From assembly GCA_963602685.1 (NCBI GenBank), contig CAVCJG010000005.1, forward strand, positions 15,047-79,046: a stretch of 64,000 nucleotides of DNA, in the 5' to 3' direction. The translations under genes and the position numbers were made by a program. The DNA comes from Eggerthellaceae bacterium. Lineage in GTDB: Bacteria > Bacillota > Clostridia > Christensenellales > UBA1242. The notes below the pieces were generated by a model. The model ran no database searches, had not been told where the DNA came from, and saw nothing but the letters and a program-made list of their open reading frames with translations. This document shows positions 1-64,000 of the stretch, in pieces (the first letter of the stretch is position 1; the number at the start of each line of letters is the position of its first letter).

Positions 1-532
1 TAAGTTTAACCTTTACTCCGTCTTTCGCCTTTTTGATAAGAATACCCATAATTTCTTTTCCAATCTTGTCGTTGGCGAAAATATAGTATTCAAGGTTGAT
101 CGATTTCTTAGCTTCTAAAAGGTCTTGCTTTAAAATAGCCATTTTCTCCATGCCATGGCAGAAGATTTTTACGTCGTTGCCAATACAAGGATAGCCGCCC
201 ATATCAAAGCAAAGTTTAACAAGTTCGGCGTCGCGACTTAACACCTTAAGCCCGATAACTTCCGAAAACGTTTTCAATCCTTTAATGTTTTTCAAAACGT
301 CTTTTTCAGAAATTGCTTTCTTTTTAATCATGCTTTTGACACGATGGCTCAGCCCGCTGCCCAGCAACATATAAAATACGAACCCGATAATAGGCAAGAA
401 TGTTAAAATAGCCATCCACGCCATGATAGTTTGTGGCTTTTTCTTTTCGAGAAAAACCATACCTATCAATAACAATAGGTTTACAATGCCAACTACGCCA
501 AATCCTAAAAATACCCAAGAAATCCAATGCAT
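1..532 (-). CDS. cls: Cardiolipin synthase (PLD superfamily), N-terminal ~177 aa; the 3' end lies beyond the left window edge
   Basis: Manual minus-strand translation from ATG at 532-530: MHWISWVFLGFGVVGIVNLLLLIGMVFLEKKKPQTIMAWMAILTFLPIIGFVFYMLLGSGLSHRVKSMIKKK... This gives two TM helices and the Cls-typical LPxxGxxxYxxxG segment. It continues in frame to ...VKIFCHGMEKMAILKQDLLEAKKSINLEYYIFANDKIGKEIMGILIKKAKDGVKVKL, the start of PLD domain 1. It is absent from the ORF track because there is no stop inside the window. Confidence 0.75.
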   Translation of the reverse strand, partial: MHWISWVFLGFGVVGIVNLLLLIGMVFLEKKKPQTIMAWMAILTFLPIIGFVFYMLLGSGLSHRVKSMIKKKAISEKDVLKNIKGLKTFSEVIGLKVLSRDAELVKLCFDMGGYPCIGNDVKIFCHGMEKMAILKQDLLEAKKSINLEYYIFANDKIGKEIMGILIKKAKDGVKVKL

Positions 533-595
533 AAAAATAGTATATACTTTTTTTAAAAAAATGCCAAAGCATTTTTTGCTTTGACATTTTTGTTG

Positions 596-3500
596 TTAAG
601 GATTTGAAGTTTTTGTTGAGTCAGTCAGATAGATTCTAAGCTCTCCAAGAAGTTTCTTGTAATTTGCATTACCATACTCTTTGCCATCGAAATTACCACC
701 AGGTCCACCTGAAGCCTTAATCCAAATTCTGATCAAGATGTATTGGTTTTTGTTCAACTCATAATGAGAACCAGTCGTAATCGTTCCTTTAATTGGATCA
801 ATAGTAGCATCAGTATAGCTTGTTCCATCTTTACCAATTGTGAATTCAAGTGCAGATGTTTTGGTATCGGCCTTGATAATATCCATTAGTGTTGTAATTG
901 TATCGTCCTTTTCTACTGTTGATTTTCCTAAAGCGGCGGACGCTACTGTGACATCAGAATATTTCTGTCCTTTTTCATCCGTATTCCCCTTTGCCCAATC
1001 TTCTAATTTAACAGTATAGCCAATATAATTATTATTTTTGTCGACTGCCTTTAATTCCTCCCAATCCTCTTTGGTCTTATAAATCTCTTTAACAACTTCT
1101 TGACCTAAGCCGTTGTCGAAGTAAGCATATTTAGGAGTCATAGTAAAGTTATGTTTATATTGATAATAAGTTCCATTAGCTTTAATGATATAACTCTTTG
1201 TAATGCTGTATTGATAAACGTCAGTAACGCTAGTCTTTGAAGGAATCCTTTCAGCACTTTCAATGTAAAGAATATCATGATCAATCTCATTAATCTCTAA
1301 ATCTTGCTCTGGCTTTTCATTTTTATCTTTATCATAAGAACCTGTGTTATCTGCTAAGTTAAGATCACCTTGGTCATTCAAGCCAACTTCATAAGTGCTG
1401 CCGTCCAACACAATTTTTGATCCTGAATAGTTGTCAACCATATTCCATTGGATAGTCGGCTCTTCATTCACTGTAACCTGTTCACCTATCATAACAAGCT
1501 TGTATTTAATTTCTTTTCCGTCATGAATTTTAAGAAGCTTATATCCATAAATTTTGTTGTTCAATTCTATCGTGCCGTATGGGCTTTCTACTTTTTTATT
1601 TTGATAGACAGGCTTATCGTTACTTCCTATATTTTTAATACCATAGTAAACGCTTGCGCCGTCAGGACCCGCCCATGAAACTTCAATTCCCATGCCTTCT
1701 GGGTTTATTGTTTTTCCATAAACTTCAGAAAGACTAATGAAATCAGTTCTTTGACTTGTTGTTGAAGTGTTGTTTCTCGTCAATACAAAGTTTTTCCATG
1801 TATCGTTTTCTGAAACATTGATAGACAACACTACTTGTCCTTGTGCAGGAATTGTAACTGCCAATGTGTCGTCATAGTAAGTACCATTTGCGGTTTCGTC
1901 CTTACCAACTGGTTTCAAATTGCAAAGTTTTGGATCCGTTGTTATATATTTGCCAAGCTCAAATTTCTGGCCATCAACAATTACTTTCGCCGTCGAATTA
2001 AACTTAGCTTTCTTTGTAATATTTGCGTTGTAGACTACTACGCAACTTTCTTCTTTGTTTGTTACACCTTTTTTGTAGGTCAAGCTTATCAAAATAGAAA
2101 CTTGAGTTGTATCCGATGTTCCGTAAATCCAACCATCCATATAAGGAACTTTATAATATCCTGCACTTAATGTTCTATATTGAGAATTTGCACCAGGCCA
2201 ATACAACGCATCTGTTGCAAGGTTTTTCGTGCCGCTTGATGTGACTACGCTTGTTTCTTTTTCACTTGCGTCAAGCCCCAAGTAATAATTGCGTTGTTCA
2301 TACGGCTCATATACTCCTTCGAGAGAAACACTCGTTGGTTTTGTGTTTGCCCCAGTTCCTTGTATATCTATTTTAACGGTATATGTAGTGTAAACCTTTT
2401 CGTCTACTTTAACTGGAGTAAGTTGGGCGCCACTTACATGTTGAACGCCATTGACTTTTAATTTGTATATTGGCGCCTCATCCGTGCCGCCTTTTATAAC
2501 CTCAAATTCTCTGTCGACTCCATTTATTTTGGTTTCCCATTTATATGGTGCCGTTGTTCCTGTCAATTTACCTGTTATTGTTGCTTTAAGCTTGTCTGCA
2601 TTTTTTTCCTGGGCCACGCTATAATATGTTACACCCTTATAAGTTATTGACGCATTTGCACCACCTGCTAAACAGCAATTGGTCTCATCATATTCATGAC
2701 TTACAGCATCTTGGCCTGAGCCTAATCTAAATGTGGAACTAGCCGCTGGCCCATCATAATGTTTTGCAGATTCTCCTTTGTCACTCTCATATTTAAATGT
2801 AACACCAGTTACTGTAACATCATGGAATTTAGGTGCGCTAGTATATTTGCCAGAAAGAACGGATTTCACATCTGCTTCGCTTGCATTGGTTGTAAGTCCC
2901 CATGCATCAATGTTTTGAAGAATAATTTTGCTAATTGTATCTGTTTCTGGAGCCTTATTGTATTCAATTTCAGCAGATTTTGTTACATTTTTTTGATCAT
3001 CTTTTGTTTCGTTGATTGAAATTGCATCATAAACAAGTCCGACATCAAAATCATCGCCTTCAGTAAAGTTTAAGGTTGAAACAGCTTCATAAACTGTAGG
3101 TGTTTGATCATCTGCAGGGACAAGATTGAAATAGAACATAATCTTGTAACCATAATCATCAGTAATCTCAACAAAATATTGTTTTACGCCAAACACTACT
3201 TCTGCAGGAGCAAATTTAATTGTTGGTATGTTTGGCTTATACTGATTACCATTCTTTGTCCAATAAGGTTTTTCCTTACTGTTTATCGTTTCTTTCGCCT
3301 CTGTCAATCGCAACTTGTCAATATTTGCCTTAGTATTGTATTCACTGTTTTCTTGTTGTGTAAGCACATAGGCAAAACTGTAAGCGATGTTTGTTGAATT
3401 CCAGTTTGTTCTGATTGCAGAAATGAGTTGCTCGCCAGCGTCTTTACCTGCAAGTGTCATTTCTTTTGACTTGCCATCTGTAACCGATGGAGTAAACACA

Positions 3501-6500
3501 TAAGGTTTATCTTTGTTTGTTACGTATGCGCTGTTATTTTCAACAACAGGTTCATATTTTTCACCTGCAAGAGTGATTTCATAGTCAGGAACAATCTTAA
3601 CTACTATATAGAATTCACTTGGGGTGTTTTGTTTATATTGGTATATTATCTTAACTAAAACATAGTCGCCATCTGCTGCACATCCAAGTCCAAACAAATA
3701 GTAGTCGTAAATTTTCTTGCTATCATTTTTTCCTACTTGTTCTGCAATATCGTGCAATTTAAGATAGTCTTCAAATTTTGAGTTTTGATATTGATATTGT
3801 TTATATCCATCAAATATTCTATACATTGATGAGCCGCTAGAAACATCCATTACTTCATATTTAAGTTCTGCATCACCGAGTGATTTTGCGGTGATAAGTT
3901 CGCCGGTTGATGGATGACGAATTCCCGCTTGTTCAACCAAACGATAATATTCACCCTTGTGAGCTTCGATTTCAATCACCGTTGGAGTTGAGCTTGAATC
4001 TGTTGGAGTAAACGAACGATCAACAGCAATATCTAATCCCATTTCAACTTGATAGCTGATTTGAGACTTTATTGTTCCACTGTCCCCAATTCTGTATCCA
4101 ACTTGATAAGTTGTGATTTCGGTATTGGCATCTGTCTTCGCGGAGCCAGATTGAACGGTTTGCATATCCGCATTTGTTATATCAATGCTTTGTCCATCGG
4201 CTGTTGCATAACGATATTCAACTCTGCCTGCTGTGCGAACAAATGTAACACCTGTCATTACAGCATCTTTTGTTACATCTGCATCTGCTTTTGCAAAGAA
4301 TACGATTGTTTGATTTGCAGCAAGTTGAAGTGCACTTACCCCGCTGTCAACATATATTGTTCTGCCAACATATTCAGATTTAAGTTGGAATTGCAAAAGT
4401 ACAAGAGGCTCAGAAGTTCCTTGTTTCGTAACAGGAGTGTAAGTTCCGTTTGCGTCCACTTCGACAACATATGGATAATAAACTGCGCCAACAAGTGCAC
4501 TTGCCCCAACTTCGAGTTTGAGCAATCTTGACTTATTGAATAAGTCTGTGGTATCGATGCGATCTTGATAGATTGTTTCGACTTCGCCGTTTCTATGGAT
4601 TGTTGAGTTTACATAACCACTTACAACATTGTCAAAAACATAAACGGTATAGTTGATTGACACACCATGATATTTAACTTGCAAAATTACATAACTCACA
4701 CCTGTTTCATTGCCTTTTGTGAATTTAAAAATAGCAGTTTCTGGCTTCACAGTCGGCTCAGGGGTGACGGTCAATTCAGAATTCTCAGTCGAGTTAGGAT
4801 TTGCGTATAATGCATAATACGTTACAGAGGTTCCCGTTGTTGTTTGTTCTCCATATTCCACTGTTTTCATATTTTGTATGTCAATGATTTTTACTGAAGC
4901 GTTGCCAGTTAATGCACTATAGTTATCTGCATATCCACCGTCATATCCGCCGTTTGCTATGTTGACCTTAGCGGCTGCTGCTTGAATTCTATTTGCACTT
5001 GCAAATTCCGCAGCTGATGATAAGAAGCTATCGATTTTTGCTCCGCTTATAACTGATTCATAAGTAAGGTTTTCAGTTTGGCTTGGGTTTGGATAGTTTG
5101 TTTTAAGTCTGTATGCTGGATAGATTGTCACTGGCACACTTACATTAAACGTGAATAAATCTTTATATGTGAAAGTTAATGTAACAGTTGTGCTGGTTGT
5201 GATTGCAACGTCTTTTGCTTTGATTGTAATCTGTCCATCACCACTCATTGTAATTGTATCGAACAATCCTGAATCTTGAGCACTCCATGCCAATGAAAAG
5301 CCTGTGGTGCTAAAAACTTTTGCATCTTGTTGTAATGATGTAAATGTAATTCCAGTGTATTTTGTGCCCGAAATTATCGATTGAGTTTCAAGAGATTGCT
5401 TAGGTTTGATGTTTGCTGCAATTTCATAGGTGTATATTACATAACCTGTTTTTTTTATTTGGGAAGTAATTTCTTCTCCCGCTTCGTTCGTGGTTGTTAC
5501 TGTGTATTTATACTTATAATATAATTTTAAAGTAATTGTTTTATCTTCAATAGCATTGAAAATTGTAATTGATTTGCCATCGTCAACAAGGTTAACGTAG
5601 TCAATATCACCACCTTCTGTTTTAATAGTATCCAATTCAGCGTCTTTTGTGGTTAACTTAACTAAGTCTCCAATCGCATATTTCCCGCCAGCAGTAAGTG
5701 TTTGATTCTTTTGAGTAGCATTGACAGTTGCAGGAATGATTAAAGTAATTGTTGAAATTACTTTTCCGTCAACTGAGAAGTAAACATTTCTTGTTATTTC
5801 ACTTTCTCTAAATTCTGGAAGTTTAATTGAAAGAGTTGGGTTTGCTGCTTTGTAATCATATTCAACTTTGTAACCTTTCTCCTTCTCCAAGTTATGCGTT
5901 AATACTGTTACTACTTTGTTTGGATCGACATTGCTTTCGCCTGAGTCAGTGCGTTGTTTTGTTGTCGCCTTAACTGTTTGAGCGTCTGTGGTGTTTGCCA
6001 ATTTCCAAGTTGCATCACGAGTTCCGACTGTGAAGTTTCCGTCGCCAGCATTGTATGCCATAACATATTCAACGCTGCTTGCATTGATTGAGAATACATA
6101 TTCAAAATCTGCGCCGTAAACATTTCGATATTCTCTTAACAATTTTACTGTAACATTCTTTGCATTTGCTTTGTTTGTAAAAGTTACATTAAGTTCTGTT
6201 TGTTTGCCATTACTATCTTCTACGATTCCAATCGCAACTGTAAATATTTCATTAGTTTGATAGTATTTATCGTCATTGCCTTTTTTAGTATAATCCTTTC
6301 CGTCAATCAAAAGTTGTGAAACTGTTAAATTTGCTTTAGCCGAAATGTCTGTAGGTATTGTTTCCCCATAACGTTGAATCACGTCTTCAATTCTATGTTT
6401 GTCTTGATTTTGAGTATCTGCACCTAATTTTGCTTTTAAATCAATTTTTATTGGTTCGTCTTCGTTATTTTCAACTGTTAAGTTTTCAGCGCTGCCGCCA

Positions 6501-9500
6501 AATGGATATGTAACATTATTTTTTATTATTTCAAAATTAACATTTTCTGGTAGGTCTGATGGGTTTATAAAATTAAAATTATTGTTTGTTGCATTTGGTT
6601 TAACTTTCAACATAAAGCGATAAATCAATCCCTCAATCGCCCCATTGGTATTTTTTTGAGTAATTTCAAAATAGGTCTCTACATCAGTATCTGAGATAAT
6701 ATCGTTGATTGTAAGGATATTTCCATTGATGGAATAAACTTTTTGTCCCTTCAATGTGCCAAATTCAACTGAAGTTTTATTTGTTTCAAAGTCAGTCGCT
6801 TGCAAACCTGTTAAATACTTGTCATCTCCAAGTGAAGTTAACATTTCACCATAAATGCTGTCTTTGTAAGTATATTGTTTTTCGCCATTATAATTTATTT
6901 TGCATCCGTTTTCGTTTTTGCTTCCTACGTACGCTTTATAAATTACGATTGCCTTGCTTGTTGTATCAATAGACTTAAAGTAATAAGTTGTTGTAACTTC
7001 GTCGGCGGTAATTGTAAATGTTTCTCCAACTGAAATTAGTTTACCATTATTTACGCCTTCGGCTTTAATTTCATTGTTTTTATTAACCGTGAATGAAACT
7101 TTTTTAAAAGTGAAAGTTCCACCACCGTTTTCGTCTGGAGTGTATGTTATATTGCCGTCTTTATTGTCTTTGCCCATTTCTTCAACGATGGTTAATTTTC
7201 CATCGTCCAAATAATATTCAAAAGGTGCAACAAGATAATATGTTTTGCCACCTTCAACTTCAGCAAACAAATTGTTAGGGTTGTTGAGAGTGTCGTTTAA
7301 GTCGGTGTTGTTTGTGTTTGAATCGCCAGGTGTTTCATATGGATAAGATGCGATTTTGCTTCCTACACGTGACCAAACAAATGGAATTTGCCATGTCGCA
7401 AGATCATTGCCTAGATTCCCATCTGTGAAATCCCTAAAGAAGACTTTGAAATATACTGATTTTCCAGCAATCAACGCATCATTAGATTTGCTTGCAAAGT
7501 TGATTGATTGCCCCGCGATATTGTATGCGTTTTGAACTCCAGTAAGTTTTATTCCGATTTTTTTGTCGTCAGAACCATTGGAATTGCTTGATATAGAATG
7601 TAGATAATAATCACCTAAATTTTTTTGGAAGGTTGCACTATTTCTGTCCACCCAAACTGCATCATAGCCGTTATATTTTATTGTTGTTCCAAGCATAAAT
7701 AAATCTGAGAAGTCTGCAAGTTCTACTATGCTAAATCCAAGTGAAAGATTTGCTGAGCATGTAGCAACAACTTTTTCTAATTCTTTTATCGTTGCTTTTG
7801 CTGAAATAGTGATAGTTTTGTATGTTTCACCATAGCCTAAATCTAAAGGCAAAACTGAAACAAACTTTTTATTTGCATCAAGTTGATAGTATTTTGAAAT
7901 TTCGTATGATGAAATTCCACCAATCTCCGTAGCGTCAACTGCTTGAACAGCGCCATATCCAAGCGTTGTTCTTTTTAGCTCGAAATATTGTGTGAAGTCA
8001 TTATCTAACTTTATGTTTTTAACGCTTAAATCACGGCTGCTTTTTTGAACGAGCTTAAAGTTTGGACAAACAACAAGTGTTAAGTCTTTATAATAAGCAT
8101 ATTTATTGCCATCTATAACATAAAGAGTGAATGTGTATTGTGTAGGTTCGTAAACATCATTAAATGTCAACTTACCGTTTTCGAATTTTCCGACTTTATC
8201 GCTATTGACTACGAGTTCCTCATTCTTATATTTATCTATTTGATCCCATTTTACATATGTAAAATTTCCTTCTTCATCTGCTTCGCCAAGTCTAACTTTA
8301 ACGTATTCATTAAGGTCGATTGGGAAAGCGGCATAAACGTAGATTGCTGTTGGATCAAAGTCTTCGTCTTTGTCTTCGTCGGCAACGCCTTTCTGGTCTT
8401 TTGTTTCGCCGTTTACTTTATATTCGCCATATTTGATGTTTGCAAAGTCCACTTTTTCTTCTGTTGCGTATTTTTTAATTGTGATGTCAAAAGTAAAGTT
8501 TAATGTCGAATCGCTGTTTGTTGCGACAAATGAAATTGTAACGTCATCGGCAAAGTTTTCTTTGATTTTAAAACTTTTAATTTCAGTCGTTGTTTCGCCA
8601 GTGGTGAACTCAATCATACCATTTAACGCGGCGCTTGATTCATCTTTAAGTCTAATTGTGTAATAATTTGGATCGTATTTTCCAGAAGTTACAAAAACAT
8701 CAAGAAGTCCGTTTCGGGCGTCGTCATCTTCGCTTGTGTTTTTAAGGACGACCTCGTTACCCGCTTTGCCATCCATTGAGTATTTTGGATTTGCAAGGTT
8801 TTGTTCTGCGCCTTCAACTTCAATTCTTGTAACGCCAGTTGTTGAAACATTTAATGTAAAACTATATGACACGCTGCCCGCTGTGATTGTAACAATAATT
8901 CCGTTTTCAGTGCCTGTGCCGAATGTGATTTTCTTTTCGCTGTTGTCGGCAATTACGATTTTTGAGTTTGAAGATGAAATTGTGTAATCATATTTAAAAG
9001 CACGATCATAAACATCAGTGATCACTGTTTTATCTTCGCCGTTTATAAGTTCAGCAAACTGATTGATTGCGTTTTCGCCAGTGTATTCTACATCTGTTCC
9101 CTTAATTGAAATTGTGCTTGTGCCGTCGCTTGTCATGGTTTGAGTAACATCAAATGTTTGGCCTTTCAATGCTTCGTTTGCAATGCCTTTTGGACGTTGG
9201 TTGTAAACAACTACTCCCGCTTGCTTGTCGCCATCGGCAGGTTGAGCCGTCCAATCTAAAATTGCAACTGAGTTGTTGTATTCAACACGAACAAAGAATT
9301 TTGTTCCCAATTCTTCTGCGATGTTTACATCAGCCTTTGTTTTTACTGGGACAGTAACAACGTCGCCTGCAAGAGTCATTTCGCCAAATTCAAAAACGTC
9401 GCTCCCAACTCTGTCTTTGCCCGCAATGTCTTTGCTTGCATAGAAAGTGATTTTGCTTTTTTCGTTTTCAAAGATAGCAGCGTCGCCGGCTTCTTTTAAT

Positions 9501-11464
9501 GTAAGCTTTAATTCAAACGCGTTTTCAACGCCTGTTGGAATTGCATAATAACTGCGGTCTTCTACAAAGTATTTTTCGTCGATTGAGTCGATTACAACTG
9601 ACTTGAATCCTTGCAGAGTCTTTTTAACAGAAACTAAAACTTTTGAAGAGATTTTTTCAAGAGTGTAAGTTCCTGATGCGTTCATGATTGGATTGCCATA
9701 TGCGTCAGTTCTAACTGTTGCAAAAACAAGGTTGAAGTCAATCGCTTCTTTTGCTACAAGTTGATAACTGTTGAGCAATGGGTAAAGTTTTTTGGTTTCT
9801 CCGCTTGAAATTGTATACATTCCTGCGCCGTCATCAGTAACAGCAACATAGTCGCCCATGTCCTTTCCGTCAGGGAAAGCGGCGTCATAATAAGCAAAGA
9901 AAACTCTCTTTGTATAAACGTTTTCTGATGGAACATGAGAGATTGTTCTTAAATCGTCTTTATATTCTGAAGAAAGAACGTTTCCGTTTTTGTCATAAAC
10001 GATTGTCATTGAAATGCCAGATTCAACAATACCGGTTTCCCAATAAATGTCAGATTCAACATTTTCTTTTGATTGCATATAAACTTTGCGTTCGGTGGTG
10101 TCGTCAAAGATGTGTGTTACACCGTTTTCGTCTTGAACAAAAAGTTTAATTTCGGCAACGATTTCATATTCGCCGTTGGTTGAGATTTCCCAATATGCAT
10201 GGTTAAGATTTTTAACGTTTGAATTGATTAAAACATATTCTTTTTCGTCGTAAATCTTGATTGCTCCGCCCTTAACTGTAACAAAGTTTGAAAGGTCGTT
10301 AATAATATCAAGTCCTGAGTTTGTATCTTTGATTGAGATAATTCTAAGTCCGACATTTTTAATCATAGATGAAAGGTCGTTGTCGTGAATGTCGCGAATT
10401 CTGATAGAAATTTCTTCATCGGCAAGAGTGCTCACTCCGGCTGAAACTCTAAACAACTTGTTGACAGTAAATTCAAATGGAGAACCTGCTGTTGGTTTGA
10501 TTGAGAAGCTTCCGACATTGGCTTCAACAACGTCAACTTTGATTTGTGTTTTGATTGCTTTTTCAGCGGTTGACAAAACGCGGATTGCTTCGGTGTAAAG
10601 TGGAAGGCCAGCAAGTTCAGAATTATTAGCGTAAAATTCTGCTTGGTCTTCGGCTGAAGCGAATGTGTAGGCATTGATGATGTTGCCAGCTGAAGTTTCG
10701 TTCCCGGCTACGAAATAGATGTCGCCGTCATTGTAGTTTAATGTGATACCTTCGTTTGAAGAAGCTGATTCATAATAAATGTCTTTTTGTCTTTTTGTGG
10801 TGACTGCTTCGTTTTTATCGTCGCTGAACATATATTGGCTTGCTTCTGGATAGAAGGTTGGTTTTAAAATAAAGTTTGTGCCTTGTGAAATTTTGTTTGT
10901 GTCATCAGCTGTAAGTTTGTCGCCTGTTGTAGAGTTGTATGCTTCAAGTTTGATTTCCCCTACTGGCACGTCAACAGCAACTTGGATTTGCGATGAAGTG
11001 AGCGTGTTGTTTTGAGTTGTAACGATAAGGTGTGAGATTCCGCCTTTGTTTAACATATGTTCGTTGCTGTTAGAATCGAGATATGCTTCTTGAACAAGTT
11101 GAACATAAAATTCGTCATTGATTTTTACTTTTTGTGGGACGATGATAATTCCGTCTGAAATTTTTCCGTCTTCGGTTGTGGTTACTGAAACGCCTGATGC
11201 AAAGCTTAATGTGATTTCGTCTTGAGTAACGTTTTCGGTTGGAGTTGTGATTTTAAGTCTAAATTGCTTTACGGCTTCATATTGGGTCGTGGATAAATTA
11301 TAAATGCCATCAACGTCATTTATTTCGATTGACTCTGGAGGTGTAACTTCAGGTTTGAATCCTGTTTTAAGATAGACAGCCAAAAATGAGCCGCCGATAG
11401 CCAGCACAATAACTGAGACTAAGATTAAAATGAGTTGCCAAGTTTTAGGCGCTTTAAGTTTCAT
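596..11464 (-). CDS. Giant (3,622 aa) membrane-anchored extracellular protein, probably many divergent beta-sandwich/Ig-like modules; function unknown
   Basis: Single uninterrupted 10.9-kb ORF. GGAG sits 9 nt upstream of the ATG. N-terminal signal-anchor KTWQLILILVSVIVLAIGGSFLAVYL. The rest is hydrophilic, T/N/K/Y/V/D-rich, almost Cys-free and beta-strand-like. No LPXTG or other sorting motif at the C-terminus. Confidence 0.9.
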   Translation of the reverse strand: MKLKAPKTWQLILILVSVIVLAIGGSFLAVYLKTGFKPEVTPPESIEINDVDGIYNLSTTQYEAVKQFRLKITTPTENVTQDEITLSFASGVSVTTTEDGKISDGIIIVPQKVKINDEFYVQLVQEAYLDSNSNEHMLNKGGISHLIVTTQNNTLTSSQIQVAVDVPVGEIKLEAYNSTTGDKLTADDTNKISQGTNFILKPTFYPEASQYMFSDDKNEAVTTKRQKDIYYESASSNEGITLNYNDGDIYFVAGNETSAGNIINAYTFASAEDQAEFYANNSELAGLPLYTEAIRVLSTAEKAIKTQIKVDVVEANVGSFSIKPTAGSPFEFTVNKLFRVSAGVSTLADEEISIRIRDIHDNDLSSMIKNVGLRIISIKDTNSGLDIINDLSNFVTVKGGAIKIYDEKEYVLINSNVKNLNHAYWEISTNGEYEIVAEIKLFVQDENGVTHIFDDTTERKVYMQSKENVESDIYWETGIVESGISMTIVYDKNGNVLSSEYKDDLRTISHVPSENVYTKRVFFAYYDAAFPDGKDMGDYVAVTDDGAGMYTISSGETKKLYPLLNSYQLVAKEAIDFNLVFATVRTDAYGNPIMNASGTYTLEKISSKVLVSVKKTLQGFKSVVIDSIDEKYFVEDRSYYAIPTGVENAFELKLTLKEAGDAAIFENEKSKITFYASKDIAGKDRVGSDVFEFGEMTLAGDVVTVPVKTKADVNIAEELGTKFFVRVEYNNSVAILDWTAQPADGDKQAGVVVYNQRPKGIANEALKGQTFDVTQTMTSDGTSTISIKGTDVEYTGENAINQFAELINGEDKTVITDVYDRAFKYDYTISSSNSKIVIADNSEKKITFGTGTENGIIVTITAGSVSYSFTLNVSTTGVTRIEVEGAEQNLANPKYSMDGKAGNEVVLKNTSEDDDARNGLLDVFVTSGKYDPNYYTIRLKDESSAALNGMIEFTTGETTTEIKSFKIKENFADDVTISFVATNSDSTLNFTFDITIKKYATEEKVDFANIKYGEYKVNGETKDQKGVADEDKDEDFDPTAIYVYAAFPIDLNEYVKVRLGEADEEGNFTYVKWDQIDKYKNEELVVNSDKVGKFENGKLTFNDVYEPTQYTFTLYVIDGNKYAYYKDLTLVVCPNFKLVQKSSRDLSVKNIKLDNDFTQYFELKRTTLGYGAVQAVDATEIGGISSYEISKYYQLDANKKFVSVLPLDLGYGETYKTITISAKATIKELEKVVATCSANLSLGFSIVELADFSDLFMLGTTIKYNGYDAVWVDRNSATFQKNLGDYYLHSISSNSNGSDDKKIGIKLTGVQNAYNIAGQSINFASKSNDALIAGKSVYFKVFFRDFTDGNLGNDLATWQIPFVWSRVGSKIASYPYETPGDSNTNNTDLNDTLNNPNNLFAEVEGGKTYYLVAPFEYYLDDGKLTIVEEMGKDNKDGNITYTPDENGGGTFTFKKVSFTVNKNNEIKAEGVNNGKLISVGETFTITADEVTTTYYFKSIDTTSKAIVIYKAYVGSKNENGCKINYNGEKQYTYKDSIYGEMLTSLGDDKYLTGLQATDFETNKTSVEFGTLKGQKVYSINGNILTINDIISDTDVETYFEITQKNTNGAIEGLIYRFMLKVKPNATNNNFNFINPSDLPENVNFEIIKNNVTYPFGGSAENLTVENNEDEPIKIDLKAKLGADTQNQDKHRIEDVIQRYGETIPTDISAKANLTVSQLLIDGKDYTKKGNDDKYYQTNEIFTVAIGIVEDSNGKQTELNVTFTNKANAKNVTVKLLREYRNVYGADFEYVFSINASSVEYVMAYNAGDGNFTVGTRDATWKLANTTDAQTVKATTKQRTDSGESNVDPNKVVTVLTHNLEKEKGYKVEYDYKAANPTLSIKLPEFRESEITRNVYFSVDGKVISTITLIIPATVNATQKNQTLTAGGKYAIGDLVKLTTKDAELDTIKTEGGDIDYVNLVDDGKSITIFNAIEDKTITLKLYYKYKYTVTTTNEAGEEITSQIKKTGYVIYTYEIAANIKPKQSLETQSIISGTKYTGITFTSLQQDAKVFSTTGFSLAWSAQDSGLFDTITMSGDGQITIKAKDVAITTSTTVTLTFTYKDLFTFNVSVPVTIYPAYRLKTNYPNPSQTENLTYESVISGAKIDSFLSSAAEFASANRIQAAAAKVNIANGGYDGGYADNYSALTGNASVKIIDIQNMKTVEYGEQTTTGTSVTYYALYANPNSTENSELTVTPEPTVKPETAIFKFTKGNETGVSYVILQVKYHGVSINYTVYVFDNVVSGYVNSTIHRNGEVETIYQDRIDTTDLFNKSRLLKLEVGASALVGAVYYPYVVEVDANGTYTPVTKQGTSEPLVLLQFQLKSEYVGRTIYVDSGVSALQLAANQTIVFFAKADADVTKDAVMTGVTFVRTAGRVEYRYATADGQSIDITNADMQTVQSGSAKTDANTEITTYQVGYRIGDSGTIKSQISYQVEMGLDIAVDRSFTPTDSSSTPTVIEIEAHKGEYYRLVEQAGIRHPSTGELITAKSLGDAELKYEVMDVSSGSSMYRIFDGYKQYQYQNSKFEDYLKLHDIAEQVGKNDSKKIYDYYLFGLGCAADGDYVLVKIIYQYKQNTPSEFYIVVKIVPDYEITLAGEKYEPVVENNSAYVTNKDKPYVFTPSVTDGKSKEMTLAGKDAGEQLISAIRTNWNSTNIAYSFAYVLTQQENSEYNTKANIDKLRLTEAKETINSKEKPYWTKNGNQYKPNIPTIKFAPAEVVFGVKQYFVEITDDYGYKIMFYFNLVPADDQTPTVYEAVSTLNFTEGDDFDVGLVYDAISINETKDDQKNVTKSAEIEYNKAPETDTISKIILQNIDAWGLTTNASEADVKSVLSGKYTSAPKFHDVTVTGVTFKYESDKGESAKHYDGPAASSTFRLGSGQDAVSHEYDETNCCLAGGANASITYKGVTYYSVAQEKNADKLKATITGKLTGTTAPYKWETKINGVDREFEVIKGGTDEAPIYKLKVNGVQHVSGAQLTPVKVDEKVYTTYTVKIDIQGTGANTKPTSVSLEGVYEPYEQRNYYLGLDASEKETSVVTSSGTKNLATDALYWPGANSQYRTLSAGYYKVPYMDGWIYGTSDTTQVSILISLTYKKGVTNKEESCVVVYNANITKKAKFNSTAKVIVDGQKFELGKYITTDPKLCNLKPVGKDETANGTYYDDTLAVTIPAQGQVVLSINVSENDTWKNFVLTRNNTSTTSQRTDFISLSEVYGKTINPEGMGIEVSWAGPDGASVYYGIKNIGSNDKPVYQNKKVESPYGTIELNNKIYGYKLLKIHDGKEIKYKLVMIGEQVTVNEEPTIQWNMVDNYSGSKIVLDGSTYEVGLNDQGDLNLADNTGSYDKDKNEKPEQDLEINEIDHDILYIESAERIPSKTSVTDVYQYSITKSYIIKANGTYYQYKHNFTMTPKYAYFDNGLGQEVVKEIYKTKEDWEELKAVDKNNNYIGYTVKLEDWAKGNTDEKGQKYSDVTVASAALGKSTVEKDDTITTLMDIIKADTKTSALEFTIGKDGTSYTDATIDPIKGTITTGSHYELNKNQYILIRIWIKASGGPGGNFDGKEYGNANYKKLLGELRIYLTDSTKTSNP

Positions 11465-11753
11465 AAATTATCTCCAACCTTTATTAAACTTTTGAAGGCG
11501 TTTGCAAAACACAAGACTAATTTATTGTTTGCATAATACTTCAATTTAATTATACTTTTTTTGACAAATTTTTCAAAGCAAAGTAAAAGGAAAAATAAAA
11601 AATAAAAAATATTTTTTTATTATATAAAAAATGTAAAAATAAATTAAAAAAACTTTTTATCGCCTTTAAATAAGCCTAAAAATCAATAATTTAATAAAAA
11701 TGATTAAAAAATAACGAAAAAATAATAAAAATCAATTAAAAATCATTAAATTA

Positions 11754-11782
11754 TTGACAATTTATAATATTTAGTCCATAAT
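11754..11782 (+). promoter_or_regulatory. Sigma-A type promoter for the ABC-F gene (TTGACA-17-CATAAT)
   Basis: TTGACA at 11754-11759, 17-nt spacer, CATAAT at 11777-11782, 27 nt upstream of the ATG. Embedded in an extremely AT-rich 344-bp spacer. Confidence 0.5.
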
Positions 11783-11808
11783 GATTTTGTTTAAAAGGAA
11801 ATAAAGAC

Positions 11809-13386
11809 ATGATTCAAGTAAACAACGTATCACTCGCATTCGGCGGCAGAACTCTTTATAAAGATGTCAATTTGAAGTTTACAAAAGGCAACTGCTATGG
11901 CATCATCGGAGCAAACGGCGCCGGCAAATCAACCTTCTTAAAAATTCTCACCGGTGAATTAGAACCAAACACTGGCGATGTTTTTATCACGCCTGGCGAA
12001 AGAATGAGCGTGTTGCAACAAAACCAAAACGCATTTGACAACGAAACCGTTCTTGACACAGTTTTACTTGGACACAAGCGTTTGATGGACATTCAAAAAG
12101 AAAAAGACGCTCTTTATGCTAAACCTGACTTCACTGAAGAAGACGGAATCAAAGCCGGCGAACTTGAAACAGAATTTGCCGAACTTGGCGGATGGGAAGC
12201 AGAAAGCGAAGCCAAAAACCTTTTGCAAGGCATGGGCGTGACTGATGAAATTTATTATTCACTTATGCGCGACGTCGATCCAAAAGTAAAAGTCAAAGTT
12301 TTGCTTGCTCAGGCATTGTTTGGAAATCCTGACATTTTGATTTTGGACGAACCAACCAACAACCTTGACTTCAAAACTGCCGTTTGGCTTGAAAATTTCT
12401 TGCTTGACTTTGAAAATATCGTAATTATCGTGTCCCACAACCGTCACTTCTTAAATAAAGTCTGCACAAACATATGTGACGTAGACTTCGGTCAGATAAA
12501 TATGTTTATCGGAAACTACGACTTCTGGTATCAATCAAGCCAACTTATCGCACGCCAACTTAAAGACCAAAACAAAAAGGCCGAACAACGCGCAAAAGAA
12601 TTGAAAGAATTTATCGCTCGTTTCTCTGCCAACGCTTCAAAATCAAAACAAGCAACCAGCAGAAAGCGCGAACTTGAAAAATTGACAATCGAAGATATTA
12701 AACCTTCATCAAGAAAATATCCTTACATCGACTTCAGATTCGACCAAGAAATCGGAAAAGAAATTTTAAAAGTTACAAACCTTACTAAAAAGGGAATGTT
12801 TAAAAACCTTTCTTTTAATGTAGAAAAAGACCAAAAAATCGCATTTTTTGCAAAAAACAGCCAAGTTATCACAACTTTATTTAATATTTTAATGGGAAAA
12901 GAACAAGCGGACAGCGGTTCAATTCATATCGGCAAAACAATCACAATTTCATATCTCCCACAAGACAACCGTGAATATTTTGAAAACTGCACCCTGTCAA
13001 TAGTTGACTGGCTCAGACAATTTTCAAAAGACCAAAACGAAACTTACATCAGAAGTTGGCTTGGAAGAATGCTTTTCACCGGCGAAGAAAACCTTAAACC
13101 TGTAAATGTTCTTTCTGGTGGCGAACGCGTAAGATGTATGTTTGCAAAAATGATGCTTAAGGGCGCAAATGTAATCATCATGGACGAACCTACAAACCAC
13201 CTTGACCTTGAAAGCATCACATCACTTAACACTGGAATGCAAAACTTTAAAGGCCCACTCCTTTTCACATCGCACGACCAAGAAATCATTGAAACAGTTG
13301 CAAATCGCATAATCGACATTAAAAGCGAAGACGAAATTGTTTATTTCAACGGAACATACGAAGAATACATGCAAAAACAAAAATAA
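11809..13386 (+). CDS. ABC-F family ATPase (two ABC cassettes, no TM domain; YbiT/YfmM-like translation factor class)
   Basis: Walker A GANGAGKST in the first cassette, linker region with KKAEQRAKELKEFIARF, second cassette with LSGGERVRC signature. 525 aa. Confidence 0.85.
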   Translation: MIQVNNVSLAFGGRTLYKDVNLKFTKGNCYGIIGANGAGKSTFLKILTGELEPNTGDVFITPGERMSVLQQNQNAFDNETVLDTVLLGHKRLMDIQKEKDALYAKPDFTEEDGIKAGELETEFAELGGWEAESEAKNLLQGMGVTDEIYYSLMRDVDPKVKVKVLLAQALFGNPDILILDEPTNNLDFKTAVWLENFLLDFENIVIIVSHNRHFLNKVCTNICDVDFGQINMFIGNYDFWYQSSQLIARQLKDQNKKAEQRAKELKEFIARFSANASKSKQATSRKRELEKLTIEDIKPSSRKYPYIDFRFDQEIGKEILKVTNLTKKGMFKNLSFNVEKDQKIAFFAKNSQVITTLFNILMGKEQADSGSIHIGKTITISYLPQDNREYFENCTLSIVDWLRQFSKDQNETYIRSWLGRMLFTGEENLKPVNVLSGGERVRCMFAKMMLKGANVIIMDEPTNHLDLESITSLNTGMQNFKGPLLFTSHDQEIIETVANRIIDIKSEDEIVYFNGTYEEYMQKQK

Positions 13387-13405
13387 AATCAAAAATAACA
13401 AAAAT

Positions 13406-13436
13406 AAGAAGGAAAATAATCCTTCTTTTTTGTTTT
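13406..13436 (+). terminator. Intrinsic terminator after the ABC-F gene
   Basis: AAGAAGGA / TCCTTCTT 8-bp stem (13406-13413 / 13420-13427) followed by a T-run. Confidence 0.6.
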
Positions 13437-13449
13437 AATTAAATTTTAA

Positions 13450-13478
13450 TTGACAAAAAGATAAATTAAACATATAAT
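13450..13478 (+). promoter_or_regulatory. Consensus sigma-A promoter (TTGACA-17-TATAAT) driving the glycine T-box leader
   Basis: TTGACA 13450-13455, 17-nt spacer, TATAAT 13473-13478. Confidence 0.7.
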
Positions 13479-13479
13479 C

Positions 13480-13636
13480 AGTCATGTAATTTAATCTTCG
13501 TGATGAAAAGGTTGGAATCTTGGAGCGAAGCGCCGCCAGCGAAACGGCAAACGAAGGCAAGGCAACTTGCGAATTAGGGTGGAACAGCGACCAATCAATC
13601 GCCCCTATGCTGAAAATCGGCATAGGGCTTTTTTAT
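13480..13636 (+). promoter_or_regulatory. T-box leader (tRNA-Gly sensing) with terminator
   Basis: Specifier context GAA-GGC-A (GGC at 13556-13558). T-box sequence AATTAGGGTGGAACAGCG (13572-13589). Terminator hairpin CCCTATGC / GCATAGGG (13603-13610 / 13620-13627) plus T-run, directly upstream of glyQS. Confidence 0.8.
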
Positions 13637-13668
13637 TTAAACCCATGCCTTAAAAAAGGAGAAAAATT

Positions 13669-15051
13669 ATGAAAGCAACAATGGACAAAATCGTAAATCT
13701 CTGCAAAGGCAGAGGCTTCATCTTCCCAGGAAGTGAAATTTATGGCGGACTTGCAAACGCGTGGGACTACGGCCCTCTTGGTGTGCAAATGAAAAACAAC
13801 ATCAAAGCCGCTTGGTGGAAAAAGTTTGTGCAAGAAAACCCATACAACGTTGGGCTTGACTGCTCAATCTTGATGAACCCAACCGTTTGGCAAGCAAGCG
13901 GACACTTGGGCGGATTTTCAGACCCACTTATGGACTGCAAAAACTGCAAAGCACGTCACCGCGCCGACAATCTTATTGAAGAATACATGAAGAAAAAAGG
14001 AATCGAAGAAAACATCGCCGGCTGGAGCAACGAACAACTTGAAAACTACATTAAAGAAAAATCAATCGTCTGCCCTATCTGTGGAAAATCTGACTTTACT
14101 CCAATCAGAAAGTTTAACCTTATGTTTAAAACATTCCAAGGCGTAACCGAAGATTCAAGTTCAACAATCTATCTTCGTCCAGAAACCGCACAAGGAATAT
14201 TCGTAAACTTCAAAAATGTTCAACGTTCAACAAGAAAGCGTGTGCCTTTCGGAATCGGTCAAATCGGCAAAAGTTTCAGAAACGAAATCACTCCAGGAAA
14301 CTTCATCTTCCGTGTTCGTGAATTCGAACAAATGGAACTCGAATTTTTCTGCCAACCAGGCACAGACCTTGAATGGTTTAATTATTGGAAAAACTTCTGC
14401 CACAACTGGCTGCTTGAAATCGGAATTAAAGATGAAAATCTTAAACTTCGCGACCACGACCAAGAAGAGCTTTGCTTCTATTCAAAAGCAACAACCGACT
14501 TCGAATTTAAATTCCCATTCGGCTGGGGCGAACTTTGGGGCGTAGCCGACCGCACAGATTATGACCTTTCACAACACGCAAAATTCAGCGGAAAAGATTT
14601 AACTTATCAAGATCCAGTAACAAACGAAAAATACATTCCATATGTAATCGAACCATCACTCGGTGTAGAAAGACTTATGCTTGCATATCTTTGCAACGCC
14701 TATGATGAAGAACAACTTGAAAACGGCGAAAGCAGAGTTGTAATGCACTTCCACCCTGCAATCGCTCCATACAAAGTTGCAATCCTTCCACTTCAAAAGA
14801 ATCTTTCTGAAAAAGCCCGCACAATTTATGAACAACTCAGCAAACACTTTATGGTTGATTATGACGAAGCAGGCTCAATCGGAAAGCGTTATCGCCGTGA
14901 AGACGAAATCGGAACTCCACTTTGCGTAACAGTTGACTTTGACACACTTGAAAACGATACTGTTACTGTTCGTGACCGCGACACAATGCAACAAATCCGT
15001 CTTCATGTCGACGAACTTAAAGATTATATTTCAAATAAAATTGAATTATAA
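13669..15051 (+). CDS. glyQS: Glycine--tRNA ligase (dimeric class II type)
   Basis: 460 aa. N-terminus [34 protein letters not shown] and the class II core are typical of GlyQS. AAAGGAG RBS. Confidence 0.93.
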
Positions 15052-15087
15052 CAGCACTCGCAAATTCAATCTCAAAACACACACATT

Positions 15088-15125
15088 AAAAAATGCGGAC
15101 ATCAGCCCGCATTTTTATTTTTTGT
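15088..15125. terminator. Bidirectional terminator between convergent glyQS and the XRE gene
   Basis: ATGCGG / CCGCAT stem flanked by an A-run (5') and a T-run (3'). Confidence 0.5.
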
Positions 15126-15126
15126 T

Positions 15127-15333
15127 TTAATCTTCTTTTCCTACTAAATAATCTAAACTAACTTTAAAATAATTTGAAAGCGAAATAAGAGATGACATAG
15201 TTGGTTCGCGCTTCCCCGATTCCCACAAACTGATTATGCCATTACTTACACCAATCGCTTCTGCAAGTTCAACTTGTCCGACATTCGCTTCTTGGCGCAA
15301 CATTTTTAAAATATCTTTAAATTTGTTTTCCAT
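15127..15333 (-). CDS. XRE-family helix-turn-helix transcriptional regulator (68 aa)
   Basis: Typical Cro/C1 HTH: LRQEANVGQVELAEAIGVSNGIISLWESGKREPTMSSLISLSNYFKVSLDYLVG. Confidence 0.85.
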   Translation of the reverse strand: MENKFKDILKMLRQEANVGQVELAEAIGVSNGIISLWESGKREPTMSSLISLSNYFKVSLDYLVGKED

Positions 15334-15342
15334 ACTTATATT

Positions 15343-15395
15343 TTCTTACAAAAGTTAGAAAAATACTTGACTTCTTACAAATGTAAGAATATAAT
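15343..15395 (+). promoter_or_regulatory. Promoter TTGACT-17-TATAAT with an 18-bp perfect palindromic operator in its spacer, plus an upstream imperfect copy
   Basis: TTGACT 15367-15372 and TATAAT 15390-15395. TTCTTACAAATGTAAGAA (15372-15389) is a perfect inverted repeat filling the spacer. TTCTTACAAAAGTTAGAA (15343-15360) is a 16/18 copy 29 bp upstream. Confidence 0.6.
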
Positions 15396-15494
15396 TTTTT
15401 TTGTAAGCACTCAATGTTAGGAATTTGCATGTATCCGTGCTATACAGAACAAAGGAACATGTCCTATACTATATTTTATAAAGGATTAAAAAAT

Positions 15495-16721
15495 ATGAAA
15501 GAATTAAAAGTATCAAAAATAACAGTTCTTGATTGGGTAAAGTTTGCATTAACAACGGAAAATGAAGCAGACAGACAAAAAGCAATTAAGCAACTTTCGC
15601 CTTTTGGAATCAGCACCAAAAGAGATTGTTTAGCTTATTTAACAAAAAGCAAAGAATTATTACTAAATAGAAAAAACATATTTGACAATACCACTAGCCC
15701 CGATGTTGAAATGCTATTTGAAAAATATTGCCAAGCAAAAAACCAAAATTTTACTGATGCGCAAAGTCGACAAGTTGCCATCAATGACGCTTTAATTGGC
15801 AATACACAACAAGAAGATATGGATTATGGTAAATTGCATGCATATTTATTATCATATGCTGAAAAATGGCGTAAAAGGGTTTTGACTAAGCTCGATGAAA
15901 GAATGCCAGCTTATGCTGGAGATCCTGATTATAAAAAAATACAGGATTTTTATAAATATCTGCAAAGTTCAGATTTTAATATTCCTTTTAATCCAAATAT
16001 GCCATTAAAAGGCATCTTGACGGCTAACGATTTAGAAGAAAAGTTTGATGAAGTTAAAAAACTTCAAATGTTTAAAAATTTAAGATTACCATTTACTTTA
16101 CAAAATGGCAACAATGAATATATTCATGTAACTTCTATCAATAAAAATTTAGAAGGCGTGACCGCAAGATTATATTTAAACATAAAATCAAATAACAGAG
16201 TTCAATTGATGATGATGTTAAAAGAAGAATGTGAAAAAGCTGGAATTAATTTTTATGGAAAATTTTGTGGAAACAATTCAACTCGCAATGACAACTTTCT
16301 AGTTTACACTAATTACGCTGAAATTAATGATGTTTGCAAAATCCTAAACAGAGCAAAATCTCAAGTTCCTGAATTATTTGAAGGCGCAGAAAATCTTGCA
16401 CCGATATGGGGGAAAATGTCTAACAATGAATTTGTTGGCGTTGGTGAAGAACCTATGTCTCTTTTAAGTGGAAAAGGAAGTTCTTATAGTTCTATAAGAA
16501 AATCAATCTTTGACGAATATATAAAAGAACATGGCCAAACTTTTGATTATGAAGAAATGAAAGATGTTTGTAGATCTTATGGTGTTTCAATAGATAACTT
16601 CTCATTTACAATGGATACTTTCGCAAAATGTTCAACTAAAGAAAAATTCATTGCCGAAATTCAAGATATTAACAAAACATATAATAAAGCGATGCAAATG
16701 GAAACATCTGCAACAGTATAA
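15495..16721 (+). CDS. Hypothetical protein (408 aa from the RBS-supported start), divergent from the XRE regulator
   Basis: The ORF-track ORF starts at 15414, but AAAGGA lies 8 nt upstream of the ATG at 15495 (MKELKVSKITVLDW...). No family recognised with confidence. Contains ARLYLNIKSNN...(about 30 aa)...RNDNFLVYTNY. Confidence 0.7.
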   Translation: MKELKVSKITVLDWVKFALTTENEADRQKAIKQLSPFGISTKRDCLAYLTKSKELLLNRKNIFDNTTSPDVEMLFEKYCQAKNQNFTDAQSRQVAINDALIGNTQQEDMDYGKLHAYLLSYAEKWRKRVLTKLDERMPAYAGDPDYKKIQDFYKYLQSSDFNIPFNPNMPLKGILTANDLEEKFDEVKKLQMFKNLRLPFTLQNGNNEYIHVTSINKNLEGVTARLYLNIKSNNRVQLMMMLKEECEKAGINFYGKFCGNNSTRNDNFLVYTNYAEINDVCKILNRAKSQVPELFEGAENLAPIWGKMSNNEFVGVGEEPMSLLSGKGSSYSSIRKSIFDEYIKEHGQTFDYEEMKDVCRSYGVSIDNFSFTMDTFAKCSTKEKFIAEIQDINKTYNKAMQMETSATV

Positions 16722-16761
16722 ACTACATAATTAATCTATCTGCACAAACGCAATATATAAA

Positions 16762-16805
16762 AAGAGCATATTCTAGGACAACCCTAAAATATGCTCTTTA
16801 TTTTT
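16762..16805 (+). terminator. Intrinsic terminator
   Basis: AAGAGCATAT / ATATGCTCTT 10-bp stem with a 17-nt loop, followed by a T-rich tract. Confidence 0.55.
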
Positions 16806-16858
16806 CAGAAAATACTGATCGTTTCAAACGGCGTTGACGAAAGTTTGCATTTTTTATT

Positions 16859-17344
16859 TTAATCATTATTTGATTGAGTGTTTTCCACTTCCCCAGCATT
16901 TTCATTTTTAAACTTTGCCATATCTATACAATAAAACATAAATGACAATAGCAATAATGATATGCTTCCAGCAAATGATCCTGTTGCTAACAAACCAAAA
17001 TCCGATAATATAAATGAGAACGTTGCAAAGCAAACTATCGCTAAATCTAAAATTCTTAAAACCTTAAAACTTGCTATGTTTTTCTTGAAAGTTGTTGTTG
17101 AGTCTTTTGAAACTGCAGAAAATGCTATTGCAGAAATTATAAGCCCAATAAATTCTATCATTATACTAATTGAACAAACCGTAACCAAAACCAACATAAG
17201 CGTTTTTGTATATTCGTCTTCTGCTGATGTAAGCGTAGGCATAACTTTAACGCAATTTATTATTACAGCAAGATTCGTTACCATGCCTATAAAAAAATAA
17301 ATAACATTTATAATAGTTGCCCAAAGACTAAATTTATATTTCAT
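16859..17344 (-). CDS. Small integral membrane protein (about 4 TM), unknown function
   Basis: 161 aa with four hydrophobic segments and an acidic C-terminal tail. Confidence 0.6.
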   Translation of the reverse strand: MKYKFSLWATIINVIYFFIGMVTNLAVIINCVKVMPTLTSAEDEYTKTLMLVLVTVCSISIMIEFIGLIISAIAFSAVSKDSTTTFKKNIASFKVLRILDLAIVCFATFSFILSDFGLLATGSFAGSISLLLLSFMFYCIDMAKFKNENAGEVENTQSNND

Positions 17345-17401
17345 CTTCCCTTCTCCTATTATAGGATTATAAATATATTATTCTTAAAGGTCAAGCGTTT
17401 T

Positions 17402-18118
17402 TTATTTTCCAAACATTTTAGTTTTGCGCACAAGCCCGCTCCAACCAAACAGCAATCGAACAAGATCGCTCCAATATGTTAGGCGTGCCGCATTCAAGAT
17501 TTTTTTCACGTCTTTCATCTGCGCATCAGGGATGAATTCGTCAAGCATTTTTATTGCGCGCGACGATGCATCTTTTTCAATCGAAATTATAAACAGTTTG
17601 ATTATCACCGCAAACAAGAAAATCCCTGCTGCCACTCCCCCAATGATGAACGCATATGTCTGCAAATTTTGGAAGAATATCAAAACAACAAATGCTAAAA
17701 TAAGCGGCAAAAACAATTTTCCAACAATCCAGCCTATTGTGCGCATAGCGTTTAAGGCTTTAACCTTTTTGCTTTCTTTGTCTTGCAACGCGTGACCCAA
17801 TTCGTGCGCTGCAACTGCAAACGCTCCAACCGATGTCGAGCCGAGTGTTTTGTCGGTCAAAATCAATGTTTTATTTTTGGAAGCATATGCGTCCCCGAAA
17901 ACTTTTTTAGTTCTTGAAATTTTAAGTTTTCCATCAAAGTGTGCAAAATTTTGTTCGGTTACAAATTCCAGCACAGACACATGCGCGTTTGCTGAAATTG
18001 AAAACGCTTTTTCGTAAGCGTCAGCAAACTTATCGCCTGCGTAATTGCCAACAGCAAGCAGTGCACTAATCGCAGCCACAATCGCAACAACAATAACAAT
18101 AATAATCCAAAGTTCCAT
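17402..18118 (-). CDS. Membrane zinc metallopeptidase (YugP-like, HExxH)
   Basis: N-terminal TM, AAHELGHALQ zinc motif, C-terminal TM helices. Confidence 0.7.
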   Translation of the reverse strand: MELWIIIVIVVAIVAAISALLAVGNYAGDKFADAYEKAFSISANAHVSVLEFVTEQNFAHFDGKLKISRTKKVFGDAYASKNKTLILTDKTLGSTSVGAFAVAAHELGHALQDKESKKVKALNAMRTIGWIVGKLFLPLILAFVVLIFFQNLQTYAFIIGGVAAGIFLFAVIIKLFIISIEKDASSRAIKMLDEFIPDAQMKDVKKILNAARLTYWSDLVRLLFGWSGLVRKTKMFGK

Positions 18119-18149
18119 GTTGTTATTTTAGCATTTTACGAGCAATTTA

Positions 18150-20048
18150 TCAAGTGATTAAAATTATTGTATCGCCTTTAGCGACCTTTGTCCCCGCAGG
18201 TGGAAGTTGCTTCAAAACAATTCCGCCTTCGCCGTCGGTTTCAAACGAAATTCCCAACTTTTTAAGTTCAATCGCCGCATCGGTCAAAGTTTTTCCGACC
18301 AAATCAGGCATTTCTACAAGTTCGATGACGGTTGTTTCGTTTTGTTTTTTAATGTCGAGATATTTAAAAATGCCGCTGAAAATTTCTTTGCCGTAAGGCG
18401 CTGCAACAACGCTTCCGTAATACGCGCCCGCACTCGGTTCGTCAACCATAACCATCACAAGATAGTCCGGATCGGTGGCTGGGAAAGTTCCGATAAAACT
18501 TGAAATATACTTGCCCTGCGCGATGTGCCCGGTGGCGTCGTATTTTTGCGCCGTTCCCGTTTTGCCGCCGACGTCATAACCTTCCACAAAAGTATAGTCG
18601 CCGTGCTTGTTGGTGGCCTTTGACAGCAGTTTGCAAACCCTTTGCGAAGTCGACTCTGAAACAACTTGGCGCTTAACTTCGCGGCTGGAATGATAAATTT
18701 GGTTTCCAAAAACATCGACCGCCTCGCTGACAATAGTCGGTGTGGTCAATTTTCCGCCGTTAACTATGCCGTCAACAGCGGTGAGCAGTTGAATAGGCGT
18801 AACCGCTACCGCGTGTCCGAACCCCATACGCGCAAGGTCGACGCGCTTGACGATAGATTTGTCCATCAAAATGCCGCCGACTTCGCCCGCCAGCGAAATC
18901 CCCGTCTTTTGCCCGAGCCCAAACTTTTGCATATAATCATAAAACTTATCAACGCCCAGTCGCATAGCCAATTCCATGAACACGCAGTTGCACGAATTGG
19001 CAAGCCCCTCTTGCAAATCCTGCGACCCATGTCCGATACTGCGCCAGCATCTAATCTTAACCCCGTCAATAACGCGCGACCCGCCGCAATAAAATCTGTC
19101 GTTTTCGCTGACGACGCCCTCTTCAAGCGCAGCGGCAAGCGTGAGAATTTTAAAAGTCGAACCAGGTTCGTAAACATCGGTGATCGCCTTAATTTTTGAC
19201 TCATCAAACAGTTTAGCAATGTCGTCACGCGGAATATTGTTAAGGTCAAAACTAGGCTTAGTCGAAATCGCCAAAACTTCGGCCGTCTTGGCATTCATCA
19301 CCAGCCCGGTCGCATTTTTCGCTTTTTGTTCGGTCATGATTTTTTCAAGCGCCTGCTCTAAAATCAGTTGAATTTTCGAATCGACGGTCAGCCTAATGTC
19401 CGCGCCCTTTGTCGCCGGAACATAATATCTCAGCGCACCGCCGATTTCCTTCCCCTGCAAGTCACTTTGCGTAAAAGAATAACCATCCGCGCCCTTCAAA
19501 AGCGCATCGAACTGCGCCTCAATCCCGCTTTGCCCCGCGTTGTCAACGCTGACAAACCCAAGCGTCTGCGAAAGCAAATTTCCGTAAGTGTAATAACGCC
19601 CGACGCTCTCAGCAAGATAAACGCCGCTGAATTTTTGTCGATAAATCTCTTCGGCGACATCGGCAGAAACCTGCAACTTGATAAGCACTTCAGAGATATT
19701 TTTTTTGATGACCTTTTCAAAAACTTTCAAATAGTTGAGCGATAAAATGTCCGACAAAAACTTACTGACTTGTTCGGGATTTTCAATCTCGCGCCCGCGC
19801 ACATAAACGTTGTAGGTTGTATAACTCGTCGCTAGGCGCGACCCCGTTGCATCATAAATATCGCCGCGCGGAGCAGTGATTGCCAGATCTCTTGTCCACT
19901 GCGAAGTCGCTTTGAGTTGCAAATCTTTTCCGTTTATGATTTGCACGACAAAAAGGCGCACAGACAGCGCACAAAAAAGAAAGGTCACCAGCAGCGAAAG
20001 CGCGAGTAACCTTTTTTTGAACGAATGAAGAGAGAAAGGGTTGGTCAA
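18150..20048 (-). CDS. Class B penicillin-binding protein (PBP2B/FtsI/SpoVD-like transpeptidase) with one C-terminal PASTA domain
   Basis: N-terminal TM. SxxK (GSTFK), SxN (NSCN) and KTG (GKTGTAQ) motifs. C-terminal VEMPDLVGKTLTDAAIELKKLGISFETDGEGGIVLKQLPPAGTKVAKGDTIILI. Confidence 0.9.
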   Translation of the reverse strand: MTNPFSLHSFKKRLLALSLLVTFLFCALSVRLFVVQIINGKDLQLKATSQWTRDLAITAPRGDIYDATGSRLATSYTTYNVYVRGREIENPEQVSKFLSDILSLNYLKVFEKVIKKNISEVLIKLQVSADVAEEIYRQKFSGVYLAESVGRYYTYGNLLSQTLGFVSVDNAGQSGIEAQFDALLKGADGYSFTQSDLQGKEIGGALRYYVPATKGADIRLTVDSKIQLILEQALEKIMTEQKAKNATGLVMNAKTAEVLAISTKPSFDLNNIPRDDIAKLFDESKIKAITDVYEPGSTFKILTLAAALEEGVVSENDRFYCGGSRVIDGVKIRCWRSIGHGSQDLQEGLANSCNCVFMELAMRLGVDKFYDYMQKFGLGQKTGISLAGEVGGILMDKSIVKRVDLARMGFGHAVAVTPIQLLTAVDGIVNGGKLTTPTIVSEAVDVFGNQIYHSSREVKRQVVSESTSQRVCKLLSKATNKHGDYTFVEGYDVGGKTGTAQKYDATGHIAQGKYISSFIGTFPATDPDYLVMVMVDEPSAGAYYGSVVAAPYGKEIFSGIFKYLDIKKQNETTVIELVEMPDLVGKTLTDAAIELKKLGISFETDGEGGIVLKQLPPAGTKVAKGDTIILIT

Positions 20049-20051
20049 AGG

Positions 20052-20585
20052 TTAACCTCCAAAGAACCCCGATAAATACTTGCAAAATCTATCAAACCAG
20101 TTTGACTGTTTTTTCATCTGGTCGGGACGCATAAGGTCGGTAGGAAAAGTTTCGATTAGTTCGGCAGTCTTGTTTCCCGAGTCGACGGAGTAGATTTTTT
20201 GCATGAGTTTTGCTGCGTTGATCGAGTAAGAAGATTGCGCAGCGTTGTAAGCGTTGATTGAATCTGCCAGTTCGACACCGGTAAACGCGCCGAGCCCGAC
20301 AACCAGTCCAATCAAAACAGCAGCGATGACGATTTTGAAAACGGATTTTTTAGGTTTAGGCTGTTTTTTCTCGACTGATTTTTCGAGTTTAAGAATGCGT
20401 TTTTTCTTTTCGGGAGTCACGTCAGGCAGCAAATCATAGTTCGGGGTTTCGATAACAATGTTTTCAGTTTTAGGAGACTCAACTTGAGCCTTGATAGAAG
20501 AAAGGTTGATTTTTTTACTCGCTTTTTCGAGTTTTTGTTCAACCTCAACATCTTTTTCAAGCAAAAGAATGTCTCTCTCTTTCAT
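20052..20585 (-). CDS. Bitopic membrane protein immediately upstream of the PBP (possible divisome component; FtsL position)
   Basis: Start placed at M44 of the track ORF (MKERDILLLEKD...), where AAGGAG lies 12 nt upstream. K/E-rich cytoplasmic part, one TM (IVIAAVLIGLVVGLGAFTGV), about 60-aa outside tail. 3-nt gap to the PBP start. Confidence 0.6.
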   Translation of the reverse strand: MKERDILLLEKDVEVEQKLEKASKKINLSSIKAQVESPKTENIVIETPNYDLLPDVTPEKKKRILKLEKSVEKKQPKPKKSVFKIVIAAVLIGLVVGLGAFTGVELADSINAYNAAQSSYSINAAKLMQKIYSVDSGNKTAELIETFPTDLMRPDQMKKQSNWFDRFCKYLSGFFGG

Positions 20586-20727
20586 ATGTATTCGAAACTC
20601 CTTTTCGATATGACGATTGTCAACGGAATGGGCAACGCAATAGCCGTTGCATGATGGCTGGCAAAGCCAGCATTTAATGCAGCATTTTATATGCTTGTCT
20701 TGCTTATTTATCAATAAAATGTGCGAT

Positions 20728-20905
20728 GCTAAACTTTTTCGGGGAAGGGCTTTGCCCGGCGAAAACAGTTTAGCGCGCCCTGATGCAACGCCGAAAGCGC
20801 CCGGGGCGCGTCAAGTTGCGGGAAAGGGGCACGTGGGGAAAACTGAATTTTAGCGGTTGCCCGCGCCTAGCGGGTGTGGCCGCGTTTAAAATTTGGTTGT
20901 CCCCG
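20728..20905. other. GC-rich, highly structured intergenic element (candidate ncRNA or cis-regulatory leader); family not recognised
   Basis: About 180 nt, clearly more GC-rich than its flanks. 13-bp helix 20728-20740 / 20761-20774 with one bulge. Helix 20775-20780 / 20804-20809 enclosing a small hairpin. Helix 20853-20856 / 20880-20883 around CCCGC / GCGGG (20860-20864 / 20870-20874). G-rich tract at 20818-20840. Confidence 0.45.
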
Positions 20906-20913
20906 CGAATGTC

Positions 20914-22953
20914 TTAGTGCATCCACGACGTATCTTCTTCTTCGTCTTCAACGAAGTTTGATATGCTTGTATAGAACGCATAGTTGGTTGTTGTGTCGTT
21001 TGGTCGCTTTGCAACGCTGTATGCTATTTCAAGATAACTGCAATCAAACTTGCTTTCATCCAAAACACCATACGCGTTGTATGATGAGCCTTCAAGAACT
21101 TTGTAATATCTTCTTGCATCGGTCAATCCCGAAATTGTAATCACACGTTGCTCTTTTGTTGTTTTAAGCGCGTCAGGTGTGTTGAACTTTCCGATTTTTA
21201 CAGGTTCGCCAAATGTGTATTGTTTTAGGGTTGGCTCAAACTCAAATTCAATCGTGCTTGTTCCCCCGACATCAACAGGGCCATCTTTAACACGAACCCT
21301 TTTTTGTATTTCATGAATTGGCGAGCCGTCACCTTTGTTCCAACGAATCGAAACAGTAATGTCCAAAAACTTTTCAGGGTCATAAATGTCGTCGCCGTCG
21401 TTGCCTGCGTCATATTTAATGTCAATCCAAATGTCAGTAACCGTTGTTTCGCGGCTTGGCACAATCACTGCACTTTGATATTCATATGGTTGTTTATTTT
21501 TAAATGGGTCACCACTTCCAAACTTTGAGAAGAAGGTTGTATATGGATAGTCGACAACTTCAGATGCAATGTATGCGTCGTCGATTTTTGTGTCAGTTGT
21601 TGGGTCGTCTTTATTTGCCTTTCCGATTGTTGTCAACTTTCCGCAATAGTCAACTATGGCAGTGACAACATCTTCGTAATAATAGTTTACTTGCTTTTTT
21701 ATGCCATCAACTGTATATTCTGACAATGCTTGTTCACCGATGACATTTTCGAGAATGTATTTTACAATGTCTTTTTTGTTTTTGGTTGTAAGACCAACGT
21801 AAGAGCCAAGACGATTGAATGTTGATTTAATGTCTTCAACAGCAACTTCGGCACTTGTCTTTCCGTTTACGCCAGCAGTTGCAGAGTAGCCGTCAATAGT
21901 GACAACCGGCGCACCGTTCTCACCCGTGTAAGTCACTTTCATATTTCTAGGAGTAATCCCCAGCACTATATTGTAAATAGCATATTCCAATGCACGGTTA
22001 TAGTCAGCGTTGTTTTTCGTTTGATTTCCAATAAATGTTTCTGAAAAAATCGATGGGCTAAATACTTTCCTATTATCATCGCCATTGTAATATGTTTGAA
22101 ATGTTTCAAAATCCAATTTTTTTTCATCGCTCGGCTCGAATTTTATAACCGGACGAGTTGATGTGCTCCCAGATTGATTTTGTCCGTATCTTAATATCCA
22201 TGGCAAATAATTCTCATTCGTGTGCAGTAAACTCCAATTCCAACCCCTTTGATAATCAGCCGCTATGTCGTAATACACAATAGTAGGAACGCCGTCAACA
22301 ACTTCGGCTTCTTCCAACTTTTCAGTTGTGTCTTTACTTTCTGCCTTTTTATAATAAGGTGTAACATTCACGATTTGATAACGCAAAGCATCATACCAAT
22401 AAAGATAACTATCTTTGTTGGCACTTTCAAAATCTTGTGCCAATTCATTCATTTTTTCATTGTTTGTATTTTGATATATTTCGTCAAAAATATTTGGATT
22501 GTTATAAGTAAAATTTCCATATACATAAAACAAGTATGTTAAAATGTCAGTCCCAAAATTGTAATAATATTCTCTGTTTGTTCCTTCTCCGCCATCTTTA
22601 TCAGTAACATTGCCATTAAAGTCGTATGACAAAGGCTTGCGGAGCACCTTAACATAGTCAACCGAAATTCCGCCGGTCATTTCTTCTTTCTTTTCTTCAT
22701 CATCGGTGTCTGGGTCAGAATCGTCGTCGTCATCGTCGTCATCATCGTCAGTTGCTGGCTTATGGTCTGGGTGAGTTGGCGGTGGATCTGACGTGCCAAT
22801 TTCGGTGTCTTGTTTTGGTGGAGTTGGTTTTAATCCGTCAAAAACACTGCATCCGACTGTGCAAGTAAAACAAAACACACTCATCAGCATTGCCAAGATT
22901 GCACGAGAAAAAAATGTTTTAATTTTTGTTTTCACACTTTTATGATATATCAT
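20914..22953 (-). CDS. Lipoprotein of unknown function (679 aa) with a poly-Asp linker
   Basis: Signal peptide ending in lipobox TVG-C, then a P/T/D-rich linker with D10 (ATDDDDDDDDDDSDPDTDDEE), then a large globular part. Confidence 0.8.
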   Translation of the reverse strand: MIYHKSVKTKIKTFFSRAILAMLMSVFCFTCTVGCSVFDGLKPTPPKQDTEIGTSDPPPTHPDHKPATDDDDDDDDDDSDPDTDDEEKKEEMTGGISVDYVKVLRKPLSYDFNGNVTDKDGGEGTNREYYYNFGTDILTYLFYVYGNFTYNNPNIFDEIYQNTNNEKMNELAQDFESANKDSYLYWYDALRYQIVNVTPYYKKAESKDTTEKLEEAEVVDGVPTIVYYDIAADYQRGWNWSLLHTNENYLPWILRYGQNQSGSTSTRPVIKFEPSDEKKLDFETFQTYYNGDDNRKVFSPSIFSETFIGNQTKNNADYNRALEYAIYNIVLGITPRNMKVTYTGENGAPVVTIDGYSATAGVNGKTSAEVAVEDIKSTFNRLGSYVGLTTKNKKDIVKYILENVIGEQALSEYTVDGIKKQVNYYYEDVVTAIVDYCGKLTTIGKANKDDPTTDTKIDDAYIASEVVDYPYTTFFSKFGSGDPFKNKQPYEYQSAVIVPSRETTVTDIWIDIKYDAGNDGDDIYDPEKFLDITVSIRWNKGDGSPIHEIQKRVRVKDGPVDVGGTSTIEFEFEPTLKQYTFGEPVKIGKFNTPDALKTTKEQRVITISGLTDARRYYKVLEGSSYNAYGVLDESKFDCSYLEIAYSVAKRPNDTTTNYAFYTSISNFVEDEEEDTSWMH

Positions 22954-22988
22954 TTTGCATAAAAAAACAAATTATTTTGCCTTTCAAC

Positions 22989-23020
22989 AAAAAAACACTC
23001 TTTTAAAAGAGTGCTTTTTT
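22989..23020. terminator. Bidirectional hairpin terminator between the two lipoprotein genes
   Basis: CACTCTT / AAGAGTG stem (22996-23002 / 23007-23013) flanked by an A-run and a T-run. Confidence 0.55.
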
Positions 23021-23024
23021 ATTT

Positions 23025-24809
23025 TTATCTTGAAATTGAATCTTCTTCTTTATTTCTAAAGTATGCTGATAAAGCAGCCGCTGCTATATCGGTATGTTCG
23101 CCTTCATATGAGATTCTCAATTTCGATGTTGTGCTTGCTGTGTTGCCTTCTTGTCCAGCAATTACTGGATTGTTTACAACTTCTGTGCTTTTTGACACAA
23201 TTTTATATTGTGAATTTTCTTCACCTGTTAAGAATGAGTTGTAAAGACTTTCGTTTGTCGATGTTGTATAATATGGAACATATATTGTATCAGTTTTAAT
23301 TGTAATTGTTCCATTTTCTTTGTAAACAACTGTTGCGTCAAATTGTGAATAGTAACCGGTATTGAACATTTTCTTAGAATCAATTAATCTGGATCCCATT
23401 GCTCCAACGTATGTAGCAATTACTTCTTTGTCTGAGCAAAGTTTTGTACCAAAAGCTTCTTTATCAACTGAATCTGTTGTGTCAACCAATATGTTTTTAC
23501 CTGAAAATACATTTGAATTCAATCCGTTAAAAACTTCTTTTTCACTTTCTAAGTTCGCCTTAAATGAAGCTAAGTCTGTTTTTAAAGTAGTTTCTTCTAC
23601 GCTTCCAACTTCAATTTTTTCTGACATGAACTTATTTTCAACATATTGTTTAAAGTCTGCCGACATTTCTTCGTATCTACTTATATACTGAGATATTATA
23701 TCATAATTTGAACCTTTGTATGGCGTTTTTTCGAGTCTGGTTCTTCCTAGGCTGTCAACTGTCTCCGCATATAAAACAAATGTCCCATTGTCTACTGAAT
23801 ACATTATTAATTTCGCATTCGTTACATAATCATAAATATTCGAAAGATTATTTTCAAGTAATTTTGTTGGAGAAGCAAGAGTATAACCATTGCCAAAGAT
23901 TTCGTTGTAAACTGTATCAAAATCTACATATTCAATAATTGGTTTTTCTTCAAGGGCTGGGGCTTCGTATTTTTTACTTGGGTCGATTGTGCGTGTTGTT
24001 TGGCTGAATCCCTTTCCGCTTGCAATGACATCTTCGATTTCCTTATTGGTCATATTTTCTTTTCCGTCAACCGAAAAAACTATGTCATAAAGCTTTCCGT
24101 CTTTGCCTACTAATGCAACAACCGTTCCGTCTTCACGAACTTCGCTGCTTACTGCAAAGTCATATTTGCCTGTTAATGATTCTGGAAGTTTGATGCTAGA
24201 AACATTTGCAAAGATTTCGTTTACTCTTTCAGGTGTGATTTCACTGATTTGGTCAATTTCGTTTAAGATTGTTTGAACTGCTTGTGTGAATTTTGCATCA
24301 ACTGTGTCTTTTTGGTCTTTTTCAACTTTTTGGTCAGCAGTGTAGCCTGATTTTTCATAAACTACTGTTGCTGCATCTTTGCCACGAAGTTCAGCAAGCA
24401 AGGCGTCTTCATAATAAATAGTTACAGCCTTTTCGCCATTGATTATTGCAACAACTGTTGCAGCGTCTGCCTTTTTAGAATCAAAGTGCAAGTCGGTGAT
24501 TTTAACATCTTTTGTTGAAACATTAAATTGATTTGCAACGTTTTGTTCGATTTCATTGAAAATTGCATTTGTCAAGTTAAGATTTTTGTATGCAGTGTTT
24601 TCTTCAAGAATTTGTGATGCAGTGTATGATGTGTCAGGGCCTGGTGTAGGTGTTGGAGTAGGTGTAGGTGTTGGTGTTTGTCCTGGCTTGTTGCACGCTG
24701 AAAATGAAAAAGCAGTTGTTGCAATAGCAGCGACAGTTACTGCTTTAACAAATCCTTGTTTTGTAAAAACGTTTCTAAATTTTTGAACTAGTTTATCCCA
24801 TAATTTCAT
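23025..24809 (-). CDS. Lipoprotein of unknown function (594 aa from the RBS-supported start) with a (TP)6 linker
   Basis: AGGAGGG lies 8 nt upstream of the ATG at 24809 (MKLWDKLVQKF...). Lipobox FSA-C followed by NKPGQTPTPTPTPTPTPGPD. Confidence 0.8.
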   Translation of the reverse strand: MKLWDKLVQKFRNVFTKQGFVKAVTVAAIATTAFSFSACNKPGQTPTPTPTPTPTPGPDTSYTASQILEENTAYKNLNLTNAIFNEIEQNVANQFNVSTKDVKITDLHFDSKKADAATVVAIINGEKAVTIYYEDALLAELRGKDAATVVYEKSGYTADQKVEKDQKDTVDAKFTQAVQTILNEIDQISEITPERVNEIFANVSSIKLPESLTGKYDFAVSSEVREDGTVVALVGKDGKLYDIVFSVDGKENMTNKEIEDVIASGKGFSQTTRTIDPSKKYEAPALEEKPIIEYVDFDTVYNEIFGNGYTLASPTKLLENNLSNIYDYVTNAKLIMYSVDNGTFVLYAETVDSLGRTRLEKTPYKGSNYDIISQYISRYEEMSADFKQYVENKFMSEKIEVGSVEETTLKTDLASFKANLESEKEVFNGLNSNVFSGKNILVDTTDSVDKEAFGTKLCSDKEVIATYVGAMGSRLIDSKKMFNTGYYSQFDATVVYKENGTITIKTDTIYVPYYTTSTNESLYNSFLTGEENSQYKIVSKSTEVVNNPVIAGQEGNTASTTSKLRISYEGEHTDIAAAALSAYFRNKEEDSISR

Positions 24810-24916
24810 TAGAGATTCCCTCCTATTGTTATTAAATTCTAGCACACTTTTAAGTGAATTTCAATAGTTTATTGAAAAAATTGTTGTAAAAAACGCGGTG
24901 TTTAGATTGTTTTTGT

Positions 24917-25852
24917 CTAAAATCTTTCAAAAACACGCAATTTTGCCGAGTGCGAGCGGTCGTTGCGCTGCAATTCTTCGGCGCTGGCGGTGATTGGCTT
25001 TTTGTTTATCAACTTGCCTTTTGCCTTGTGGTGGCAGATGCAGACTGGTGTTTTTGGTGGGCAGATGCAGTCTGTGACGGCGTCTTTTAGCACATTTTTT
25101 ATGATGCGGTCTTCAAGGCTGTGAAAACTTATCACAGCAAGGCGGCCACCTGGGGCGAGCAGGTCGACAAAGTCTTCAACTGCTTGGCTTAAAATGTCAA
25201 GTTCGCCGTTCACTTCAATTCGTATTGCCTGAAAGGTCTTTTTGCTGACGCCACCCTTCCCGTAAATTATCTTTTTAGGAAACGCGCTTTCGATTATCTC
25301 TTTAAGTTGCAATGTTGTTTCAATCGGAGCGGTTTGTCGGGCTTTGACGATTGCCGCTGCGATTTTTGGAGCGAAACTTTCTTCGCCATACTTAAAAATG
25401 ATGTCGCGAAGTTGTGTTTGCGAATAGCCGTTGACAACGTCGTAGGCGCTTTTTGTTTGGTTGCGGTTCATGCGCATGTCGAGTGCGCCGTCGTGGAGAA
25501 AACTAAAACCACGCTCGGCGGTGTCGATTTGATAACTGCTTACGCCAAGGTCGGCCAAAATTCCGTCAACCTTGGTTATGCCAGCGCGGAGCAAGGTGGA
25601 TTTTGCGTCTTTAAAGTTTTCGTTGAAAAACGTAACGCATGAAAAAGGCGAAAGCCGCCTTTTGCTTGCTTCAATCGCGTCGCTGTCTTGGTCAAAGCAG
25701 ATTAGTCTGCCGCCCTTGCCTAGTCGCTTCGCAATTTCGCTGCTGTGGCCTCCGCCCCCGCACGTCATATCAACATACACTCCGTCTGGGCGTATGTTTA
25801 ATGCGTCGATGCATTCGTGCAATAATACTGGTATGTGTTGAAATTCTGTCAA
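24917..25852 (-). CDS. rsmH: 16S rRNA (cytosine1402-N4)-methyltransferase
   Basis: FQHIPVLLHECIDALNIRPDGVYVDMTCGGGGHS is typical RsmH/MraW. TTG start with GGAGA RBS; the TTG overlaps the TGA stop of the upstream gene (TTGA). Confidence 0.9.
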   Translation of the reverse strand: MTEFQHIPVLLHECIDALNIRPDGVYVDMTCGGGGHSSEIAKRLGKGGRLICFDQDSDAIEASKRRLSPFSCVTFFNENFKDAKSTLLRAGITKVDGILADLGVSSYQIDTAERGFSFLHDGALDMRMNRNQTKSAYDVVNGYSQTQLRDIIFKYGEESFAPKIAAAIVKARQTAPIETTLQLKEIIESAFPKKIIYGKGGVSKKTFQAIRIEVNGELDILSQAVEDFVDLLAPGGRLAVISFHSLEDRIIKNVLKDAVTDCICPPKTPVCICHHKAKGKLINKKPITASAEELQRNDRSHSAKLRVFERF

Positions 25853-28704
25853 ACTGTTTCTCCAATAAGTGTTTTGAATTGTGCAATGATGTCGCGATCT
25901 ATTTCGCTGTCCGCTTCAAGTTCGGCTATCTTTGCATCAAAGTATGTCTTTTGTTCGGTTGTGAGCGATGCGTCAACTTCAAGTGAGTTTGCAAGCGCAA
26001 GTATCTCTTTCGCGCTTTCTTGGTTGGCTTTTACTGCGCTCATGAGCGCGTCAACTGACGCCGTGTCTTTGTTGCCGTCGATTGCAACGTTTTTAAACGC
26101 TTCGGCAAATGCGTTGGCTTGTTTTGTCATGTTGATAAACTTAAACATGTCGTTAAAGTTGATTTCGTAGATGTTTGCCGCTTTGAATACGTCAAGGAAG
26201 GTGATGTTGAATTCGCTTTCCGCTTTTGCTATCATTGCGTTGAACATTGATTTTGTCACGCCCGCTGTTGCCTTGCCTTGCAGTTCGATGCGGTATGCGT
26301 TTTGTTTCATTTGTTCAAGAAGGTTGCCAAGCAAGATTTCGTCAATGTCTTCAAGGTTTGTCATTGTCGCGCTGGCGTTGTAAATCTTAACAAATGTTTT
26401 TATGATTGTTGTAAATTCTGATGCTTGGCTGTCTTCGCCCGTAAATGACGCTGGGTTAAGCAACATTGAAACTGCGCCGTCGCCGGTCACGTCTTTGATT
26501 GTGCTTACGACAATGCCAGCGAGTTGGTCGCGAAGCGGTTGCAAACTCTTTGCTGTCAGCACTGGTGGCATAACTTTGTCGAGCGTTGCGTCATCAAGTT
26601 TTTTAACAACTTCTTTCATGTCGCCGTCTTCGGTCAACAAATAGTCAAGCATGGTTTGTTTGGTCTCTTCGTCAAAATATTTGCTTTCGAGTTCGGTTAT
26701 CACAACTGTGAGTTGTGGAAGGTCGCTTGCCCAGTTTGCATATGATGCTGCCCAGTCGTTTTCAACTTCTAAAAGTGAGAAGTCAACCACGCCGGTTGTT
26801 TTGCTGCCGTCTATGATTGGTGTGAATATTTTGTCTTGAAGCGCTGTCACTTTGTAAAGTGGAAGCAGAACGTCGCTCATGAATGTTGAATATGCGGTGT
26901 CTGTTTTTTCACTTACAAGTCTTTGCGCAAACTTTTTGAGTATGCTGTTGAAGTTTACTTCGCCGTGCATGTCGTCGTAGATGTCAAGCGATATGAGTTT
27001 TTCAATCGATGGTGACATAAACTCAAACACGCCTTTGTAGGTTTCAATTGACTCGCCTTTCACGTCTTTTAAGTCGGCAAGTCCAAATTTGTTTAACACT
27101 CTTGGCATGAGTTTGTTGCCGTCGGTGTCGGACATGAACTCTAAGTTGTCGATGCAGTCAATCATGTTTCCAAATCTAGAAAGGATTTGTGGAACGTCGT
27201 TTTTAAGTTTTAATATCGTCATAAAGTCGCTTGTGATGTCGCCAAGGGCTACGTCTTGCTTTTCAATCATGCCGTTGATTTTGCCAACTTCGACGATTGT
27301 GTTTTTAACTTTTGTTTTCAAGCCGTCCCAGTCGGTTATGTTTGTATTGGCATCGGCAAGGATGTTGCCCAGTTCTTCATCCGAAACTTTTGTGAACACT
27401 GTTTTAAGTGCTGGTGAAAGCGCGTCACGAACTACGTTTAAGTCAAACAAGTTGTTGACCGCATTTGTAAGAACTTCGTCATAATTGTCGACCAAAACTG
27501 TTATCGAACTGAGCGTGCTTTTTTTGCCGACAACTTCTTGCAAATATCCCGATTTGCCCGCGCCGCTGATTGTGTAATAAATTTTGTCAATGTCAGGTTT
27601 GAAATATTCGGCGTATTTGTCGTTTGCCGAGATTGCTACGCTGACGTTTTTGAGTATGCCTTCATACTCTTTTAAGTCTGGAATAATCTTTACTAAGGTT
27701 TCGTAGTTTGTGATTGATTCGCCGATAATGTTTAAAACTACACTGTTGTAAAGTGAATTGCTTGTAACCGACTCATACGTCTTGTCAAGTTTTTCCCAGT
27801 CAATGCTGTCAAGGTCTTCGGCGTTGATGATTGCTGAAATATCTGTGTAAAGTGTGTAATAGTTGTTAAGTTCGCTTCTGAATTTGATTCGCTCGCCGTT
27901 GATTTCAACTTTGGCTACTTCGTCAAACATAAAGTCGTCCATGCCCGCCACGCCGTTAAGCACTCCAAGCGCGCTTTTGTTGACGCCGTGAACAATGTTT
28001 TTCACAACTGGTGGAAGCGATTCTAAAAAGCCTTTGTTTTCTTCGTCGCTGCTTGTGTCTCCGCTTTCGCCCGTGCCCGCGCCTGCGTCTGTGCTTGCGC
28101 CGTCGTCTTCGCCAACGATTTCAACAGCGGCTGAAACTTCGGTTGTATGCGCAGGGATTATTTGATCTGCAAATTTAACAGCACTTGTCAGTGGCATAAA
28201 CATAACTAAAACAAGTGCAAACATTTTAAATGTGCTTATAAGTCCGCCGACCCAACGATTGCGTTTGAGCCCGAGTTCTTTTTCTTTCTTTTTTGATTTG
28301 AAAACAAGCGAAATAAGTTTGTAAACAATATAAACAATAAGACGTATAACAAGGTTGAGCACCAAGAACACAACGGCCGCCATCAAAACGACTGGAAGTT
28401 TTTCAAGCAACTGCATCGTGCTTGGAGAGTTGTCGATTAAATTGGCAACGTCTTCATTTTCTGAAAGCATATTGACAATGAAAGTTTGAAGCGATGTTGT
28501 TTCGCCATTTGCTGTCACTTGAATTCCTAAAATTGCGTTTGTTACAACAGGCGTAATAAGTGCCACGATAATAATTCCCGCAATGGTGATTCCCAGTTCA
28601 AGCGATGAGCGTTTAACGCCGCGAATAAAGCCCTCCAAAAAGCCGAGCCCTAGCAACACAAAAAACACTACATCGATAATTGCAATAATTGCGCCTGCTG
28701 ACAT
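25849..28704 (-). CDS. Large membrane protein (951 aa) with an N-terminal CvpA-like multi-TM domain and a long helical C-terminal extension; sits in the mraZ position
   Basis: The N-terminus IIAIIDVVFFVLLGLGFLEGFIRGVKRSSLELGITIAGIIIVALI resembles the CvpA family. 4-5 TM helices in the first about 190 aa, an acidic G/S/T/D linker, then about 700 aa that appear helix-rich (inferred from composition). Confidence 0.75.
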   Translation of the reverse strand: MSAGAIIAIIDVVFFVLLGLGFLEGFIRGVKRSSLELGITIAGIIIVALITPVVTNAILGIQVTANGETTSLQTFIVNMLSENEDVANLIDNSPSTMQLLEKLPVVLMAAVVFLVLNLVIRLIVYIVYKLISLVFKSKKKEKELGLKRNRWVGGLISTFKMFALVLVMFMPLTSAVKFADQIIPAHTTEVSAAVEIVGEDDGASTDAGAGTGESGDTSSDEENKGFLESLPPVVKNIVHGVNKSALGVLNGVAGMDDFMFDEVAKVEINGERIKFRSELNNYYTLYTDISAIINAEDLDSIDWEKLDKTYESVTSNSLYNSVVLNIIGESITNYETLVKIIPDLKEYEGILKNVSVAISANDKYAEYFKPDIDKIYYTISGAGKSGYLQEVVGKKSTLSSITVLVDNYDEVLTNAVNNLFDLNVVRDALSPALKTVFTKVSDEELGNILADANTNITDWDGLKTKVKNTIVEVGKINGMIEKQDVALGDITSDFMTILKLKNDVPQILSRFGNMIDCIDNLEFMSDTDGNKLMPRVLNKFGLADLKDVKGESIETYKGVFEFMSPSIEKLISLDIYDDMHGEVNFNSILKKFAQRLVSEKTDTAYSTFMSDVLLPLYKVTALQDKIFTPIIDGSKTTGVVDFSLLEVENDWAASYANWASDLPQLTVVITELESKYFDEETKQTMLDYLLTEDGDMKEVVKKLDDATLDKVMPPVLTAKSLQPLRDQLAGIVVSTIKDVTGDGAVSMLLNPASFTGEDSQASEFTTIIKTFVKIYNASATMTNLEDIDEILLGNLLEQMKQNAYRIELQGKATAGVTKSMFNAMIAKAESEFNITFLDVFKAANIYEINFNDMFKFINMTKQANAFAEAFKNVAIDGNKDTASVDALMSAVKANQESAKEILALANSLEVDASLTTEQKTYFDAKIAELEADSEIDRDIIAQFKTLIGETV

Positions 28705-28829
28705 GATTCCCTCCGATATTTTTATTTAACTTTATTTTAATACAAATTTAATTTTTTACAAAGTAAAAGTCTTATTTATTATTTTTAAAACACGCTTCTC
28801 CGCTGCAAAAAATGTAAAAACCTAAACTA

Positions 28830-29357
28830 TTATATCGTTTTGTTAAGTTTTGCACTTTGCAAAAGTTTTTCCATGTCACGATCGCTTTTCAAAATGATAA
28901 ATTTTTTATCTGGATATTTTTTCATAAGCGGTTTAAATTGTTTGCCATAATCCTTTTTAAAATTCAAAACGTGACGGACAAACTCGATGTCAAGTTTTTC
29001 GTCGCAACCCTCCGCCCTGTCAACGCGGTCTTTATTTTGATTTTCGTCATATCTTTTAAAAATGCGTTTTAAACAAGTGAGCGTTGAATAGTTAAGCCAA
29101 ATCACGGCGTCGGCTTGCTGAGTTCGCATTTCAAGCGTCGACGAATAGTTGCCGTCCAAAATCCATTTGTCATTTGACATGATGTGATTAAGCGTTGCGC
29201 GCCACTCTTCTTTTGAAGGTTTTTGCCAGTTTGGCTTGTGATAGATTTTGTCCAAATGATAAATTGGCAAATCCAGCACTTCCCCAAGTTTAAGCGCCAG
29301 CGTAGTTTTGCCCGATCCGGGACACCCCACTATGATGATTTTTTTAATTTTTTCCAT
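28830..29357 (-). CDS. P-loop kinase-fold protein (adenylate-kinase-like / FlaR topology-modulation family)
   Basis: KIIIVGCPGSGKTTLALKLGEVLDLPIYHLDKIYHKPNW...WILDGNY. Confidence 0.65.
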   Translation of the reverse strand: MEKIKKIIIVGCPGSGKTTLALKLGEVLDLPIYHLDKIYHKPNWQKPSKEEWRATLNHIMSNDKWILDGNYSSTLEMRTQQADAVIWLNYSTLTCLKRIFKRYDENQNKDRVDRAEGCDEKLDIEFVRHVLNFKKDYGKQFKPLMKKYPDKKFIILKSDRDMEKLLQSAKLNKTI

Positions 29358-29434
29358 TTTTTAGCCTCCTTTTAGAAAAAATTTTTTATGTAAACTAAAA
29401 AATCACACCTACCTATTCGTAGATGTGATTTCGC

Positions 29435-29887
29435 TTACTCCTGTTTTTGTCCACACTCTTTGCAGAATGCTGAATCTCTGTCAATCTCTGCTCCGCAGTG
29501 GCTGCAATACTTAGTATCTTTTAAACCTTCCTTAACCGCTCTGGCTGTTGTTGTAACTGCATCGCTTGAAATGTTTGCTGATGTTGAAGCAATGTCTTTC
29601 AAGTCTCCTGCATTTTGCTGTTGCATATATTTTGCACTTTTAACCGCAATCTTTTTAAACTGTGGAATGAACCCTACAAACAACAACACTACTGAGCACA
29701 TGCTTAGCGTGCTGCCAATCATCAGTGCGATAATGTTTGGCTGGAATGTATCCATGAAAGGTTCACTGAAAGCTGTGCAAGCAAGCACAATCAATGTGAT
29801 GCCGCCAACCAGTGCCAGAAAACCTAAAATTTTACAAATTAAAAAGTGAACTGGTGCTTTTACGTCGTTCTTTACTTCGTTTTCCAT
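29435..29887 (-). CDS. Two-TM membrane protein with a C-terminal zinc-ribbon
   Basis: Two hydrophobic helices, then YCSHCGAEIDRDSAFCKECGQ (CxxC-10-CxxC). Confidence 0.65.
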   Translation of the reverse strand: MENEVKNDVKAPVHFLICKILGFLALVGGITLIVLACTAFSEPFMDTFQPNIIALMIGSTLSMCSVVLLFVGFIPQFKKIAVKSAKYMQQQNAGDLKDIASTSANISSDAVTTTARAVKEGLKDTKYCSHCGAEIDRDSAFCKECGQKQE

Positions 29888-29948
29888 CTTCTCCTCCGAT
29901 GTAGATGTAATCTTAACATATTAAAATAAAAATGTCAAAAGTTTTTGT

Positions 29949-30221
29949 TTATCTGCTAAGGTCGTCACCATTGTCACGGCTGTCTTTGCGTGAAGCGCGA
30001 GTGTATTTTGTTCTTTCGATATATTCGCCGTCAACCTTTACAAGTTTTCCACGTCCAACATGCCAATCAAGAACATATTTAACCATTGCTTCGTCCACCA
30101 TAATTCCATAAGTTATCCAAATGCTTAAAATGATATCTCTTGGATTAATAAATTTTCCTTTAAACTTTCCAAATATTTGTTCTTCAATCAATTTAACCAT
30201 TTGAGTTTCTGTGGTATACAT
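29949..30221 (-). CDS. Small winged-helix-like protein, paralog 1 of 4 (90 aa)
   Basis: Shares with its three neighbours the pattern hydrophobic helix - V.xxL.xxxxxGK/hydrophobic - G.Y(I/A) wing - acidic tail. Tail is DNGDDLSR. Confidence 0.6.
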   Translation of the reverse strand: MYTTETQMVKLIEEQIFGKFKGKFINPRDIILSIWITYGIMVDEAMVKYVLDWHVGRGKLVKVDGEYIERTKYTRASRKDSRDNGDDLSR

Positions 30222-30236
30222 AATTTTTTCTCCTTT

Positions 30237-30494
30237 TTATTTTATCCCAAAAATTTCACACAAATCATCGTCTGTGGTTTTGGCGTATTGTCCGCGTTCA
30301 TATTTTAACAGATTTTGGTCGCAGAGTTCTGACAAAACGTGCATGATCGAAAGACGATCAACAAGTTTTTTGCTTTGAATTTCTACTTCGCTTTTGAAAG
30401 TGTAAAAATCCATAGGCGTATAAAGTTTGTTTGCCGCTTTGATTACCGCCCTTCTTTCTGCTTCCATTCTTTCTATTGCTGCTTTGTTTGCCAT
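30237..30494 (-). CDS. Small winged-helix-like protein, paralog 2 of 4 (85 aa)
   Basis: LSIMHVLSELCDQNLLKYERGQYAKTTDDDLCEIFGIK. 15-nt gap to paralog 1. Confidence 0.6.
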   Translation of the reverse strand: MANKAAIERMEAERRAVIKAANKLYTPMDFYTFKSEVEIQSKKLVDRLSIMHVLSELCDQNLLKYERGQYAKTTDDDLCEIFGIK

Positions 30495-30506
30495 ATCTTT
30501 ATCCTT

Positions 30507-30746
30507 TTATCTTGCGTAGTCATCACTAACTGGAATATATCCGTCTGGTGATTTAGTTATTTCTTTCTTATCACACAATTCTTTAAGCGCTGCTTGAACT
30601 CGATGAATTTCAATTTTTCTGTTGACTTCTTCAGATGCCATTAAAGCAATCGTCTCAATCGTTGCCGGTCTATAAAGGTTTAACACAACTTTTTTAACCG
30701 CTTGAATTTCTTCGTGATATCTTTCTTGTCCACTTTTATAAAGCAT
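30507..30746 (-). CDS. Small winged-helix-like protein, paralog 3 of 4 (79 aa)
   Basis: IEIHRVQAALKELCDKKEITKSPDGYIPVSDDYAR. 12-nt gap to paralog 2. Confidence 0.6.
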   Translation of the reverse strand: MLYKSGQERYHEEIQAVKKVVLNLYRPATIETIALMASEEVNRKIEIHRVQAALKELCDKKEITKSPDGYIPVSDDYAR

Positions 30747-30754
30747 GATGTTTC

Positions 30755-31018
30755 CTATCTTGACAATTCGTCATCGTCGTAAGTAGTGCCAACTGCGATG
30801 TATCTTCCGCAATTCGAGGCAACCTTTCCTTCCGAGCGCATTTGTTGCAAAAGTGAATGAACTGAATAAGAATCTAAGCGATAGCCATAATCTTCTTCAA
30901 GTTGTGTGATGATGTCTAAAAGTCCCGCTCCGATGCCAAGTTTTTTAATTGTATGAAAGATTTCTTTTTTAATGTGTTTGGTATTTTGGCTTGCAGTATT
31001 TGCTTTTTTGTCTAACAT
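30755..31018 (-). CDS. Small winged-helix-like protein, paralog 4 of 4 (87 aa)
   Basis: SYSVHSLLQQMRSEGKVASNCGRYIAVGTTYDDDELSR. 8-nt gap to paralog 3. Confidence 0.6.
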   Translation of the reverse strand: MLDKKANTASQNTKHIKKEIFHTIKKLGIGAGLLDIITQLEEDYGYRLDSYSVHSLLQQMRSEGKVASNCGRYIAVGTTYDDDELSR

Positions 31019-31095
31019 TTTTGTCTCCTAATGTTGAAACATTATATCATGGCAAAAACTAAATTTCAAGACCCTTCAAAAAATAAACCCGAAAA

Positions 31096-31602
31096 CTAGT
31101 GGTCTAGTTTTTTCATTTTTTCGTTTATTTGTTTGTTAAATGACGAAAATTCTTCATAAAGGTCGGGCATGTTGAATTTGTCGGCGTAAATTTTTGATTG
31201 TTTGATTGCGTCGTATTTATCGATTTCTCTAACAAATTGCGCTTCTTTTGAATCACCACTGACAAACTCTTTCCAAAGAGATTCAATCTCTGGCATATCA
31301 TATTTGGTTGCCAAGCGGTGCATGGTTTCTTCCTGCTTTTTAAGGCGGTCTTCAAACGAAATGTGATCGTGTGGCGTAGCGTCGCCCACGTCGATTTCGT
31401 CAAGTTCGTGATATGTAATCATCTTAACGACTTTAAGTTCGTCAAGTCCCAAATCGTTTTTGTGCATAATTTCAAGCGCAAGCACAACCATCGAAAATGT
31501 GTGTTCGGCGTCGCTTTCAATTCTGCCGGGAACATGACGGTCAAGCCAGCCCTTTCGTTGAGTGGTTTTTAATTTGTAGATTTCTTCATAAAGTGAATTC
31601 AT
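31096..31602 (-). CDS. HD-domain phosphohydrolase (YfbR-like 5'-deoxynucleotidase family)
   Basis: QRKGWLDRHVPGRIESDAEHTFSMVVLAL...ITYHELDEIDVGDATP...REIDKYDAI. The usual HD dyad reads HE here. Confidence 0.7.
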   Translation of the reverse strand: MNSLYEEIYKLKTTQRKGWLDRHVPGRIESDAEHTFSMVVLALEIMHKNDLGLDELKVVKMITYHELDEIDVGDATPHDHISFEDRLKKQEETMHRLATKYDMPEIESLWKEFVSGDSKEAQFVREIDKYDAIKQSKIYADKFNMPDLYEEFSSFNKQINEKMKKLDH

Positions 31603-31681
31603 ATTTTTCTCCTTAAAAACATTTTAACATCTCTGACATAATTTTCAAACAAATTTAAAATAAACATATAAAATAAAATGT

Positions 31682-31710
31682 TTGACATTTGTCTTGGGCT
31701 GTGTTAGAAT
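31682..31710 (+). promoter_or_regulatory. Promoter for tRNA-Ser (TTGACA-17-TAGAAT with extended -10 TG)
   Basis: TTGACA 31682-31687, TGT-TAGAAT 31702-31710. Confidence 0.65.
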
Positions 31711-31723
31711 AACCTACGTCGAT

Positions 31724-31814
31724 GCAGAAGTACTCAAGTGGTCGAAGAGGCTTCCCTGCTAAGGAAGTAGGACGGGTAACTGTCGCGAGGGTCCGAATCC
31801 CTCCTTCTGCGCCA
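31724..31814 (+). tRNA. tRNA-Ser (anticodon GCU), class II with long variable arm, CCA encoded
   Basis: Acceptor GCAGAAG / CTTCTGC. Anticodon stem CTTCC / GGAAG with loop CTGCTAA. Variable arm GACGG-GTAA-CTGTC. T-arm GAGGG-TCCGAAT-CCCTC. Discriminator G plus CCA. Confidence 0.9.
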
Positions 31815-31817
31815 ATT

Positions 31818-31846
31818 AAATCCGAGTTCGCTCGGATTTTTTTGTT
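31818..31846 (+). terminator. Terminator after tRNA-Ser
   Basis: ATCCGAG-TTCG-CTCGGAT hairpin followed by T7. Confidence 0.75.
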
Positions 31847-31913
31847 TTCTTTAAACTATTGAAAGGCACAGGCAAGTGTGATATAATAGAATTGTTAAAC
31901 AAAGGAGAAAACA

Positions 31914-32570
31914 ATGAAACAAATCACCTGCCCAGTTTTCAGAGATCCAGCAAACAACGGAATCACTCCCGTTTGGAACAAAAATTGCAAAGTTTTGCTT
32001 TTGGGCTCAGTAACCGCCGCAGATGGAATGCGCAAAGGTTTTTATTATGGCAGCAAATACAATCAGTTGTGGGAACTTTTAGACAAGTCATTAAACACAA
32101 CTTGTTTTAGCAAACTTAAAGAACAACTCAACTCAAACTATATCGCATATTCTGAAAAACAAAAAGACGAGCGAACATTTTTAGAAGACCGTGCCATCAT
32201 CTCAAATCAATTTAAAAAAGAACTTTTGTCGCGCGGCATAGCAATGTGCGACGTGTTTAAATCGTGTTATGCAAATTGCGGAAGTTCGCTTGATCAAGAC
32301 ATTATTTTAAACAACCCAGCATATCCTGTCACAACCTATCGCGACGAACTTGAATATTTTTTAAACAATTCAAACATTACAACAGTGATTGCAAACAGCC
32401 AGTTTGTAGTAAAGCAATTTGAAAAAATGAATATTCAAGGAAACTTTGAAGTCGTTTATGTTCCAAGCCCATCACCTCGCAAAGGCGCAATCGACACAAA
32501 AATCGACGCTTGGAAAGACGCCTTGGCCGACGCTTTAAACGAACCATTTAAAGAGCCTTTGGTTTTATAA
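31914..32570 (+). CDS. Uracil-DNA glycosylase superfamily protein (family-6 / deoxyinosine-glycosylase-like)
   Basis: KVLLLGSVTAADGMRKGFYYGSKYNQLWELL matches the LLLGSxP...YY...N.FW pattern. C-terminal VPSPSPRKG matches the PSxSP motif. Assignment made by motif memory only. Confidence 0.5.
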   Translation: MKQITCPVFRDPANNGITPVWNKNCKVLLLGSVTAADGMRKGFYYGSKYNQLWELLDKSLNTTCFSKLKEQLNSNYIAYSEKQKDERTFLEDRAIISNQFKKELLSRGIAMCDVFKSCYANCGSSLDQDIILNNPAYPVTTYRDELEYFLNNSNITTVIANSQFVVKQFEKMNIQGNFEVVYVPSPSPRKGAIDTKIDAWKDALADALNEPFKEPLVL

Positions 32571-32653
32571 GTCCCTTGCGTTAAAACATAAAGCCAATTT
32601 AAGCATTTAATCTGCACAACAAACTTTTCATCAAATGTAAAATATTTCAGCAA

Positions 32654-32688
32654 TAAAAAAGCACCTCCGCCGAGGTGCTTTATTTTAT
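32654..32688. terminator. Bidirectional terminator between convergent genes
   Basis: AGCACCTC / GAGGTGCT 8-bp stem flanked by an A-run and a T-run. Confidence 0.65.
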
Positions 32689-32694
32689 TAAACA

Positions 32695-33276
32695 TTATAT
32701 TTGGAATTTTAATGTTTTTTCATTATATCTTTTCAGTGAGCCCAAATATTCAAAATTCGTAACATCTCTATCAAATTCATAGTTACTCATTTCATATCCC
32801 AAAGTTTTAGAAATTTCCATTTTAAATAAATCGCGGCAAACTGCTTTGTCAAGATCTGAAAGAAGTCCATATGAAACTTGCAATGACTTTCTTGTAATTT
32901 CAATCGCTCCATTGCTTCCATCGTTTGGCAATGCAGAAATTGCTTCGTCAATCGCGTCAACATTTTTGTTGTTGATTGCATCCACAATATTTGCTATATC
33001 ATACAACATCAAAGCATATGATTCTTCCATGTGCGCAAAGCCAGGTTTAATGTCTCCAATCAACGCTTTCATATCTGTGTTTGTATAGCAGAATCTAATA
33101 ATTTCTTCAGCAAGTTCTGCTCTTTCAGGATTGCCATCCTTATCAAGTTGAACCTTAAATACATTTTTAATTTCATCAAGATCATTTGCGATAGATGATA
33201 ATGAACCATGCAAATCTTTCATGCTTTGTTCTGCATCTGAACTAAATTGTCTTGGTTTATAATCAAATTTTCTCAT
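32695..33276 (-). CDS. Hypothetical protein (193 aa; composition suggests a helical fold)
   Basis: ORF with GGGGAGAG RBS. No recognisable motif. Confidence 0.55.
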   Translation of the reverse strand: MRKFDYKPRQFSSDAEQSMKDLHGSLSSIANDLDEIKNVFKVQLDKDGNPERAELAEEIIRFCYTNTDMKALIGDIKPGFAHMEESYALMLYDIANIVDAINNKNVDAIDEAISALPNDGSNGAIEITRKSLQVSYGLLSDLDKAVCRDLFKMEISKTLGYEMSNYEFDRDVTNFEYLGSLKRYNEKTLKFQI

Positions 33277-33367
33277 TTGTCTCTCCCCTTTTACTCTTTA
33301 ATTTTATCACTTTTAGTTTTGATTGTCAATATCAAAAAAACACCTTCGCAGGTGTTTTTGTTTTGAC

Positions 33368-33853
33368 TTAAGTTCTTGCTTTTGTCGCCTTGTCACGCAC
33401 GTTGTCCATGGCGATTATTAAAGCAACGATGAAAGCAGGGTCTTCATTGTCGTTTACTTCAACTTCAAAACTATCAGAAAGCGCCAATGCTTTTGAATTT
33501 ACAGATCCTATTTTTTCGCCGTTCTTGTAGATTGTGCAGCCAGTCAAAAGCCAGCCGTCAATCGAGATTTCGTCGCCATAACCTTTCACGTCAAAGCCCG
33601 TTTTGAATGCTCTGTTTGAAAGTTTGGCAAGTTTTTGTTTTTCGGCACTGTAAATAAAACTTGCGTGTGTCCAGAAATTGAAAAATCTGTTTTTAACAAC
33701 ATAGTGAAGTTTGCCTTCCATGTCCAAAATTTTCTTCTTTCTTGTCAGGCTTAAAAACTTTCCTTTTACTTTAAAAATATCGTTGCCGTTTGCGTCTTTG
33801 ACGGTTGAACTTCCGCCAAGTGAAACTAATTTGTTTTTTACATAAATTTTCAT
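33368..33853 (-). CDS. LURP-one-related / YxjI-like (tubby C-terminal-like fold) protein
   Basis: MKIYVKNKLVSLGGSSTVKDANGNDIFKVKGKFLSLTRKKKILDMEGKLHYVVKNRFF... and C-terminal FIVALIIAMDNV are typical of this family. Confidence 0.6.
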   Translation of the reverse strand: MKIYVKNKLVSLGGSSTVKDANGNDIFKVKGKFLSLTRKKKILDMEGKLHYVVKNRFFNFWTHASFIYSAEKQKLAKLSNRAFKTGFDVKGYGDEISIDGWLLTGCTIYKNGEKIGSVNSKALALSDSFEVEVNDNEDPAFIVALIIAMDNVRDKATKART

Positions 33854-33866
33854 AATTTTCCCCTTT

Positions 33867-34379
33867 CTATTTTATGATTACTAAGCATAACACAACTGCG
33901 ATTATTGCTATCAATGCGATCGCACCGATTATGCGAGAAATCTTTAATTTCTTTTTGCGCTTTTGCGCTTCTTCGGCAAACTGATATTCGTTTGCTTGCT
34001 CTTCAACATTTGCTGCACCGATAATTTCGATTGCGCGTTGTTTGTCTTTTATTTGATTAAACTTTATTATAATGTCGGTAACTTCTTCGTTTAAAGAAAT
34101 CGTGGCTTTATAGTTAATCAAATAATTAAACTTTTCAAGTCTTGTATTGAATATCCCAAACAGCGAAAAGATGAAGAAAAACATTTGCACAAACCACCAG
34201 CCGGGTCCCATAATTTCGAGTGTGTTTTCAACGGTGATTTCAACTTGGTCTTTATCTGTTTGAAGCGTCGTTTGCAAAGATTCATGTTTGTTTTGTTTAC
34301 ATTCGACTATTTTGCCATCAATTCGAATGACTGGTTTAAGTTCGATTCCGCCTTGGGCTTTAATGTTTATTGTTTTCAT
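33867..34379 (-). CDS. Membrane protein (170 aa), unknown function
   Basis: Central hydrophobic segment and a C-terminal TM. 4-nt ATGA-type overlap with the upstream gene and a 13-nt gap to the YxjI-like gene. Confidence 0.6.
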   Translation of the reverse strand: MKTINIKAQGGIELKPVIRIDGKIVECKQNKHESLQTTLQTDKDQVEITVENTLEIMGPGWWFVQMFFFIFSLFGIFNTRLEKFNYLINYKATISLNEEVTDIIIKFNQIKDKQRAIEIIGAANVEEQANEYQFAEEAQKRKKKLKISRIIGAIALIAIIAVVLCLVIIK

Positions 34380-34813
34380 GCTGAATAATAACCTCCAAGG
34401 AAGAATACAAGCGACAACACAACCGCCAAGCCAATGATTACTGATGAGACAACAATTCTAGCCGTCGACTTTTTTTCTTTTTGCACGCACAGCAAAACAA
34501 GTGCTGCGATTGCAAATGCAAGAGTGAATCCTAAAACATATGGAAAGGCCTTGTTTAGTGCCTTTGTAATGTTTACCATTGTGTCGCCACCTGCAAACAT
34601 ATCTCCGATAAAATTAGGTTTAACCACAAAAATTGTTCCGACAGTGAATATGATTGTTGCGACAACGATGACAAACGAAAACATATAATACAGCGCCGTC
34701 AAGACAGTGCTAAGCATAATTAAAGTCATAAGGCAAATGCCCAAAATAGAATAGTTGGACAAAATTTTTCCAAAGTGAAGAGTGTATATGTTGAGATATT
34801 TTTTATTCATCAA
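34376..34813 (-). CDS. Polytopic membrane protein (145 aa), unknown function
   Basis: Four hydrophobic helices. First gene of a three-gene minus-strand unit. Confidence 0.6.
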   Translation of the reverse strand: MMNKKYLNIYTLHFGKILSNYSILGICLMTLIMLSTVLTALYYMFSFVIVVATIIFTVGTIFVVKPNFIGDMFAGGDTMVNITKALNKAFPYVLGFTLAFAIAALVLLCVQKEKKSTARIVVSSVIIGLAVVLSLVFFLGGYYSA

Positions 34814-34964
34814 TTCTCCGATTTCATTTTTATTATAAAGAATATTCGTTTGTTTTGCAATTATTTTTAAAGGTTTTTACTATTTAACATATTGTTATTT
34901 ATATATTTAAGCGTTTCTCTTGGGGAAAATGACGATTTATGATATAATAATAAAGAGGTGAAAA

Positions 34965-35459
34965 ATGAAAATTTATTTTGCAAAAACTAAGGAAAACGCA
35001 GTTGTTCCTTCAAAAAGAGACGAAGATGCAGGCTTTGATTTTTACGCTTGCTTTGATGAAGATTATTTAAAATTCGAACCATTTGAAACTAAATACGTTC
35101 CAACAGGAATTGCATTTGCTGTTGACAAAAGACACTATCTTCAAATTGAAGAACGTTCGTCAACCGGCTTTAAAGGATTAAAGAAAAATTCAGGCGTTGT
35201 TGACAGCGGTTATCGCGGCGAAATCATTCTTTGCCTTTTCAACGCAAACACTGTTCCTTGCTATATTTCAAAACTTCCTTATGAAGAAATCGAAAAACTT
35301 GAAAAAGGAAAATTCGTTTATTTCTCATATGAAAAAGCAGTTGCTCAGGGCGTTGTTCACAAACTCGACAAAATGAAAACTAAAGAAGTTTCATACGCTC
35401 AACTTAAAAAGATGTCATCTCTTCGCGGAGATGGAAAAATGGGCTCTTCAAAAAAATAA
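34965..35459 (+). CDS. dut: dUTP diphosphatase (trimeric dUTPase)
   Basis: DAGFDFYA, GVVDSGYRGEI and C-terminal RGDGKMGSS motifs. Confidence 0.85.
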   Translation: MKIYFAKTKENAVVPSKRDEDAGFDFYACFDEDYLKFEPFETKYVPTGIAFAVDKRHYLQIEERSSTGFKGLKKNSGVVDSGYRGEIILCLFNANTVPCYISKLPYEEIEKLEKGKFVYFSYEKAVAQGVVHKLDKMKTKEVSYAQLKKMSSLRGDGKMGSSKK

Positions 35460-35477
35460 GTGCGTGGACTTTAAACC

Positions 35478-35587
35478 GCGCGACTTGCCTTCCGCCCCGC
35501 CGGCGGAAGAGCCGAACGCCCGCGTTCGGCCGACACTCTTGCAAAACAATTTTGCAAGAGTGCGCAAGTCGCGCGTTTTTTTGTTTA
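35478..35587 (+). other. GC-rich perfect four-way-junction (cloverleaf-shaped) element followed by a T-run; probable complex terminator or structured RNA/DNA element
   Basis: Outer 12-bp stem 35478-35489 / 35565-35576 encloses three hairpins. A: 35490-35497 / 35503-35510 (8 bp). B: 35512-35519 / 35524-35531 (8 bp). C: 35535-35547 / 35551-35563 (13 bp). All 41 pairs are Watson-Crick. T7 follows at 35577-35583. Confidence 0.6.
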
Positions 35588-35618
35588 CTAACATTGCAAA
35601 TTATGGTAAAATATATTT

Positions 35619-36056
35619 ATGGCATGGTGGAAAAAAGCACTCATATGGACAGCAGTGGCACTTGGGATATGCGTAATCATATTCTACGTTTTTTATTACA
35701 TCACAACCCACTATGAAATCCCAAGCATGACATTAGGCCAATACAACCTTACAAAAGTCGCTGAAAAAATATCGGGCGAAGAAACAGTCATCGAAGAATA
35801 CACAAACGGCGAATACTACATTGTCGTAACAGAAGACTTGTCGCTAGAAAGCCATTCTTCAACAAAGGGCATAGTCGAAAACGAAATCGGTTACAACTAC
35901 TTTTTGCATGGCGACGAACTTGTAATATTCTTGCCAACTGATGATGCCGACATCGCCTACACAGGTCACTACAACAACGGTTTAATCAAAATTTCTTACG
36001 TTCAAGATGAAATAGAATATGTATTCTACTATCAACTTGTGGAGCAAAGCGCATGA
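35619..36056 (+). CDS. Membrane-anchored hypothetical protein (145 aa)
   Basis: N-terminal TM (ALIWTAVALGICVIIFYVFYYI). 4-nt overlap with the nrdG start. No SD; the ATG lies 7 nt downstream of an extended -10 (TGgTAAAAT, 35604-35612). Confidence 0.6.
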   Translation: MAWWKKALIWTAVALGICVIIFYVFYYITTHYEIPSMTLGQYNLTKVAEKISGEETVIEEYTNGEYYIVVTEDLSLESHSSTKGIVENEIGYNYFLHGDELVIFLPTDDADIAYTGHYNNGLIKISYVQDEIEYVFYYQLVEQSA

Positions 36057-36739
36057 AAATTTTTGGACTTGAAAAACTTTCCATGGTCGACTTTGAAGGA
36101 CACTTATGCTGCACCGTCTTTACAGGCGGTTGCAATTTTAAATGTCCATTTTGTCAAAATTCCGACCTTGTAAAAATCACAAATTTATCGCCAATATCAG
36201 AGCAAGAATTTTTTGAATATCTTGAAAAAAGAAAAAATCTAATCGACAGCGTTTGCATATCTGGCGGCGAACCTACTCTGCAAAAAGACCTTCCAGCGTT
36301 TGCTGCAAAAATAAAAGAATTCGGGCTTTTAATAAAACTCGACACAAACGGCACAAACTTTGAAATGCTGAAAAACATGATAGACGAAAAGTTGGTTGAT
36401 TATGTTGCAATGGACATAAAAAACGCCCCATCGGCATATGAAAAAACGGCAGGCGCAAAAGTTGACCTAGCCGAAATTATCCGCAGTTTAAACTTGCTCA
36501 AAACGGGAGTCGTTCCGTATGAATTTCGCACCACTTTGGTTGCCGAGTATCACACAACCGAAACGATAACCGAAATGGCCGAATTTTTAAAAGGTGCAGA
36601 CAAACTTTATCTTCAACACTTTGTCGATGGCGGCACTTGCCTGCAACAAAATCTCAAACCGGTCTCAAAATCGGACGCTGAAAACTTTAAAACCATACTT
36701 TCAAAGCAAATCAAAACTGTTTATTTAAGAGGCTATTAA
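36053..36739 (+). CDS. nrdG: Anaerobic ribonucleoside-triphosphate reductase activating protein (radical SAM)
   Basis: FTGGCNFKCPFCQN CxxxCxxC cluster motif and SGGEPTLQ. Confidence 0.85.
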   Translation: MKIFGLEKLSMVDFEGHLCCTVFTGGCNFKCPFCQNSDLVKITNLSPISEQEFFEYLEKRKNLIDSVCISGGEPTLQKDLPAFAAKIKEFGLLIKLDTNGTNFEMLKNMIDEKLVDYVAMDIKNAPSAYEKTAGAKVDLAEIIRSLNLLKTGVVPYEFRTTLVAEYHTTETITEMAEFLKGADKLYLQHFVDGGTCLQQNLKPVSKSDAENFKTILSKQIKTVYLRGY

Positions 36740-36790
36740 AAAAAGAGAATAATTAGCCATTATTGATTAAAACAAAAGATATTTTTTAAA

Positions 36791-36820
36791 AAACCACCTG
36801 TCAAATCGATAGGTGGTTTA
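36791..36820. terminator. Bidirectional terminator between nrdG and the convergent 435-aa gene
   Basis: AAACCACCT / AGGTGGTTT 9-bp stem. Confidence 0.6.
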
Positions 36821-36823
36821 TAT

Positions 36824-38131
36824 CTATAGACTTTCTTTTATTTTCTTTTTAAATTTGTTTGTAAGTTCGATTTCCCATGCCAAATCGTCATATGTACCGT
36901 TAAATATTTCTTTTAACATCTTATTAAAAAGTGATTTATCAACGGGTTTAAACGGAATGTTGAAATTTATCAATTCATCAACCATCTCTGGTCTAAAATA
37001 TTCTTTTAAGCGTTCAATGGGATCGGTTTTGCGCCTACCCACTATTACAAGACTGTCGTTAACTAAATCCAATGGGAAACCAATTTTTTTCATTCTATTA
37101 TATTCTTCTGTTCCATTCACACAAATATATAAAGATCTAATGTGAAACTTTAAAGCTTCTTCATATTTCTCTTCATCTTCGAGAACATATGCCATTTCAG
37201 TATAAGCATTTTCTCCGTATCCGTTGACATCTTTTTTTAGATCTTTTTGACATTTTTGCCATCTCATATCATTATATGAGAATTTCTTTCTCTTCTCCAT
37301 GTATTCTTCAAGAGTAAGTTCTTCATCTCTTAGTGTATAATATTCCATTTCAACTTTATGATCTTCTATATACTTTTTGCCTGTATCAGAGACCCTGGAA
37401 ACTTTTTCATTTAATATCGATTCGACTACACTTATGGTTGTATTTCCAGCTATATCATTTATAATATTTTCTTTTTTCCCTGTCGCCTTGATACCAATTC
37501 TATTTGCTACATTTTTAAGCTCCGAAACCTTATAAATTGACAACATTTCTTTCAAATTGCAAGGTTCGTAAAAACCCTTTTCCACTAATTCCTTATGTAG
37601 TTTTTTCGGGTGATCCACACCTACTAAGCCGAACTCAAATTTTGCATACATATTATCTTTCATATATTTTGGGTCCCTTATAATTGGATATTTCATTAAA
37701 AATTGGCAGTATGCTCTAGATTCAATATATACGACATCGTTAAATGGTGTGTGTTCACTTATCGTAAAAGTAACAGCTGTAGTGATTATAGGCTCGCATA
37801 CGTGTGGCATGCTATCGTATGTTGTGTGTCTCTCTTTGGTTTCTGCTGTTTTCTCAGGTACAAGTTTATATACAAGTCTCCCATTCTGATATAAACCATT
37901 GTCGTCAAATGTATAAATAGTTTTTGCAAAGAATAATTTGTCTGGTTCTACAAGAGAATTTCCTTTAATCTGATATAGCCTAGTTCCTAATATTAATCCA
38001 GGTTTACATACATAACCATCTTTTATTACATAAACTGGTCGACCAAATATACCCGGTGTTTTTACAACATTATTTTCATAAATATAAACAGTTTTCCCAA
38101 ACATACCTGGTTCTTTAATCTCAATTCTCAT
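36824..38131 (-). CDS. Hypothetical protein with five N-terminal about 18-aa PG-x-FG-...-Y repeats and a SAP-like motif
   Basis: KEPGMFGKTVYIYENNVV / KTPGIFGRPVYVIKDGYV / CKPGLILGTRLYQIKGNSL / VEPDKLFFAKTIYTFDDNGL / YQNGRLVYKLV. Mid-protein KVSELKNVANRIGIKATGKKENIINDI is SAP-like. Confidence 0.7.
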   Translation of the reverse strand: MRIEIKEPGMFGKTVYIYENNVVKTPGIFGRPVYVIKDGYVCKPGLILGTRLYQIKGNSLVEPDKLFFAKTIYTFDDNGLYQNGRLVYKLVPEKTAETKERHTTYDSMPHVCEPIITTAVTFTISEHTPFNDVVYIESRAYCQFLMKYPIIRDPKYMKDNMYAKFEFGLVGVDHPKKLHKELVEKGFYEPCNLKEMLSIYKVSELKNVANRIGIKATGKKENIINDIAGNTTISVVESILNEKVSRVSDTGKKYIEDHKVEMEYYTLRDEELTLEEYMEKRKKFSYNDMRWQKCQKDLKKDVNGYGENAYTEMAYVLEDEEKYEEALKFHIRSLYICVNGTEEYNRMKKIGFPLDLVNDSLVIVGRRKTDPIERLKEYFRPEMVDELINFNIPFKPVDKSLFNKMLKEIFNGTYDDLAWEIELTNKFKKKIKESL

Positions 38132-38363
38132 TTTTAAACTCCCAGTGCTTTTATCTAACTTATATTTATTATAACATACTAACTTTTAATTTTCTAAAGA
38201 AAAAACAAAGAATCTTTATAAACACATAACGCATTTTATTCGTGCAGTATTTCGAAACTAATACAAAAAAAGAACGTTGTATTTAGTCTACATTGTTCCT
38301 TTTCTATTCCACTAGTTTCAAAAGTACTAGGCTTTAAGTTCTCTCTTTTTTATTTATAAGGTT

Positions 38364-39266
38364 TTATAATGTTTGCAAATAATTGCACGCACTTGTTGCC
38401 GCTATTGCTCCGTCCGAGCACGCAGTAGTGAGTTGTCGCACTTTTTTATCACGGCAATCGCCCGCAACAAACACACCCGCCGTTTTTGTAGCCATGTTTT
38501 CGTCGCATACAAAATATCCATTTTTTAAGTCGACCAAATTTCCAAAAACTTTGTTGTTTGGAACTTGTCCAATCGCTACAAACAATCCCTTTGTGGCAAT
38601 GTCAAATTCTTCGCCATTTGTTCTTTTAAACACCAATCCTTCCAGTTCGTTTTGACCTAAAAGCTTAATAAGTTGAGCGTTGTGAGTAACAACAATGTTT
38701 TCTTTTTTCCCAAGCGCGTCAACAAGCGCTTCGTCGCCGAAAAATCTATCAAACATTGTCACCACATGTACGCTTTTGCAGTATGACGAAAGCAGCAGCG
38801 CATATTGTAAAGCCGTGTTTCCATCACCTATCAGCACAACGTCTTCATTAGCATAAAACGCACCGTCGCAAAGCGCACAAAAGCTTATTCCGTGCCCAAC
38901 AAATTCTTCTTCTTTTTCGAGATGAAGTTTTCTATGCTCAACTCCGCACGCAATCACAACACTTTTTGCTTGAAGAGTATCAAACTCTGTTGTTACGTAA
39001 AAAACGTCGTCGATTTTTTCAACTTTTTCAACTTTGCCAAATTTAAATTCAGCACCGCGTTCGGTTATCTGTTCAAAAAGTCTGTCTGCAAAGTCGGCAC
39101 CTGTAATAGTTTTAATAGTTGGAAAATTTTCAACTCTTGGCGACTCTGAAATTTGCCCGCCAATGTTGTTTTTTTCAAGCACTGTTACACTTTTGCCATT
39201 TCGAAGAGCATACAGAGCGGCGGTCATTCCCGCAGCTCCAGCTCCAATAACTAAAACATCAGTCAT
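38364..39266 (-). CDS. trxB: Thioredoxin-disulfide reductase
   Basis: VIGAGAAGMTAA (FAD), CALCDG redox CxxC, GDGNTALQ (NADPH). The start overlaps the nrdD stop (TAATG). Confidence 0.88.
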   Translation of the reverse strand: MTDVLVIGAGAAGMTAALYALRNGKSVTVLEKNNIGGQISESPRVENFPTIKTITGADFADRLFEQITERGAEFKFGKVEKVEKIDDVFYVTTEFDTLQAKSVVIACGVEHRKLHLEKEEEFVGHGISFCALCDGAFYANEDVVLIGDGNTALQYALLLSSYCKSVHVVTMFDRFFGDEALVDALGKKENIVVTHNAQLIKLLGQNELEGLVFKRTNGEEFDIATKGLFVAIGQVPNNKVFGNLVDLKNGYFVCDENMATKTAGVFVAGDCRDKKVRQLTTACSDGAIAATSACNYLQTL

Positions 39267-41632
39267 TATTTTTTAAGTCCTTCAATATATCTGTTTATTT
39301 CGCTTGCGTTGTCATATCTATCAAAGTCTGCGCCATTAGGAACAAGCATTGTAGGCGCTTTTTTAACGCCATATTTATTTGTTAAGTCTCTTTCGTCTTC
39401 TGCGTCAATCGCAATATATTTGACCCCAGCGGCATCAAGCAGTCTCTTTGCCATTTTGCAATTAGGGCAAGTTTTTGTTGTGAAAAGCAAAATGTCATTT
39501 CCCGCTTTTTCATGGCAGCAGCATTCGTGTTTTTCTTCGCAGCAGCCGTCTTTTTTCTTTAAAACTGAGTGTGAAATATCATAAGTTACACGGTCTTTAA
39601 ATTCTTGGCTCTTGCCATCGTTCCAGTTTTGAACAGGACGATAATATCCTGTAATTCTGCTGTAAACTTCTGTCTTTTCTCCGCATTCTGGGCACTCATA
39701 AACTTCGCCAGAAATATATCCGTGATTGCGGCAAACCGAATATGTTGGGCTGATTGTGTAATAAGGCAATCTATAATTTTCAGCAATCTTTCTAACAAGG
39801 TTTGCAGTTGTCTTCCAGTTGTCGAGTTTTTGTCCCAAGAAAGCGTGGAAAACTGTTCCCGAAGTGTAAAGAGTTTGAAGTTCATCTTGAATATCAAGTG
39901 CTTCGAAAATATCAGCAGTAAAGCCAACTGGCAAGTGTGAGCTGTTTGTATAATATGGAGTTTTACCTTCGTTTGCAGTGATGATGTCAGGGAATCTTTC
40001 CTTATCATGCTTAGCCAAACGATAAGATGTGCTTTCGGCTGGAGTAGCTTCCAAGTTGTAAAGGTCGCCATATTTTTCTTGATAATCTGAAAGGCGATTT
40101 CTCATGTGGTTAAGCACTTTTTTAGTGAATTCTTGCGCTTCTTTTCTTGTCATGTCGGCTCTAACCCACTTAGCGTTTAAGCACGCTTCGTTCATGCCAA
40201 CAAGTCCGATTGTTGAGAAGTGATTGTTGAATGTTCCAAGATAGCGTTTTGTGTAAGGATAAAGCCCTGCTTCAAGCAATTTTGTGATTGTGTCACGTTT
40301 CATTTTAAGCGAACGTGCAGAGATGTCCATAACTTTGTTAAGTCTGTCAAAGAATTCGTCTTCGTCCTTTGAAAGATATGCGATTTTAGGCATATTGATG
40401 GTTACAACGCCGATAGAGCCTGTGCTTTCGCCGCTGCCAAAATATCCGCCCGATTTCTTGCGCAACTCTCTCAAATCAAGTCTCAAACGGCAGCACATAC
40501 TACGAACGTCGCTTGGTTCCATATCGCTGTTGATGTAGTTTGAGAAATATGGAGTTCCATATTTGGTTGTCATTTCAAACAACAGTTTGTTGTTTTCAGT
40601 TTCCGACCAGTCAAAGTTCTTTGTGATCGAATATGTTGGAATAGGATATTGGAATCCGCGGCCGTTTGCGTCACCTTCAATCATGATTTCGATAAAGGCC
40701 TTGTTGACCATATCCATTTCTTTTTTGCAGTCTTTATATTTAAAGTTTTGCTCTTTTCCGCCAACGATTGCAGGAAGTTCTGCCAAATCATTTGGAACAA
40801 CCCAGTCAAGCGTAATGTTTGTAAAAGGCGCTTGTGTGCCCCAACGCGAAGGAGTGTTCACGCCATAAATGAACGATTGAATGCATTGTTTAACTTCTTT
40901 ATATGTAAGGTTGTCCACCTTAACAAAAGGAGCAAGATATGTATCAAAAGAAGAGAATGCCTGTGCGCCTGCCCATTCGTTTTGCATAATTCCCAAGAAG
41001 TTGACCATTTGGTTGCAAAGAGTCGAAAGGTGCGAAGCAGGAGATGATGTAATTTTGCCAGGAATGCCGCCAAGACCTTCTTTAATAAGTTGTTTAAGCG
41101 ACCAGCCAGCGCAATAACCTGTCAACATTGAAAGGTCGTGCAAGTGGATATCGCAGTTCTTGTGCGCGTCGGCAATTTCTTTGTCGTATACTTCGCTAAG
41201 CCAGTAATTCGCTGTCATAGCGCCAGAGTTTGACAAGATAAGTCCGCCAACTGAATATGTAACAGTCGAGTTTTCTTTAACTCTCCAGTCAGCCAATTTA
41301 AGGTATTTGTCGATTGTGTTTTTATAGTCCATAAGTGTTTCAGAAGCGTTTCTGATTTTCTCATGGCTCTTGCGATACAAAATATAGCATTTAGCAACGT
41401 TTTCGTATCCATTTTTCATCAAAACACGTTCTACAGTGTCTTGAACATCTTCCACTGAAGGAAGTTTCCCGTCGTATTTTTCGGTAATTTCAAGTTCAGT
41501 AATCTTAGCAAGTTTTCTTGCATCACGAACATCACCTTCTCCAAGCGACATCATAGCCTTTACAATAGCATTTTCAATTTTGGAAATATCCCAGTCAACG
41601 ATACGTCCATCTCTCTTAATAATCTTGTCCAT
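39266..41632 (-). CDS. nrdD: Anaerobic (class III) ribonucleoside-triphosphate reductase fused to a C-terminal Cys-rich linker and a glutaredoxin/NrdH-like redoxin domain
   Basis: Start placed at MDKIIKRDGRIV (ATP-cone) with AAGGAGAG RBS. CPECG zinc site and glycyl-radical RITGYYRPV. Then CCEEKHECCCHEK and ILLFTTKTCPNCKMAKRLLDAAGVKY...APTMLV (thioredoxin fold, CPNC). Confidence 0.88.
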   Translation of the reverse strand: MDKIIKRDGRIVDWDISKIENAIVKAMMSLGEGDVRDARKLAKITELEITEKYDGKLPSVEDVQDTVERVLMKNGYENVAKCYILYRKSHEKIRNASETLMDYKNTIDKYLKLADWRVKENSTVTYSVGGLILSNSGAMTANYWLSEVYDKEIADAHKNCDIHLHDLSMLTGYCAGWSLKQLIKEGLGGIPGKITSSPASHLSTLCNQMVNFLGIMQNEWAGAQAFSSFDTYLAPFVKVDNLTYKEVKQCIQSFIYGVNTPSRWGTQAPFTNITLDWVVPNDLAELPAIVGGKEQNFKYKDCKKEMDMVNKAFIEIMIEGDANGRGFQYPIPTYSITKNFDWSETENNKLLFEMTTKYGTPYFSNYINSDMEPSDVRSMCCRLRLDLRELRKKSGGYFGSGESTGSIGVVTINMPKIAYLSKDEDEFFDRLNKVMDISARSLKMKRDTITKLLEAGLYPYTKRYLGTFNNHFSTIGLVGMNEACLNAKWVRADMTRKEAQEFTKKVLNHMRNRLSDYQEKYGDLYNLEATPAESTSYRLAKHDKERFPDIITANEGKTPYYTNSSHLPVGFTADIFEALDIQDELQTLYTSGTVFHAFLGQKLDNWKTTANLVRKIAENYRLPYYTISPTYSVCRNHGYISGEVYECPECGEKTEVYSRITGYYRPVQNWNDGKSQEFKDRVTYDISHSVLKKKDGCCEEKHECCCHEKAGNDILLFTTKTCPNCKMAKRLLDAAGVKYIAIDAEDERDLTNKYGVKKAPTMLVPNGADFDRYDNASEINRYIEGLKK

Positions 41633-41671
41633 ATTTTCTCTCCTTTTGTGATTATTTTTGATGCTAAACAC

Positions 41672-41701
41672 AATCTACCACACCACAATATATTGTGTCA
41701 A
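41672..41701 (-). promoter_or_regulatory. nrdD promoter (TTGACA-18-TAGATT) overlapped by an NrdR-box-like palindrome
   Basis: Minus-strand TTGACA = 41701-41696 and TAGATT = 41677-41672. The 14-bp perfect palindrome CACAATATATTGTG (41684-41697) sits in the spacer/-35. Confidence 0.55.
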
Positions 41702-41929
41702 GCGATTTTAAAAAATAATATATATAGTATTTTTAGTAATTTTTTAACTATTGCCGATATCACCATAAAAATGGTAATAACGGTTCTATTTTTATACATA
41801 AACACCCACTTTTTGGTTGCCCGAAAAATGAGTTATCCACACAAAATTTTCGCAAAAATTGATTTTGTCGAAATCTTCACACCACAATATTTCGACACTA
41901 AATTTTATATATAATATATTTAATTACTA

Positions 41930-41958
41930 TTGACATTTTAAAAAGAAACCTATAAAAT
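41930..41958 (+). promoter_or_regulatory. Promoter TTGACA-17-TAAAAT for the 133-aa gene
   Basis: TTGACA 41930-41935, TAAAAT 41953-41958. Confidence 0.6.
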
Positions 41959-41982
41959 ATCAAAGTAAACAAGGAGAAAATC

Positions 41983-42384
41983 ATGATCACAAGAAATAAA
42001 GTTGAATTTTATACAGGAGATGTTCGTTTCAGCACATGTTTAAAATATCATAAAAGAGAAATCGAAGAATCTCGCGCGCTTCGAAATGGTAAAAACGTAG
42101 TTTTGGCAAAGGTAAAAGGCCAACCAACTTACATTTTAGTAAAAGAAGCATTAAAAGATACCGCTAGCGCAAACACTGAAGATTTCTTTAATATTAAAGA
42201 TAAAAGCAATGTAACACGCGCAGCAGAATACTATGCAGAAAACGTTACAAAAATTGAAAACCCAAATCCAGCGCAACAAGCACAAATCGAAGAATTTTTA
42301 AAACGTTTTTATCCAAAAAACAGCATCAGCCAATATCTTAACAAAAAGTTTAAACCAACCGTTGAAGACATTATTATAAAATAA
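41983..42384 (+). CDS. Hypothetical protein (133 aa)
   Basis: AAGGAG RBS. No recognisable motif. Confidence 0.6.
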   Translation: MITRNKVEFYTGDVRFSTCLKYHKREIEESRALRNGKNVVLAKVKGQPTYILVKEALKDTASANTEDFFNIKDKSNVTRAAEYYAENVTKIENPNPAQQAQIEEFLKRFYPKNSISQYLNKKFKPTVEDIIIK

Positions 42385-42425
42385 CAAATCGACATCACAG
42401 TATATTTAAAATTGGTTTATATCAA

Positions 42426-42458
42426 CAAAAAAACCTGCAAACTCTGCAGGTTTTTTAT
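42426..42458. terminator. Bidirectional terminator
   Basis: AAACCTGCA-AACTC-TGCAGGTTT hairpin flanked by A and T runs. Confidence 0.7.
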
Positions 42459-42493
42459 TATCGCTTTATAAATCATACGTTGTGAATCACAGG

Positions 42494-43423
42494 TTATAAA
42501 TCCCAAGCGGTATCATCTTTGTTGGCGTTTTTGCTGTTTTCGCCAAATATTTGCTTTTCAGCCGCCGAAACAGTCGCTTCGTTTATGGCAAGTCTTTGCT
42601 GTTTTATTTCACTATCTACAAAAATTTCAGCCAGTTTTGTTACGTTTCGATTGACAATAGCCTCTTTTAATGCAGCCATATATGCTTTGCTTTCCTCTTC
42701 CGTCTCACAAATCGAAATTGGTGAAAGCCCTTGAAGTTTCAACATTGCGTTCGTCAAAATGAACGCCATGCGCTTATTTCCGTCGCTAAAAGGTTGAATC
42801 CTTACAAATTGTGCATGCGCCTTTGCGATGCTTCCAAAATTTATTGGTCTCTCAGCATTCATGTTGCTCCAATCAACATCACAGTTGACATATTTTACAA
42901 ACATTTCGCCCAAAGATTTTGTAATATCATTTGCCTTTGTAGGTTCACAAAAACTAAGTTGTATAAGTCCCGAATTTTCATCTCTAAATCCGGACATTTC
43001 TTTTTTTGAAAGATTCTCATTGTTTTTCATCAACTTTTGATAGATAAAAGGCAGCAAATTGTGGTCTAAATATCTATCTCTATAATTTCCAAACATGTCT
43101 TTTGCATCTAAATAATAAAACAAGTCGTCTTGCGCTTCAACATATCCTTGAATTGAGGCTTTGTATTGAGCATTAAATTCATCTTTATATGGTGGCATTT
43201 CATTTCTAGCTTTAGGATTATCAAGCATAGTCGCGCTGATTGACGCACGAATAAGAGCACATCTGTCGATTTCTTGTGCTGTCAATTCATCCTTCGCTTT
43301 AATTTTATCAACAATAGCCTTGTTTATCTTTACGATTTCAAGTTTACTAGAAAAATATTGGTCGTCGCACTCAAATTCTTTACTTTCTTTTTCTGGCGTA
43401 AGCCAAAGTCTTCCTTCCTTCAT
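42494..43423 (-). CDS. Fic/DOC-family protein with a degenerate active-site motif
   Basis: The region AHAQFVRIQPFSDGNKRMAFILTNAM aligns to the Fic motif HPFx(D/E)GNGRxxR, but reads Q-P-F-S-D-G-N-K-R-M-A-F. Confidence 0.7.
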   Translation of the reverse strand: MKEGRLWLTPEKESKEFECDDQYFSSKLEIVKINKAIVDKIKAKDELTAQEIDRCALIRASISATMLDNPKARNEMPPYKDEFNAQYKASIQGYVEAQDDLFYYLDAKDMFGNYRDRYLDHNLLPFIYQKLMKNNENLSKKEMSGFRDENSGLIQLSFCEPTKANDITKSLGEMFVKYVNCDVDWSNMNAERPINFGSIAKAHAQFVRIQPFSDGNKRMAFILTNAMLKLQGLSPISICETEEESKAYMAALKEAIVNRNVTKLAEIFVDSEIKQQRLAINEATVSAAEKQIFGENSKNANKDDTAWDL

Positions 43424-43660
43424 TTTTCTCTCCTTATTTTATTGTATAACATTTTTGCAATTTCGTCAAGATTTGATAAAAATTTTAATAATTTCGCAAT
43501 TTTTAATAAAAAATTAGCAAAAAATGCTAAAAAATCGCAAAAAAATTAAAATTATTGATTTTTTAAAATATTTATCTCCCTTTAAAAAACTTGTTAAAAA
43601 ATATTTTTTGAATATATTTTTTTCTTTTAATCAAATTAAAAATGTAAAAGGAGAAAAATT

Positions 43661-44527
43661 ATGAAAAAAATTATTTTTAAATTATTTTTATTTACTTTGG
43701 TTATTTTATCAATCACGACAATTACATCGACAAAGTTAATATCGGCAAAGTGTTTCAGTGAAGAGCCGCCTGAAATGGAAGAAATACAAATTTTGGATGA
43801 AAACTACGCTCAAAATCAGCCAGAAGATGGCGAAAATGACGATGCAGAAGAAAATTCCAATGCAAATGAAGACACAAACCAATCTGAAAACACGACCGAT
43901 AACAACGTAAAAAATGATTCAAACGACAAAGACGTGCCAGTAGCAAAAATCATAGTTTATGGTGGCGGAAAAGTTACAGTAAAACCTGATATCGCCTACA
44001 TTTCTATCGGCGTTGAAACTGTAAATTCAAATCTTCAAACTGCAATAAAAGAAAACAATGACAGCATAATCGCTATAATTGATTATTTAAAATCAAAAAA
44101 TATCGAAGAAAATGATATAAAAACAAAATATTATTCGGTTTATCAAAGCAGAGACTATACAACAAGCGAAAAATATCAACAATATCACATCAGCAATACA
44201 ATCGAATATAAAACCACAGACTTAGAAAATATCGGCACTCAAATAACTGAATTAACCGAACTCGGAGCAAATAGATTAGATAATATTCAATTCGATTGCT
44301 CTGATATATCAAATTACTATCAAAAAGCACTAAAACTTGCACTAGAAGATGCAAAGCAAAAAGCCGCAAGCTTTACTTCTGCCCAACTTACTATTGATAA
44401 AATCACTGAAGAGAACATTTACACCTGCATGCCATACCGCAGCATAGATGCTTATGCAAAAAATGCCGAAACTGTTAAAAGCGGAAATATAGAAATCGAA
44501 GCAAAAATCGTTGTTGTTTTTAAATAA
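43661..44527 (+). CDS. Secreted SIMPL-domain (DUF541/BP26-like) protein
   Basis: Signal peptide, acidic N/E/D linker, then KVTVKPDIAYISIGVETVNSNLQTAIKENNDSIIAIIDYLKSKNIEENDIKT..., typical of SIMPL. Confidence 0.7.
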   Translation: MKKIIFKLFLFTLVILSITTITSTKLISAKCFSEEPPEMEEIQILDENYAQNQPEDGENDDAEENSNANEDTNQSENTTDNNVKNDSNDKDVPVAKIIVYGGGKVTVKPDIAYISIGVETVNSNLQTAIKENNDSIIAIIDYLKSKNIEENDIKTKYYSVYQSRDYTTSEKYQQYHISNTIEYKTTDLENIGTQITELTELGANRLDNIQFDCSDISNYYQKALKLALEDAKQKAASFTSAQLTIDKITEENIYTCMPYRSIDAYAKNAETVKSGNIEIEAKIVVVFK

Positions 44528-44710
44528 CCAACATTTTGACTAGTTAAAATGAAAATTTCTATATTGTTCAATGCGATAACACATATTTCACGCCACTAAA
44601 ACAATACTTACCCAATGCAAATTCCACTTGTATATATGTTTGTTGCCCATCGCACCCCACGCATTATATATCCCCCCAAAAAAAATCAACACAATATAAT
44701 TGCCTAAAAG

Positions 44711-44756
44711 TCTAGATTATTTGCATTATCTAGATTATTCGCTTTATCTAGATTAT
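44711..44756. repeat. Three direct copies of TCTAGATTAT (palindromic core TCTAGA / ATCTAGAT) at an exact 18-bp period
   Basis: Copies at 44711-44720, 44729-44738 and 44747-44756, inside a 534-bp noncoding gap. Confidence 0.8.
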
Positions 44757-44885
44757 CACAAATCCTATTTTACTGTTGTGCGATGTAGGCAACGCATATC
44801 GGTCGCATAATCGTGTAGCTATATGGTTGATATATAATTCCACATACAAAAATACAATCACATGGGATTGTTTCTAAAACAAATA

Positions 44886-44912
44886 AAGAACTGCCACGCA
44901 GTTCTTTTTTAT
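44886..44912. terminator. Strong hairpin terminator (bidirectional) in the noncoding gap
   Basis: AAGAACTGC-CAC-GCAGTTCTT (9-bp stem), with T-runs after it on both strands. Confidence 0.65.
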
Positions 44913-45061
44913 TAAAATTTAATTTTTTTCGGCTTAAACCCCACAAATTTTAGTTAAAATGGCGCAAATTTTGTTGTTTTTTAATATTTTTCTATTTATT
45001 TTAAATTTTTCGCAAATTTATCATAGTTGATATTAAAAAAAATAAAGAGAGTTATTTCTCC

Positions 45062-45796
45062 TTATTTTTTATAGTATTTGCTGCTTGTCAAATAATTGCA
45101 AACGGATTCTTTATCGGCTAAAACCTCTTTGTTAAAGATTACATCGCTGCCAGATGACAATTTTAAGTTGAATACTTTTGCCATATCGCTGTTTTCGCTA
45201 TTTTCAACTTGTTTTACCTCAAGGTTACAATCAACAACTTTGCTTTCAAATATATTACGCTCATCAACGATCAACAATTTATTTTCTGACAAGAAGAACA
45301 ATCTCTGCTCGCCATTCTTAATGAAATTTTGTGAACCTAAATATTTTTGAAATTCAAAATTTAACTTAGTCTGCTCTGCATTAAATGTATCAAATAAACC
45401 AACAATCGCTTCGTCACATTTCAACTCGCCTGCAAATATTTTTAAAGGCGCAATTTGTTTTAAACTGTTAATTTTATTTTGCGCTTCTTCTTTTTTGGAA
45501 GATATGAAGACATCTTCAATTTCTTCAAAGTTGAAGGCAATGTTTTGAATTGTTTGGATATTACCGATTAAATTCTCATCTGTCAATTCACTTTCAACCG
45601 TCTGGCCTAAGTATTTTGTTTTGTCAAATTGCAATTTATTTGACTTACAAAATCTTTCAAGTTTGTTCAACTTTTTATTATATTTAGATGTCATAATTTC
45701 CGTTGCCACAGTTGGCATTTTCAATTTACGGCTAAATACAAAATATAACACCAGACAGATGACCAATAATACTGATATTACAATACTAAACCACAT
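45062..45796 (-). CDS. Membrane-anchored hypothetical protein (244 aa), co-oriented 15 nt downstream of rbr
   Basis: N-terminal TM (WFSIVISVLLVICLVLYFVF). No recognisable domain. Confidence 0.6.
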   Translation of the reverse strand: MWFSIVISVLLVICLVLYFVFSRKLKMPTVATEIMTSKYNKKLNKLERFCKSNKLQFDKTKYLGQTVESELTDENLIGNIQTIQNIAFNFEEIEDVFISSKKEEAQNKINSLKQIAPLKIFAGELKCDEAIVGLFDTFNAEQTKLNFEFQKYLGSQNFIKNGEQRLFFLSENKLLIVDERNIFESKVVDCNLEVKQVENSENSDMAKVFNLKLSSGSDVIFNKEVLADKESVCNYLTSSKYYKK

Positions 45797-45811
45797 TTTA
45801 CACCCGCAATA

Positions 45812-46351
45812 TTAAAATTCTTCGTTGTGAAGTTCAAAATATGCTTGCGGATGATTGCATACAGGACAAACTTTTGGGGCTTCGTCGCCAACGTACACAT
45901 GTCCGCAGTTTCTGCAAATCCATACCTTTTTAGATGTCTTTTTAAAGACTTTTCCTTCTTTAACTAATTGCGCAAGCTTTAAATATCTCTCTTCGTGTCT
46001 TTTTTCAATGGCTGCAACACCTAAAAACTTAGCGGCAAGTTCGTCAAACCCTTCTTCTTTTGCTTCTTTTGCCATTCTTTCATACATAGATGTCCATTCT
46101 CCATGTTCGCCAGCTGCAGCATCAATTAAATTTTCAAGTGTTGATGGAACTTCACCGTTATGTAAATATTTAAACCACATTTTTGCATGTTCTTTTTCAT
46201 TTCCAGCAGTTTCATCGAATATTGCTGCAATTTGTTCATATCCTTCTTTCTTTGCTTTTGAAGAATAGAATGTATATTTGTTTCTTGCTTGGCTTTCACC
46301 AGCAAAAGCTTCCATTAAATTCTTTTCTGTTTTTGTTCCTTTTAAGTTCAT
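45812..46351 (-). CDS. rbr: Rubrerythrin
   Basis: Ferritin-like N-terminal domain ([16 protein letters not shown]...EKEHAKMW) and C-terminal rubredoxin CRNCG...CPVC. Confidence 0.9.
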
Positions 46352-46375
46352 GTTTTCCTCCTTGTTTATATACCA

Positions 46376-46404
46376 ATATTACCATAAAGCAATCTCCGTG
46401 TCAA
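46376..46404 (-). promoter_or_regulatory. rbr promoter (TTGACA-17-TAATAT, extended -10 TG)
   Basis: Minus-strand TTGACA = 46404-46399 and TAATAT = 46381-46376. Confidence 0.6.
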
Positions 46405-46487
46405 ACGATTTTTGGCCTATTTTCCGTTTGCACTATGCAGATTTTTATCAATTTTTAGGTGTTTTCTCATGTTTACAAGATTAAAAT

Positions 46488-46503
46488 TGTTTCACGTGAA
46501 ACA
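46488..46503. other. parS centromere-like site (perfect palindrome TGTTTCACGTGAAACA)
   Basis: Matches the Bacillota parS consensus TGTTNCACGTGAAACA at all 16 positions. Lies 60 bp downstream of the parB stop. Confidence 0.85.
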
Positions 46504-46527
46504 TAAGAAAAAGGGGTAATAAAAAAA

Positions 46528-46543
46528 TGTTTCACATGAAACA
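46528..46543. other. Second parS-like site (TGTTTCACATGAAACA, one central mismatch)
   Basis: 15/16 identical to the site 40 bp away. Confidence 0.7.
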
Positions 46544-46562
46544 TTTTTTGTTTTAAGATATG

Positions 46563-47456
46563 TTATTTGTTTTTAGAAAGAAGTGTCATCATATCTGCCA
46601 ATCTATCTAAATCATCTCTTGAATAGTAATCAATATAGATTCTTCCTTTGTTGTCGTTTCCAATAGCAGATACTTTTGTGCCCATAACTCTTTGCATTGA
46701 TACGATTAAATCTTTAAGTTCGAGAGATTGCTCAGATTTTGGTCTTGTTTTAGAATCTGGATGATTTAATCTCTTTACGGCTCTTTCAAGGTCACGGACG
46801 TTCCATTTATCTTTAACAGCTTGATTTGCAAGTTTAATTTGATCAAGGTGATTGTCAACAACAACCAATGCTCTAGCATGACCAGCAGAAAGTGTTCCTT
46901 TTTCAATCATGTCCAAAACTTCAGGATAAAGTGAAAGTAAACGTAATGTATTGGCAATATTTGATCTGCTTTTGCCGATTCTTTCTGAAACTGCCTCTTG
47001 CGTCAACTTATATTCTTCCATAAGTTGCTTAATTGCTCTTGCTGCTTCGATTGGGTTGAGATCTTCTCTTTGTAAGTTTTCAATGATTGAGATTTCTTTG
47101 ATTTGTTTGTCTGTGTAATTTTTAATAATAACAGGAACAGATTTCAATCCTGCGATTTTAGCAGCACGATATCTTCTTTCGCCGGCAATAATAAGATATG
47201 TCCCGTCTCCATTGTCGTTTAATACAAGTGGTTGGATAATACCGTGAACTTTAATAGATGAAGCAAGTTCTTTTAAAGCTTCTTCGTCAAAGTTCTTTCT
47301 TGGCTGATTTGGGTTAGGGAATATCTTGTCAAGCTCTACTGAATCGATTTCTTTTGATGTTGTCTTTTTTACTTCTGATGGAGTTGATTGTTCAACTTCT
47401 TCATCATACATAGCAAACAAACTTTCAAGTCCTCTTCCAAGTCCTTTTTTAATCAT
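46563..47456 (-). CDS. parB: Chromosome partitioning protein ParB/Spo0J
   Basis: KKGLGRGLESLF N-terminus, GERRYRAAK box and an HTH region. Confidence 0.92.
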   Translation of the reverse strand: MIKKGLGRGLESLFAMYDEEVEQSTPSEVKKTTSKEIDSVELDKIFPNPNQPRKNFDEEALKELASSIKVHGIIQPLVLNDNGDGTYLIIAGERRYRAAKIAGLKSVPVIIKNYTDKQIKEISIIENLQREDLNPIEAARAIKQLMEEYKLTQEAVSERIGKSRSNIANTLRLLSLYPEVLDMIEKGTLSAGHARALVVVDNHLDQIKLANQAVKDKWNVRDLERAVKRLNHPDSKTRPKSEQSLELKDLIVSMQRVMGTKVSAIGNDNKGRIYIDYYSRDDLDRLADMMTLLSKNK

Positions 47457-48276
47457 TCTTAATATCCTCCCTTAATTTGATTTTTGTGTGTTTGTTGATG
47501 CTTTTATATTTTATCTTATTTCTGTTCAAAAACTCTTCTGCAAGTGACAAATATGCTTCTGCGCCCTTAGAAGATGGGTCATAAAGTATAATTGGCATAC
47601 CGTGACTTGGTGCTTCAGCAAGTCTGATGTTTCTTGGAATGTAAGTATCAAATACTTTGCTTTTAAAGAATTTAATTATTTCTTGGCTTACTTGGTTGAT
47701 AAGATTTGAACGATTGTCTTTCATTGTTCTAACCACACCTTCGACGTCAAGTGTAGGATTTAAATGTAATTTTACAAGACGCAAAGTATTCATAAGTTGT
47801 GTAATACCGTCCAATGAGTAAAATTCGCATTGCATAGGAATAATAACGCTGTCAGATGCTGTCAAAGCGTTTACTGTAAGCAATCCAAGTGATGGTTGGC
47901 AGTCAATCATGATAAAATCATAGTATTCTTTGACATTGTCTAAGATTTCTTTGAGAATCTTTTCACGATTCGGAAGCGAAACCAAAGAAATTTCTGCTGC
48001 TGCTAGGTCTACTGTAGATGGAATAATGTCCAAACCATCAATTTGTGTTTGAATGATTACTTCATCGATAGGGCTTTCGCCATCAATAAGATCATAGATT
48101 GTTTTTAAGCCTTTATGTTTTTCGACGCCTACGCCACTTGTAGCATTTCCCTGAGGGTCCAAGTCAAGTATAAGCACTTTTTGTCCCATAGCGGCAAGAT
48201 ATGCGGATAAGTTTACACAAGTTGTTGTTTTACCAACTCCGCCTTTTTGATTAGTAAATGAAATAATTTTGCCCAT
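47449..48276 (-). CDS. parA: Chromosome partitioning ATPase ParA/Soj
   Basis: Deviant Walker A NQKGGVGKTTT and DLDPQGNATSG. Confidence 0.92.
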   Translation of the reverse strand: MGKIISFTNQKGGVGKTTTCVNLSAYLAAMGQKVLILDLDPQGNATSGVGVEKHKGLKTIYDLIDGESPIDEVIIQTQIDGLDIIPSTVDLAAAEISLVSLPNREKILKEILDNVKEYYDFIMIDCQPSLGLLTVNALTASDSVIIPMQCEFYSLDGITQLMNTLRLVKLHLNPTLDVEGVVRTMKDNRSNLINQVSQEIIKFFKSKVFDTYIPRNIRLAEAPSHGMPIILYDPSSKGAEAYLSLAEEFLNRNKIKYKSINKHTKIKLREDIKND

Positions 48277-48349
48277 TTTTACCTCTTTTGCTGTAATATT
48301 TAATTAAATATAACATAATTTTCAATAAAATGAAAGTTTTTAAATAAAA

Positions 48350-49033
48350 TTATAAAGGATTTTTTCTTGGTTGATTTCCAGAACGTGGATATTTTGATGG
48401 TGTATGTTTAATTTTTCTTAAAACAATAAGCGATCTTGTGTTGTCAAGATAACGATAACGTTTAATCTCTTCGATTTGGCAACCGAGTTCACTTATGGCA
48501 TTTTGTGCCGATTCAACTTCTTCAAAAAATTCTGCGCCCTTATAAATTATCGCTTTTCCGTTCATTTTTACGAATGGAAGCAAATATTCTGACAAAGTTG
48601 AAAGGTTGGCAACCGCACGAGCAGTGACACGATCAAAACTTTCTTTTTCCTTAAACTCTTCAGCGCGCGCATGAATCGCTTTAACATTTTTAAGTTGCAA
48701 CTTTTCTATAAGTTGATTTAAAAAGTTTACGCGTTTATTTAAACTGTCTAAAAGAGTGATTTGTAATTTATCGTTAAAAATTGCAAGAACGATTCCTGGA
48801 AAGCCTGCGCCAGAGCCTACATCCAACACTTTTCCTTCAAAGAAATTTATACCAACGCCGCAATCTATAAAATGTTTGTAAACAACATCTTCAAAATCGG
48901 TGATTGCTGTGAGATTATATTTTTCGTTTTCTTCGACCAAAAAGTTGTAATAGTCTTCAAACTGCTGCGCCTGCTTTTCGGTTATATTAAATCCTTCTTG
49001 TTTAAAAATTTCGGAGATTCTTTCTTTTTTCAT
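48350..49033 (-). CDS. rsmG: 16S rRNA (guanine527-N7)-methyltransferase
   Basis: VLDVGSGAGFPGIVLAI SAM motif. Conserved position between mnmG and parA. Confidence 0.88.
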   Translation of the reverse strand: MKKERISEIFKQEGFNITEKQAQQFEDYYNFLVEENEKYNLTAITDFEDVVYKHFIDCGVGINFFEGKVLDVGSGAGFPGIVLAIFNDKLQITLLDSLNKRVNFLNQLIEKLQLKNVKAIHARAEEFKEKESFDRVTARAVANLSTLSEYLLPFVKMNGKAIIYKGAEFFEEVESAQNAISELGCQIEEIKRYRYLDNTRSLIVLRKIKHTPSKYPRSGNQPRKNPL

Positions 49034-50895
49034 TTGTTGTTCTCCTTATATTTTTTGATGAGCACGCCCAAAACCGCAATGTCAGCAGGGGAAACACCCG
49101 AAACACGCGACGCTTGTCCTAAATTTAAAGGTTTAACTTGCGCCAACTTTTGAATAGTTTCGATTTTTAAGCCTTTTTGCTTTTCATAAGGAAAATCTTC
49201 TGGTATAAGTTGACTTTCCATCTTTTTCAGTTTTTCAATGTCTTCTTCTTGTTGTTTCAAGTAGCCTTCATATTTGGTTATAAGGTTCAACTCGTTGATG
49301 ACTTCATGAGAAAACTTATCAAAAATGTGATATTCGTCATTTAAGTTGAAAGCATCTAAATTGCTTCTTTTTATAATTTCTTTAACAGAAATTGAATTTT
49401 TAGGTGGATTTTCACCATGTTTTTCAAAATAATTTATCAATTGATCATCTAATTTAATTTTTTGAGATAAAATTTCGGTTGCTTTTTGTAATTGTTTTTT
49501 CTTGCGTGTAAAAACTTTGTAACGCTCATCATCAACTAATCCAACATTTCTGCCTTTTTCAGTCAAACGCAAATCGGCATTGTCTTGACGTAAGAAAAGT
49601 CGATATTCTGCGCGGCTTGTCATCATACGATAAGGCTCTAATGTCCCTTTTGTAACAATGTCGTCGATGAGCACACCGATGTATGCATCACTGCGAGATA
49701 AAATGAGTGGCTGCTTGTCTTCTAATTTTAACGCTGCGTTGATGCCGGCGATAAGACCTTGCGCTGCCGCTTCTTCATAGCCGCTTGTGCCGTTGATTTG
49801 TCCCGCAAAAAACATACCGTCGTGAGCCTTACTTTCAAGCGATGGTTTTAATTGGAGTGGGTCGATGCAGTCATATTCGATTGCATATGAATCTCTCATA
49901 ATTTCAGCGTTTTCAAGCCCTTTGACTGAGTGTATCATTTGCTCTTGTATATAAGTTGGCATTGAAGTTGAAAAACCTTGAATATAGACTTCGTTGGTTG
50001 AAAGCGCTTCAGGTTCTAAAAATAATTGATGTCTGTCTTTATCTGCGAAACGAACGATCTTCGTTTCGATTGAAGGGCAGTATCGTGGTCCGATTCCGAC
50101 TATTTCGCCAGAAATTGCTGGTGCTTTATCAAGGTTGTTTCTTATAATTTCATGTGTGTGAGGGTTTGTGTATGTCAAATAACAATCCGCAACGTTTTTA
50201 GGTTTTTTCTTTGTAATAAACGAAAAACTTTGAATGTCGTCTTCGCCTTTTTGAATTTCAAGTTGTGAAAAATCTATGCTGCGCTTGTTTACGCGGGCAG
50301 GAGTGCCTGTTTTAAAACGCAAAAGTTTAAATCCTAAATCTGAAAGTGACGAAGAAAGCAAGCGGGCGTTTTTGAATCCGTTTGGTCCAACGCTTTCAGT
50401 ATATTTGCCGATAATGATTCTGCTGTCAAGATAAACACCAGTGGCAAAAACAACCACTTTTGATTCAAATTCGTCGCCTACTGCTGTAGTGATAAGTTTT
50501 GTTTGACCGTTGTCTTCGATTTTAACAACTTCGGCTTGTTTTAAATAAAGGTTTGGAGTCGACTCGATGACTCTTTTCATTTCGGTGTGATATTCTACTT
50601 TATCAGCTTGCGCACGCAAACTTTGAACTGCTGGTCCACGGCCGCGATTTAACATACGAATTTGCAGCGATGTCTTGTCGGCGATTATTCCCATTTCTCC
50701 GCCTAGCGCGTCGATTTCACTGACAAGTTGACCTTTTGCTGTGCCACCGATTGATGGATTGCACGCCAAAAAAGCCACTGCATCCAAACTGATGGTGAGC
50801 AGCAGTGTGCTGTGTCCTTTTCGAGCAAGCGCAAGGGCGGCTTCGCAGCCTGCGTGACCTGCGCCGATTACAATCGCTTCATAACTTTGTTTCAT
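49030..50895 (-). CDS. mnmG: tRNA uridine 5-carboxymethylaminomethyl modification enzyme MnmG (GidA)
   Basis: VIGAGHAGCEAALALAR FAD motif, 621 aa, conserved throughout. Confidence 0.93.
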   Translation of the reverse strand: MKQSYEAIVIGAGHAGCEAALALARKGHSTLLLTISLDAVAFLACNPSIGGTAKGQLVSEIDALGGEMGIIADKTSLQIRMLNRGRGPAVQSLRAQADKVEYHTEMKRVIESTPNLYLKQAEVVKIEDNGQTKLITTAVGDEFESKVVVFATGVYLDSRIIIGKYTESVGPNGFKNARLLSSSLSDLGFKLLRFKTGTPARVNKRSIDFSQLEIQKGEDDIQSFSFITKKKPKNVADCYLTYTNPHTHEIIRNNLDKAPAISGEIVGIGPRYCPSIETKIVRFADKDRHQLFLEPEALSTNEVYIQGFSTSMPTYIQEQMIHSVKGLENAEIMRDSYAIEYDCIDPLQLKPSLESKAHDGMFFAGQINGTSGYEEAAAQGLIAGINAALKLEDKQPLILSRSDAYIGVLIDDIVTKGTLEPYRMMTSRAEYRLFLRQDNADLRLTEKGRNVGLVDDERYKVFTRKKKQLQKATEILSQKIKLDDQLINYFEKHGENPPKNSISVKEIIKRSNLDAFNLNDEYHIFDKFSHEVINELNLITKYEGYLKQQEEDIEKLKKMESQLIPEDFPYEKQKGLKIETIQKLAQVKPLNLGQASRVSGVSPADIAVLGVLIKKYKENNK

Positions 50896-50896
50896 T

Positions 50897-52219
50897 TTAT
50901 TTTCCTACGCAGAATTTAGCGAATATCACTGAAATAATATCTTCGTTTTCTGTTTCGCCAGTGATTTTGCCAAGTTCGTTCCATACTTTTTTAATAAGCA
51001 GTGACAATATTTCTAAACTTTCGTTTTTAACTTTAAAAATCTCATCGATTTGTTTTTGCGCGTTTTTAAGGTGGTTTAACTGGCGCTCGTTTGTGACAAT
51101 AAGCGAATTAAAATCAATCTGATTTTTTATTGTCATATCAAAAATCTTTTGCTTTAACTTTTCGATGTTTTCGCCACTGAGTGCAGAAACTTCTATTTCG
51201 TTTTCTTGCTTTGCGATAGCGCGGCTTTTGTCGACTTTGTTGATAACAGAAATAAATGGTTTGTCTGTTATGATGTTTCTAACGTTTTGGTCGTTTTCGC
51301 CCAGTTTTTCACTTCCGTCATAAACCATTAAAACGATGTCGCTATCTTCAAGCGCTTTCTTGCTTTTTTCAATTCCGATTCTTTCAATCGTGTCGCTGCT
51401 TTCTCTGATTCCGGCAGTGTCATAAAAATTAAAACGAATTCCGTTGTAATCAATGCTGCCTTCGACCACGTCACGTGTTGTGCCTTCGGTTGAAGTTACG
51501 ATCGCTTTATTTTCGCCAAGCAGAGCGTTTAACAGGCTGCTTTTGCCTACGTTTGCTTTTCCTACAAGCGCGATTTTCAGTCCGTTTTTAACATATCTCG
51601 CTTCTTGCGCCGTCTTTAAAAGCGTGAGTAATTGGTCGTTTACATAATTTAACTTTTCAAATATTTTATCGCGAACAACTTCGTTTTCGTCTTCGTCTGG
51701 ATAATCCATTGTTACTTCGATCTCAGCAAGCAGGGTTGTAAGTTCGCTTTGAAGCGCTTTGATTTTTTCAAGTAAGCGGCTGCCAGAAGTTGAAAGCACA
51801 CTTTTTAATTCGGCTTCGCTTTCGCTGTTGATTTCTTCAACGATAGTTTCAGCTTCGTTAAGCGAAATTTTGCCGTTTTCGAATGCGCGTTTAGAAAACT
51901 CGCCCGGCTCTGCCATAACCGCGCCATTATCAAGAAGCACTTGTTGAACCGCTTGTGCGATTGTTACGCCGCCGTGAATTTGAAATTCAACCATATCTTC
52001 GCCAGTGAAAGAAAATGGACCTTTAAAATAAACCATTAAACAGTGTTCGTAAACCTGGCCTAAATTAAACTTGCCAAGCATCATTTTGCGTGGCTCGATT
52101 TCACTTTTACATGAAAAAACTTTGGCAGCGATTGCAAGGCTTTCGCTTCCACTCATTCTAACTATTGAAATAGCACCTTTGCCAAGAGGTGTCGAAATTG
52201 CCACTATGGTTTTGTTCAC
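50897..52219 (-). CDS. mnmE: tRNA modification GTPase MnmE (TrmE)
   Basis: G-domain GKANVGKSSLLN, DTAGIR, NKVD, and C-terminal FCVGK. The track ORF begins at a TTG (52258); I place the start at the GTG at 52219 (NKTIVAISTPLGKGAISIVRMSG matches the usual N-terminus). The start is uncertain. Confidence 0.85.
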   Translation of the reverse strand: MNKTIVAISTPLGKGAISIVRMSGSESLAIAAKVFSCKSEIEPRKMMLGKFNLGQVYEHCLMVYFKGPFSFTGEDMVEFQIHGGVTIAQAVQQVLLDNGAVMAEPGEFSKRAFENGKISLNEAETIVEEINSESEAELKSVLSTSGSRLLEKIKALQSELTTLLAEIEVTMDYPDEDENEVVRDKIFEKLNYVNDQLLTLLKTAQEARYVKNGLKIALVGKANVGKSSLLNALLGENKAIVTSTEGTTRDVVEGSIDYNGIRFNFYDTAGIRESSDTIERIGIEKSKKALEDSDIVLMVYDGSEKLGENDQNVRNIITDKPFISVINKVDKSRAIAKQENEIEVSALSGENIEKLKQKIFDMTIKNQIDFNSLIVTNERQLNHLKNAQKQIDEIFKVKNESLEILSLLIKKVWNELGKITGETENEDIISVIFAKFCVGK

Positions 52220-52293
52220 GTAAGAAATAATATCACACCCTCTGTTTTTTTTCAACAAAAAAAGGTGTTTTATTCACACCTTTTTGTTTCGAA

Positions 52294-53094
52294 CTAGTCT
52301 TTGTATTCAGTAGGGAAGATCATAACATATCTCTTAGGTTCTGTTCCTTTTGACATTGTTGTAACCTTTGCATTGTCTTGAAGTGCCAAGTGAATGATTC
52401 TTCTTTCGCTTGCGTCCATTGGTTCAAGTTTTGCATATCTTCCGCTTTTAATCACTTTGCTTGCCATTCTGTTTGCAAGTGCTTTAAGTGAATCTGCTCT
52501 TTTTTGTCTGTAACCACAAACATCAAGAACTTGTTTTTTGTCGCCACGTTTGCAGATTGTTGTCATAAGATAAGAAAGTGCAAACATTGTTTCGCCACGA
52601 TAACCGATAAGTTCGCTTAAATCTTCGCCGTCAACTGCGATTCTAATTACGCCGTCGTCTTCGATTTCGCTGACTTCTCCGTCTTTACCCATTGCGGCTA
52701 AAAGTCCTTTAACAAAGTCAACTGCAAGTGGACGATTGTTTTCGGCCTTTTCTTCTTTAACAAGTTTTTTCTCTTCTTTTTCAGCCGCTTTTTCTTCTTT
52801 CTTTTCTTCTTTTGCGGCTTTCTTTTCTTGTTTCTTTGTTTCTTTTTCTACTTTTTCTGCTTTAACTTCGACTGGCTTTTCAGGTTCTTCTTCTTGCTTT
52901 TTAAGTTGTTCTCTTTTTTCATATTTATCAATAACATCGTCAGAAATTGTAACAACAACTTTTGCCTTTTTGAAAAGTCCACCTTCTGTCAAAATTTTAA
53001 TATCGACATCTTCTCTTGGTGCTTTAAGTTCGAAGAGTGCATTTTCGATTGCTTGTTCAATATTTTTTCCGGTCGCTTCAACGCTGGTTTTCAT
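52294..53094 (-). CDS. jag: Jag/KhpB RNA-binding protein (Jag_N, KH, R3H)
   Basis: N-terminal GKNIEQAIENALFEL, K/E-rich linker, and ERRIIHLAL in the R3H domain. Confidence 0.88.
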   Translation of the reverse strand: MKTSVEATGKNIEQAIENALFELKAPREDVDIKILTEGGLFKKAKVVVTISDDVIDKYEKREQLKKQEEEPEKPVEVKAEKVEKETKKQEKKAAKEEKKEEKAAEKEEKKLVKEEKAENNRPLAVDFVKGLLAAMGKDGEVSEIEDDGVIRIAVDGEDLSELIGYRGETMFALSYLMTTICKRGDKKQVLDVCGYRQKRADSLKALANRMASKVIKSGRYAKLEPMDASERRIIHLALQDNAKVTTMSKGTEPKRYVMIFPTEYKD

Positions 53095-53121
53095 TTTGTT
53101 TTCCTCCTTAGAAGCATTTTA

Positions 53122-54516
53122 TCACTTTCTTCTATAATCTACAACTGATTTTAACTTTTCGTCTTTTTTCTTTTTGTCATGGTCTTCCCACTTGTTTATA
53201 ATCAAGTTTTCAAGTGGAGCAAGTGCCGCGCTTATTGCTTGGCTGACAACCAAGTAAATAGCAAACACTGAGTTGTAGAAGATTGCAAATATGCCCATGA
53301 TAAGTGGCATTATAAACATCATTACTTTGTTGTTTTTAACAGGTGCTTCGCCTTTCTTTCTGCTTGTAAGATTTCCTAAGAATATTGAAAGGAAGCTTAC
53401 GCCGATGCTGAGAAACGCTAAGATTAAATAACCGTTTACTCTTCCCACATTTTTATCAAGGCTTGGCATGAATGAGTTGTAAATTGTTTGTTCATATTCT
53501 GAAACATTGTTTGCTCCGATTTCGGCTTTGAATTGATCAAAGGTGAATACTGAGCGTTTGAATGGGCTGTCCGCAACCCAATAGTTTGCAATCCACAAGA
53601 ATGAAGATTTTTCATCAGCATTTTCATAAACTGTTTTCATATAAGTATTTGCAAACGCTGAGATTGTGTCGTTTAAGTTGTATTCTGTTCCGGCAACGCT
53701 GATTTGTGTTTTTCCTTTAAAGTTAGGATTTGTGACAGGATTTCCTTCACTGTCTGTTATTTGATTGCCTTCTGCGTCAAGATAAGGTTGTTCAACAATA
53801 AGTTTTGAAACCAAATCATAAACTGCTTTGTCGTTTGAAATAACTGTTTCTTTTTGTTTTTGATTTCCTTCTTCGTCAAGCACAGGATTTCCTTCGCCAT
53901 CTACTTCTGGTTCAAAAACTGAATATTCAAAAGTTGATTTGTATTTTGTGCGGGCGATTTCTGTTTCGCCGTTGTATGCCACAAAATCTTCGCCTTCAAC
54001 TTTAAAAGTAATGTTGTCAAAGTTTTCAAACATTTCATATCTTGATGCGTCAAACTCTTGATTTGAAAGATTTAAAACGTTTGCATAGTTGTTTTTTAAG
54101 TTTTCATATTCTTGGCTGATTTTGTAATCTGCCATTGCATTCAATCCAGAAAACAGTGTGAAGAATATAAGCAAATTCAAGGTGAGGAATATCAGCATAA
54201 ATCCTAAACTTCCGCCCATTGAAACGCCACTCTTTTTATAAAGTTCTTGCGTCTTGCGGCTGAGCAGGTTTTTATCATTTCCATATCTTGCTTTGATTTT
54301 TTCGAGTTCTGGTTGAAGTTCGGCTTGCAAGCGTGCATTCTTTTTGCTTATCTTTTTGTTTATCGTGTCGAAAGGTGCCCATATCACTCTGATTATAAGT
54401 GTGATCAGAACAATCGCTAAGATATAACTTCCGACGCCGCCTTCAAATGCTTTTATAATGTTTGGCCAAAAGCCGTTTGGCTCACTTACTGCGCCAATTA
54501 AATTAAATAAAGCCAT
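53122..54516 (-). CDS. yidC: YidC/Oxa1-family membrane insertase with a large insertion (464 aa)
   Basis: Conserved TM core (ILAIVLITLIIRVIWAPF, LGFMLIFLTLNLLIF, PLIMGIFAIFYNSVFAIYLVVS). An extra hydrophilic segment of about 200 aa lies between TM2 and TM3. No lipobox. Confidence 0.85.
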   Translation of the reverse strand: MALFNLIGAVSEPNGFWPNIIKAFEGGVGSYILAIVLITLIIRVIWAPFDTINKKISKKNARLQAELQPELEKIKARYGNDKNLLSRKTQELYKKSGVSMGGSLGFMLIFLTLNLLIFFTLFSGLNAMADYKISQEYENLKNNYANVLNLSNQEFDASRYEMFENFDNITFKVEGEDFVAYNGETEIARTKYKSTFEYSVFEPEVDGEGNPVLDEEGNQKQKETVISNDKAVYDLVSKLIVEQPYLDAEGNQITDSEGNPVTNPNFKGKTQISVAGTEYNLNDTISAFANTYMKTVYENADEKSSFLWIANYWVADSPFKRSVFTFDQFKAEIGANNVSEYEQTIYNSFMPSLDKNVGRVNGYLILAFLSIGVSFLSIFLGNLTSRKKGEAPVKNNKVMMFIMPLIMGIFAIFYNSVFAIYLVVSQAISAALAPLENLIINKWEDHDKKKKDEKLKSVVDYRRK

Positions 54517-54573
54517 GTGCGCCTCCTGTTTGATTTAAATAAATAGGCAAACAATGCCTAAATTAAAGTCAAG

Positions 54574-54885
54574 TTATTTTTCAAAGAGTTTTTTGATTTG
54601 ACGTTTTAACTCGTCAAATTCAAGTTCCGCTGCGCCTGGACGAACTAACAAAACATAATTTTTAAAGTTTTGTGGCAAGTTCTCGGTGCGGATGATTTCT
54701 CTTAGCCTTCTCTTTAATTTATTTCTTTTGTTTGCCTTTCCAATCTTTTTCGAAATAGAGTATCCTATTTTGTAAGATTCATATTTACTGTCGACTGAAA
54801 AAAGGGTAAATAGCGCAGTCGATGTCCGTTTACCTTTTTTATAAATGTATGAAAATTGACTCGCCTTTTTCAGTCTGTGATCCAT
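54574..54885 (-). CDS. rnpA: Ribonuclease P protein component
   Basis: Basic 103-aa protein with KANKRNKLKRRLREIIR. Immediately downstream of rpmH. Confidence 0.88.
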   Translation of the reverse strand: MDHRLKKASQFSYIYKKGKRTSTALFTLFSVDSKYESYKIGYSISKKIGKANKRNKLKRRLREIIRTENLPQNFKNYVLLVRPGAAELEFDELKRQIKKLFEK

Positions 54886-54895
54886 TTTTTAATCC

Positions 54896-55030
54896 TTACG
54901 CAGCAAGATTTTTTCTTCCGCGAGCGCGTCTTCTTTTGATAACGTTTCTTCCGCCGTTGGTTCTCATTCTTTCTCTAAAGCCATGAACTTTTTGTCTTTT
55001 TGCTTTTTTAGGTTGATATGTTCTTTTCAT
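54896..55030 (-). CDS. rpmH: 50S ribosomal protein L34 (44 aa; below the ORF-track length cutoff)
   Basis: Manual translation: [53 protein letters not shown]. Confidence 0.93.
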
Positions 55031-55062
55031 CAGTCGACTCCTTTTAATAGTTTAACTCACTA

Positions 55063-55091
55063 AGTATAAAAGAAATAGTTTTGTTTGTCAA
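55063..55091 (-). promoter_or_regulatory. rpmH promoter (TTGACA-17-TATACT)
   Basis: Minus-strand TTGACA = 55091-55086 and TATACT = 55068-55063. Confidence 0.65.
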
Positions 55092-55111
55092 CTTAAATTT
55101 TGCTTATTAAA

Positions 55112-55142
55112 TAAAAAAAACTAGGCCTAATAAGGTCTAGTT
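55112..55142 (-). terminator. Weak terminator after dnaN
   Basis: CTAGACC / GGCCTAG hairpin (one A-C mismatch on the minus-strand RNA) followed by U8. Confidence 0.45.
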
Positions 55143-55157
55143 TAATTTGTGATTATT

Positions 55158-56258
55158 TTATCCAAACATTCTTACAGGAAGAATTAAATACAAGAATTCG
55201 TCGCCTTCTGTTGGAACAATAACGCATGGGTTTGATGATGTGTTTAAGCAAAGTTTAACAAATTCGTCGTTGCTTGCTTTTAAACTTTCCAAAATAAATC
55301 TAGGGTTGAAAGCGATTGTCACATCTTTGCCGTTTAAAACTGCTGAAATCTTTTCTTTAATGTTTCCGATTTCTGAGTTTGATGTAAGTTGAACAGCGCC
55401 TTCTTTAATGTCGAATTTTACAAAGTTGTTTTGTCCAACTTTTGAAAGGAGTGAAACTCTTTCAAGAGCATCTTCAAGTTGAAGTTTGTTTACGATTACA
55501 AATGTTTCATAGTTCATTGGAATGATTTGTTTGTAGTTTACAAAATCGCCTTCCAAGAGTCTTGAAATAATCTTTGTGTCGACTGTGTCAATCATGATTG
55601 CGTTTGAGTCGATGTAAACGTTGATAATATCGTCGCTGTCGTCAAGAAGTTTTGAGATTTCGTTGAGTGAGCGGGTAGGGACAACAATTTGTTTTTTAAC
55701 ATTTGCTGTTGCCTTTTTCTTAACACGTGCAAGTCTGTATCCGTCAAGCGCTACTGTGCTGATTTCTTTTTGGTCAATATCAAAAAGCACGCCTTTCAAA
55801 ATTGGTCTTGAATCGTCAAGCGCTACTGAGAAGATTGTTTTGCTGATAAGTGCTTTCAAATCTTTTTGGCTGATTCCAAACCATTCGTCAGTTTTGAGTT
55901 TTTTAAATCCAGGATATTCAACTGCGTTGTAGCATTGAATGATGCTTTCGTTTCCGTCATAGCGAATGAGAAGTTGGTTTTTGTCGTTTACTTCAAGTTC
56001 GATTTCTGAGTTTGAAAGTTTTTTAACAAACTCGGTGATAAACTTTCCAGGAACAACTGTTTCGCCTTCAACTTTAATGTCCGCTTTGATTTTCTTTTCA
56101 ATCGAAAGGTCAGTATCAGTTGCACTTAAAGTAAGTTCGTTGTCTTCTGCTGAGATTTTAATTCCTTCTAAGATTGGATTTGTTGGCTTGTTTGAAAGTG
56201 CTTTACTTACTCTTAAAAAAGCATCTGATAATTCAAGTCCTGAACAATTTAATAACAT
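55158..56258 (-). CDS. dnaN: DNA polymerase III beta sliding clamp
   Basis: 366 aa, typical three-domain clamp. C-terminus LILPVRM. Confidence 0.92.
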   Translation of the reverse strand: MLLNCSGLELSDAFLRVSKALSNKPTNPILEGIKISAEDNELTLSATDTDLSIEKKIKADIKVEGETVVPGKFITEFVKKLSNSEIELEVNDKNQLLIRYDGNESIIQCYNAVEYPGFKKLKTDEWFGISQKDLKALISKTIFSVALDDSRPILKGVLFDIDQKEISTVALDGYRLARVKKKATANVKKQIVVPTRSLNEISKLLDDSDDIINVYIDSNAIMIDTVDTKIISRLLEGDFVNYKQIIPMNYETFVIVNKLQLEDALERVSLLSKVGQNNFVKFDIKEGAVQLTSNSEIGNIKEKISAVLNGKDVTIAFNPRFILESLKASNDEFVKLCLNTSSNPCVIVPTEGDEFLYLILPVRMFG

Positions 56259-56473
56259 AATTTTTCTCCTTTGGCGCGCGCCTTTGATATATTATTTTTT
56301 TATTTAAGTATTAGTAATAATAGTAGTGGGTGTGTAAATGTGGATAAGTCGATAATTTTTTGTTTCAAGTGCAACATTTTGCTTGTTTTTGTCGAATGTG
56401 ACACCATATATAGTTTTTGTTTGAGTGGGCAAAATGTTTATAACTTGTTTACAAAAATATTTTTTTATCCACT
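56259..56473. other. Predicted oriC unwinding module in the dnaA-dnaN spacer (DnaA boxes, TAG-type trinucleotide array, AT-rich tract)
   Basis: Perfect DnaA box TGTGGATAA at 56339-56347. 8/9 box TTATCCACT at 56465-56473. TAT-TAG-TAA-TAA-TAG-TAG at 56309-56326, separated from the box by the G-rich TGGGTGTG. Almost pure A/T tract at 56286-56320. GGCGCGCGCC palindrome at 56273-56282. Confidence 0.6.
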
Positions 56474-57811
56474 TGTCAACATCTTTTTGATTTCGCTGAC
56501 AAATGTTTGTGTTTTGCGGTTGGTTTTCATTTCGTCGGATATCTTGTCACGTGAGTGCATGATTGTTGTGTGATCTCTTCCGCCGAATATCTTTCCGATT
56601 GAAACAAGTGGAAGTTCAAGCATTTCGCTTATCATATATATAGCAATCATTCTAGGCTCTACAATTTCTTTGCTTTTCTTTTTGCCGACAATGTCGTCTC
56701 GCGAAATTCCAAAGTATTCACAAACTGCCGATATGATTTGGTCGGTGTTTGCTCCGCCTTCATTCTTTTCTTCATACTTGTCGCTGAACGCTTCTTTAAC
56801 GTCGGAAAGGTCAGCCGATGTTTTGCCTATCAGGTTTGAAAGGAAACATACTTTTGAAAGCATACCTTCAAGTTCACGAACGTTTGAATCAATTTTGTCT
56901 GCAATGTATTCAATCGCGTCGTCGCTTATTGAGTATTTTTCGATTTGGCATTTCTTTCTTAAAATCGCAACACGAGTTTCAAAGTCGGGTGGAGTAAGGT
57001 CTTGTGTCAGGCCTTGCAACAGGCGTGAGCGCAATCTTTCTTCTAGTGTTGGAATTTCTTTTGGATGACGGTCTGAAGCAATTATGATTTGCTTGCCATA
57101 TTGAATAAGATCGTTAAAGGTGTTGAAGAACTCTTCTTGCGTGCTTGTCTTTTTTGAGATGAACTGAATATCGTCGACCATTAAGACGTCGCAATTTCTG
57201 TATTTATCTCTAAACTCTTGATAGGTTTTGTTTTTGCCTGTCGAGCCAAGTGATTCAATATAGTCGTTTGTAAACTGTTCGCAAGTAACATATCTTATTT
57301 CAAGTTTTGGACTGTTTTGTTTAATATAATTTCCGATTGCGTGCAAAAGGTGAGTTTTGCCAAGTCCAACACCACCATACAAAAACAATGGGTTGAAAGT
57401 TTTTCCTGGATTTTCTGCAACTGCTTTTGATGCGGCATATGCTGTTTGATTTGATTTGCCCACAACAAAATTGTTGAAAGTGTATTTTGGATTGAGTGGA
57501 TTTTTAACAGGTTCGATATCTTTTGTTTCGGCAGGCTTGTTTTTAGCAACATATTTTGCTTCTTCGTCTGGATCCAAAATTTCGATTTCAATGTTTTCGC
57601 CAAAAATGTCATCGACAGCCGATTTGAGTTTGTCGAAGTAGTTTTTTAAGATTTGATTTTTAGCAAATGTGGATTTGGCAGAAATAAAAAGCACATCGTC
57701 TGCAAGGTCGATAACTTTTGAATCTTTAAACCACATTGAATATGAAACGTTTGAAAGCGATAGTTCCAATTTTTCTAAAACAATGTTCCATAAGTTGTTG
57801 GTGTCGTGCAT
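56465..57811 (-). CDS. dnaA: Chromosomal replication initiator protein DnaA
   Basis: AAA+ Walker A GGVGLGKTHLL. Domain IV with IFGGRDHTTIMHS. Confidence 0.95.
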   Translation of the reverse strand: MHDTNNLWNIVLEKLELSLSNVSYSMWFKDSKVIDLADDVLFISAKSTFAKNQILKNYFDKLKSAVDDIFGENIEIEILDPDEEAKYVAKNKPAETKDIEPVKNPLNPKYTFNNFVVGKSNQTAYAASKAVAENPGKTFNPLFLYGGVGLGKTHLLHAIGNYIKQNSPKLEIRYVTCEQFTNDYIESLGSTGKNKTYQEFRDKYRNCDVLMVDDIQFISKKTSTQEEFFNTFNDLIQYGKQIIIASDRHPKEIPTLEERLRSRLLQGLTQDLTPPDFETRVAILRKKCQIEKYSISDDAIEYIADKIDSNVRELEGMLSKVCFLSNLIGKTSADLSDVKEAFSDKYEEKNEGGANTDQIISAVCEYFGISRDDIVGKKKSKEIVEPRMIAIYMISEMLELPLVSIGKIFGGRDHTTIMHSRDKISDEMKTNRKTQTFVSEIKKMLTSG

Positions 57812-57943
57812 TTTGTCCTTCCACTTTTAAATATCTATTACAATTTTACACATTAAACCAAATTAAGTCAAACAAAACAAAAGTTTACAAAAAAGTTTTT
57901 CAAACTGTTTAAGTTATTTTGTAAATGTGCTATATTATAAGTG

Positions 57944-59023
57944 ATGAAATTGCAATCAATCCATCTTAAAAACTTTCGTTCTTATTCAAACGCCGATGTT
58001 TCCTTTTCGCCCGACGTTAACTCTATCGTTGGCAAAAACGCGCAAGGAAAGACCAATTTGATTGAAGCGATTTACTTTACTTGCATAGGTAAAAGTTTTC
58101 GCACAAGCAAGGAAAAAGAGCTTATTAAGTGGGGCGAAGAGAGCGCCGCAATTTCGATAGTTGCGAAAAACGAATTTAGAGAGAAAAAACTTGACGTCAT
58201 CTTGCAAAAGTCGCAAAAAAAGATTGTAAGAATGGACGGAATTAATATAAGAAGAATAGGCGACGTGCTTGGCGAAGTGCCTATCGTGTTTTTTTCGCCG
58301 GACGAACTTAAACTTGTTAAAGAAAGCCCAGAAGAGCGCCGCAGATTTATGAACATTGATATTTCGCAGACAAACAAAAGATATTTTTATTTGCTTTCGA
58401 GATATGAAAAGATTTTGGACAACCGAAACAAACTTTTAAAATCCACACAAAATAAAGATGTTATTTTAGAGACCATCGACATTTGGAACAAAGCATTAGC
58501 CTCCGCCGGCTTAAAAATTGCAAACGAGCGAAAACAATTTATACAAGAAATTGCGCCTTATGCAGAAAAGGCAAACGAGTTTATTTCAAACGGCGAAAAA
58601 CTTCAAATCGCATACAAAGGCATCGACGTTGAAAGCGAAGAAGAATACATTAAAAAACTTGAAAAAAGTTTTGATAAAGATTTTAAACTTGGCTTTACTT
58701 CGTTTGGCCCACACCGAGACGATATTGACATTTTCTTAAATGGCGTTGAAGTGAAAAGTTTTGGCTCGCAAGGACAGCAGAGAACGGCTGCGCTTTCGCT
58801 TAAACTTGCCGAACTTGAAATCATCAGAGAAAGAACGGGCGAATATCCAATTTTAATTTTAGATGATGTGTTTTCGGAACTTGACGAAAATCGTCGAAAA
58901 AGACTGATAAAGTTTACAAATAGATGTCAAACGTTTATAACAACCACCGATATCAACTTTACACAGTCACTTGCAAACAATATCATCATTGATGACGGCA
59001 AAATTAGCACGGCCGGACATTGA
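57944..59023 (+). CDS. recF: DNA replication and repair protein RecF
   Basis: KLQSIHLKNFRSY, Walker A GKNAQGKTNLIEA, signature FGSQGQQRT and Walker B ILILDDV. The track ORF starts at GTG 57941; the adjacent ATG at 57944 is preferred. Confidence 0.9.
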   Translation: MKLQSIHLKNFRSYSNADVSFSPDVNSIVGKNAQGKTNLIEAIYFTCIGKSFRTSKEKELIKWGEESAAISIVAKNEFREKKLDVILQKSQKKIVRMDGINIRRIGDVLGEVPIVFFSPDELKLVKESPEERRRFMNIDISQTNKRYFYLLSRYEKILDNRNKLLKSTQNKDVILETIDIWNKALASAGLKIANERKQFIQEIAPYAEKANEFISNGEKLQIAYKGIDVESEEEYIKKLEKSFDKDFKLGFTSFGPHRDDIDIFLNGVEVKSFGSQGQQRTAALSLKLAELEIIRERTGEYPILILDDVFSELDENRRKRLIKFTNRCQTFITTTDINFTQSLANNIIIDDGKISTAGH

Positions 59024-59063
59024 CAATAAAAGTAAAATTTGATAAAATTTACTTGAGGGGAAA

Positions 59064-60254
59064 ATGTTAGAACTAGACGAAAACAAAGTGCACAAAATTG
59101 AATCGTTTGAACTTGAAAAGTCGCCAACAGAAAAATTGGTTTGTTGTTATGTTGACGACGAACTTCGCAACGGCAAAATTGACAGCCGTGGCAAGAAAAG
59201 CAAGTTTTGGATTTGCAACGAAAAAAATATGCAAGCCTATCTTTTAAAATACAGCGACCAAAGAATCAGAACCGAAGAAGATGCAGGCCAGTTTTTAATG
59301 TGCGGAATTTTGGATCAACTCAAACTTCCATATGCTAAATATCTTGTTGCTGATTTTGAATGTGACGGCGTTAAATATGATGCCATTATAAGCAAAAACT
59401 ATAAAGAGAATGAAAACATTTTCGAAATGTCTGGATATGCTGTAAATCAAAAGTATAAAGACACCATGTATGACAACAATTTTGGCGAAAAAATAAATGA
59501 TACAAACAACGTTGAAGACTATGCCAAAATGATTCAATTTATGTATAAAAAGAACAACATTGACTTTGAACAACTGCGCACAAACATGCTTAAATATTGT
59601 CTTTTGCAATATGTTTACGACATGAGCGATTTGCACTATTACAACATTTCGTTTAGTTATGATAAGTCAATCGGTCATGATACATTTAGACTTAATCCTT
59701 TTTATGATTGCGGAAATATTTGCTTTTTAAATTTTTCGGATAAAAAGATTAAACACAATGTCGAACAATATTCTAAGTGCCGCGATAAAAACGGCAGAAT
59801 GAAATTTATTAAAAACTTAATGTATTCAAATATGCCTATGCTTGGAGTTAAAACTGACATTTCATATATTTACAAAACTGAAAGTCAAAGTTTTACTTGC
59901 CGACCAAACTGCGAAAAGTGCAAAGGCGAAAGCATGATTAAACAGGCCGAACGCGACCTTGCAATTTTGCAAAACGAACTTGCCGATGAAATTGTCACAA
60001 ATCCACAACTTTTTGAATTTTATGAAAGCGTTAAAAAAGTGGATTTAGACTTGGCTGCGAAAAAGTATAACGAGATAAAGGAAAATACAATTCCAGCATT
60101 TTGCATTGATATGGTTAAAGCGGTGTCTTGCGAAACTTCGCGTATGCTTGACAAGATTGTAAAGACAAAACTTAGCAAAGAGAAAAAACTCACCGATACA
60201 AAAGCGGTTGAATCTAAACCTAAGGAGGCTGAAAATGATAAGCCTGTTTTATAA
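59064..60254 (+). CDS. HipA-like Ser/Thr kinase domain protein lacking the N-terminal HipA subdomain (HipT-like)
   Basis: GKKSKFWI (P-loop equivalent of GAQxK). Catalytic-loop MSDLHYYNISF (DxHxxN). FRLNPFYDCG (LaPxYD Mg-binding motif). GAGGGG RBS. Confidence 0.65.
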   Translation: MLELDENKVHKIESFELEKSPTEKLVCCYVDDELRNGKIDSRGKKSKFWICNEKNMQAYLLKYSDQRIRTEEDAGQFLMCGILDQLKLPYAKYLVADFECDGVKYDAIISKNYKENENIFEMSGYAVNQKYKDTMYDNNFGEKINDTNNVEDYAKMIQFMYKKNNIDFEQLRTNMLKYCLLQYVYDMSDLHYYNISFSYDKSIGHDTFRLNPFYDCGNICFLNFSDKKIKHNVEQYSKCRDKNGRMKFIKNLMYSNMPMLGVKTDISYIYKTESQSFTCRPNCEKCKGESMIKQAERDLAILQNELADEIVTNPQLFEFYESVKKVDLDLAAKKYNEIKENTIPAFCIDMVKAVSCETSRMLDKIVKTKLSKEKKLTDTKAVESKPKEAENDKPVL

Positions 60255-60564
60255 AGAATTCGAACTTGGCGTTTTGTCATATGATAATGACAGCAACGAG
60301 TTTGTTTACAACTCAAATATAGAAAACGAAAAGAAAGCCGATGAAAAATATTTTGGACTTGAACTTTACAATCTTTTCGGCAGCAAAAATCGTCGCAGTA
60401 AAAATCTGTTTTCACAGTTCTGCGAAATCGCCGGTTGTTTAAATCGTCCAGATATTGTTCGCATGGCTGGAATCGAAAAAGGGGACAGCCTTTATCAAAA
60501 ACTTGAAAAACTTTCAATGTTAAAATTAAACGACGAAGACTATTTTATTCGCTTTAAAAAATAG
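60235..60564 (+). CDS. HipA N-terminal-subdomain-like small protein (HipS-like, 109 aa)
   Basis: Start at the ATG at 60235 with a perfect AAGGAGG 6 nt upstream, overlapping the kinase gene end by 20 nt. MISLFYKEFELGVLSYDNDSNEFVYN follows the HipA N-terminal pattern (L.V.....vG.L.......F.Y). Confidence 0.55.
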   Translation: MISLFYKEFELGVLSYDNDSNEFVYNSNIENEKKADEKYFGLELYNLFGSKNRRSKNLFSQFCEIAGCLNRPDIVRMAGIEKGDSLYQKLEKLSMLKLNDEDYFIRFKK

Positions 60565-60576
60565 GCGTTTAAGCGC

Positions 60577-60605
60577 TTGACAAATTGATAAAAAATATTT
60601 ATGAT
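60577..60605 (+). promoter_or_regulatory. Promoter TTGACA-17-TATGAT for the Asp T-box leader
   Basis: TTGACA 60577-60582, TATGAT 60600-60605. Confidence 0.55.
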
Positions 60606-60611
60606 TTTAGT

Positions 60612-60826
60612 GTTAAATGTTTGACAGAAAAAGAGTATGCCTACCTGCGGCTTACAGTGAGACGAGACAGTGAAAATCGTCAGCGACTTGCGATAGGTTG
60701 AAGACAGTTTCTTTAGTTTAACCGGTATTAAGTTCGTAAACTTAAAAATGAGTGACCCATTTGGGTAAGTTAGGTGGCACCACGGAATTTTTCGTCCTAA
60801 CGCAGATGATTGCGTTAGGATTTTTT
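60612..60826 (+). promoter_or_regulatory. T-box leader (specifier most likely GAC, tRNA-Asp) with terminator, upstream of aspS-asnS
   Basis: AGAGT GA-motif region near 60634. Specifier context GAA-GAC-A (GAC at 60703-60705). T-box AAGTTAGGTGGCACCACGG (60768-60786). Terminator TCCTAACGCA / TGCGTTAGGA (60795-60804 / 60811-60820) plus T6. Confidence 0.8.
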
Positions 60827-60848
60827 AACGCTTAAAAAGGAGAAATGT

Positions 60849-62603
60849 ATGATTACAAAAAATATTTACAGAAATTGCGACTGCGGAAGTTTAAGACTTG
60901 CTGACGCAGGAAGAGAAGTCGTTTTGGCTGGTTGGGTTAACAGTATCCGTGAACTTGGCGGGCTTACTTTTGTTACGCTCAGAGACCATTATGGAATTAC
61001 ACAACTTGTTGTTAAAGACCACGACCTTATGAAAAACGTAAACAAAGAGTGCACAATCTCAGCACACGGCATGGTTGTAGAACGCGAAAGCAAAAACCCT
61101 AAAATGCCTACTGGTGATATTGAAGTTGTAGTTGACAGAATCGTTGTTTTAGGAAAGTGCCAATCAACTCTTCCTTTTGAAATTTCTTCATCAAATTCAA
61201 CAGGCGAAGCATTAAGACTTAAATATCGTTATCTCGACCTTAGAAATCCAGAAAATCACAACATTATCGTGCTTAGAAGCAAAATGCTTAACTTTGTAAG
61301 AAACAAAATGTATAACATGGGCTTTACAGAAGTTCAAACTCCAATTCTTGCAAATTCAAGCCCAGAAGGTGCACGTGACTTTATCGTGCCAACAGTAAAT
61401 GCTCCTGGCGAGTTTTTTGCTCTTCCACAAGCACCACAACAATTTAAACAACTTTTAATGGTTGCCGGATTTGATAGATATTTTCAAGTTGCTCCATGCT
61501 TCAGAAACGAACCAGCACGTGCGGACCGTTCACCTGGCGAATTTTATCAAGTCGACTTTGAAATGAGTTTTGCAACACAAGAAGATGTTTTTGCTGTTTG
61601 CGAAGAATTTATTTCTGACCTTTTCCGCACTCTTGCGCCAGAGCGTAAAGTTTCAACTGTTCCACTTACTCGCATTCCATATCGTGAAGCGATGGACAAA
61701 TATTGCTCAGATAAACCTGACCTTCGAAACCCTCTTATTGTGCACGACCTTACAAAGATTTTTGCTAACACAGAATTTAATGCTTTTAAAGGCAAAACAA
61801 TCAAAGCAATCGCAACTGACGTTGGAGAAAAATCACGCAAGTGGTATGACGAAATCGGACAAGTTATTGTTGCTTATGAAGGCAAAGGCTGCGCTTGGGT
61901 TAAATATCACGACGGCGAATTCAGCGGAAGCATTGTAAAATTCTTAAACGACGAAGATAAAGCCAACATTATTAAAGAATTCAATCTTAAAGGCGGCGAA
62001 AGCATTTTCATCGTTGCGGACAGCGAAGAAATGGCGCCAAAACTTGCAAATGTTTTGAGAAACGAACTTGGCAATCGCCTTGACCTTATCGACAAAAACG
62101 CTATTGCTATGTGCTGGATTGTTGATTTCCCATTCTTTGAAAAGAACAAAGAAACAGGCAAAATTGACTTTGGACACAACCCATTCAGTATGCCACAAGC
62201 AACTTTAGAAGAACTCAGCACAAAAAATCCATATGACATTTTGGCTTATCAATATGATATGGTTATCAACGGCCACGAATGCTTGAGCGGGGCAGTTAGA
62301 AACCACGACCAAGACATCATGCTTAAAGTGTTTGATATGGTTGGATACAACGAAGAAGTCGTTAAACAAAAATTCGGCGCACTTTATTCAGCATTCTCAT
62401 ATGGCGCTCCACCTCACGCCGGCTGCGCATTCGGATTTGACTCACTTTTGATGATTGTTGCGAATAAAGAACTTATGCGTGAAATTATCGCGTTCCCACT
62501 CAGCAACAACGCAAGAGACCTTATGATGAACGCTCCAAGCAAGATCGACGACAAATTCTTAAGAGAAGTTGGCATCCAACTCATCGACAAAGGAGATAAA
62601 TAA
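60849..62603 (+). CDS. aspS: Aspartate--tRNA ligase (bacterial type)
   Basis: 584 aa. N-terminal OB fold ([29 protein letters not shown]). Class II motifs FRNE and [15 protein letters not shown]. Confidence 0.93.
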
Positions 62604-63988
62604 TGAAAAGAACCGAACTTAAAACTCTTCAAAAAAACTTTGCCGATTATGACGGCAAAACCGTTACTGTTTGCGGTTGGGCAAGAACCGTTCGTGATTC
62701 GAAAAACATCGGATTTATCGAACTTAACGACGGATCTTTCAAAAGCGTGCAAATCGTGTTAGAGCGAAGCAAACTTGCAAACTATGACGAACTTGTTAAA
62801 CAAAATGTTGGCGCTTCATTTGAAATTGTGGGAAAAGTTATTGTGACTCCACAAGCAAAACAACCTTTTGAAATCAACGCTGACAAGGCGGAGGTTTTAG
62901 GAACATCTGCAACAGATTATCCTCTTCAAAAAAAGGGACATTCGATTGAATTTTTAAGAAGCATTCCTTTTATTCGCGCAAGGGGGAACCTTTTTAATGC
63001 TGTTTTTAAAATTCGTTCAACTGCCGCTTATGCAATTCATAAATACTTTAATGAACGCAACTTTGTTTACGTTCACACTCCAATCATAACAGGCAGCGAT
63101 TGCGAAGGCGCAGGCGAAATGTTCCAAGTTACAACACTTGACCTTGACCGTATCGCAAAAGACGGAAAAGTTGACTATTCAAAAGACTTTTTCGGCAAAA
63201 AAGCATCGCTTACTGTTTCGGGACAATTAAACGAAGAATGCCTTACTCACGCTTTCGGCAAAACTTACACATTTGGCCCAACTTTCCGTGCAGAAAAGTC
63301 AAACACAACTCGCCACGCCGCTGAGTTTTGGATGATGGAGCCAGAAATGTGCTTCTGCGAACTTGACGAACTTATGGACAACGAAGAAGAAATGGTTAAA
63401 TACGTAATTTCTTATGTTATGGAAAACTGCCATGACGAAATGGAATTTTTAAACCGCTTTGTCGACACTGGGCTTATCGAAAGACTTAAAAACGTTGTTG
63501 AAAACGATTTTGTTAGACTTGACTATACTGAAGCAATCAGCATTTTAGAAAAAGTTAAAGACAGATTTGTTTTCCCTGTTAATTGGGGAGTTGACCTTCA
63601 ATCAGAACATGAAAGATATCTCACCGAAGAAGTGTTTAAAAAGCCAGTATTTTTAATCAACTATCCAAAGGATATCAAAGCCTTTTATATGCGCTTAAAC
63701 GACGACAAAAAGACTGTTGCTGCGGTTGACCTTCTTGTTCCTGGCATCGGCGAACTTATCGGCGGAAGCCAAAGAGAAGAAAGACTTGATGTGCTTAAAA
63801 GCAGAATGGCTGAAATGGGCTTGAAAGAAGAAGATTATAAATGGTATCTTGACACACGTCGCTATGGCACAAACAAACATTCTGGTTATGGCCTTGGCTT
63901 TGAAAGAATGGTTATGTATCTTACAGGCATTCAAAATATTCGTGATGTTGAAATATTCCCAAGAACTGTGGGCAACTTAGAAGGATAA
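62603..63988 (+). CDS. asnS: Asparagine--tRNA ligase
   Basis: 461 aa. [27 protein letters not shown] fold, [21 protein letters not shown] motif 2, [12 protein letters not shown] motif 3. The start overlaps the aspS stop (TAATG). Confidence 0.93.
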
Positions 63989-64000
63989 AATTTGGAAGAA

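Follow-up and report, generated by a model that had tools for sequence, protein, structure and literature searches.

Classical families of interspersed repeats in bacteria, such as REP, BOX, and MITE, comprise tens to hundreds of copies. CRISPR arrays consist of conserved repeats of 23–50 nt and unique spacers of similar size. Some regulatory RNAs also exist as families: LhrC1–LhrC5 are sibling sRNAs that provide a precedent for a multi-copy and tandem arrangement, and RsaE has its own entry in Rfam. BOX elements of Streptococcus pneumoniae have the organization boxA-boxB(n)-boxC and are present in about a hundred copies (Croucher et al. 2011, PMC3049150). In REP/BIME elements, one end of the palindrome bears an unpaired GTAG or CGTC tag (Di Nocera et al. 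2013, PMC3733652). These elements exceed approximately 100 copies per genome and have palindromes that alternate in orientation within a cluster (Nunvar et al. 2010, PMC2817692); REP, BIME, and REPIN elements are further treated by Bertels and Rainey 2011 (PMC3116915) and Ton-Hoang et al. 2012 (PMC3333891).

In this study we characterized a GC-rich island located among the division genes of a 64-kb stretch of DNA (designated as the window). The island is present in multiple copies, is built of modules, varies among strains, and has conserved base pairing. We give about an even chance to the interpretation that it is one unit of a low-copy, modular, and strain-variable structured repeat family of uncultured gut Clostridia. 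The repeat family is previously undescribed and unannotated. As a structured interspersed repeat family, it most resembles BOX/BIME-type mosaic repeats, while it lacks the end tag and alternating orientation of REP and the terminal repeats and target duplication of MITE.

The island resides in an intergenic gap (20586–20913) between the stop codon (20914–20916) of a gene for a 679-aa protein (20914–22953) and the ATG (20585–20583) of a gene for a 177-aa membrane protein at the FtsL position. Further genes in this region are rsmH (24917–25852), a gene for a 606-aa protein (23025–24845), and a gene for a PASTA-containing penicillin-binding protein (pbp, 18150–20048), and all of these genes, including those flanking the island, are on the minus strand. 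The 177-aa membrane protein gene is preceded by a Shine-Dalgarno sequence, AAGGAG (20603–20598, minus strand), and its start region (20583–20603) is identical in two relatives, L002 and L003. Judging from the position of the dnaA/dnaN gene set, approximately 35 kb separate the division cluster, whose genes run in the direction of replication, from the replication origin: the origin-region genes dnaA, dnaN, rnpA, yidC, jag, mnmE, mnmG, rsmG, parA, and parB are found at 46–58 kb of the window, with dnaA at 56.5–57.8 kb.

Several characteristics of the division cluster (20914–28704) are worth recording in their own right. The cluster has no mraZ, and the start of rsmH is overlapped by a 951-aa ORF without a Pfam domain. 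The 606-aa and 679-aa proteins, two large proteins that both lack a Pfam domain, are encoded between rsmH and the ftsL-like gene; in relatives an extra SpoU-methylase gene is inserted between the two large genes, and the window does not have it (L002, L003, L006, and L289 compared). The 679-aa gene evolves much faster than pbp, with DNA identities to L002 and L003 of 76–80% versus 92–94%.

The GC content of 20728–20908 is 0.597 versus a window mean of 0.369 (sd 0.061, 180-nt windows), which is the highest among the 180-nt stretches of the 64 kb. The folding energy of the gap is −111.6 kcal/mol for the minus strand and −135.9 kcal/mol for the plus strand, with z values against dinucleotide shuffles of −4.15 and −4.61, respectively, and on neither strand was any of 100 shuffles as low. 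These values agree with the original prediction of a GC-rich and densely paired island, and most of the helices it described are present: the 13-bp bulged helix capping GGGC-TTT-GCCC (20728–20774), the GCGCCC (20775–20780)/GGGCGC (20804–20809) helix, the GCGG (20853–20856)/CCGC (20880–20883) helix around CCCGC/GCGGG, and both proximal 6-bp hairpins (20632–20650 and 20657–20671). The exception is the end-pairing of CGGGGA (20740–20745) with TCCCCG (20900–20905), which is contradicted by L002, where these positions read CAGGAA and CCCACG. The partner of TCCCCG is instead CGTGGGGA (20832–20839), within a long foldback, and this pairing is kept in relatives.

Comparison of the copies defined a unit of roughly 200–226 nt with a constant order in the gene-sense direction: a boundary direct repeat (DR), a foldback enclosing a hairpin (H1), a pyrimidine-rich block, a middle domain, a long bulged hairpin, and an AT-rich tail. 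The 20-nt DR (20888–20908, minus strand) reads TCGCGGGGACAACCAAATTTT and begins 5 nt past the stop codon of the 679-aa gene. Its core, GACAACCAA, is unchanged in all nine compared sequences, and in L014 and L018, two loci of the closest reference genome, the DR opens every unit and also closes the arrays. The foldback (20832–20907), which is predicted on both strands, is formed by an inverted imperfect copy of the DR (20832–20852) that pairs with the DR region (20884–20907) around H1. On the plus strand it comprises 19 pairs, which are 97% paired across the compared sequences, and includes one G-U pair that is invariant in 11 of 11 sequences. H1 (20853–20883) has an outer stem, GCGG/CCGC, which is replaced in other lineages by GUGG/CCAC, GCCG/CGGC, or CGCUG/CAGCG, and an inner stem, CCCGC/GCGGG, which has the variants GGC/GCC and GGCAAC/GUUGCC. 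The pyrimidine-rich block (20821–20846, minus strand; GTTTTCC-CCACGTG-CCCCTTTCC) is the longest near-invariant stretch in both clades; the C-rich tract noted on the minus strand in the original prediction is thus real and lies in the most conserved block of the element. In the middle domain (20775–20820), all 11 sequences preserve a CGCC/GGCG helix, which is accompanied by flanking helices and shows G-U variants when read on the plus strand; the fold outside this helix is ambiguous. One distant relative, L290, has a 66-nt structured insertion in this domain (L290 4430–4495); further along the same contig (4570–4700), a second, partial copy of the 3' half of the long hairpin was observed, followed by other GC-rich hairpins.

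The long bulged hairpin (20728–20774) has an apical stem, GGGC/GCCC, with the variants AUGC/GCAU, AGGC/GCCU, and GAGC/GCUC, and its stems are wholly replaced but still paired in L008, L010, L017, and L290. The AT-rich tail (20686–20727, minus strand), which contains conserved TTGATAAAT followed by AGACAAG, is conserved among units and has a candidate promoter inside. Beyond the tail are three mini-hairpins (20611–20622, 20632–20650, and 20657–20671), the last two joined by a linker, CATGATGG, on the plus strand (20650–20657). Their module class is that of the mini-hairpin arrays of L014, L018, and L293–L300, and they are inverted relative to the large unit when compared with L018.

Syntenic loci, found via homologues of the 679-aa protein, revealed that the island is 93–98% identical in the close relatives L002, L003, and L019. 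The element is 93–94% identical to the L002 and L003 copies, which is above the identity of pbp third codon positions (79–84%) and of the remaining gap (74–86%) in the same comparison, indicating that the element is under purifying selection. In the distant relatives L008, L010, L017, and L290, whose flanking protein is only 42–47% identical, the element is still present, with invariant sequence blocks and rewritten stems. An alignment of 11 sequences contained 17 pairs with two-sided changes, while none of 500 shuffles reached this number, and approximately 95% of cells were paired versus 36–51% when the partners were slid by 1–3 columns. The two-sided changes and the excess over slid partners indicate that helix pairing is under selection. 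The compensatory changes also provide the covariation in homologous loci that the original prediction had proposed to look for.

Copies at other loci were searched for by an exact-pattern scan across 185,579 species genomes, using a pattern built from the pyrimidine-rich block. Four units were located in MAG UBA11517, the closest reference genome, and they occupy three loci: L019, the syntenic copy, 98% identical to the window; L014, with one unit between ftsY and a sigma-factor gene, anti-oriented to both; and L018, with two units in tandem, 226 nt apart, located 3' of a DUF4364 gene in the same orientation and ending at a bidirectional terminator. The same scan found two units in L017. Within the 64-kb window, pattern, repeat-finder, tandem-repeat-finder, and nhmmer searches found no second copy. 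Each unit begins with ATCGTGGGGACAACCAAATT, and the same 20-mer ends the array. Past the last unit is a run of 12–14-nt hairpins with CATGATRG separators at a spacing of 19–22 nt; these mini-hairpins fall into about five recurring types with almost perfect stems, and the arrays contain higher-order repeats.

The numbers of both module classes differ among strains. Eight places with an identical DUF4364 protein have 0, 1, or 2 units and from approximately 4 to approximately 12 mini-hairpins; the DR on one side and the last module on the other stay constant around these variable units and modules. The gap 3' of the DUF4364 gene is 529–828 nt long in six of the eight places, and the other two contigs stop within the gap. 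In the assembly collection, 651 indexed blocks contain the identical DUF4364 protein. At the division-gene site, L012, L013, and L292 lack the element and retain the operon, and in L289, where the operon is also retained, the element is reduced to two DRs and part of H1. Many short-read contigs break off inside the element, as expected where a sequence is common to several places or strains. Two observations were made on the array flanks. Beyond the mini-hairpin array of L014 (3570–3640) are three AT-rich direct repeats of approximately 19 nt resembling GYRGTTKRATTTTAAAAA, and L293, L294, L295, and L299 have an extra array segment (at about 3790–3900) containing GATATATATGCAAATGATAAGGACTGACAAGACAAG, which resembles the AT-rich tail of the large unit and carries TTGTCA-16-TATATA on the strand opposite the units.

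Nothing related to the element turned up in Rfam, plasmid and phage collections, or viral contigs. A search of Rfam 15 with the island gave no family at the gathering threshold or at E up to 10, consistent with the earlier statement that it could not be matched to RNase P, tmRNA, SRP, or 6S RNA, and the units and arrays of L008, L014, L017, L018, and L290 gave nothing at E up to 1. The tRNA/tmRNA scan found an unrelated tRNA-Ser only; BLAST against plasmids and phages gave no match; four patterns run against viral contigs gave chance matches or none; and a metagenome scan with a loose 18-base pattern gave only chance matches among the matches listed. A match in Bacteroidales, L015, was also attributed to chance because it has no nhmmer similarity.

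Like BOX elements, the family consists of modular intergenic repeats in a low-GC Firmicute with a variable count of a small internal module, a high degree of predicted secondary structure, probable co-transcription with neighbours, and no transposase of its own, and the layout of fixed end modules with a variable number of internal modules across loci and strains is also of the BOX type. Unlike BOX, with its hundred or so copies, units were seen here at three loci; the large unit is about 200 nt long, GC-rich, and subject to compensatory changes; the small modules are 12–14-nt hairpins with variable stems and a conserved 8-mer joint; and one copy is kept at the same site over deep lineages. 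The likeness lies in architecture, and homology to boxA, boxB, or boxC is unlikely in view of host phylogeny and sequences. The family shares with REP/BIME/REPIN elements of Proteobacteria the mosaic clusters of short palindromes, the location mostly just 3' of coding regions, and the polymorphism among strains; those elements are also thought to work as RNA hairpins, and two of their repeats in inverted order pair into a longer hairpin, just as the DR pairs here with its inverted copy. It differs from them in having array modules that all point in one direction, stems that differ between modules, few copies (four units at three loci in UBA11517 by the exact pattern and one locus in the 64-kb window), and a Clostridia host. 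The GTAG/CGTC tag is absent, the mini-hairpins being flanked by CATGATRG and the DR starting with ATCGTGGGG, and no RAYT (Y1 transposase) was found in the 47 scanned ORFs of the window, a set that leaves out the 3622-aa ORF. The arrangement is not that of a MITE either: the inverted DR copy is approximately 60 nt inside the unit and encloses H1 only, and the flanks are 20-nt direct repeats with no short duplication. A CRISPR array was rejected because the conserved part is 8 nt long and the variable part is a 12–14-nt palindrome of about five recurring types, while type III antitoxin repeats, integron attC sites, a retron, 6S RNA, and SRP RNA were ruled out on anatomy. A coding role was likewise rejected: a 68-aa ORF on the plus strand (20647–20853) is interrupted in other units, and the array spacing of 19–22 nt is not a multiple of three.

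Some features of the element do not sit easily with a repeat family. Copies are few, with three loci in UBA11517, the single genome surveyed in this respect. The copy at the division site persists where the flanking protein is only 42–47% identical and in this resembles a retained functional gene rather than a parasite, and no transposase, target-site duplication, or whole-unit terminal inverted repeat was found. One alternative with which the repeat pattern would be compatible is a non-autonomous mobile element that acts as single-stranded DNA, of REP/REPIN-RAYT type or derived from IS200/IS605, whose hairpins would be recognized by a transposase encoded elsewhere. The dispersal in either orientation, the presence/absence polymorphism, and the partial copies agree with it, as does selection on pairing with drift in stem sequence, and an asymmetry of G-T wobbles on one strand fits single-stranded DNA as well. 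We nevertheless consider it very unlikely: no transposase or Y1 transposase gene was found among the scanned ORFs of the 64-kb window or in the checked ORFs of L014 and L018; neither the GTAG/CGTC tag nor a short target duplication was found; only about three loci per genome bear units; and the strand favoured by the wobbles in the window would, from the position of dnaA, be the leading-strand template, which should rarely be single-stranded. More improbable still, to an extreme degree, is the original suggestion that a leader or riboswitch dedicated to the ftsL-like and pbp operon regulates it in cis. The element does occupy the gap that precedes these genes, and several lineages conserve it at this place. 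However, a riboswitch would keep a constant position and orientation beside one gene family, whereas the unit occurs in three gene contexts, including the position after the DUF4364 gene and the position before the sigma-factor gene, where its relative orientation is opposite. Moreover, the element is absent or truncated in L012, L013, L289, and L292 although the operon is kept, and the likely promoter of the operon is downstream of the island. The original prediction of an unclassified structured RNA candidate in the leader of the division genes therefore stands in part: the element is a conserved paired structure that is absent from Rfam and shows compensatory changes, but it is neither single-copy nor dedicated to this operon, several units at several loci making it the multi-copy genomic repeat that the prediction had set apart from a dedicated RNA.

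The remaining alternatives concern RNA genes on either strand. A family of structured non-coding RNA genes transcribed from the plus strand, antisense to the division genes, with approximately 185 nt each comprising the long bulged hairpin, the middle domain, and the terminal foldback, is rather unlikely. Helices found on both strands have G-U at 12 pair positions on the plus strand versus 3 on the minus strand, and the excess remains (10 versus 5) when the structure is predicted for the minus strand. In the close clade, 10–11 single-sided stem changes give a G-U pair on the plus strand versus 2 on the minus strand by our tally. Pairs that vary on one side only number 10 on the plus strand versus 1 on the minus strand; together with the invariant G-U pair of the foldback, these comparative counts uphold the original remark that G-U pairs favour the plus strand. 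The excess would also run against the established replication and transcription bias, which favours C-to-T changes on the other strand. The consensus energy is −55.0 kcal/mol for the plus strand versus −31.0 kcal/mol for the minus strand, and the plus-strand loops of H1 in L008, L010, and L017 are GAAA and GCGA (GNRA type), while those of the L014 and L018 mini-hairpins are GCA, GUA, GUUA, and GUCA. On the other hand, scans found no sigma-70-type promoter and no intrinsic terminator on this strand in any unit, stability normalized by shuffling is similar for both strands, the minus strand of the 66-nt insertion of L290 shows a GCA triloop and loops rich in purines, and the bias derives from few independent substitution events (p about 0.02–0.04). 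Wobble counts in the mini-hairpin stems (3 versus 1) are uninformative. We are rather doubtful that the unit of approximately 190 nt represents structured non-coding RNA of a new class, encoded most likely by the plus strand and present in few copies per genome, which together with the hypervariable mini-hairpin array would form an undescribed functional RNA locus; the array might then provide strain-variable specificity or act on an RNA-binding protein as a decoy or sponge. Should the unit be an RNA gene, covariation would clearly support a new RNA class, one found in abundant uncultured Clostridia of the human gut.

On the minus strand, the units might be sibling trans-acting sRNAs whose conserved unpaired C-rich motifs, UUUUCCCC and CCCCUUUCC, base-pair with ribosome-binding regions rich in purines, as those of LhrC, RsaE, and RoxS do, and which are produced from their own promoters or by 3' UTR processing. 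We regard this as unlikely. The units resemble LhrC1–LhrC5 and RsaE/RoxS in having several copies, some of them in tandem, and conserved gene-sense C-rich motifs between hairpins, a layout for which sibling sRNAs offer a precedent. No part of the element is better conserved than the C-rich block, most of which stays unpaired when the minus strand is folded, and in the window and L018 this strand must be transcribed together with the upstream gene. In addition, the second unit of L017, which lacks the DR, is preceded on the minus strand by TTGCAA-16-TATAAT (10 of 12 matches, with 0.2 sites expected by chance), and the conserved tail presents a −35-like or extended −10-like TTGATAAAT before the next unit. 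The promoter of L017, however, may just serve the ftsL-like and pbp genes; it is the only strong one that the promoter and terminator scans found before a unit, the sites elsewhere being weak or partial. Unlike LhrC1–LhrC5 and RsaE/RoxS, the unit is about twice as long, matches neither RsaE nor any other sRNA family in Rfam, has no clear promoter-terminator pair for each copy, varies from 0 to 2 in number among strains, and has a wobble pattern that favours the opposite strand, where the intermediates of stem changes are G-U pairs rather than the A-C mismatches of the minus strand. Except in L017, no canonical terminator follows the last hairpin. The originally proposed likeness to the C-rich motifs of RsaE/RoxS is accordingly a lead only, given the lack of an Rfam model match and the single-sided stem changes. 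With respect to the functional strand, wobble pairs and loops favour the plus strand, whereas co-transcription and promoter-like signals favour the gene-sense strand.

Under the preferred interpretation, a structured and strain-variable repeat family, the numbers of units and mini-hairpins probably change by recombination or slippage between repeats, while purifying selection keeps the helices of the unit paired. In the window, the unit begins immediately after the 679-aa gene with no terminator between, suggesting that the two are co-transcribed. The unit would then form a 3' extension of the 679-aa transcript and fold into large stem-loops, which may act as a structural module at the RNA level that protects or insulates the 3' end of the upstream transcript and from which a stable RNA fragment could be released. 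The preference of the wobble pairs for the non-messenger strand in the window argues against a role purely in the messenger sense. A candidate promoter read from the sequence of the AT-rich tail (minus strand) consists of −35 TTGATA (20714–20709), a 17-nt spacer, and −10 TATAAA (20691–20686); the promoter scan skips it because its rule demands T at the last −10 position. While the tail is conserved among units, TATAAA is confined to the syntenic copies. It is likely, to judge from these motifs, that the −35 box supplied by the tail of the unit and the locus-specific −10 form the promoter that drives the ftsL-like and pbp genes. Since this best promoter candidate lies downstream of the GC-rich island, the island is probably outside the leader of the ftsL-like/pbp transcript. 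The three mini-hairpins, in contrast, probably sit in the 5' leader of the ftsL-like gene and would be contained in this transcript.

These results dismiss the island as a riboswitch or leader of the division genes, a tempting but mistaken reading, and document a family of structured, strain-variable mosaic repeats in a common lineage of uncultured gut Clostridia. The loci that bear units and arrays break short-read assemblies and could act as strain markers. The units may also shape the expression of neighbouring genes, here possibly as part of the ftsL-like/pbp promoter.

Apart from the element, several features of the loci were observed. The minus strand of L014 (463–803) encodes an RNase P RNA of bacterial class A (284 bits); the nearby smc-ftsY locus has one unit. 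In the window, 596–11464 on the minus strand is a single ORF of 3622 aa. In the origin region (46563–59023), dnaA and dnaN share their strand with rnpA, yidC, jag, mnmE, mnmG, rsmG, parA, and parB, and recF is divergent from dnaA, with a dnaA-recF gap of just 129 nt. The same-strand layout of dnaA, dnaN, and rnpA in the window is unlike the Bacillus arrangement, in which dnaA-dnaN diverge from rpmH-rnpA.

Follow-up and report, generated by a model that had tools for sequence, protein, structure and literature searches.

The window (the whole 64,000-nt stretch of DNA analysed) carried seven co-oriented minus-strand ORFs at the places given in the initial annotation, whose coordinates matched the ORF calls: an HD phosphohydrolase gene, four consecutive genes (S1 to S4) for 79- to 90-aa proteins, a gene for a membrane protein with a Zn ribbon, and a P-loop kinase gene. 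The following features were recognized at the locus:

31724..31814, plus strand: tRNA-Ser(GCT), a constant landmark ahead of the array on its upstream side (ARAGORN, Rfam)
31621-31648: promoter-like site upstream of the HD gene (consensus match)
31096..31602, minus strand: HD_3 phosphohydrolase (HDDC2/YfbR-like, HE variant), 168 aa (Pfam HD_3, E 5e-27)
31041..31069, minus strand: predicted S-array promoter, TTGAAA, 17 nt, TG-n-TATAAT, extended -10 (11/12 consensus positions)
30755..31018, minus strand: S1, 87-aa winged-helix protein (ORF; AlphaFold2 wHTH topology)
30507..30746, minus strand: S2, 79-aa winged-helix paralog (ORF; S2-S3 blastp and hhalign)
30237..30494, minus strand: S3, 85-aa winged-helix paralog (ORF)
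29949..30221, minus strand: S4, 90-aa winged-helix paralog (ORF; S1-S4 blastp and hhalign)
29910..29938, minus strand: another promoter-like site, preceding the gene for the Zn-ribbon membrane protein, TTGACA, 17 nt, TG-n-TAAGAT (consensus)
29435..29887, minus strand: 2-TM protein with C-terminal Zn ribbon, 150 aa, the optional last gene of the S unit (Pfam Zn_ribbon_3)
29399..29432, minus strand: intrinsic-terminator-like hairpin closing the S unit, 14-pair stem and then a T run
28830..29357, minus strand: FlaR-like P-loop kinase ("DNA topology modulation protein"), 175 aa (NCBIfam PRK08118)
25849..28704, minus strand: 951-aa membrane protein with CvpA-like N-terminus, the constant downstream neighbour (weak Pfam Colicin_V match)

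The intergenic gaps from the HD gene through S1 to S4 and the Zn-ribbon gene to the P-loop gene were 77, 8, 12, 15, 61, and 77 nt, respectively, which bears out the 8- to 15-nt spacing first described for the four small genes, and the stop of the gene for the 951-aa protein (the 950-aa protein in the comparisons below) overlapped the rsmH start. All the peptides and C-terminal tails originally quoted were found in the window translations.

The sequence comparison of S1 to S4 paired S2 with S3 (blastp, 8e-8) and S1 with S4 (1e-5), and profile-profile alignment of the ortholog groups by hhalign gave probabilities of 96% for G2-G3, 89% for G1-G4, and 75% for G1-G3, all collinear, and no significant match for the remaining group pairs on their own. 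With S1-S3 joining the pairs S2-S3 and S1-S4, the four proteins are collinear paralogs beyond chance. The AlphaFold2 model of S1 (pLDDT 83, pTM 0.75) had the topology H-b-H-H-b-b, composed of H3-27, a bridge at residue 31, H33-44, H50-62, E66-69, and E72-75, with a disordered tail after the wing; it displayed the general winged helix-turn-helix (wHTH) arrangement H1-b1-H2-H3-b2-b3 with a C-terminal beta-hairpin wing, and its top Foldseek matches in the PDB were all wHTH domains. These three lines of evidence (blastp, hhalign, and the S1 model) supported the original description of four diverged wHTH paralogs. No dimerisation element was evident in the S proteins. In locus L013, S3 and an S4-like domain formed a single 213-aa fusion protein (P0017), for which the AlphaFold model gave no confident inter-domain packing (pLDDT 58, pTM 0.39). 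Two motifs ascribed to every paralog held for the window but not for the family: (i) the acidic tail was present in window S1 to S4 but was short (3-5 acidic residues; net charge of the final 12 residues, -1 to -3) and confined to the closest strains, being lost in more distant orthologs (net charge up to +2 in some); and (ii) the G-x-Y wing was present in the window peptides but missing from some S2 orthologs. The S proteins were neutral to acidic (pI 4.1-9.2), and the net charge of S4 orthologs ranged from +2 to -14.

The comparison was also applied to known families and systems. The S family matched no Pfam, NCBIfam, PHROG, or PADLOC family model, in keeping with the initial view that no described system has this architecture; against the PADLOC defence models, the best S-protein hit was E 0.017 to a pAgo model, which was not meaningful, and the kinase gave generic P-loop matches only. 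The HARE-HTH, AbiEi_4, RNase R-type, and linker-histone-type families (PF05066, PF13338, PF08461, and PF00538) shared with the S proteins the same three-helix plus beta-hairpin fold and a recognition-helix/wing pattern (hydrophobic-x-x-L-x-x-hydrophobic, then G-K-hydrophobic...G-x-Y), but none of S1 to S4 matched any of these four models even at E 1, and the HARE-HTH model was matched only by unrelated multi-repeat proteins. The S-family profile retrieved proteins of 4-12 tandem winged-helix domains of these types, the repeats of which scored 5-20 bits each against it and thus indicated a link at the fold level only; the S proteins differed from these types in being encoded by separate single-domain genes with no partner domain and no AbiEii toxin. 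Assignment to AbiEi antitoxins was likewise not obtained, there being no AbiEi_4 match, single domains of 79-90 aa, and no neighbouring nucleotidyltransferase gene.

Three further comparisons concerned PadR/LmrR, RpoE, and MraZ. PadR/LmrR proteins were the best structural matches, having a long N-terminal helix and then a wHTH (TM-score 0.65-0.72 to LmrR), but the Foldseek E value was just 6e-3 at 13-14% identity, the PadR C-terminal dimerisation helix was missing from the S model, and no Pfam PadR match was found. The RNA polymerase delta subunit RpoE is composed of a HARE-HTH domain and a long acidic C-terminal domain of roughly 70-100 residues; the S proteins, also from a Bacillota organism, resembled it in combining a small wHTH with an acidic C-terminus, but S1 to S4 had no HARE-HTH match, and their tails carried a handful of acidic residues unconserved in orthologs (net charge -1 to -3). 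The gene for MraZ, a conserved double SpoVT/AbrB-fold protein, usually opens the dcw cluster and precedes rsmH. Here that position, ahead of rsmH and an FtsI-type PBP gene, was taken by the array together with the 950-aa protein gene; the S proteins were nonetheless unlike MraZ, being wHTH proteins that evolve fast and are absent from relatives in which the 950-aa protein gene is still paired with rsmH.

Homologs of the small ORFs were found in one syntenic clade only, among 5.8e9 and 1.8e9 proteins, and the S family appeared restricted to a narrow group of uncultured gut Clostridia. The array always had tRNA-Ser on one side and, on the other, the 950-aa CvpA-like protein gene with rsmH, where the division gene (dcw) cluster begins; in L015 and L016 this tRNA-Ser likewise immediately preceded the array. 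The 950-aa protein gene remained paired with rsmH at identities as low as 29%, but S genes were absent at ≤39% identity; the link to the dcw cluster was positional only and was lost at that divergence. Each locus had two to four S genes in the conserved order S1-S2-(S3)-S4; shared gene order in close relatives was uninformative, because the whole 20-kb synteny was common to them. The paralogs differed in their distribution: (i) the identity of S1 orthologs was 87-97% in close strains but only 28-29% in L013 and L015, and the haplotype of L016 and L021-23 had no S1; (ii) S2 orthologs had 38-90% identity and were found in all array-bearing loci except L025; (iii) S3 was absent in L014 and L015; and (iv) S4 was the most variable member, ranging from 99% to 34% identity among genomes with flanking genes 88-99% identical. 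The array had no phage or plasmid match and appeared not to be mobile.

The S genes were under purifying selection, with dN/dS of 0.12-0.53 and one pairwise outlier of 0.67 (S3, window versus L017); values were 0.17-0.53 against 0.04-0.10 for the neighbours, and 0.12-0.34 at long range over saturated dS. They were the fastest-evolving genes of the neighbourhood, under purifying but relaxed selection. The L017 S3 allele was 72% identical to that of the window, with 24 changes confined to residues 21-56 on the helix-turn-helix surface, a clustering compatible with the suggestion that the paralogs are specificity variants. Two haplotypes were distinguished amid flanks 88-99% identical: between them, S4 fell to 34-35% and S2 to 59-61% identity, S1 and the HD gene were missing, and dS was 1.6-1.8 in the array versus 0.14-0.44 in the flanks. 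Two other proteins encoded in the window, of 606 aa (23025-24845) and 193 aa (32695-33276), were also variable, at 54-66% and 62-64% identity, respectively.

The predicted promoters and terminator were consensus matches backed by conservation only. The -35 box and TG-n-TAnAAT box of the S-array promoter were invariant in the alignment with L001, L005, L013, and L014, despite a different upstream gene and coding sequences just 28-40% identical; the second promoter-like site, ahead of the Zn-ribbon gene, kept its -35 box and TG in L014. The terminator-like hairpin lay after the Zn-ribbon gene and before the kinase gene in the window; in L013 and L015, both without the Zn-ribbon gene, the same hairpin (…CACATCT…GGTGTG…TTTT) immediately followed the last S gene. 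Because the promoter is conserved across diverged loci and the same hairpin follows the last array gene, the S array probably forms its own short transcription unit, from the predicted promoter at 31041-31069 to the predicted terminator at 29399-29432. The single seven-gene unit originally proposed was not supported: the predicted conserved promoters before the HD gene, S1, and the Zn-ribbon gene, together with the predicted terminator, would split the genes.

The flanking genes were assigned at family level, where the earlier descriptions of the HD and Zn-ribbon proteins proved accurate. The HD protein scored 95 bits against the HD_3 cutoff of 22.5, and its closest solved structure was human HDDC2 (E 2e-17); relative to HDDC2, H34 and H65 were conserved and the dyad was H65-E66, with E66 in place of the dyad aspartate, an HE variant also present in homologs from related Clostridia MAGs. 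By these matches the protein would belong to the HD_3/HDDC2-YfbR 5'-deoxynucleotidase family. The 2-TM protein ended in a ribbon C128-x2-C131...C142-x2-C145 (Zn_ribbon_3, E 1e-6). The P-loop protein had the Walker A motif GCPGSGKT and matched PRK08118 (FlaR) at E 1e-54; with 185 bits against a curated cutoff of 215, it was clearly related to FlaR but under the equivalog threshold. These genes were variably present in array-bearing loci: the HD gene was absent in four locus types (L014, L015, L016, and L021-23), the kinase gene in L013, L014, L015, and L025, and the Zn-ribbon gene in L013, L015, and L025 (it was present in the window type, L014, and L016), with the array retained in each case. 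In other Clostridia (L007-L011), HD homologs with 43-58% identity adjoined neither small wHTH genes nor a kinase gene. The small-protein family thus showed no conserved co-occurrence with HD and P-loop genes, and the HD nucleotidase and FlaR-like kinase genes appeared to be ordinary, separately transcribed neighbours, outside the S unit.

S1 to S4 are a lineage-restricted family of single-domain wHTH proteins derived from tandem duplication. The reading preferred here, held at an even balance of probability, is that the array is its own fast-evolving operon of co-expressed small wHTH regulator/adaptor proteins, each with its own specificity, with the HD and kinase genes outside it. Transcription would start at the extended -10 promoter, cross the four S genes and optionally the Zn-ribbon gene, and stop at the terminator, so that the S proteins would be made together and in similar amounts. 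They would constitute a set of small nucleic-acid-binding regulator/adaptor modules, with a specificity for each wHTH and with binding surfaces that would change fast between strains; they may function next to one another or as a hetero-oligomer, as suggested by tight co-translation, the conserved order of the genes, and the lineage in which S3 and S4 are fused. Judged by position, the promoter of the array itself and the neighbouring start of the dcw cluster would be the best target candidates.

The S proteins might instead be protein-binding adaptors, in which wHTH domains that do not bind DNA form a hetero-oligomeric scaffold, docking through a variable helix surface and a short C-terminal acidic-hydrophobic motif onto a neighbouring membrane protein (the 950-aa CvpA-like or the Zn-ribbon one) or onto division proteins. 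Their overall charge, neutral to strongly acidic and unconserved between orthologs, is unusual for sequence-specific DNA binders and favours such a role; the array directly precedes the 950-aa protein gene and rsmH wherever it occurs, one lineage has an S3-S4 fusion, and the weak sequence and fold matches include the protein-binding MCM4 WH and Rpa2 WH domains. Against this reading, the fast change of the S proteins contrasts with the conservation of the 950-aa protein (dN/dS 0.07-0.17) and gives no sign of co-variation; homologs of the 950-aa protein at 29-39% identity occur without S genes, and the Zn-ribbon gene is optional. The adaptor reading is possible but on the unlikely side.

A conflict-driven hypervariable cassette under diversifying or balancing selection would account for the two haplotypes and their excess dS in the array, for the L017 S3 allele with its dN/dS of 0.67 and clustered changes, for the copy number of two to four, and for a position beside a tRNA gene where gene content is variable; the products could be decoys, immunity-like proteins, or regulators for sensing or silencing invading DNA, and whole alleles would be exchanged between strains. 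It is improbable, given that no toxin, nuclease, integrase, or known defence gene lies nearby, that PADLOC, phage, and plasmid matches are absent, and that long-range dN/dS is well under 1; moreover, the 606-aa and 193-aa proteins, products of lineage-specific genes, are variable too, and fast change may be typical in this organism. A bolder reading, judged quite improbable, would have a hypervariable, strain-specific cassette of two to four co-translated minimal wHTH proteins that assemble into a hetero-oligomer at the dcw head in a reduced-genome clade of gut Clostridia, either replacing MraZ-type control or serving as a new conflict/recognition module with strain-swapped alleles.

The seven-gene operon first put forward, with four wHTH variants as specificity subunits or mimics working with the HD nucleotidase and P-loop kinase, drew on genes co-oriented and close together in the window and the closest relatives and on the apparent nucleotide-handling nature of both enzymes; it is very improbable and was rejected as contradicted by the comparative data, namely the separate predicted conserved promoters and the intervening terminator, the persistence of the array in L013, L014, L015, L016, L021-23, and L025 without the HD or kinase gene, and the HD homologs elsewhere without these neighbours. 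Decaying, non-functional remnants, such as a multi-domain wHTH protein broken by stop codons, are extremely improbable: S2, S3, and S4 share one reading frame with a stop codon and 12 or 15 nt between them, a fused form exists in L013, and constraint is relaxed, but every S gene comes with an ATG and a Shine-Dalgarno-like sequence of its own, L014 and L016 lack the in-frame arrangement, separate genes are maintained across saturated-dS lineages at the low dN/dS given above, and S1 has a confident compact AlphaFold fold.

The nucleotide-metabolism link proposed earlier fails the comparison with related genomes. If the preferred reading of a separate wHTH operon is true, the array would be one more lineage-specific small winged-helix family, of interest mainly to annotators of uncultured gut Clostridia. 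Three traits would go beyond the routine: (i) the same domain occurs as two to four separate, tightly packed genes and is once fused; (ii) alleles of the locus are deeply diverged in strains that are otherwise nearly identical; and (iii) the array heads the division gene cluster, beside a conserved 950-aa CvpA-like protein in the usual place of mraZ.

Seven co-oriented ORFs were listed on the minus strand of the window, as the initial annotation had described, and every peptide quoted there for the small proteins was found in it. In transcription order, the ORFs were as follows:

31096-31602, minus strand: HD phosphohydrolase (HD), 168 aa
30755-31018, minus strand: small winged-helix (wHTH) protein S1, 87 aa
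30507-30746, minus strand: small wHTH protein S2, 79 aa
30237-30494, minus strand: small wHTH protein S3, 85 aa
29949-30221, minus strand: small wHTH protein S4, 90 aa
29435-29887, minus strand: membrane/Zn-ribbon protein, 150 aa
28830-29357, minus strand: P-loop protein (kinase), 175 aa

The intergenic gaps, from HD to the P-loop gene, were 77, 8, 12, 15, 61, and 77 nt. S2, S3, and S4 shared a reading frame (29949-30746), interrupted only by a stop codon and the 12- and 15-nt gaps, and this common frame was not kept in the related loci L014 and L016.

S1 to S4 were wHTH paralogs, in agreement with the initial annotation. Their pairwise blastp E values were 8e-8 for S2-S3 and 1e-5 for S1-S4 (remaining pairs 0.04 or weaker). 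Profiles were built for the four ortholog groups (G1 to G4, for S1 to S4, respectively) and compared pairwise with hhalign, giving probabilities of 96% for G2-G3, 89% for G1-G4, and 75% for G1-G3 in identical register throughout; G1-G2, G2-G4, and G3-G4 had no significance as pairs alone, and the four groups were thus joined transitively, as two pairs. The structural check proposed at that time was carried out on S1: the AlphaFold2 model (18-sequence family alignment; pLDDT 83, pTM 0.75) had the classical wHTH topology (long helix 1, bridge, helix 2, helix 3, and beta hairpin), and Foldseek against PDB returned wHTH domains only (LmrR/PadR, RosR, MCM4 WH domain, Z-alpha, and Rok), all of them generic matches and none better than E 6e-3. 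Scans of S1 to S4 against Pfam, PHROGs, NCBIfam, and PADLOC gave no match below E 0.01, and a profile search of PDB sequences with the S family gave none significant (best wHTH: MCM4 WH domain, E 0.19). S1 to S4 constitute a new sequence family with a well-known fold, and their organization is unusual but not unprecedented.

Sequence features outside the fold were less constant. The wing motif G-x-Y was missing from two S2 orthologs, and charge was unconserved (pI 4.1-9.2; net charge +2 to -14 among S4 orthologs). The acidic C-terminal tails, initially regarded as conserved, were present in the window but faded in L013-L015. An origin of the "DDLSR" codons as a product of the next gene's ribosome-binding site failed on sequence check for S4, whose tail was followed by a 61-nt gap.

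All S-bearing contigs displayed a single chromosomal synteny: nrdD, trxB, nrdG, dut ... LOR ... variable genes, and then the S region, in the order tRNA-Ser, HD, S array, Zn-ribbon gene, kinase gene (HD, Zn-ribbon, and kinase genes each being variably present), a gene for a CvpA-like membrane protein (950-aa protein; 951 aa in the window), and rsmH, after which came two large unannotated proteins and an FtsI-type PBP.

Gene content of the S region in the window and related loci (HD; S genes; Zn ribbon; kinase)
Window, L001, L002, L005, L006, L017, L018: HD yes; S1 S2 S3 S4; Zn ribbon yes; kinase yes
L016, L021-23 (human gut): HD no; S2 S3 S4; Zn ribbon yes; kinase yes
L013: HD yes; S1 S2 and fused S3-S4; Zn ribbon no; kinase no
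L014: HD no; S1 S2 S4; Zn ribbon yes; kinase no
L015: HD no; S1 S2 S4; Zn ribbon no; kinase no
L025: HD no; two S4-like genes; Zn ribbon no; kinase no

The S3-S4 fusion in L013 was one 213-aa protein, and its AlphaFold2 model, tried for domain packing, was of low confidence (pLDDT 58, pTM 0.39). L025 had in the array position (4957-5668) only its two S4-like genes, encoding 112 and 89 aa, the 112-aa product having a basic rather than acidic C-terminal tail, and its 950-aa protein was 59% identical. The HD homologs (43-58% identity) of other Clostridia MAGs, L007-L011, one of them named Candidatus Caccovivens, had no small wHTH gene and no kinase gene beside them. Since these HD homologs lacked such neighbors and all three flanking genes were variably present, the array had no fixed link with HD, kinase, or Zn-ribbon protein. 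The seven-gene, nucleotide-linked system of the initial annotation, with wHTH specificity variants working with HD and kinase, was accordingly unsupported, since the array persisted in relatives without HD, kinase, or Zn ribbon; co-occurrence of the small-protein family with HD/P-loop genes failed across L013-L016, L021-23, L025, and L007-L011. No S gene was detectable in any frame in L024 and L026 (950-aa protein 39% and 29% identical to that of the window, respectively), where the 950-aa protein was still paired with rsmH; on these gene orders, the array is tied to the 950-aa protein only within the array-bearing clade. Beyond tRNA-Ser(GCT), gene content varied (window 31724-33276; L013-L016): in the window there were a gene resembling that of deoxyinosine glycosylase (31914-32570; TIGR04274 match below cutoff, E 3e-13) and one for a 193-aa protein, and its relatives had instead TetR, TMEM164, MarR, HXXEE, or collagen-binding genes.

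Neither flanking enzyme is out of the ordinary: one is a nucleotidase of HDDC2/YfbR-like type whose dyad is the HE variant, the other a FlaR-like kinase. The HD protein matched Pfam HD_3 (E 5e-27), with human HDDC2 as its closest solved relative (E 2e-17), and alignment with HDDC2 placed H65-E66 at the HD dyad, bearing out the earlier YfbR-like assignment with HE; the same HE was found in the L007-L011 homologs and is therefore a subfamily trait rather than a local mutation. The 150-aa protein had a pair of hydrophobic segments and, at its C-terminus, a zinc ribbon of CxxC...CxxC form (Zn_ribbon_3, E 1e-6), likewise as annotated. The P-loop protein was near NCBIfam PRK08118, "DNA topology modulation protein" (FlaR-like; E 1e-54), its 185 bits falling just short of the 215-bit cutoff.

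Transcription signals were predicted in and around the array:

31621-31648: promoter-like site of HD
31041-31069, minus strand: promoter-like site of the S array in the HD-S1 gap, near-consensus extended -10 (TTGAAA, 17 nt, TG-n-TATAAT)
Before the Zn-ribbon gene: second promoter-like site, conserved in L014
29399-29432: terminator-like hairpin with 14-bp stem, after the Zn-ribbon gene

These predictions were backed by phylogenetic footprinting. Both boxes of the array promoter were invariant in an alignment including L013 and L014, despite only 28-40% protein identity, and in L014 a divergent MarR gene, not HD, lay upstream of this promoter. The hairpin sequence recurred in L015 and L013, both lacking the Zn-ribbon gene, directly 3' of their final S gene; this conserved hairpin precedes the kinase gene, which would thus lie beyond the predicted terminator. 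We infer from these signals that the S genes are an operon in their own right.

Across loci, the S genes were the least conserved of the neighborhood, and among close strains dN/dS was 0.17-0.53 for S1 to S4 versus 0.04-0.10 for HD, kinase, 950-aa protein, and RsmH. Between the window type and the L016 type, flanking genes had 88-99% protein identity, dS of 0.14-0.44, and dN/dS of 0.02-0.17, whereas the S genes had 59% (S2), 69% (S3), and 35% (S4) identity, dS of 1.6-1.8, and dN/dS of 0.12-0.34, a contrast meaning that an old diverged allele was recombined into an otherwise similar genome, with purifying selection kept. The L017 alleles were 72% (S3), 90% (S2), and 99% (S4) identical to those of the window; its S3 allele (8001-8258, P0009; dN/dS 0.67) had 24 amino-acid changes, all in residues 21-56 (helix 1 end, helix 2, turn, and helix 3 start), leaving 20 residues at the N-terminus and 28 at the C-terminus identical. 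The genes of the array are real single-domain wHTH paralogs under selection that evolve fast, vary from two to four in copy number, are fused in one case, and do not depend on the flanking enzymes.

Among 5.8 billion proteins, a word-seeded profile search recovered 15 members, all close orthologs of S1, S2, S3, or S4. When 1.84 billion cluster representatives were searched exhaustively with HMMER, these four groups came up again, joined by three members of greater divergence: P0019 and P0022 (S2-like) and P0017 (the 213-aa fusion, with an S3-like and an S4-like domain). A scan with the S2-only alignment added three loci, all of L016 type, and an S-family DNA search of phage and plasmid collections was without match. 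With orthologs found and dN/dS at 0.12-0.53 (one value 0.67), the small genes were not the homolog-free or unconstrained ORFs that the initial annotation had allowed for. By these searches, the S family is very narrow, restricted to a single clade of gut Clostridia that are uncultured.

The exhaustive search also gave P0016, P0018, P0020, P0021, P0023, P0024, and P0025 (E 1e-12 to 7e-4), long proteins of 4-12 tandem wHTH repeats matching HARE-HTH, AbiEi_4, HTH_12, Linker_histone, or DUF5457. They were rejected as S-family members: single repeats scored no more than 5-20 bits with the S profile, so their significance was a sum of many weak generic matches, i.e., fold-level resemblance. P0016 (L019 6001-7851), P0023 (L020 6001-7887), P0018, P0021, and P0024 were 530-1030 aa and almost wholly 5-12 repeats of HARE-HTH/AbiEi_4 type, each terminating in G-x-Y-A-x-L-x-F-D/E; on a 921-kb contig, P0023 adjoined type IV secretion genes and was preceded upstream by another AbiEi_4-like protein. 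Such contexts (WhiB and zeta-toxin-like genes beside one, a type IV secretion system beside another) gave no lead for the window.

Winged helices of HARE-HTH, AbiEi_4, RNase-R-WH, and linker-histone type were closest to the S proteins in fold and motif, and PadR/LmrR were the closest structures, but membership in any of them failed by model match. RNA polymerase delta subunit shared a wHTH plus acidic tail, but the S-protein tails differed in length and conservation.

The S proteins would be made together and would act as a set of small modules, regulators or adaptors, that differ in specificity. Nucleic-acid-binding regulators have the edge, given the base rates for bacterial wHTH proteins that stand alone; the main rival is that the S proteins bind protein partners instead, and their charge, neutral to acidic and unconserved, argues in earnest for it. 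A conflict-driven cassette was kept as a further rival on account of the allelic pattern. ScpB/kite tandem-WH proteins, excisionase-type wHTH, and a polymorphic-toxin immunity array were rejected, each lacking a model match and, nearby, a kleisin/SMC gene, an integrase, and a toxin gene, respectively.

The head of the dcw cluster is usually occupied by mraZ, with which the array shared its position ahead of rsmH but not fold, conservation, or distribution. The 951-aa membrane protein (25849-28704, minus strand), with a weak CvpA/Colicin_V-like N-terminus, overlapped the start of rsmH (24917-25852, minus strand); this pairing, ahead of the FtsI-type PBP, was kept in relatives down to 29% identity (L024 and L026), and the 951-aa protein thus takes the usual mraZ place. 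Between rsmH and the PBP gene, the 606-aa (23025-24845, minus strand) and 679-aa (20914-22953, minus strand) proteins had no Pfam match; the former, just 54-68% identical where the strains' RsmH was 95-99%, is a further part of the division cluster that is lineage-specific and evolves fast. Elsewhere in the window, a single ORF (596-11464, minus strand) encoded a giant 3622-aa protein that matched no Pfam model at E 1e-5 or better. For the array itself, the features worth following are only two: its allelic hypervariability and its position at the head of the dcw cluster.

Follow-up and report, generated by a model that had tools for sequence, protein, structure and literature searches.

A branched stem-and-U-tract element 3' of dut in uncultured gut Clostridia: a predicted intrinsic terminator conserved in shape

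INTRODUCTION

Why does a GC-rich cloverleaf in which every pair is Watson-Crick lie between a dUTPase gene (dut) and nrdG in a gut bacterium of the Clostridia, and is it a terminator, another kind of structured RNA, a feature of the DNA itself, or a recent insertion? The question was raised by a first-pass annotation, made from the sequence alone, of a 64-kb stretch of DNA (the whole of which is called the window here). GC-rich palindromes at transcript 3' ends include REP/BIME sequences, intergenic palindromic repeats, and the uptake-sequence terminators of Neisseria and Haemophilus, and such palindromes can stabilise or terminate transcripts. Intrinsic terminators are modelled as single hairpins, so that standard predictors would overlook a branched one or score it wrongly. 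In WebGeSTer, they are defined by a loop of 3 to 9 nt and have a median stability of about -18 kcal/mol (PMC3013805).

RESULTS

A perfect cloverleaf between dut and nrdG

The features of the locus are given below, in their order along the window.

34965-35459, plus strand: dut (dUTPase), an ORF with a PF00692 match (E 1.3e-12)
35477-35488, plus strand: 5' arm of the outer stem, P1, CGCGCGACTTGC, which pairs with 35564-35575 over 12 bp
35489-35509, plus strand: hairpin H1, 8 bp (35489-35496/35502-35509, CTTCCGCC/GGCGGAAG), with loop CCGCC at 35497-35501
35511-35530, plus strand: hairpin H2, 8 bp (35511-35518/35523-35530, GCCGAACG/CGTTCGGC), with loop CCCG at 35519-35522
35534-35562, plus strand: hairpin H3, 13 bp (35534-35546/35550-35562, CACTCTTGCAAAA/TTTTGCAAGAGTG), with loop CAA
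35564-35575, plus strand: 3' arm of P1, GCAAGTCGCGCG
35576-35582, plus strand: T7 run (U-tract), 0 nt 3' of P1
35584-35612, plus strand: predicted sigma-70-type promoter, TTTACT, 17 nt, TAAAAT, with TG at 35604-35605 (extended -10, TGgTAAAAT)
35619-36056, plus strand: ORF145, a conserved 145-aa ORF between the element and nrdG, with the N terminus MAWWKK
36053-36739, plus strand: nrdG, with a Radical_SAM/Fer4_12 match

Reading and folding the sequence reproduced every detail of the fold first described, from the 12-bp stem and the hairpins of 8, 8, and 13 bp to the linkers and the T7 run. The cloverleaf (35477-35575) holds 41 Watson-Crick pairs, with no G·U pair and no mismatch. Nine of the 12 pairs of P1 are G-C, and the 75 nt that it encloses are folded as the three hairpins, joined at the junction by linkers of 0, 1 (A), 3 (CGA), and 1 (C) nt. 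The element had been placed immediately after the dut stop codon; it does lie 3' of dut, although P1 begins 17 nt downstream of the TAA (35457-35459).

The cloverleaf is both the minimum free energy (MFE) structure and the centroid structure in ViennaRNA. Its RNA MFE is -76.6 kcal/mol, compared with -42.0 +/- 3.4 kcal/mol for 200 dinucleotide-preserving shuffles, none of which was as stable (0/200; z = -10.2). Folding with DNA parameters gave z = -11.1 for the plus strand and -9.4 for the minus strand. The G+C content of the element is 65.7%, against 36.9% for the window. Its topology, with a closing stem and three hairpins, is that of tRNAs and tRNA-like cloverleaves, from which it differs by its 12-bp closing stem, its 3- to 5-nt loops, and the lack of conserved D, T, or anticodon features. 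That it is not a tRNA, as had been proposed, is borne out by ARAGORN, which gave only a tRNA-Ser at 31724-31814, and by Rfam, in which no tRNA or tmRNA match was found at E values up to 10.

Likeness to and departure from known intrinsic terminators

Canonical (L-shaped) Rho-independent terminators likewise consist of a GC-rich stem followed by a U-tract, a few to tens of nt past a stop codon, and their arms are likewise perfect and conserved within species, with variable loops. The element departs from them in what its stem encloses (75 nt of three hairpins, instead of a loop of 3 to 9 nt) and in its stability (about -69 kcal/mol, versus a median of about -18 kcal/mol; PMC3013805). Its position and its stem and U-tract are, thus, those of an intrinsic terminator, and its enclosed region is not that of a simple hairpin with a 3- to 9-nt loop. 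The U- and V-shaped tandem-hairpin terminators of WebGeSTer also place several hairpins at one 3' end, but they do so side by side, whereas the hairpins here are nested, and the U-tract adjoins the stem that encloses them rather than the last hairpin. The element, therefore, lies outside all five WebGeSTer classes (L, I, U, V, and X; PMC3013805).

A consensus terminator scan found at the element only a weaker local hairpin (35556-35580). The ordinary terminators of the window are hairpins of 9 to 10 bp with loops of 3 to 4 nt, with A and T runs on either side (such as those at 32658-32681, 33336-33359, and 44885-44907), and the cloverleaf is exceptional for its genome. Our search of the literature found no description of a branched, cloverleaf, or multi-stem terminator, although its coverage was incomplete and it is weak evidence of absence.

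A single-copy element found only after dut

A protein identical to the Dut of the window is encoded on at least 22 public contigs, and the loci of ten of these (L001-L010) were fetched. Further loci came from Dut homologues at 84 to 61% identity, and 80 more were added by scanning, with a Dut alignment, a collection in which each species is represented by one genome. The source species was not among the genomes of that scan, and the nearest records in the genome collection are metagenome-assembled genomes named "uncultured Clostridia bacterium".

No second copy of the element was found in the 64-kb window by repeat search, pattern search, or covariance model, and no similar structure was found elsewhere in 592 kb of related loci, on either strand, by a structure script. 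The script took perfect stems of at least 7 bp that abut a T-run, with a span of 45 to 160 nt, and the candidates were then folded; the dut elements scored -0.62 to -0.73 kcal/mol per nt, the next candidate scored -0.48, and the rest were background. A covariance model built from the variants of the species (R1) recovered all of the four-way-junction carriers searched except L106, and nothing else. As the element is palindromic, R1 matches both strands, and its strand-mixed alignment was left out of the pair counts given below. Scanning metagenomes with a conserved 18-mer, GGCAACTTGGCGTTTTGC, returned 34 matches, 32 of which were chance matches in unrelated GC-rich DNA; the two genuine ones both follow dut, and all of the occurrences found in public data lie 3' of this gene. 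Neither a collection of phage genomes (blastn) nor viral contigs (exact 20-mer) yielded a match, and hence nothing points to a phage origin. When set against L015 and L021, where the site is empty, the element showed no flanking target duplication.

Rfam 15, searched with the whole window at gathering thresholds and with the element at E values up to 10, gave only chance-level matches. The best was RCNMV_TE_DR1, on the minus strand, at 19.7 bits, compared with a threshold of 80.

Two other parts of the window were noted in these searches. First, a T-box leader at 13401-13635, upstream of a gene that starts at 13669, was missed by the Rfam scan of the window at gathering thresholds. It has the AGGGTGGAACAGCG motif and a terminator hairpin, and it scores below the threshold (30.4 bits, versus a gathering score of 93; E 3e-5). 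Second, another GC-rich intergenic island (20735-20915) lies between two minus-strand ORFs (20052-20714 and 20914-22953) that are without a Pfam match. Its fold is better than those of shuffles, with z of about -3.6 on either strand, and the island has no Rfam match at E values up to 1, and is unlike the dut element.

Within the species, stems are held and loops are flipped

Each of the ten further contigs of the species whose locus was fetched carries the element. In the within-species set, formed by the window and the ten contigs with an identical Dut protein, only 4 of the 57 stem columns of P1, H1, and H2 are variable, compared with 25 to 31% of third codon positions in the neighbouring genes (41/165 in dut, 45/146 in ORF145, and 69/229 in nrdG). 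The stems, which vary far less than do synonymous sites, are thus subject to purifying selection, and the element is not a young one. Seven of the nine loop columns of H1 and H2, by contrast, are variable. H1 illustrates this best: none of its stem columns vary within the species and all five of its loop columns do, with the loop occurring as CCGCC, as its reverse complement GGCGG, and also as GGCGA. The loop of H2 likewise occurs, in different strains, as the reverse-complement pairs CCCG/CGGG and CCTG/CAGG, and a comparison of L001-L010 with window positions 35497-35501 and 35519-35522 shows that each loop flips independently of the other. Two stem alleles of H3 occur in the species, along with mixed forms that carry a G·U pair, a bulge, or an A·C pair.

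This pattern indicates recurrent small inversions and, as read from loop orientation only, is consistent with template switching at hairpins. Template switching makes and maintains perfect RNA hairpins and inverts their loops, and fully inverted loops, together with simultaneous multi-base compensation, are its signature (PMC8794818). The element resembles the hairpins described in that study (Monttinen and Loytynoja 2022) in its perfect stems, joint compensatory changes, and inverted loops. The mechanism has been seen mainly in rRNA and microRNA, whereas its target in this case would be a terminator-like four-way junction. Further, across 118,019 genomes, perfect inverted repeats are more than 12-fold enriched after bacterial transcription ends, where their arms are conserved and their spacers are rich in single-nucleotide variants (PMC13155455). 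Since perfect stems are, thus, typical of terminator hairpins, a lack of mismatches is no sign of youth. The first-pass annotation had held that the absence of mismatches and G·U pairs was atypical of an evolved RNA and fitted a young element; template switching would account for the perfect stems instead.

Across lineages, the shape outlasts the sequence

At least seven diverged lineages (L014, L018, L020, L103, L105, L106, and L109), all from uncultured gut Clostridia and with Dut identities of 70 to 84%, carry a cloverleaf 3' of dut. Dut identity to the window is 81% in L014, 72% in L103, L105, and L020, 71% in L018/L019, and 70% in L106; the metagenome contigs L109 and L131 also carry the four-helix architecture after dut. 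The carriers fold as four-way junctions (z of -5 to -11), each with 33 to 43 Watson-Crick pairs and, at most, one G·U pair. P1 is 10 to 12 bp long and, in the other lineages, starts 1 to 19 nt past the dut stop codon. A run of five to eight Ts follows P1 after 0 to 1 nt in all eight of the P1-bearing lineages, including the reduced L011, and P1 with its T-run is the most conserved feature of the module. No conserved A-run was found 5' of P1 among the lineages compared.

The homology of P1 is still recognisable (CGCGACTTGC versus GGCAACTTGGC). Specifically, its 5' arm is homologous to CACGCGACTTGC in L014 and to GGCAACTTGGC in L018, L020, L103, L105, and L106, and a change from G-C to A-T is compensated on the opposite arm. 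The same holds for H1 (CTTCCGCC, GTTTCCGCC, GTTTTGCC, and GTTTTGCTT), in which changes are compensated on the other arm. H2, by comparison, is of unrelated sequence in the other lineages, where it is still a helix of 7 to 15 bp, and the place of H3 is taken by an unrelated helix of 7 to 10 bp. Stem changes, then, fall on both arms, with some being compensatory and others being wholesale replacements. Alignments of all of the variants, or of H2 and H3 alone, by MAFFT/RNAalifold were structurally wrong, with the H2 and H3 sequences being unalignable, and covariation could be counted in this way for P1 and H1 only. Pairs were, instead, counted by a script that anchors helices by index, a procedure that makes the "compensatory" counts somewhat too high where there are indels. 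Conservation between lineages does not extend to any nucleotide of the loops or junctions. A riboswitch or another ligand-sensing attenuator was considered and rejected, given that no unpaired position is conserved and the loops vary in seven of nine columns.

Some relatives have less than the full structure. In L011-L013 (Dut identity 84%), P1 (CACGCGATTT/AAGTCGCGTG, with one U·G pair) and a run of six Ts are kept, H1-H3 are gone, and the interior holds only a small AT-rich hairpin. L100 (74%) and L102 (71%) have a spacer of 34 to 37 nt that contains the promoter only, without a terminator. In L015-L017 (71%) and L021 (68%), the next gene starts 8 to 15 nt from dut, with a Shine-Dalgarno-like sequence and no promoter; in L015 and L021, this gene is the same one as in the window (ORF145). 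Dut loci at 56% identity or less have plain hairpin terminators or different neighbours. On a neighbour-joining tree of Dut, the carriers form one clade with L011, L100, and L102, to which L015 and L021 are sister. The simplest history is one ancient gain of a terminator-plus-promoter module, followed by secondary reductions. As judged from these loci, the module would split a co-transcribed gene pair into two separate units.

The surrounding genes, a predicted promoter, and the probable transcribed strand

The upstream neighbours of dut are on the opposite strand, so dut forms a one-gene unit. Downstream of the element, the -35 hexamer of the candidate promoter starts 8 nt after P1; as a consensus match only, the candidate agrees with the consensus at 9 of 12 positions and has the TG. 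A gap of 6 nt, without a Shine-Dalgarno sequence, separates its -10 box from the ATG of ORF145, and on the strength of this geometry, the ORF145-nrdG mRNA is predicted to be leaderless. The arrangement (a -35 box right next to the T-run, then an extended -10 box, with 5 to 6 nt from there to the ATG) is shared by 10 lineages, as seen in the window, L001-L014, L018, L020, L100, L102, L103, L105, and L106. An 81-aa ORF (35431-35676) that runs through the element was taken to be spurious from the outset, in agreement with its having no family match and its crossing the stop codon, the terminator, and the promoter.

Beyond the dut-nrdG core, gene content changes. A 435-aa ORF without a Pfam match (36824-38131, minus strand) lies between nrdG and a gene for a 300-aa pyridine-nucleotide-disulphide oxidoreductase. 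It is missing from nine other contigs of the species (L001-L010 compared), and in L006, its position is held by a DNA methylase gene and an NgoFVII-like restriction gene; the slot downstream of nrdG appears to be strain-variable. Upstream of dut, there is a large serine recombinase gene in L015 (829-2322), restriction-modification and HTH genes in L018 (33-2130), and a TetR regulator gene in L011 (1816-2409) and L014 (421-975). As the upstream genes differ by lineage and the downstream slot varies, both flanks of the core are variable.

Which molecule and which strand carry the structure was approached through the pairs that are not Watson-Crick. Around six independent G·U pairs were counted on the plus strand (two in L001 and one each in the L002 type, L014, L018, and L011), versus one A·C pair (L006). 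This excess favours a plus-strand RNA, but it is suggestive and not significant (one-sided p ~0.06), and G·U makes up about 1% of the pairs across the variants. Conservation of the T-run is confined to the 3' side of P1 on the plus strand. Differences in MFE between the plus and minus strands are dominated by loop bonuses. In L018, L020, and L103, the element starts 1 to 3 nt past the dut stop codon, which leaves no room for a promoter of its own, and its transcript would, therefore, form the 3' terminus of the dut mRNA. For the same reason, a small RNA gene with its own promoter was rejected.

DISCUSSION

We propose, with a probability of about two in three, that the element is an intrinsic terminator and insulator, in which a closing stem surrounds a three-hairpin junction, and that it ends a monocistronic dut transcript. 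The anatomy of the element and its position agree with the earlier suggestion of a strong terminator that separates dut from the nrdG operon. From these, together with its single copy and orthology, a shape that is kept as the sequence changes, the constraint on its stems, its inverted loops, and the geometry of the adjoining promoter, we infer that transcription ends at the T-run. The annotation had named, as the outcome that would count against its own reading, a unique element conserved as a terminator with compensatory changes in relatives; the element fits this description, and yet to call it an "ordinary" terminator undersells a conserved four-way junction.

A mechanism can be put forward for such a terminator. 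It would be Rho-independent, with P1 (10 to 12 bp) as its GC-rich stem and the U-tract directly 3' of it, and its "loop" would consist of three short-looped and nearly perfect hairpins that form an RNA four-way junction. H1, H2, and H3 would fold in turn on leaving the polymerase, thereby bringing the 5' arm of P1 beside its 3' arm, such that P1 could close while the U-tract is being transcribed and the transcript could be released. The stable fold (about -69 kcal/mol) may also block 3'-to-5' exonucleases, and the module of about 145 nt would separate dut from the predicted leaderless ORF145-nrdG transcript. During replication, template switching would match one arm to the other and invert the loops, with selection for pairing acting on top.

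Several observations sit less easily with termination as the function. P1 spans 75 nt, which is beyond the loop sizes that define intrinsic terminators, and long-range stems are slower to fold. L100 and L102 have no terminator at the end of dut at all. The G·U content of about 1% is very low for selection at the RNA level only, and both DNA strands fold alike. Moreover, as P1 and a U-tract suffice in L011, termination alone does not explain why three perfect hairpins are present in seven lineages.

This last point leads to a functional structured RNA, of which termination would be only part of the role (for example, a stable 3'-UTR-derived RNA, a protein scaffold, or a determinant of the processing or stability of the dut message). 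We consider this unlikely, although several features speak for it. The three inner hairpins, with linkers of no more than 3 nt, have been kept in seven lineages despite the turnover of H2 and H3; the stems are constrained within the species; a plain P1 with a U-tract, as in L011, would do for termination; and the stability is far above that of the median terminator, at about -18 kcal/mol (PMC3013805). Against it, no unpaired nucleotide is conserved, with the loops and junctions changing freely even among strains of the species, which leaves no sequence-specific binding or ligand pocket, and there is no Rfam match. Further, H1-H3 have been lost in L011, and the whole element has been lost in L100 and L102, with the flanking genes being retained, and an element that starts 1 to 3 nt past the dut stop codon in L018, L020, and L103 is without a promoter of its own.

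Less probable still is a role at the level of the DNA, in which the palindromes would extrude as hairpins or cruciforms and either modulate the ORF145-nrdG promoter or serve as a protein-binding or recombination site or as a replication signal. The nearly complete Watson-Crick pairing of the stems (~1% G·U) and the folding of both DNA strands (z of -11 and -9) would suit such a role, as would loops of 3 to 5 nt, which are as short as cruciform extrusion needs, and a structure that stops 8 nt short of the -35 box. The recurrent loop inversions would, in addition, demonstrate hairpin formation in DNA in vivo, but ordinary terminator hairpins also have inverted loops and perfect arms (PMC13155455; PMC8794818). 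The outer stem would need about 100 bp to be unwound, which is unlikely in duplex DNA, while a transcript is indicated by the one-sided T-run and by the plus-strand excess of G·U over A·C. The stem sequences differ between lineages, which rules out a sequence-specific binding site, and L100 and L102 have the promoter without the element. Of the DNA-level element first suggested, then, one part stands, in that the loop inversions reveal the mark of DNA-level processes, and a primarily DNA-level element is unsupported.

A young mobile or repeated palindromic insertion (REP/BIME- or MITE-like) that happens to terminate, as the annotation had suggested from the absence of mismatches and G·U pairs, is very improbable and largely refuted even though nested perfect palindromes, a G+C content of 65.7% in surroundings of 36.9%, and a gain at some point, implied by sister lineages without the module, would fit it, given that the element is old, occurs once in 64 kb and nowhere further in 592 kb of related DNA, is absent from viral and phage collections, has genuine metagenome matches only after dut, is orthologous at about 30% Dut divergence, is under purifying selection in its stems, and has no target duplication. 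REP/BIME sequences and uptake-sequence terminators are dispersed, multi-copy, and conserved in sequence, whereas this one is specific to its locus, has a single copy, and is conserved in its shape instead.

If the branched terminator that we prefer is conserved as such, it would show that selection for termination, or for protection of the 3' end, can act on long-range closing stems. The locus also provides a case of perfect stems that persist through selection for pairing and template-switch conversion, with the loop inversions visible within one species. Further, the relatives form a natural deletion series, running from the full four-way junction through P1 only (L011) and promoter only (L100 and L102) to neither (L015 and L021). 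The compact combination of terminator, promoter, and leaderless start has a possible use as a genetic insulator.

A bolder and more doubtful proposal is that the element represents an undescribed class of 3'-end RNA module in uncultured gut Clostridia, in which the role for which the inner hairpins are selected exceeds termination. Were this true, the inner hairpins might make termination near-absolute and pass the released polymerase to the promoter 8 nt downstream, a hand-over that would couple the expression of dut to that of the leaderless ORF145-nrdG transcript. Another possibility is that they give rise to a stable 3'-UTR RNA that binds protein.

Follow-up and report, generated by a model that had tools for sequence, protein, structure and literature searches.

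The window, a 64,000-nucleotide stretch of DNA from an uncultured human-gut Clostridia bacterium, contains a HipA-type protein kinase gene followed by a small, putatively HipS-like gene. The features of the locus are listed in order of position.

59020..59048, + strand: promoter of the pair, sigma-70 type, with TTGACA and TAAAAT hexamers 17 nt apart and a TG extension; fits the consensus at 11 of 12 positions; overlaps the stop codon of recF.
59030..59054, no strand: inverted repeat AAGTAAAATTT / AAAATTTACTT across the -10 element, with 11-nt arms that are 91% complementary and 3 nt apart.
59064..60254, + strand: HipA-superfamily Ser/Thr kinase (HipT/HipJ-like, without N-subdomain 1), 396 aa; based on ORF, profiles, predicted structure, and dN/dS.
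60222..60228, + strand: Shine-Dalgarno sequence AAGGAGG of the small gene; lies inside the kinase gene near its 3′ terminus and is separated from the ATG by 6 nt (ctgaaa).
60235..60564, + strand: probable HipS-like (HipA N-subdomain-1-like) partner, 109 aa, translationally coupled; based on ORF, 16 homologues, predicted structure, and dN/dS.

The two open reading frames of the original prediction (396 and 109 aa), their 20-nt overlap (60235-60254), and the AAGGAGG-6-ATG start were all found in the sequence. The program's ORF list starts the small gene at an upstream TTG (60208). The ATG at 60235 was preferred because a ribosome-binding site precedes it. A purine-rich Shine-Dalgarno-like motif stands before the small-gene ATG in 14 of the 14 junctions listed. 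Across independent assemblies, the genes overlap by 20, 17, 8, or 4 nt or are separated by gaps of 8 and 28 nt. A single-base frameshift artefact, named in the prediction as the case against it, was excluded on the basis of this variation in the junctions. An annotation or sequencing artefact of any kind, whether a frameshift within one gene or an ORF that arose by chance, has next to no probability. Two frames do overlap in the window, but the two-ORF structure repeats in independent assemblies with differing junctions, each with a Shine-Dalgarno sequence and an ATG, and purifying selection acts on the reading frame of the small protein, which folds as a compact domain in its predicted model.

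A survey of neighborhoods, proposed with the prediction, found the same gene order kept in every related locus examined. The small gene lies directly after the kinase gene in 21 of 21 kinase genes scanned and in two further loci (L023 and L025), and every kinase homologue with downstream DNA has the small gene next. Kinases in this set share as little as ~20% identity with the window kinase. The family is rare, with 85 clusters among 1.84 billion at 50% identity. No fused HipS-like domain, as in HipL-like kinases, was found among the 85 relatives. No relevant match came from plasmids and phages searched by tblastn, from PHROGs, or from BFVD searched by fold, and a related-locus search with alignment A1 returned three GTDB genomes, one metagenome contig, and no viral contigs. 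Some genomes carry two paralogous pairs.

Both genes are under purifying selection; compared with a 95%-identical genome, the kinase gene has a dN/dS of 0.05 and the small gene a dN/dS of 0.07. Between the window and locus L003, identity is 98% for DnaA, 83% for RecF, 63% for the partner, and 56% for the kinase. Kinase and partner diverge in parallel and much faster than the neighboring genes.

The 396-aa protein belongs to the HipA superfamily. It matches PADLOC PDC-M03A (HipI type) at an E-value of 1.3e-10, and 70 of 78 relatives also match. The HipA_C check suggested with the prediction (Pfam PF07804) gave 22.4 bits for the window kinase (E-value of 1.1e-4, residues 138-220 only), which is below the gathering threshold of 30.5, but homologues link the protein to the family, with HipA_C matches at E <0.01 in 55 of 78 relatives (best 2.6e-13). 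Couple_hipA and HipA_N had no match in the window kinase in the Pfam search.

The predicted motifs GKKSKF, DLHYYN, and NPFYD are all present. The Gly-rich-loop equivalent starts at residue 42 (R42-G43-K-K-S-K47-F48-W49), followed by the ATP-binding Lys K62, the catalytic loop D189-L-H191-Y-Y-N194, and the Mg-binding motif N-P-F-Y-D215. K62, D189, N194, and D215 are invariant among the 78 relatives, while G43 is kept in 72 and H191 in 68. Alignment by hhalign sets the motifs in register with those of Escherichia coli HipA, DLHYYN with DGHAKN and NPFYD with TPFYD. No conserved Ser or Thr flanks the Gly-rich loop, and S41 and S46 vary among relatives. The predicted kinase model has a pLDDT of 89.4. 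Its Foldseek matches in the PDB are CtkA, HipA, HipT, and HipT(Lp), with E-values of 2e-7 to 3e-4, probability of 1.00, and target TM-scores of 0.33-0.54; these proteins and two CotH kinase entries fill the top 34 places. Profiles, fold, and a Gly-rich loop at residues 42-49 agree with the predicted HipA kinase without an N-terminal subdomain.

A C-terminal extension of about 120 aa had also been described for the kinase. An excess exists but was overstated, as part of this region forms the helical C-lobe that is normal for HipA-fold proteins. The true surplus relative to HipT or HipA amounts to ~60-80 aa, made up of a clade-specific, Cys-containing beta-hairpin insertion (residues ~267-286), a long helix near the C-terminus (345-383), and a tail predicted to be disordered (384-396). 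Cysteines C28, C216, C220, C279, and C347 are invariant and clade-specific. A HAP1 Zn2Cys6 profile match to the C-terminal region (E-value of 0.12) was rejected as chance because only the first Cys (C279) of the CRPNCEKC string is invariant.

The small protein is best explained as a HipS or HipA-N-subdomain-1-like domain. The HipS-like identity originally proposed for it draws support from fold matches and weak profile links but not from any significant sequence match. Its predicted model has a pLDDT of 93.5. In a Foldseek search of 350,542 PDB chains, the best matches were HipA N-domains and HipS of E. coli and Legionella, which fill six of the top seven places. These matches cover the full length, with TM-scores of 0.54-0.58 and weak E-values of 0.17-3.9. 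The N-terminal (HipS-like) region of PDC-M03B also matches weakly (E-value of about 1e-3 to 3e-3, 5 of 17 family members); the small protein aligns only to positions 19-71 of PDC-M03B, whose models have 245-248 positions. Couple_hipA and HipA_N had been suggested as checks as well. The homologous partner in locus L016 matches Couple_hipA over its full length at an E-value of 2e-3, below the cut-off, but the window protein is unmatched. Direct searches of the window protein against Pfam, NCBIfam, and PDB sequences found nothing meaningful, and no HIRAN or any other Pfam domain matched it or its relatives. By hhalign, its profile was not significantly similar to residues 1-130 of E. coli HipA or to a 12-sequence HipA N-subdomain profile built from the accessible part of Table S1 of PMC8262856; with the latter, the LG-x-L hairpin alone aligned, in register. 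The window protein and nearly all relatives lack Trp, so the inhibitory residue Trp65 of HipS has no clear counterpart.

It is quite unlikely that the small protein is a lineage-specific accessory unrelated to HipS, with a fold likeness that is convergent or an artefact of modeling. Foldseek E-values of 0.17 or worse, the hhalign results, and the unmatched Pfam and PDB sequence searches would fit such a protein. Against this, the HipA-N/HipS matches are specific and full length with TM-scores >0.5, two independent weak profile matches agree on the domain and on its N-to-C register, and the genomic logic is identical to that of hipJS.

The pair lies directly after recF, as predicted. recF ends 40 nt upstream of the kinase gene, and a T-box leader and aspS lie downstream of the pair. 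No HTH (HipB-type) gene adjoins the pair, in agreement with the prediction, and no other conserved ORF is found between recF and the T-box/aspS. A location near the replication origin had been proposed and is likely, with a perfect DnaA box at 56339-56347 and a cumulative GC-skew minimum at ~52-56 kb. The recF-aspS site holds the pair in six related genomes, where it is core-chromosomal and vertically kept, and the position is fixed across genomes with DnaA identity to the window down to 67%. The surroundings of other family members are ordinary chromosomal genes, and no mobile-element or defense genes were evident near them. In the window, aspS-asnS adjoin the pair, and an alaS-like gene lies beside duplicated pairs in other genomes.

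The promoter hexamers TTGAC and TA.AAT are invariant in an alignment of seven loci. In loci L007 and L008, a stem-loop with a T run, judged by eye to be terminator-like, precedes the promoter, and the pair was therefore assigned its own transcription unit. The inverted repeat could be an operator; the other loci of the alignment do not conserve its sequence.

With modest confidence, the pair is interpreted as a two-gene, hipJS-type "split HipA" module with its own promoter and translational coupling, in which the partner would be a HipS-like lid that controls the kinase. HipS neutralizes HipT via the Gly-rich loop (PMC10627512). The first gene is predicted to encode a catalytically competent HipA-superfamily Ser/Thr kinase, with catalytic residues intact and the N-terminal lid subdomain missing, and the second gene would supply that lid as a separate 109-aa protein. 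By analogy to HipBST, the small protein may dock on the kinase at the position of HipA N-subdomain 1, beside the Gly-rich loop, where it would control, and most likely block, the loop conformation required for ATP binding. If the small protein were released or degraded, the kinase could phosphorylate an essential translation component, for which aminoacyl-tRNA synthetase is the precedent, and cause growth arrest. Such an arrest might provide stress tolerance or abortive phage defense. Binding of the two proteins, inhibition and toxicity of the kinase, its target, and function of the pair as a toxin-antitoxin or defense module are what we infer rather than observe.

Several observations stand against the split-HipA module. 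It has no DNA-binding partner to autoregulate the operon, and its core-chromosomal setting is unlike that of a typical mobile toxin-antitoxin or defense module. The Gly-rich loop lacks a conserved flanking Ser/Thr and the partner a clear Trp65 counterpart, and the HipS link of the small protein is weak at the sequence level. The kinase is also longer than the described HipJ kinases (279-321 aa; PMC8262856).

Other functions were weighed against this reading. The pair may possibly, though with clearly lower probability, be an obligate two-subunit housekeeping or regulatory kinase rather than a toxin-antitoxin. The small protein would then correspond to the structural N-lid of intact, active HipA, but as a separate chain, and be required for folding, activity, or substrate choice, and the heterodimer might tune, for example, translation or replication start-up. 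The fixed recF-aspS position by oriC, the ordinary chromosomal surroundings of other members, the strong purifying selection, and the absence of a Trp65 equivalent are consistent with such an enzyme. Kinase-first coupling would suit similar amounts of both proteins, and in HipA the active enzyme includes this subdomain (PMC10627512). On the other side, the pair evolves far faster than its neighbors, which is more usual for conflict systems, as in the comparison with L003 (kinase 56%, DnaA 98%). The closest recognizable relatives are candidate defense or toxin-antitoxin kinases (PDC-M03A, HipI/HipJ), and the rarity of the family also argues against a housekeeping enzyme. A domesticated split HipA kinase, fixed by oriC in a lineage of gut Clostridia and neither selfish nor mobile, is an unlikely proposal. 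Its HipS-like protein would be a regulatory or specificity subunit, and the heterodimer would control a core process, with an aminoacyl-tRNA synthetase encoded next door (aspS-asnS, or the alaS-like gene at duplicated pairs) as one candidate. The five invariant cysteines could serve as a metal or redox input. If true, this would be the first Hip-type kinase to act as a vertically inherited physiological regulator.

Abortive-infection phage defense, a variant of the split-HipA toxin-antitoxin reading, is doubtful. A phage product or phage-induced damage would remove the HipS-like protein, and the kinase would then stop translation. Homology to PDC-M03A and PDC-M03B, both selected through "guilt by embedding" in defense systems, points in this direction, as do the rapid parallel divergence of kinase and partner and the two paralogous pairs of some genomes. 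Gerdes et al. propose phage defense for hipIN and hipL (PMC8262856). However, PDC-M03 itself is an untested PADLOC defense candidate, the pair has no HIRAN or other sensor domain, none of the ~8 contexts examined has defense-island neighbors, and the position is stable and vertically inherited.

The proposed split-HipA pair was compared with known Hip systems. HipBST of E. coli O127:H6 and Legionella pneumophila is also a split HipA, with a kinase without N-subdomain 1 and a separate HipS-fold protein, and serves as structural template for the mechanism proposed above (Foldseek matches 7ab3, 7ab4, 7ab5, 7vkb, and 8ezr). HipBST has the order hipB-hipS-hipT with an HTH protein HipB, whereas the window has kinase then partner and no HipB; the window pair shows no conservation of Trp65 of HipS or of the SIS autophosphorylation motif of HipT. 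E. coli K-12 HipA shares the kinase fold, D-x-H-x-x-N loop, Mg-binding Asp, and ATP-binding Lys but is a single chain that includes the N-subdomains, and its antitoxin is the upstream-encoded HTH protein HipB. Helicobacter pylori CtkA (JHP0940) is a pro-inflammatory kinase that is secreted and comes from a plasticity zone of that species. It, too, is a short kinase of the HipA fold that lacks N-subdomain 1, and it ranks first among the Foldseek matches (E-value of 2e-7, target TM-score of 0.52-0.54), but its sequence is only 14% identical to that of the window kinase.

The original prediction suggested a possible new arrangement. The arrangement is not new, because hipJS and hipIN were described in 2021, hipJS as a kinase gene followed by HipS with no HipB (Gerdes, Baerentsen, and Brodersen, mBio 2021; PMC8262856), and a related pair is present in PADLOC as PDC-M03. 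The known catalogue of Hip architectures is unchanged by the window pair, which limits its value. PDC-M03 is a HipA and HIRAN pair of the hipIN type (PMC13245101). It is the best profile match for both window proteins and has the same gene order. HipN differs in that its HipS-like domain is joined to HIRAN; the window partner has no HIRAN and therefore no putative DNA-end sensor.

Like the window pair, hipJS is bicistronic with the kinase gene first and no HipB or other HTH gene, and its kinase lacks N-subdomain 1 and has the Gly-rich loop near the N-terminus. The downstream gene of hipJS encodes a single-domain HipS-like protein of ~100 aa, and the window partner has 109 aa. HipJ, at 279-321 aa, differs from the 396-aa window kinase with its clade-specific Cys-containing hairpin and long C-terminal helix, and the sequence of the window partner has diverged too far to match HipS significantly. 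The 2021 survey contained two hipJS modules (PMC8262856), and a literature search found no experimental study of hipJS-type split Hip kinases. The window pair adds a divergent subfamily, probably of the hipJS type, that occurs in uncultured Clostridia of the human gut, forms ~85 clusters at 50% identity, and has universal pairing. New here are this rare, divergent subfamily, its fixed recF-aspS place in related gut Clostridia, its own conserved promoter, and purifying selection together with fast divergence. For a Hip module, it is unusual that the two partners diverge rapidly and in parallel and yet keep a stable core-genome place by the origin. The family provides a clean natural set of co-evolving kinase-HipS pairs for studying control of HipA-fold kinases by a HipS-like lid without HipB, and for the question of domestication.

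The kinase and its small partner are encoded by adjacent forward-strand genes between recF and aspS-asnS. Features of the locus are as follows, with the two reading frames taken from the ORF listing.

55158-59023: dnaN and dnaA (- strand), divergent from recF (+ strand)
56339-56347: perfect DnaA box in the dnaN-dnaA spacer
59020-59048: pair promoter, near-consensus (TTGACA, 17 nt, TAAAAT), kept in seven loci
59030-59054: inverted repeat AAGTAAAATTT / AAAATTTACTT, 91% complementary, 3-nt spacer, overlapping the -10 of the pair promoter
59064-60254, + strand: kinase ORF, 396 aa
60222-60228: AAGGAGG, 6 nt 5′ of ATG 60235
60235 (ATG) to 60564 (end), + strand: small-protein ORF, 109 aa
60577-60605: promoter-like site of the T-box leader (TTGACA, 17 nt, TATGAT)
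60613-60802, + strand: T-box leader, 5′ of aspS-asnS
60794-60821: terminator hairpin of the T-box leader
60849-63988: aspS-asnS, downstream of the pair

The kinase gene begins 40 nt after the end of recF and overlaps the small gene by 20 nt. Coordinates, overlap and AAGGAGG-6-ATG spacing in the original prediction were exact when compared with the ORF listing and the sequence. A terminator-like stem-loop with a T run, putatively the recF terminator, lies 5′ of the conserved promoter in two of the seven loci, so the pair is read as its own operon. Judged from sequence, the genes are co-transcribed and their junction is built for translational coupling. No HTH gene is present at the locus, as predicted; recF lies upstream, and the T-box leader and aspS-asnS lie downstream. 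Other short palindromes apparently occupy the same spacer in related loci L003 and L019 (read by eye). These and the inverted repeat could be operators, in an operon that carries no gene for a DNA-binding protein. The T-box leader scored 72.1 bits (E 6e-16) against an Rfam gathering score of 93 and was missed by the Rfam scan at the default gathering threshold. The G+C content of the window is 36.9%.

The small gene is directly 3′ of the kinase gene in 21/21 kinase genes in the loci scanned, and also in L023 and L025; the L022 contig stops too soon to show the gene order. Pairing holds down to ~20% identity to the window kinase. A Shine-Dalgarno-like motif and an ATG mark each junction, whether the genes overlap (by 20, 17, 8, or 4 nt) or are separated (by 8 or 28 nt). 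A frameshift artefact, raised beforehand as a possible refutation, is ruled out by this variation from a 20-nt overlap to a 28-nt gap at homologous junctions. L011 (MAG "Clostridiales bacterium UBA11517") is 93–98% identical to the window DNA in 300-nt windows. Against this genome, the kinase gene gives a dN/dS of 0.05 and the partner gene one of 0.07. The kinase of L021, a human-gut metagenome contig, is 96% identical to that of the window. The two genes are a real conserved unit with obligate pairing.

Direct profile evidence for the kinase is weak but consistent. Pfam HipA_C matches residues 138-220 only (E 1.1e-4, 22.4 bits, cut-off 30.5), PADLOC model PDC-M03A matches residues 38-235 (E 1.3e-10), and NCBIfam gives a mere trace of YjjJ. 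The family is rare: searching 5.8 billion proteins with a word index gave 18 homologs, and an HMM run exhaustively over 1.84 billion cluster representatives gave 85 relatives at E ≤1e-3. HipA_C matches 55 of 78 full-length relatives and PDC-M03A matches 70 (E down to 1e-79), which ties the window kinase to the HipA superfamily through intermediates. The only invariant residues in the 78-sequence alignment are K62 (ATP-binding Lys), D189 and N194 (catalytic Asp and Asn of the D-x-H-x-x-N loop), and D215 (Mg-binding Asp), while G43 and W49 are nearly so. Using hhalign, DLHYYN aligned with DGHAKN of Escherichia coli HipA and NPFYD with TPFYD. The catalytic apparatus is intact. A confident AlphaFold2 model from a 19-sequence alignment (pLDDT 89.4, pTM 0.88) matched CtkA, HipA, HipT, and Legionella HipT in the PDB using Foldseek (E 2e-7 to 3e-4, probability 1.0). 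The Gly-rich loop begins at residue 42, which bears out the claim that the kinase lacks HipA N-subdomain 1.

The kinase has 181 residues after D215, compared with ~102–108 after the Mg-binding Asp of HipT (D233 of 335) and HipA (D332 of 440). The predicted C-terminal extension therefore exists, but its size, given as ~120 aa, was overstated; the excess is ~60–80 aa. The extra residues form an inserted beta-hairpin (~267-286), a long helix spanning 345-383, and a disordered tail. Of the 78 wider relatives, 71 lack the hairpin with its "CRP" motif. All 19 sequences of the near clade have C28, C216, C279, and C347, and 18 have C220; these cysteines could form a metal or redox site.

The small protein was predicted to correspond to the HipA N-subdomain. 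Neither the single sequence nor a profile found a match in Pfam, NCBIfam, or PDB sequences, and hhalign comparisons with residues 1-130 of E. coli HipA and with an N-subdomain profile built from 12 HipA sequences fell short of significance, so the claim stands on fold and weak profiles rather than on direct searches. The confident model (pLDDT 93.5) was compared with 350,542 PDB chains using Foldseek. Best matches were the N-domain of Shewanella HipA, HipS of E. coli (7ab3_E, TM 0.55/0.58 over 111 columns), and HipS of Legionella (7vkb_B and 8ezr_A, TM 0.54/0.57), with weak E-values (0.17–3.9). The N-terminal part of PADLOC model PDC-M03B (positions 19-71 of 248) matches the small protein at E 3e-3 and 5 of 17 homologs. 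In L016, the partner of a distant kinase is clearly homologous to the window small protein (E 1e-28) and, along its entire length, matches Pfam Couple_hipA ("HipA N-terminal domain"; E 2e-3, 19 bits, cut-off 22.5). These three independent weak lines point to a HipS/N-subdomain-1 fold, and a HipS-like small protein is the best-supported reading, highly probable although unproven.

In HipBST structures, HipS docks where HipA N-subdomain 1 sits and holds the Gly-rich loop outward, partly via Trp65 (PMC10627512). By analogy, the partner, a detached lid-like domain, would dock as HipS does on HipT and lock the Gly-rich loop of the kinase outward. Unlike HipS, the window partner and nearly all its relatives lack Trp, and serines near the loop (S41, S46) are not conserved, so inhibition, if it occurs, and autophosphorylation control would differ in detail. 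Alternatively, though with less probability, the kinase may have been domesticated, with the partner as a subunit that it always needs for structure or regulation. This rival reading draws on intact HipA, where the corresponding subdomain is part of the active kinase. Aminoacyl-tRNA synthetases are precedent targets of such kinases, GltX for HipA and TrpS for HipT (PMC8262856).

The replication origin is probably near dnaN-dnaA, 1–3 kb from the pair. The DnaA box and a cumulative GC-skew minimum at ~52–56 kb of the window agree with the predicted location next to the origin. The pair occupies the same site in six related genomes (dnaN-dnaA / recF-pair), followed by an aspS- or asnS-type gene wherever contigs reach further. 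Identities between the window and L003 are 98% for DnaN, 98% for DnaA, 83% for RecF, 56% for the kinase, 63% for the partner, 89% for AspS, and 97% for AsnS; between L007 and L008 they are 92, 83, 73, 48, and 60% for DnaN through the partner. The pair is by far the fastest-evolving element of the dnaN-to-asnS region, and kinase and partner diverge in parallel. Across 57941-62603, divergence from L003, L009, and L019 is highest at the pair and elevated in adjoining genes, which could reflect hitch-hiking or recombination near a fast-evolving locus.

Related Clostridia genomes of other lineages (L001, L012, and L013) carry two paralogous pairs ~1 kb apart beside an alaS-like gene (L001 3610-4946 and 6001-7471; L012 3483-4807 and 5899-7372), encoding proteins of 330–332 and 107–109 aa, and 382–383 and 113 aa. 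An NTP-transferase gene lies between the pairs, which are flanked by the alaS-like gene (tRNA-synt_2c and tRNA_SAD) and an inorganic pyrophosphatase gene. Aminoacyl-tRNA synthetase genes adjoin the pair in two unrelated contexts, aspS-asnS (window) and alaS-like (L001 1411-3243; L012, L013). Their proximity may be functional or coincidental and is a lead only. Three opposite-strand genes adjoin the distant family member P0026 (L014 55-2656, L015 1359-3960). They encode a Band_7 and zinc-ribbon protein (386 aa), a Cys-rich zinc-ribbon-like protein (355 aa) whose C-terminal hydrophobic segment looks membrane-spanning, and a small protein (117 aa) with hydrophobic stretches and a C-terminal CxxC pair.

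More distant family members sit among ordinary chromosomal genes, and relatives of the pair were not found in plasmid, phage, or viral-contig collections. Stable context and absence from mobile collections indicate a vertically inherited, core-chromosomal module that is yet quick to diverge. Such a pattern fits either a resident conflict system with co-evolving partners or a lineage-specific regulator weakly constrained outside the catalytic core. Origin-proximal, vertically kept, and fast-evolving, the pair may be a resident toxin-antitoxin or defence module, or a domesticated regulator.

Ten Hip gene organizations were defined by Gerdes, Baerentsen and Brodersen (mBio 2021, PMC8262856). These include hipJS (short core kinase HipJ with HipS downstream), hipIN (HipI, then HipN, a HipS-like domain joined to HIRAN), and hipL (kinase, HipS-like domain, and HIRAN fused together); hipJS and hipIN account for 2 and 14 of 1,239 modules (PMC8262856). 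PADLOC PDC-M03 is a HipA and HIRAN pair (PMC13245101); it belongs to a set of 145 defence candidates, all untested, chosen by "guilt-by-embedding" (bioRxiv 10.1101/2024.01.29.577857). The reading of the window pair as a split HipA holds. The arrangement was proposed as possibly new, but the kinase-first, HipS-like-second layout without HipB is already defined as hipJS (PMC8262856). Likened by gene layout, the window pair shares the hipJS architecture; it differs in its strongly divergent sequence, its longer kinase (396 aa versus 279–321 aa for HipJ), and its stable core-genome position. The window pair is a new, divergent example of the known hipJS kind.
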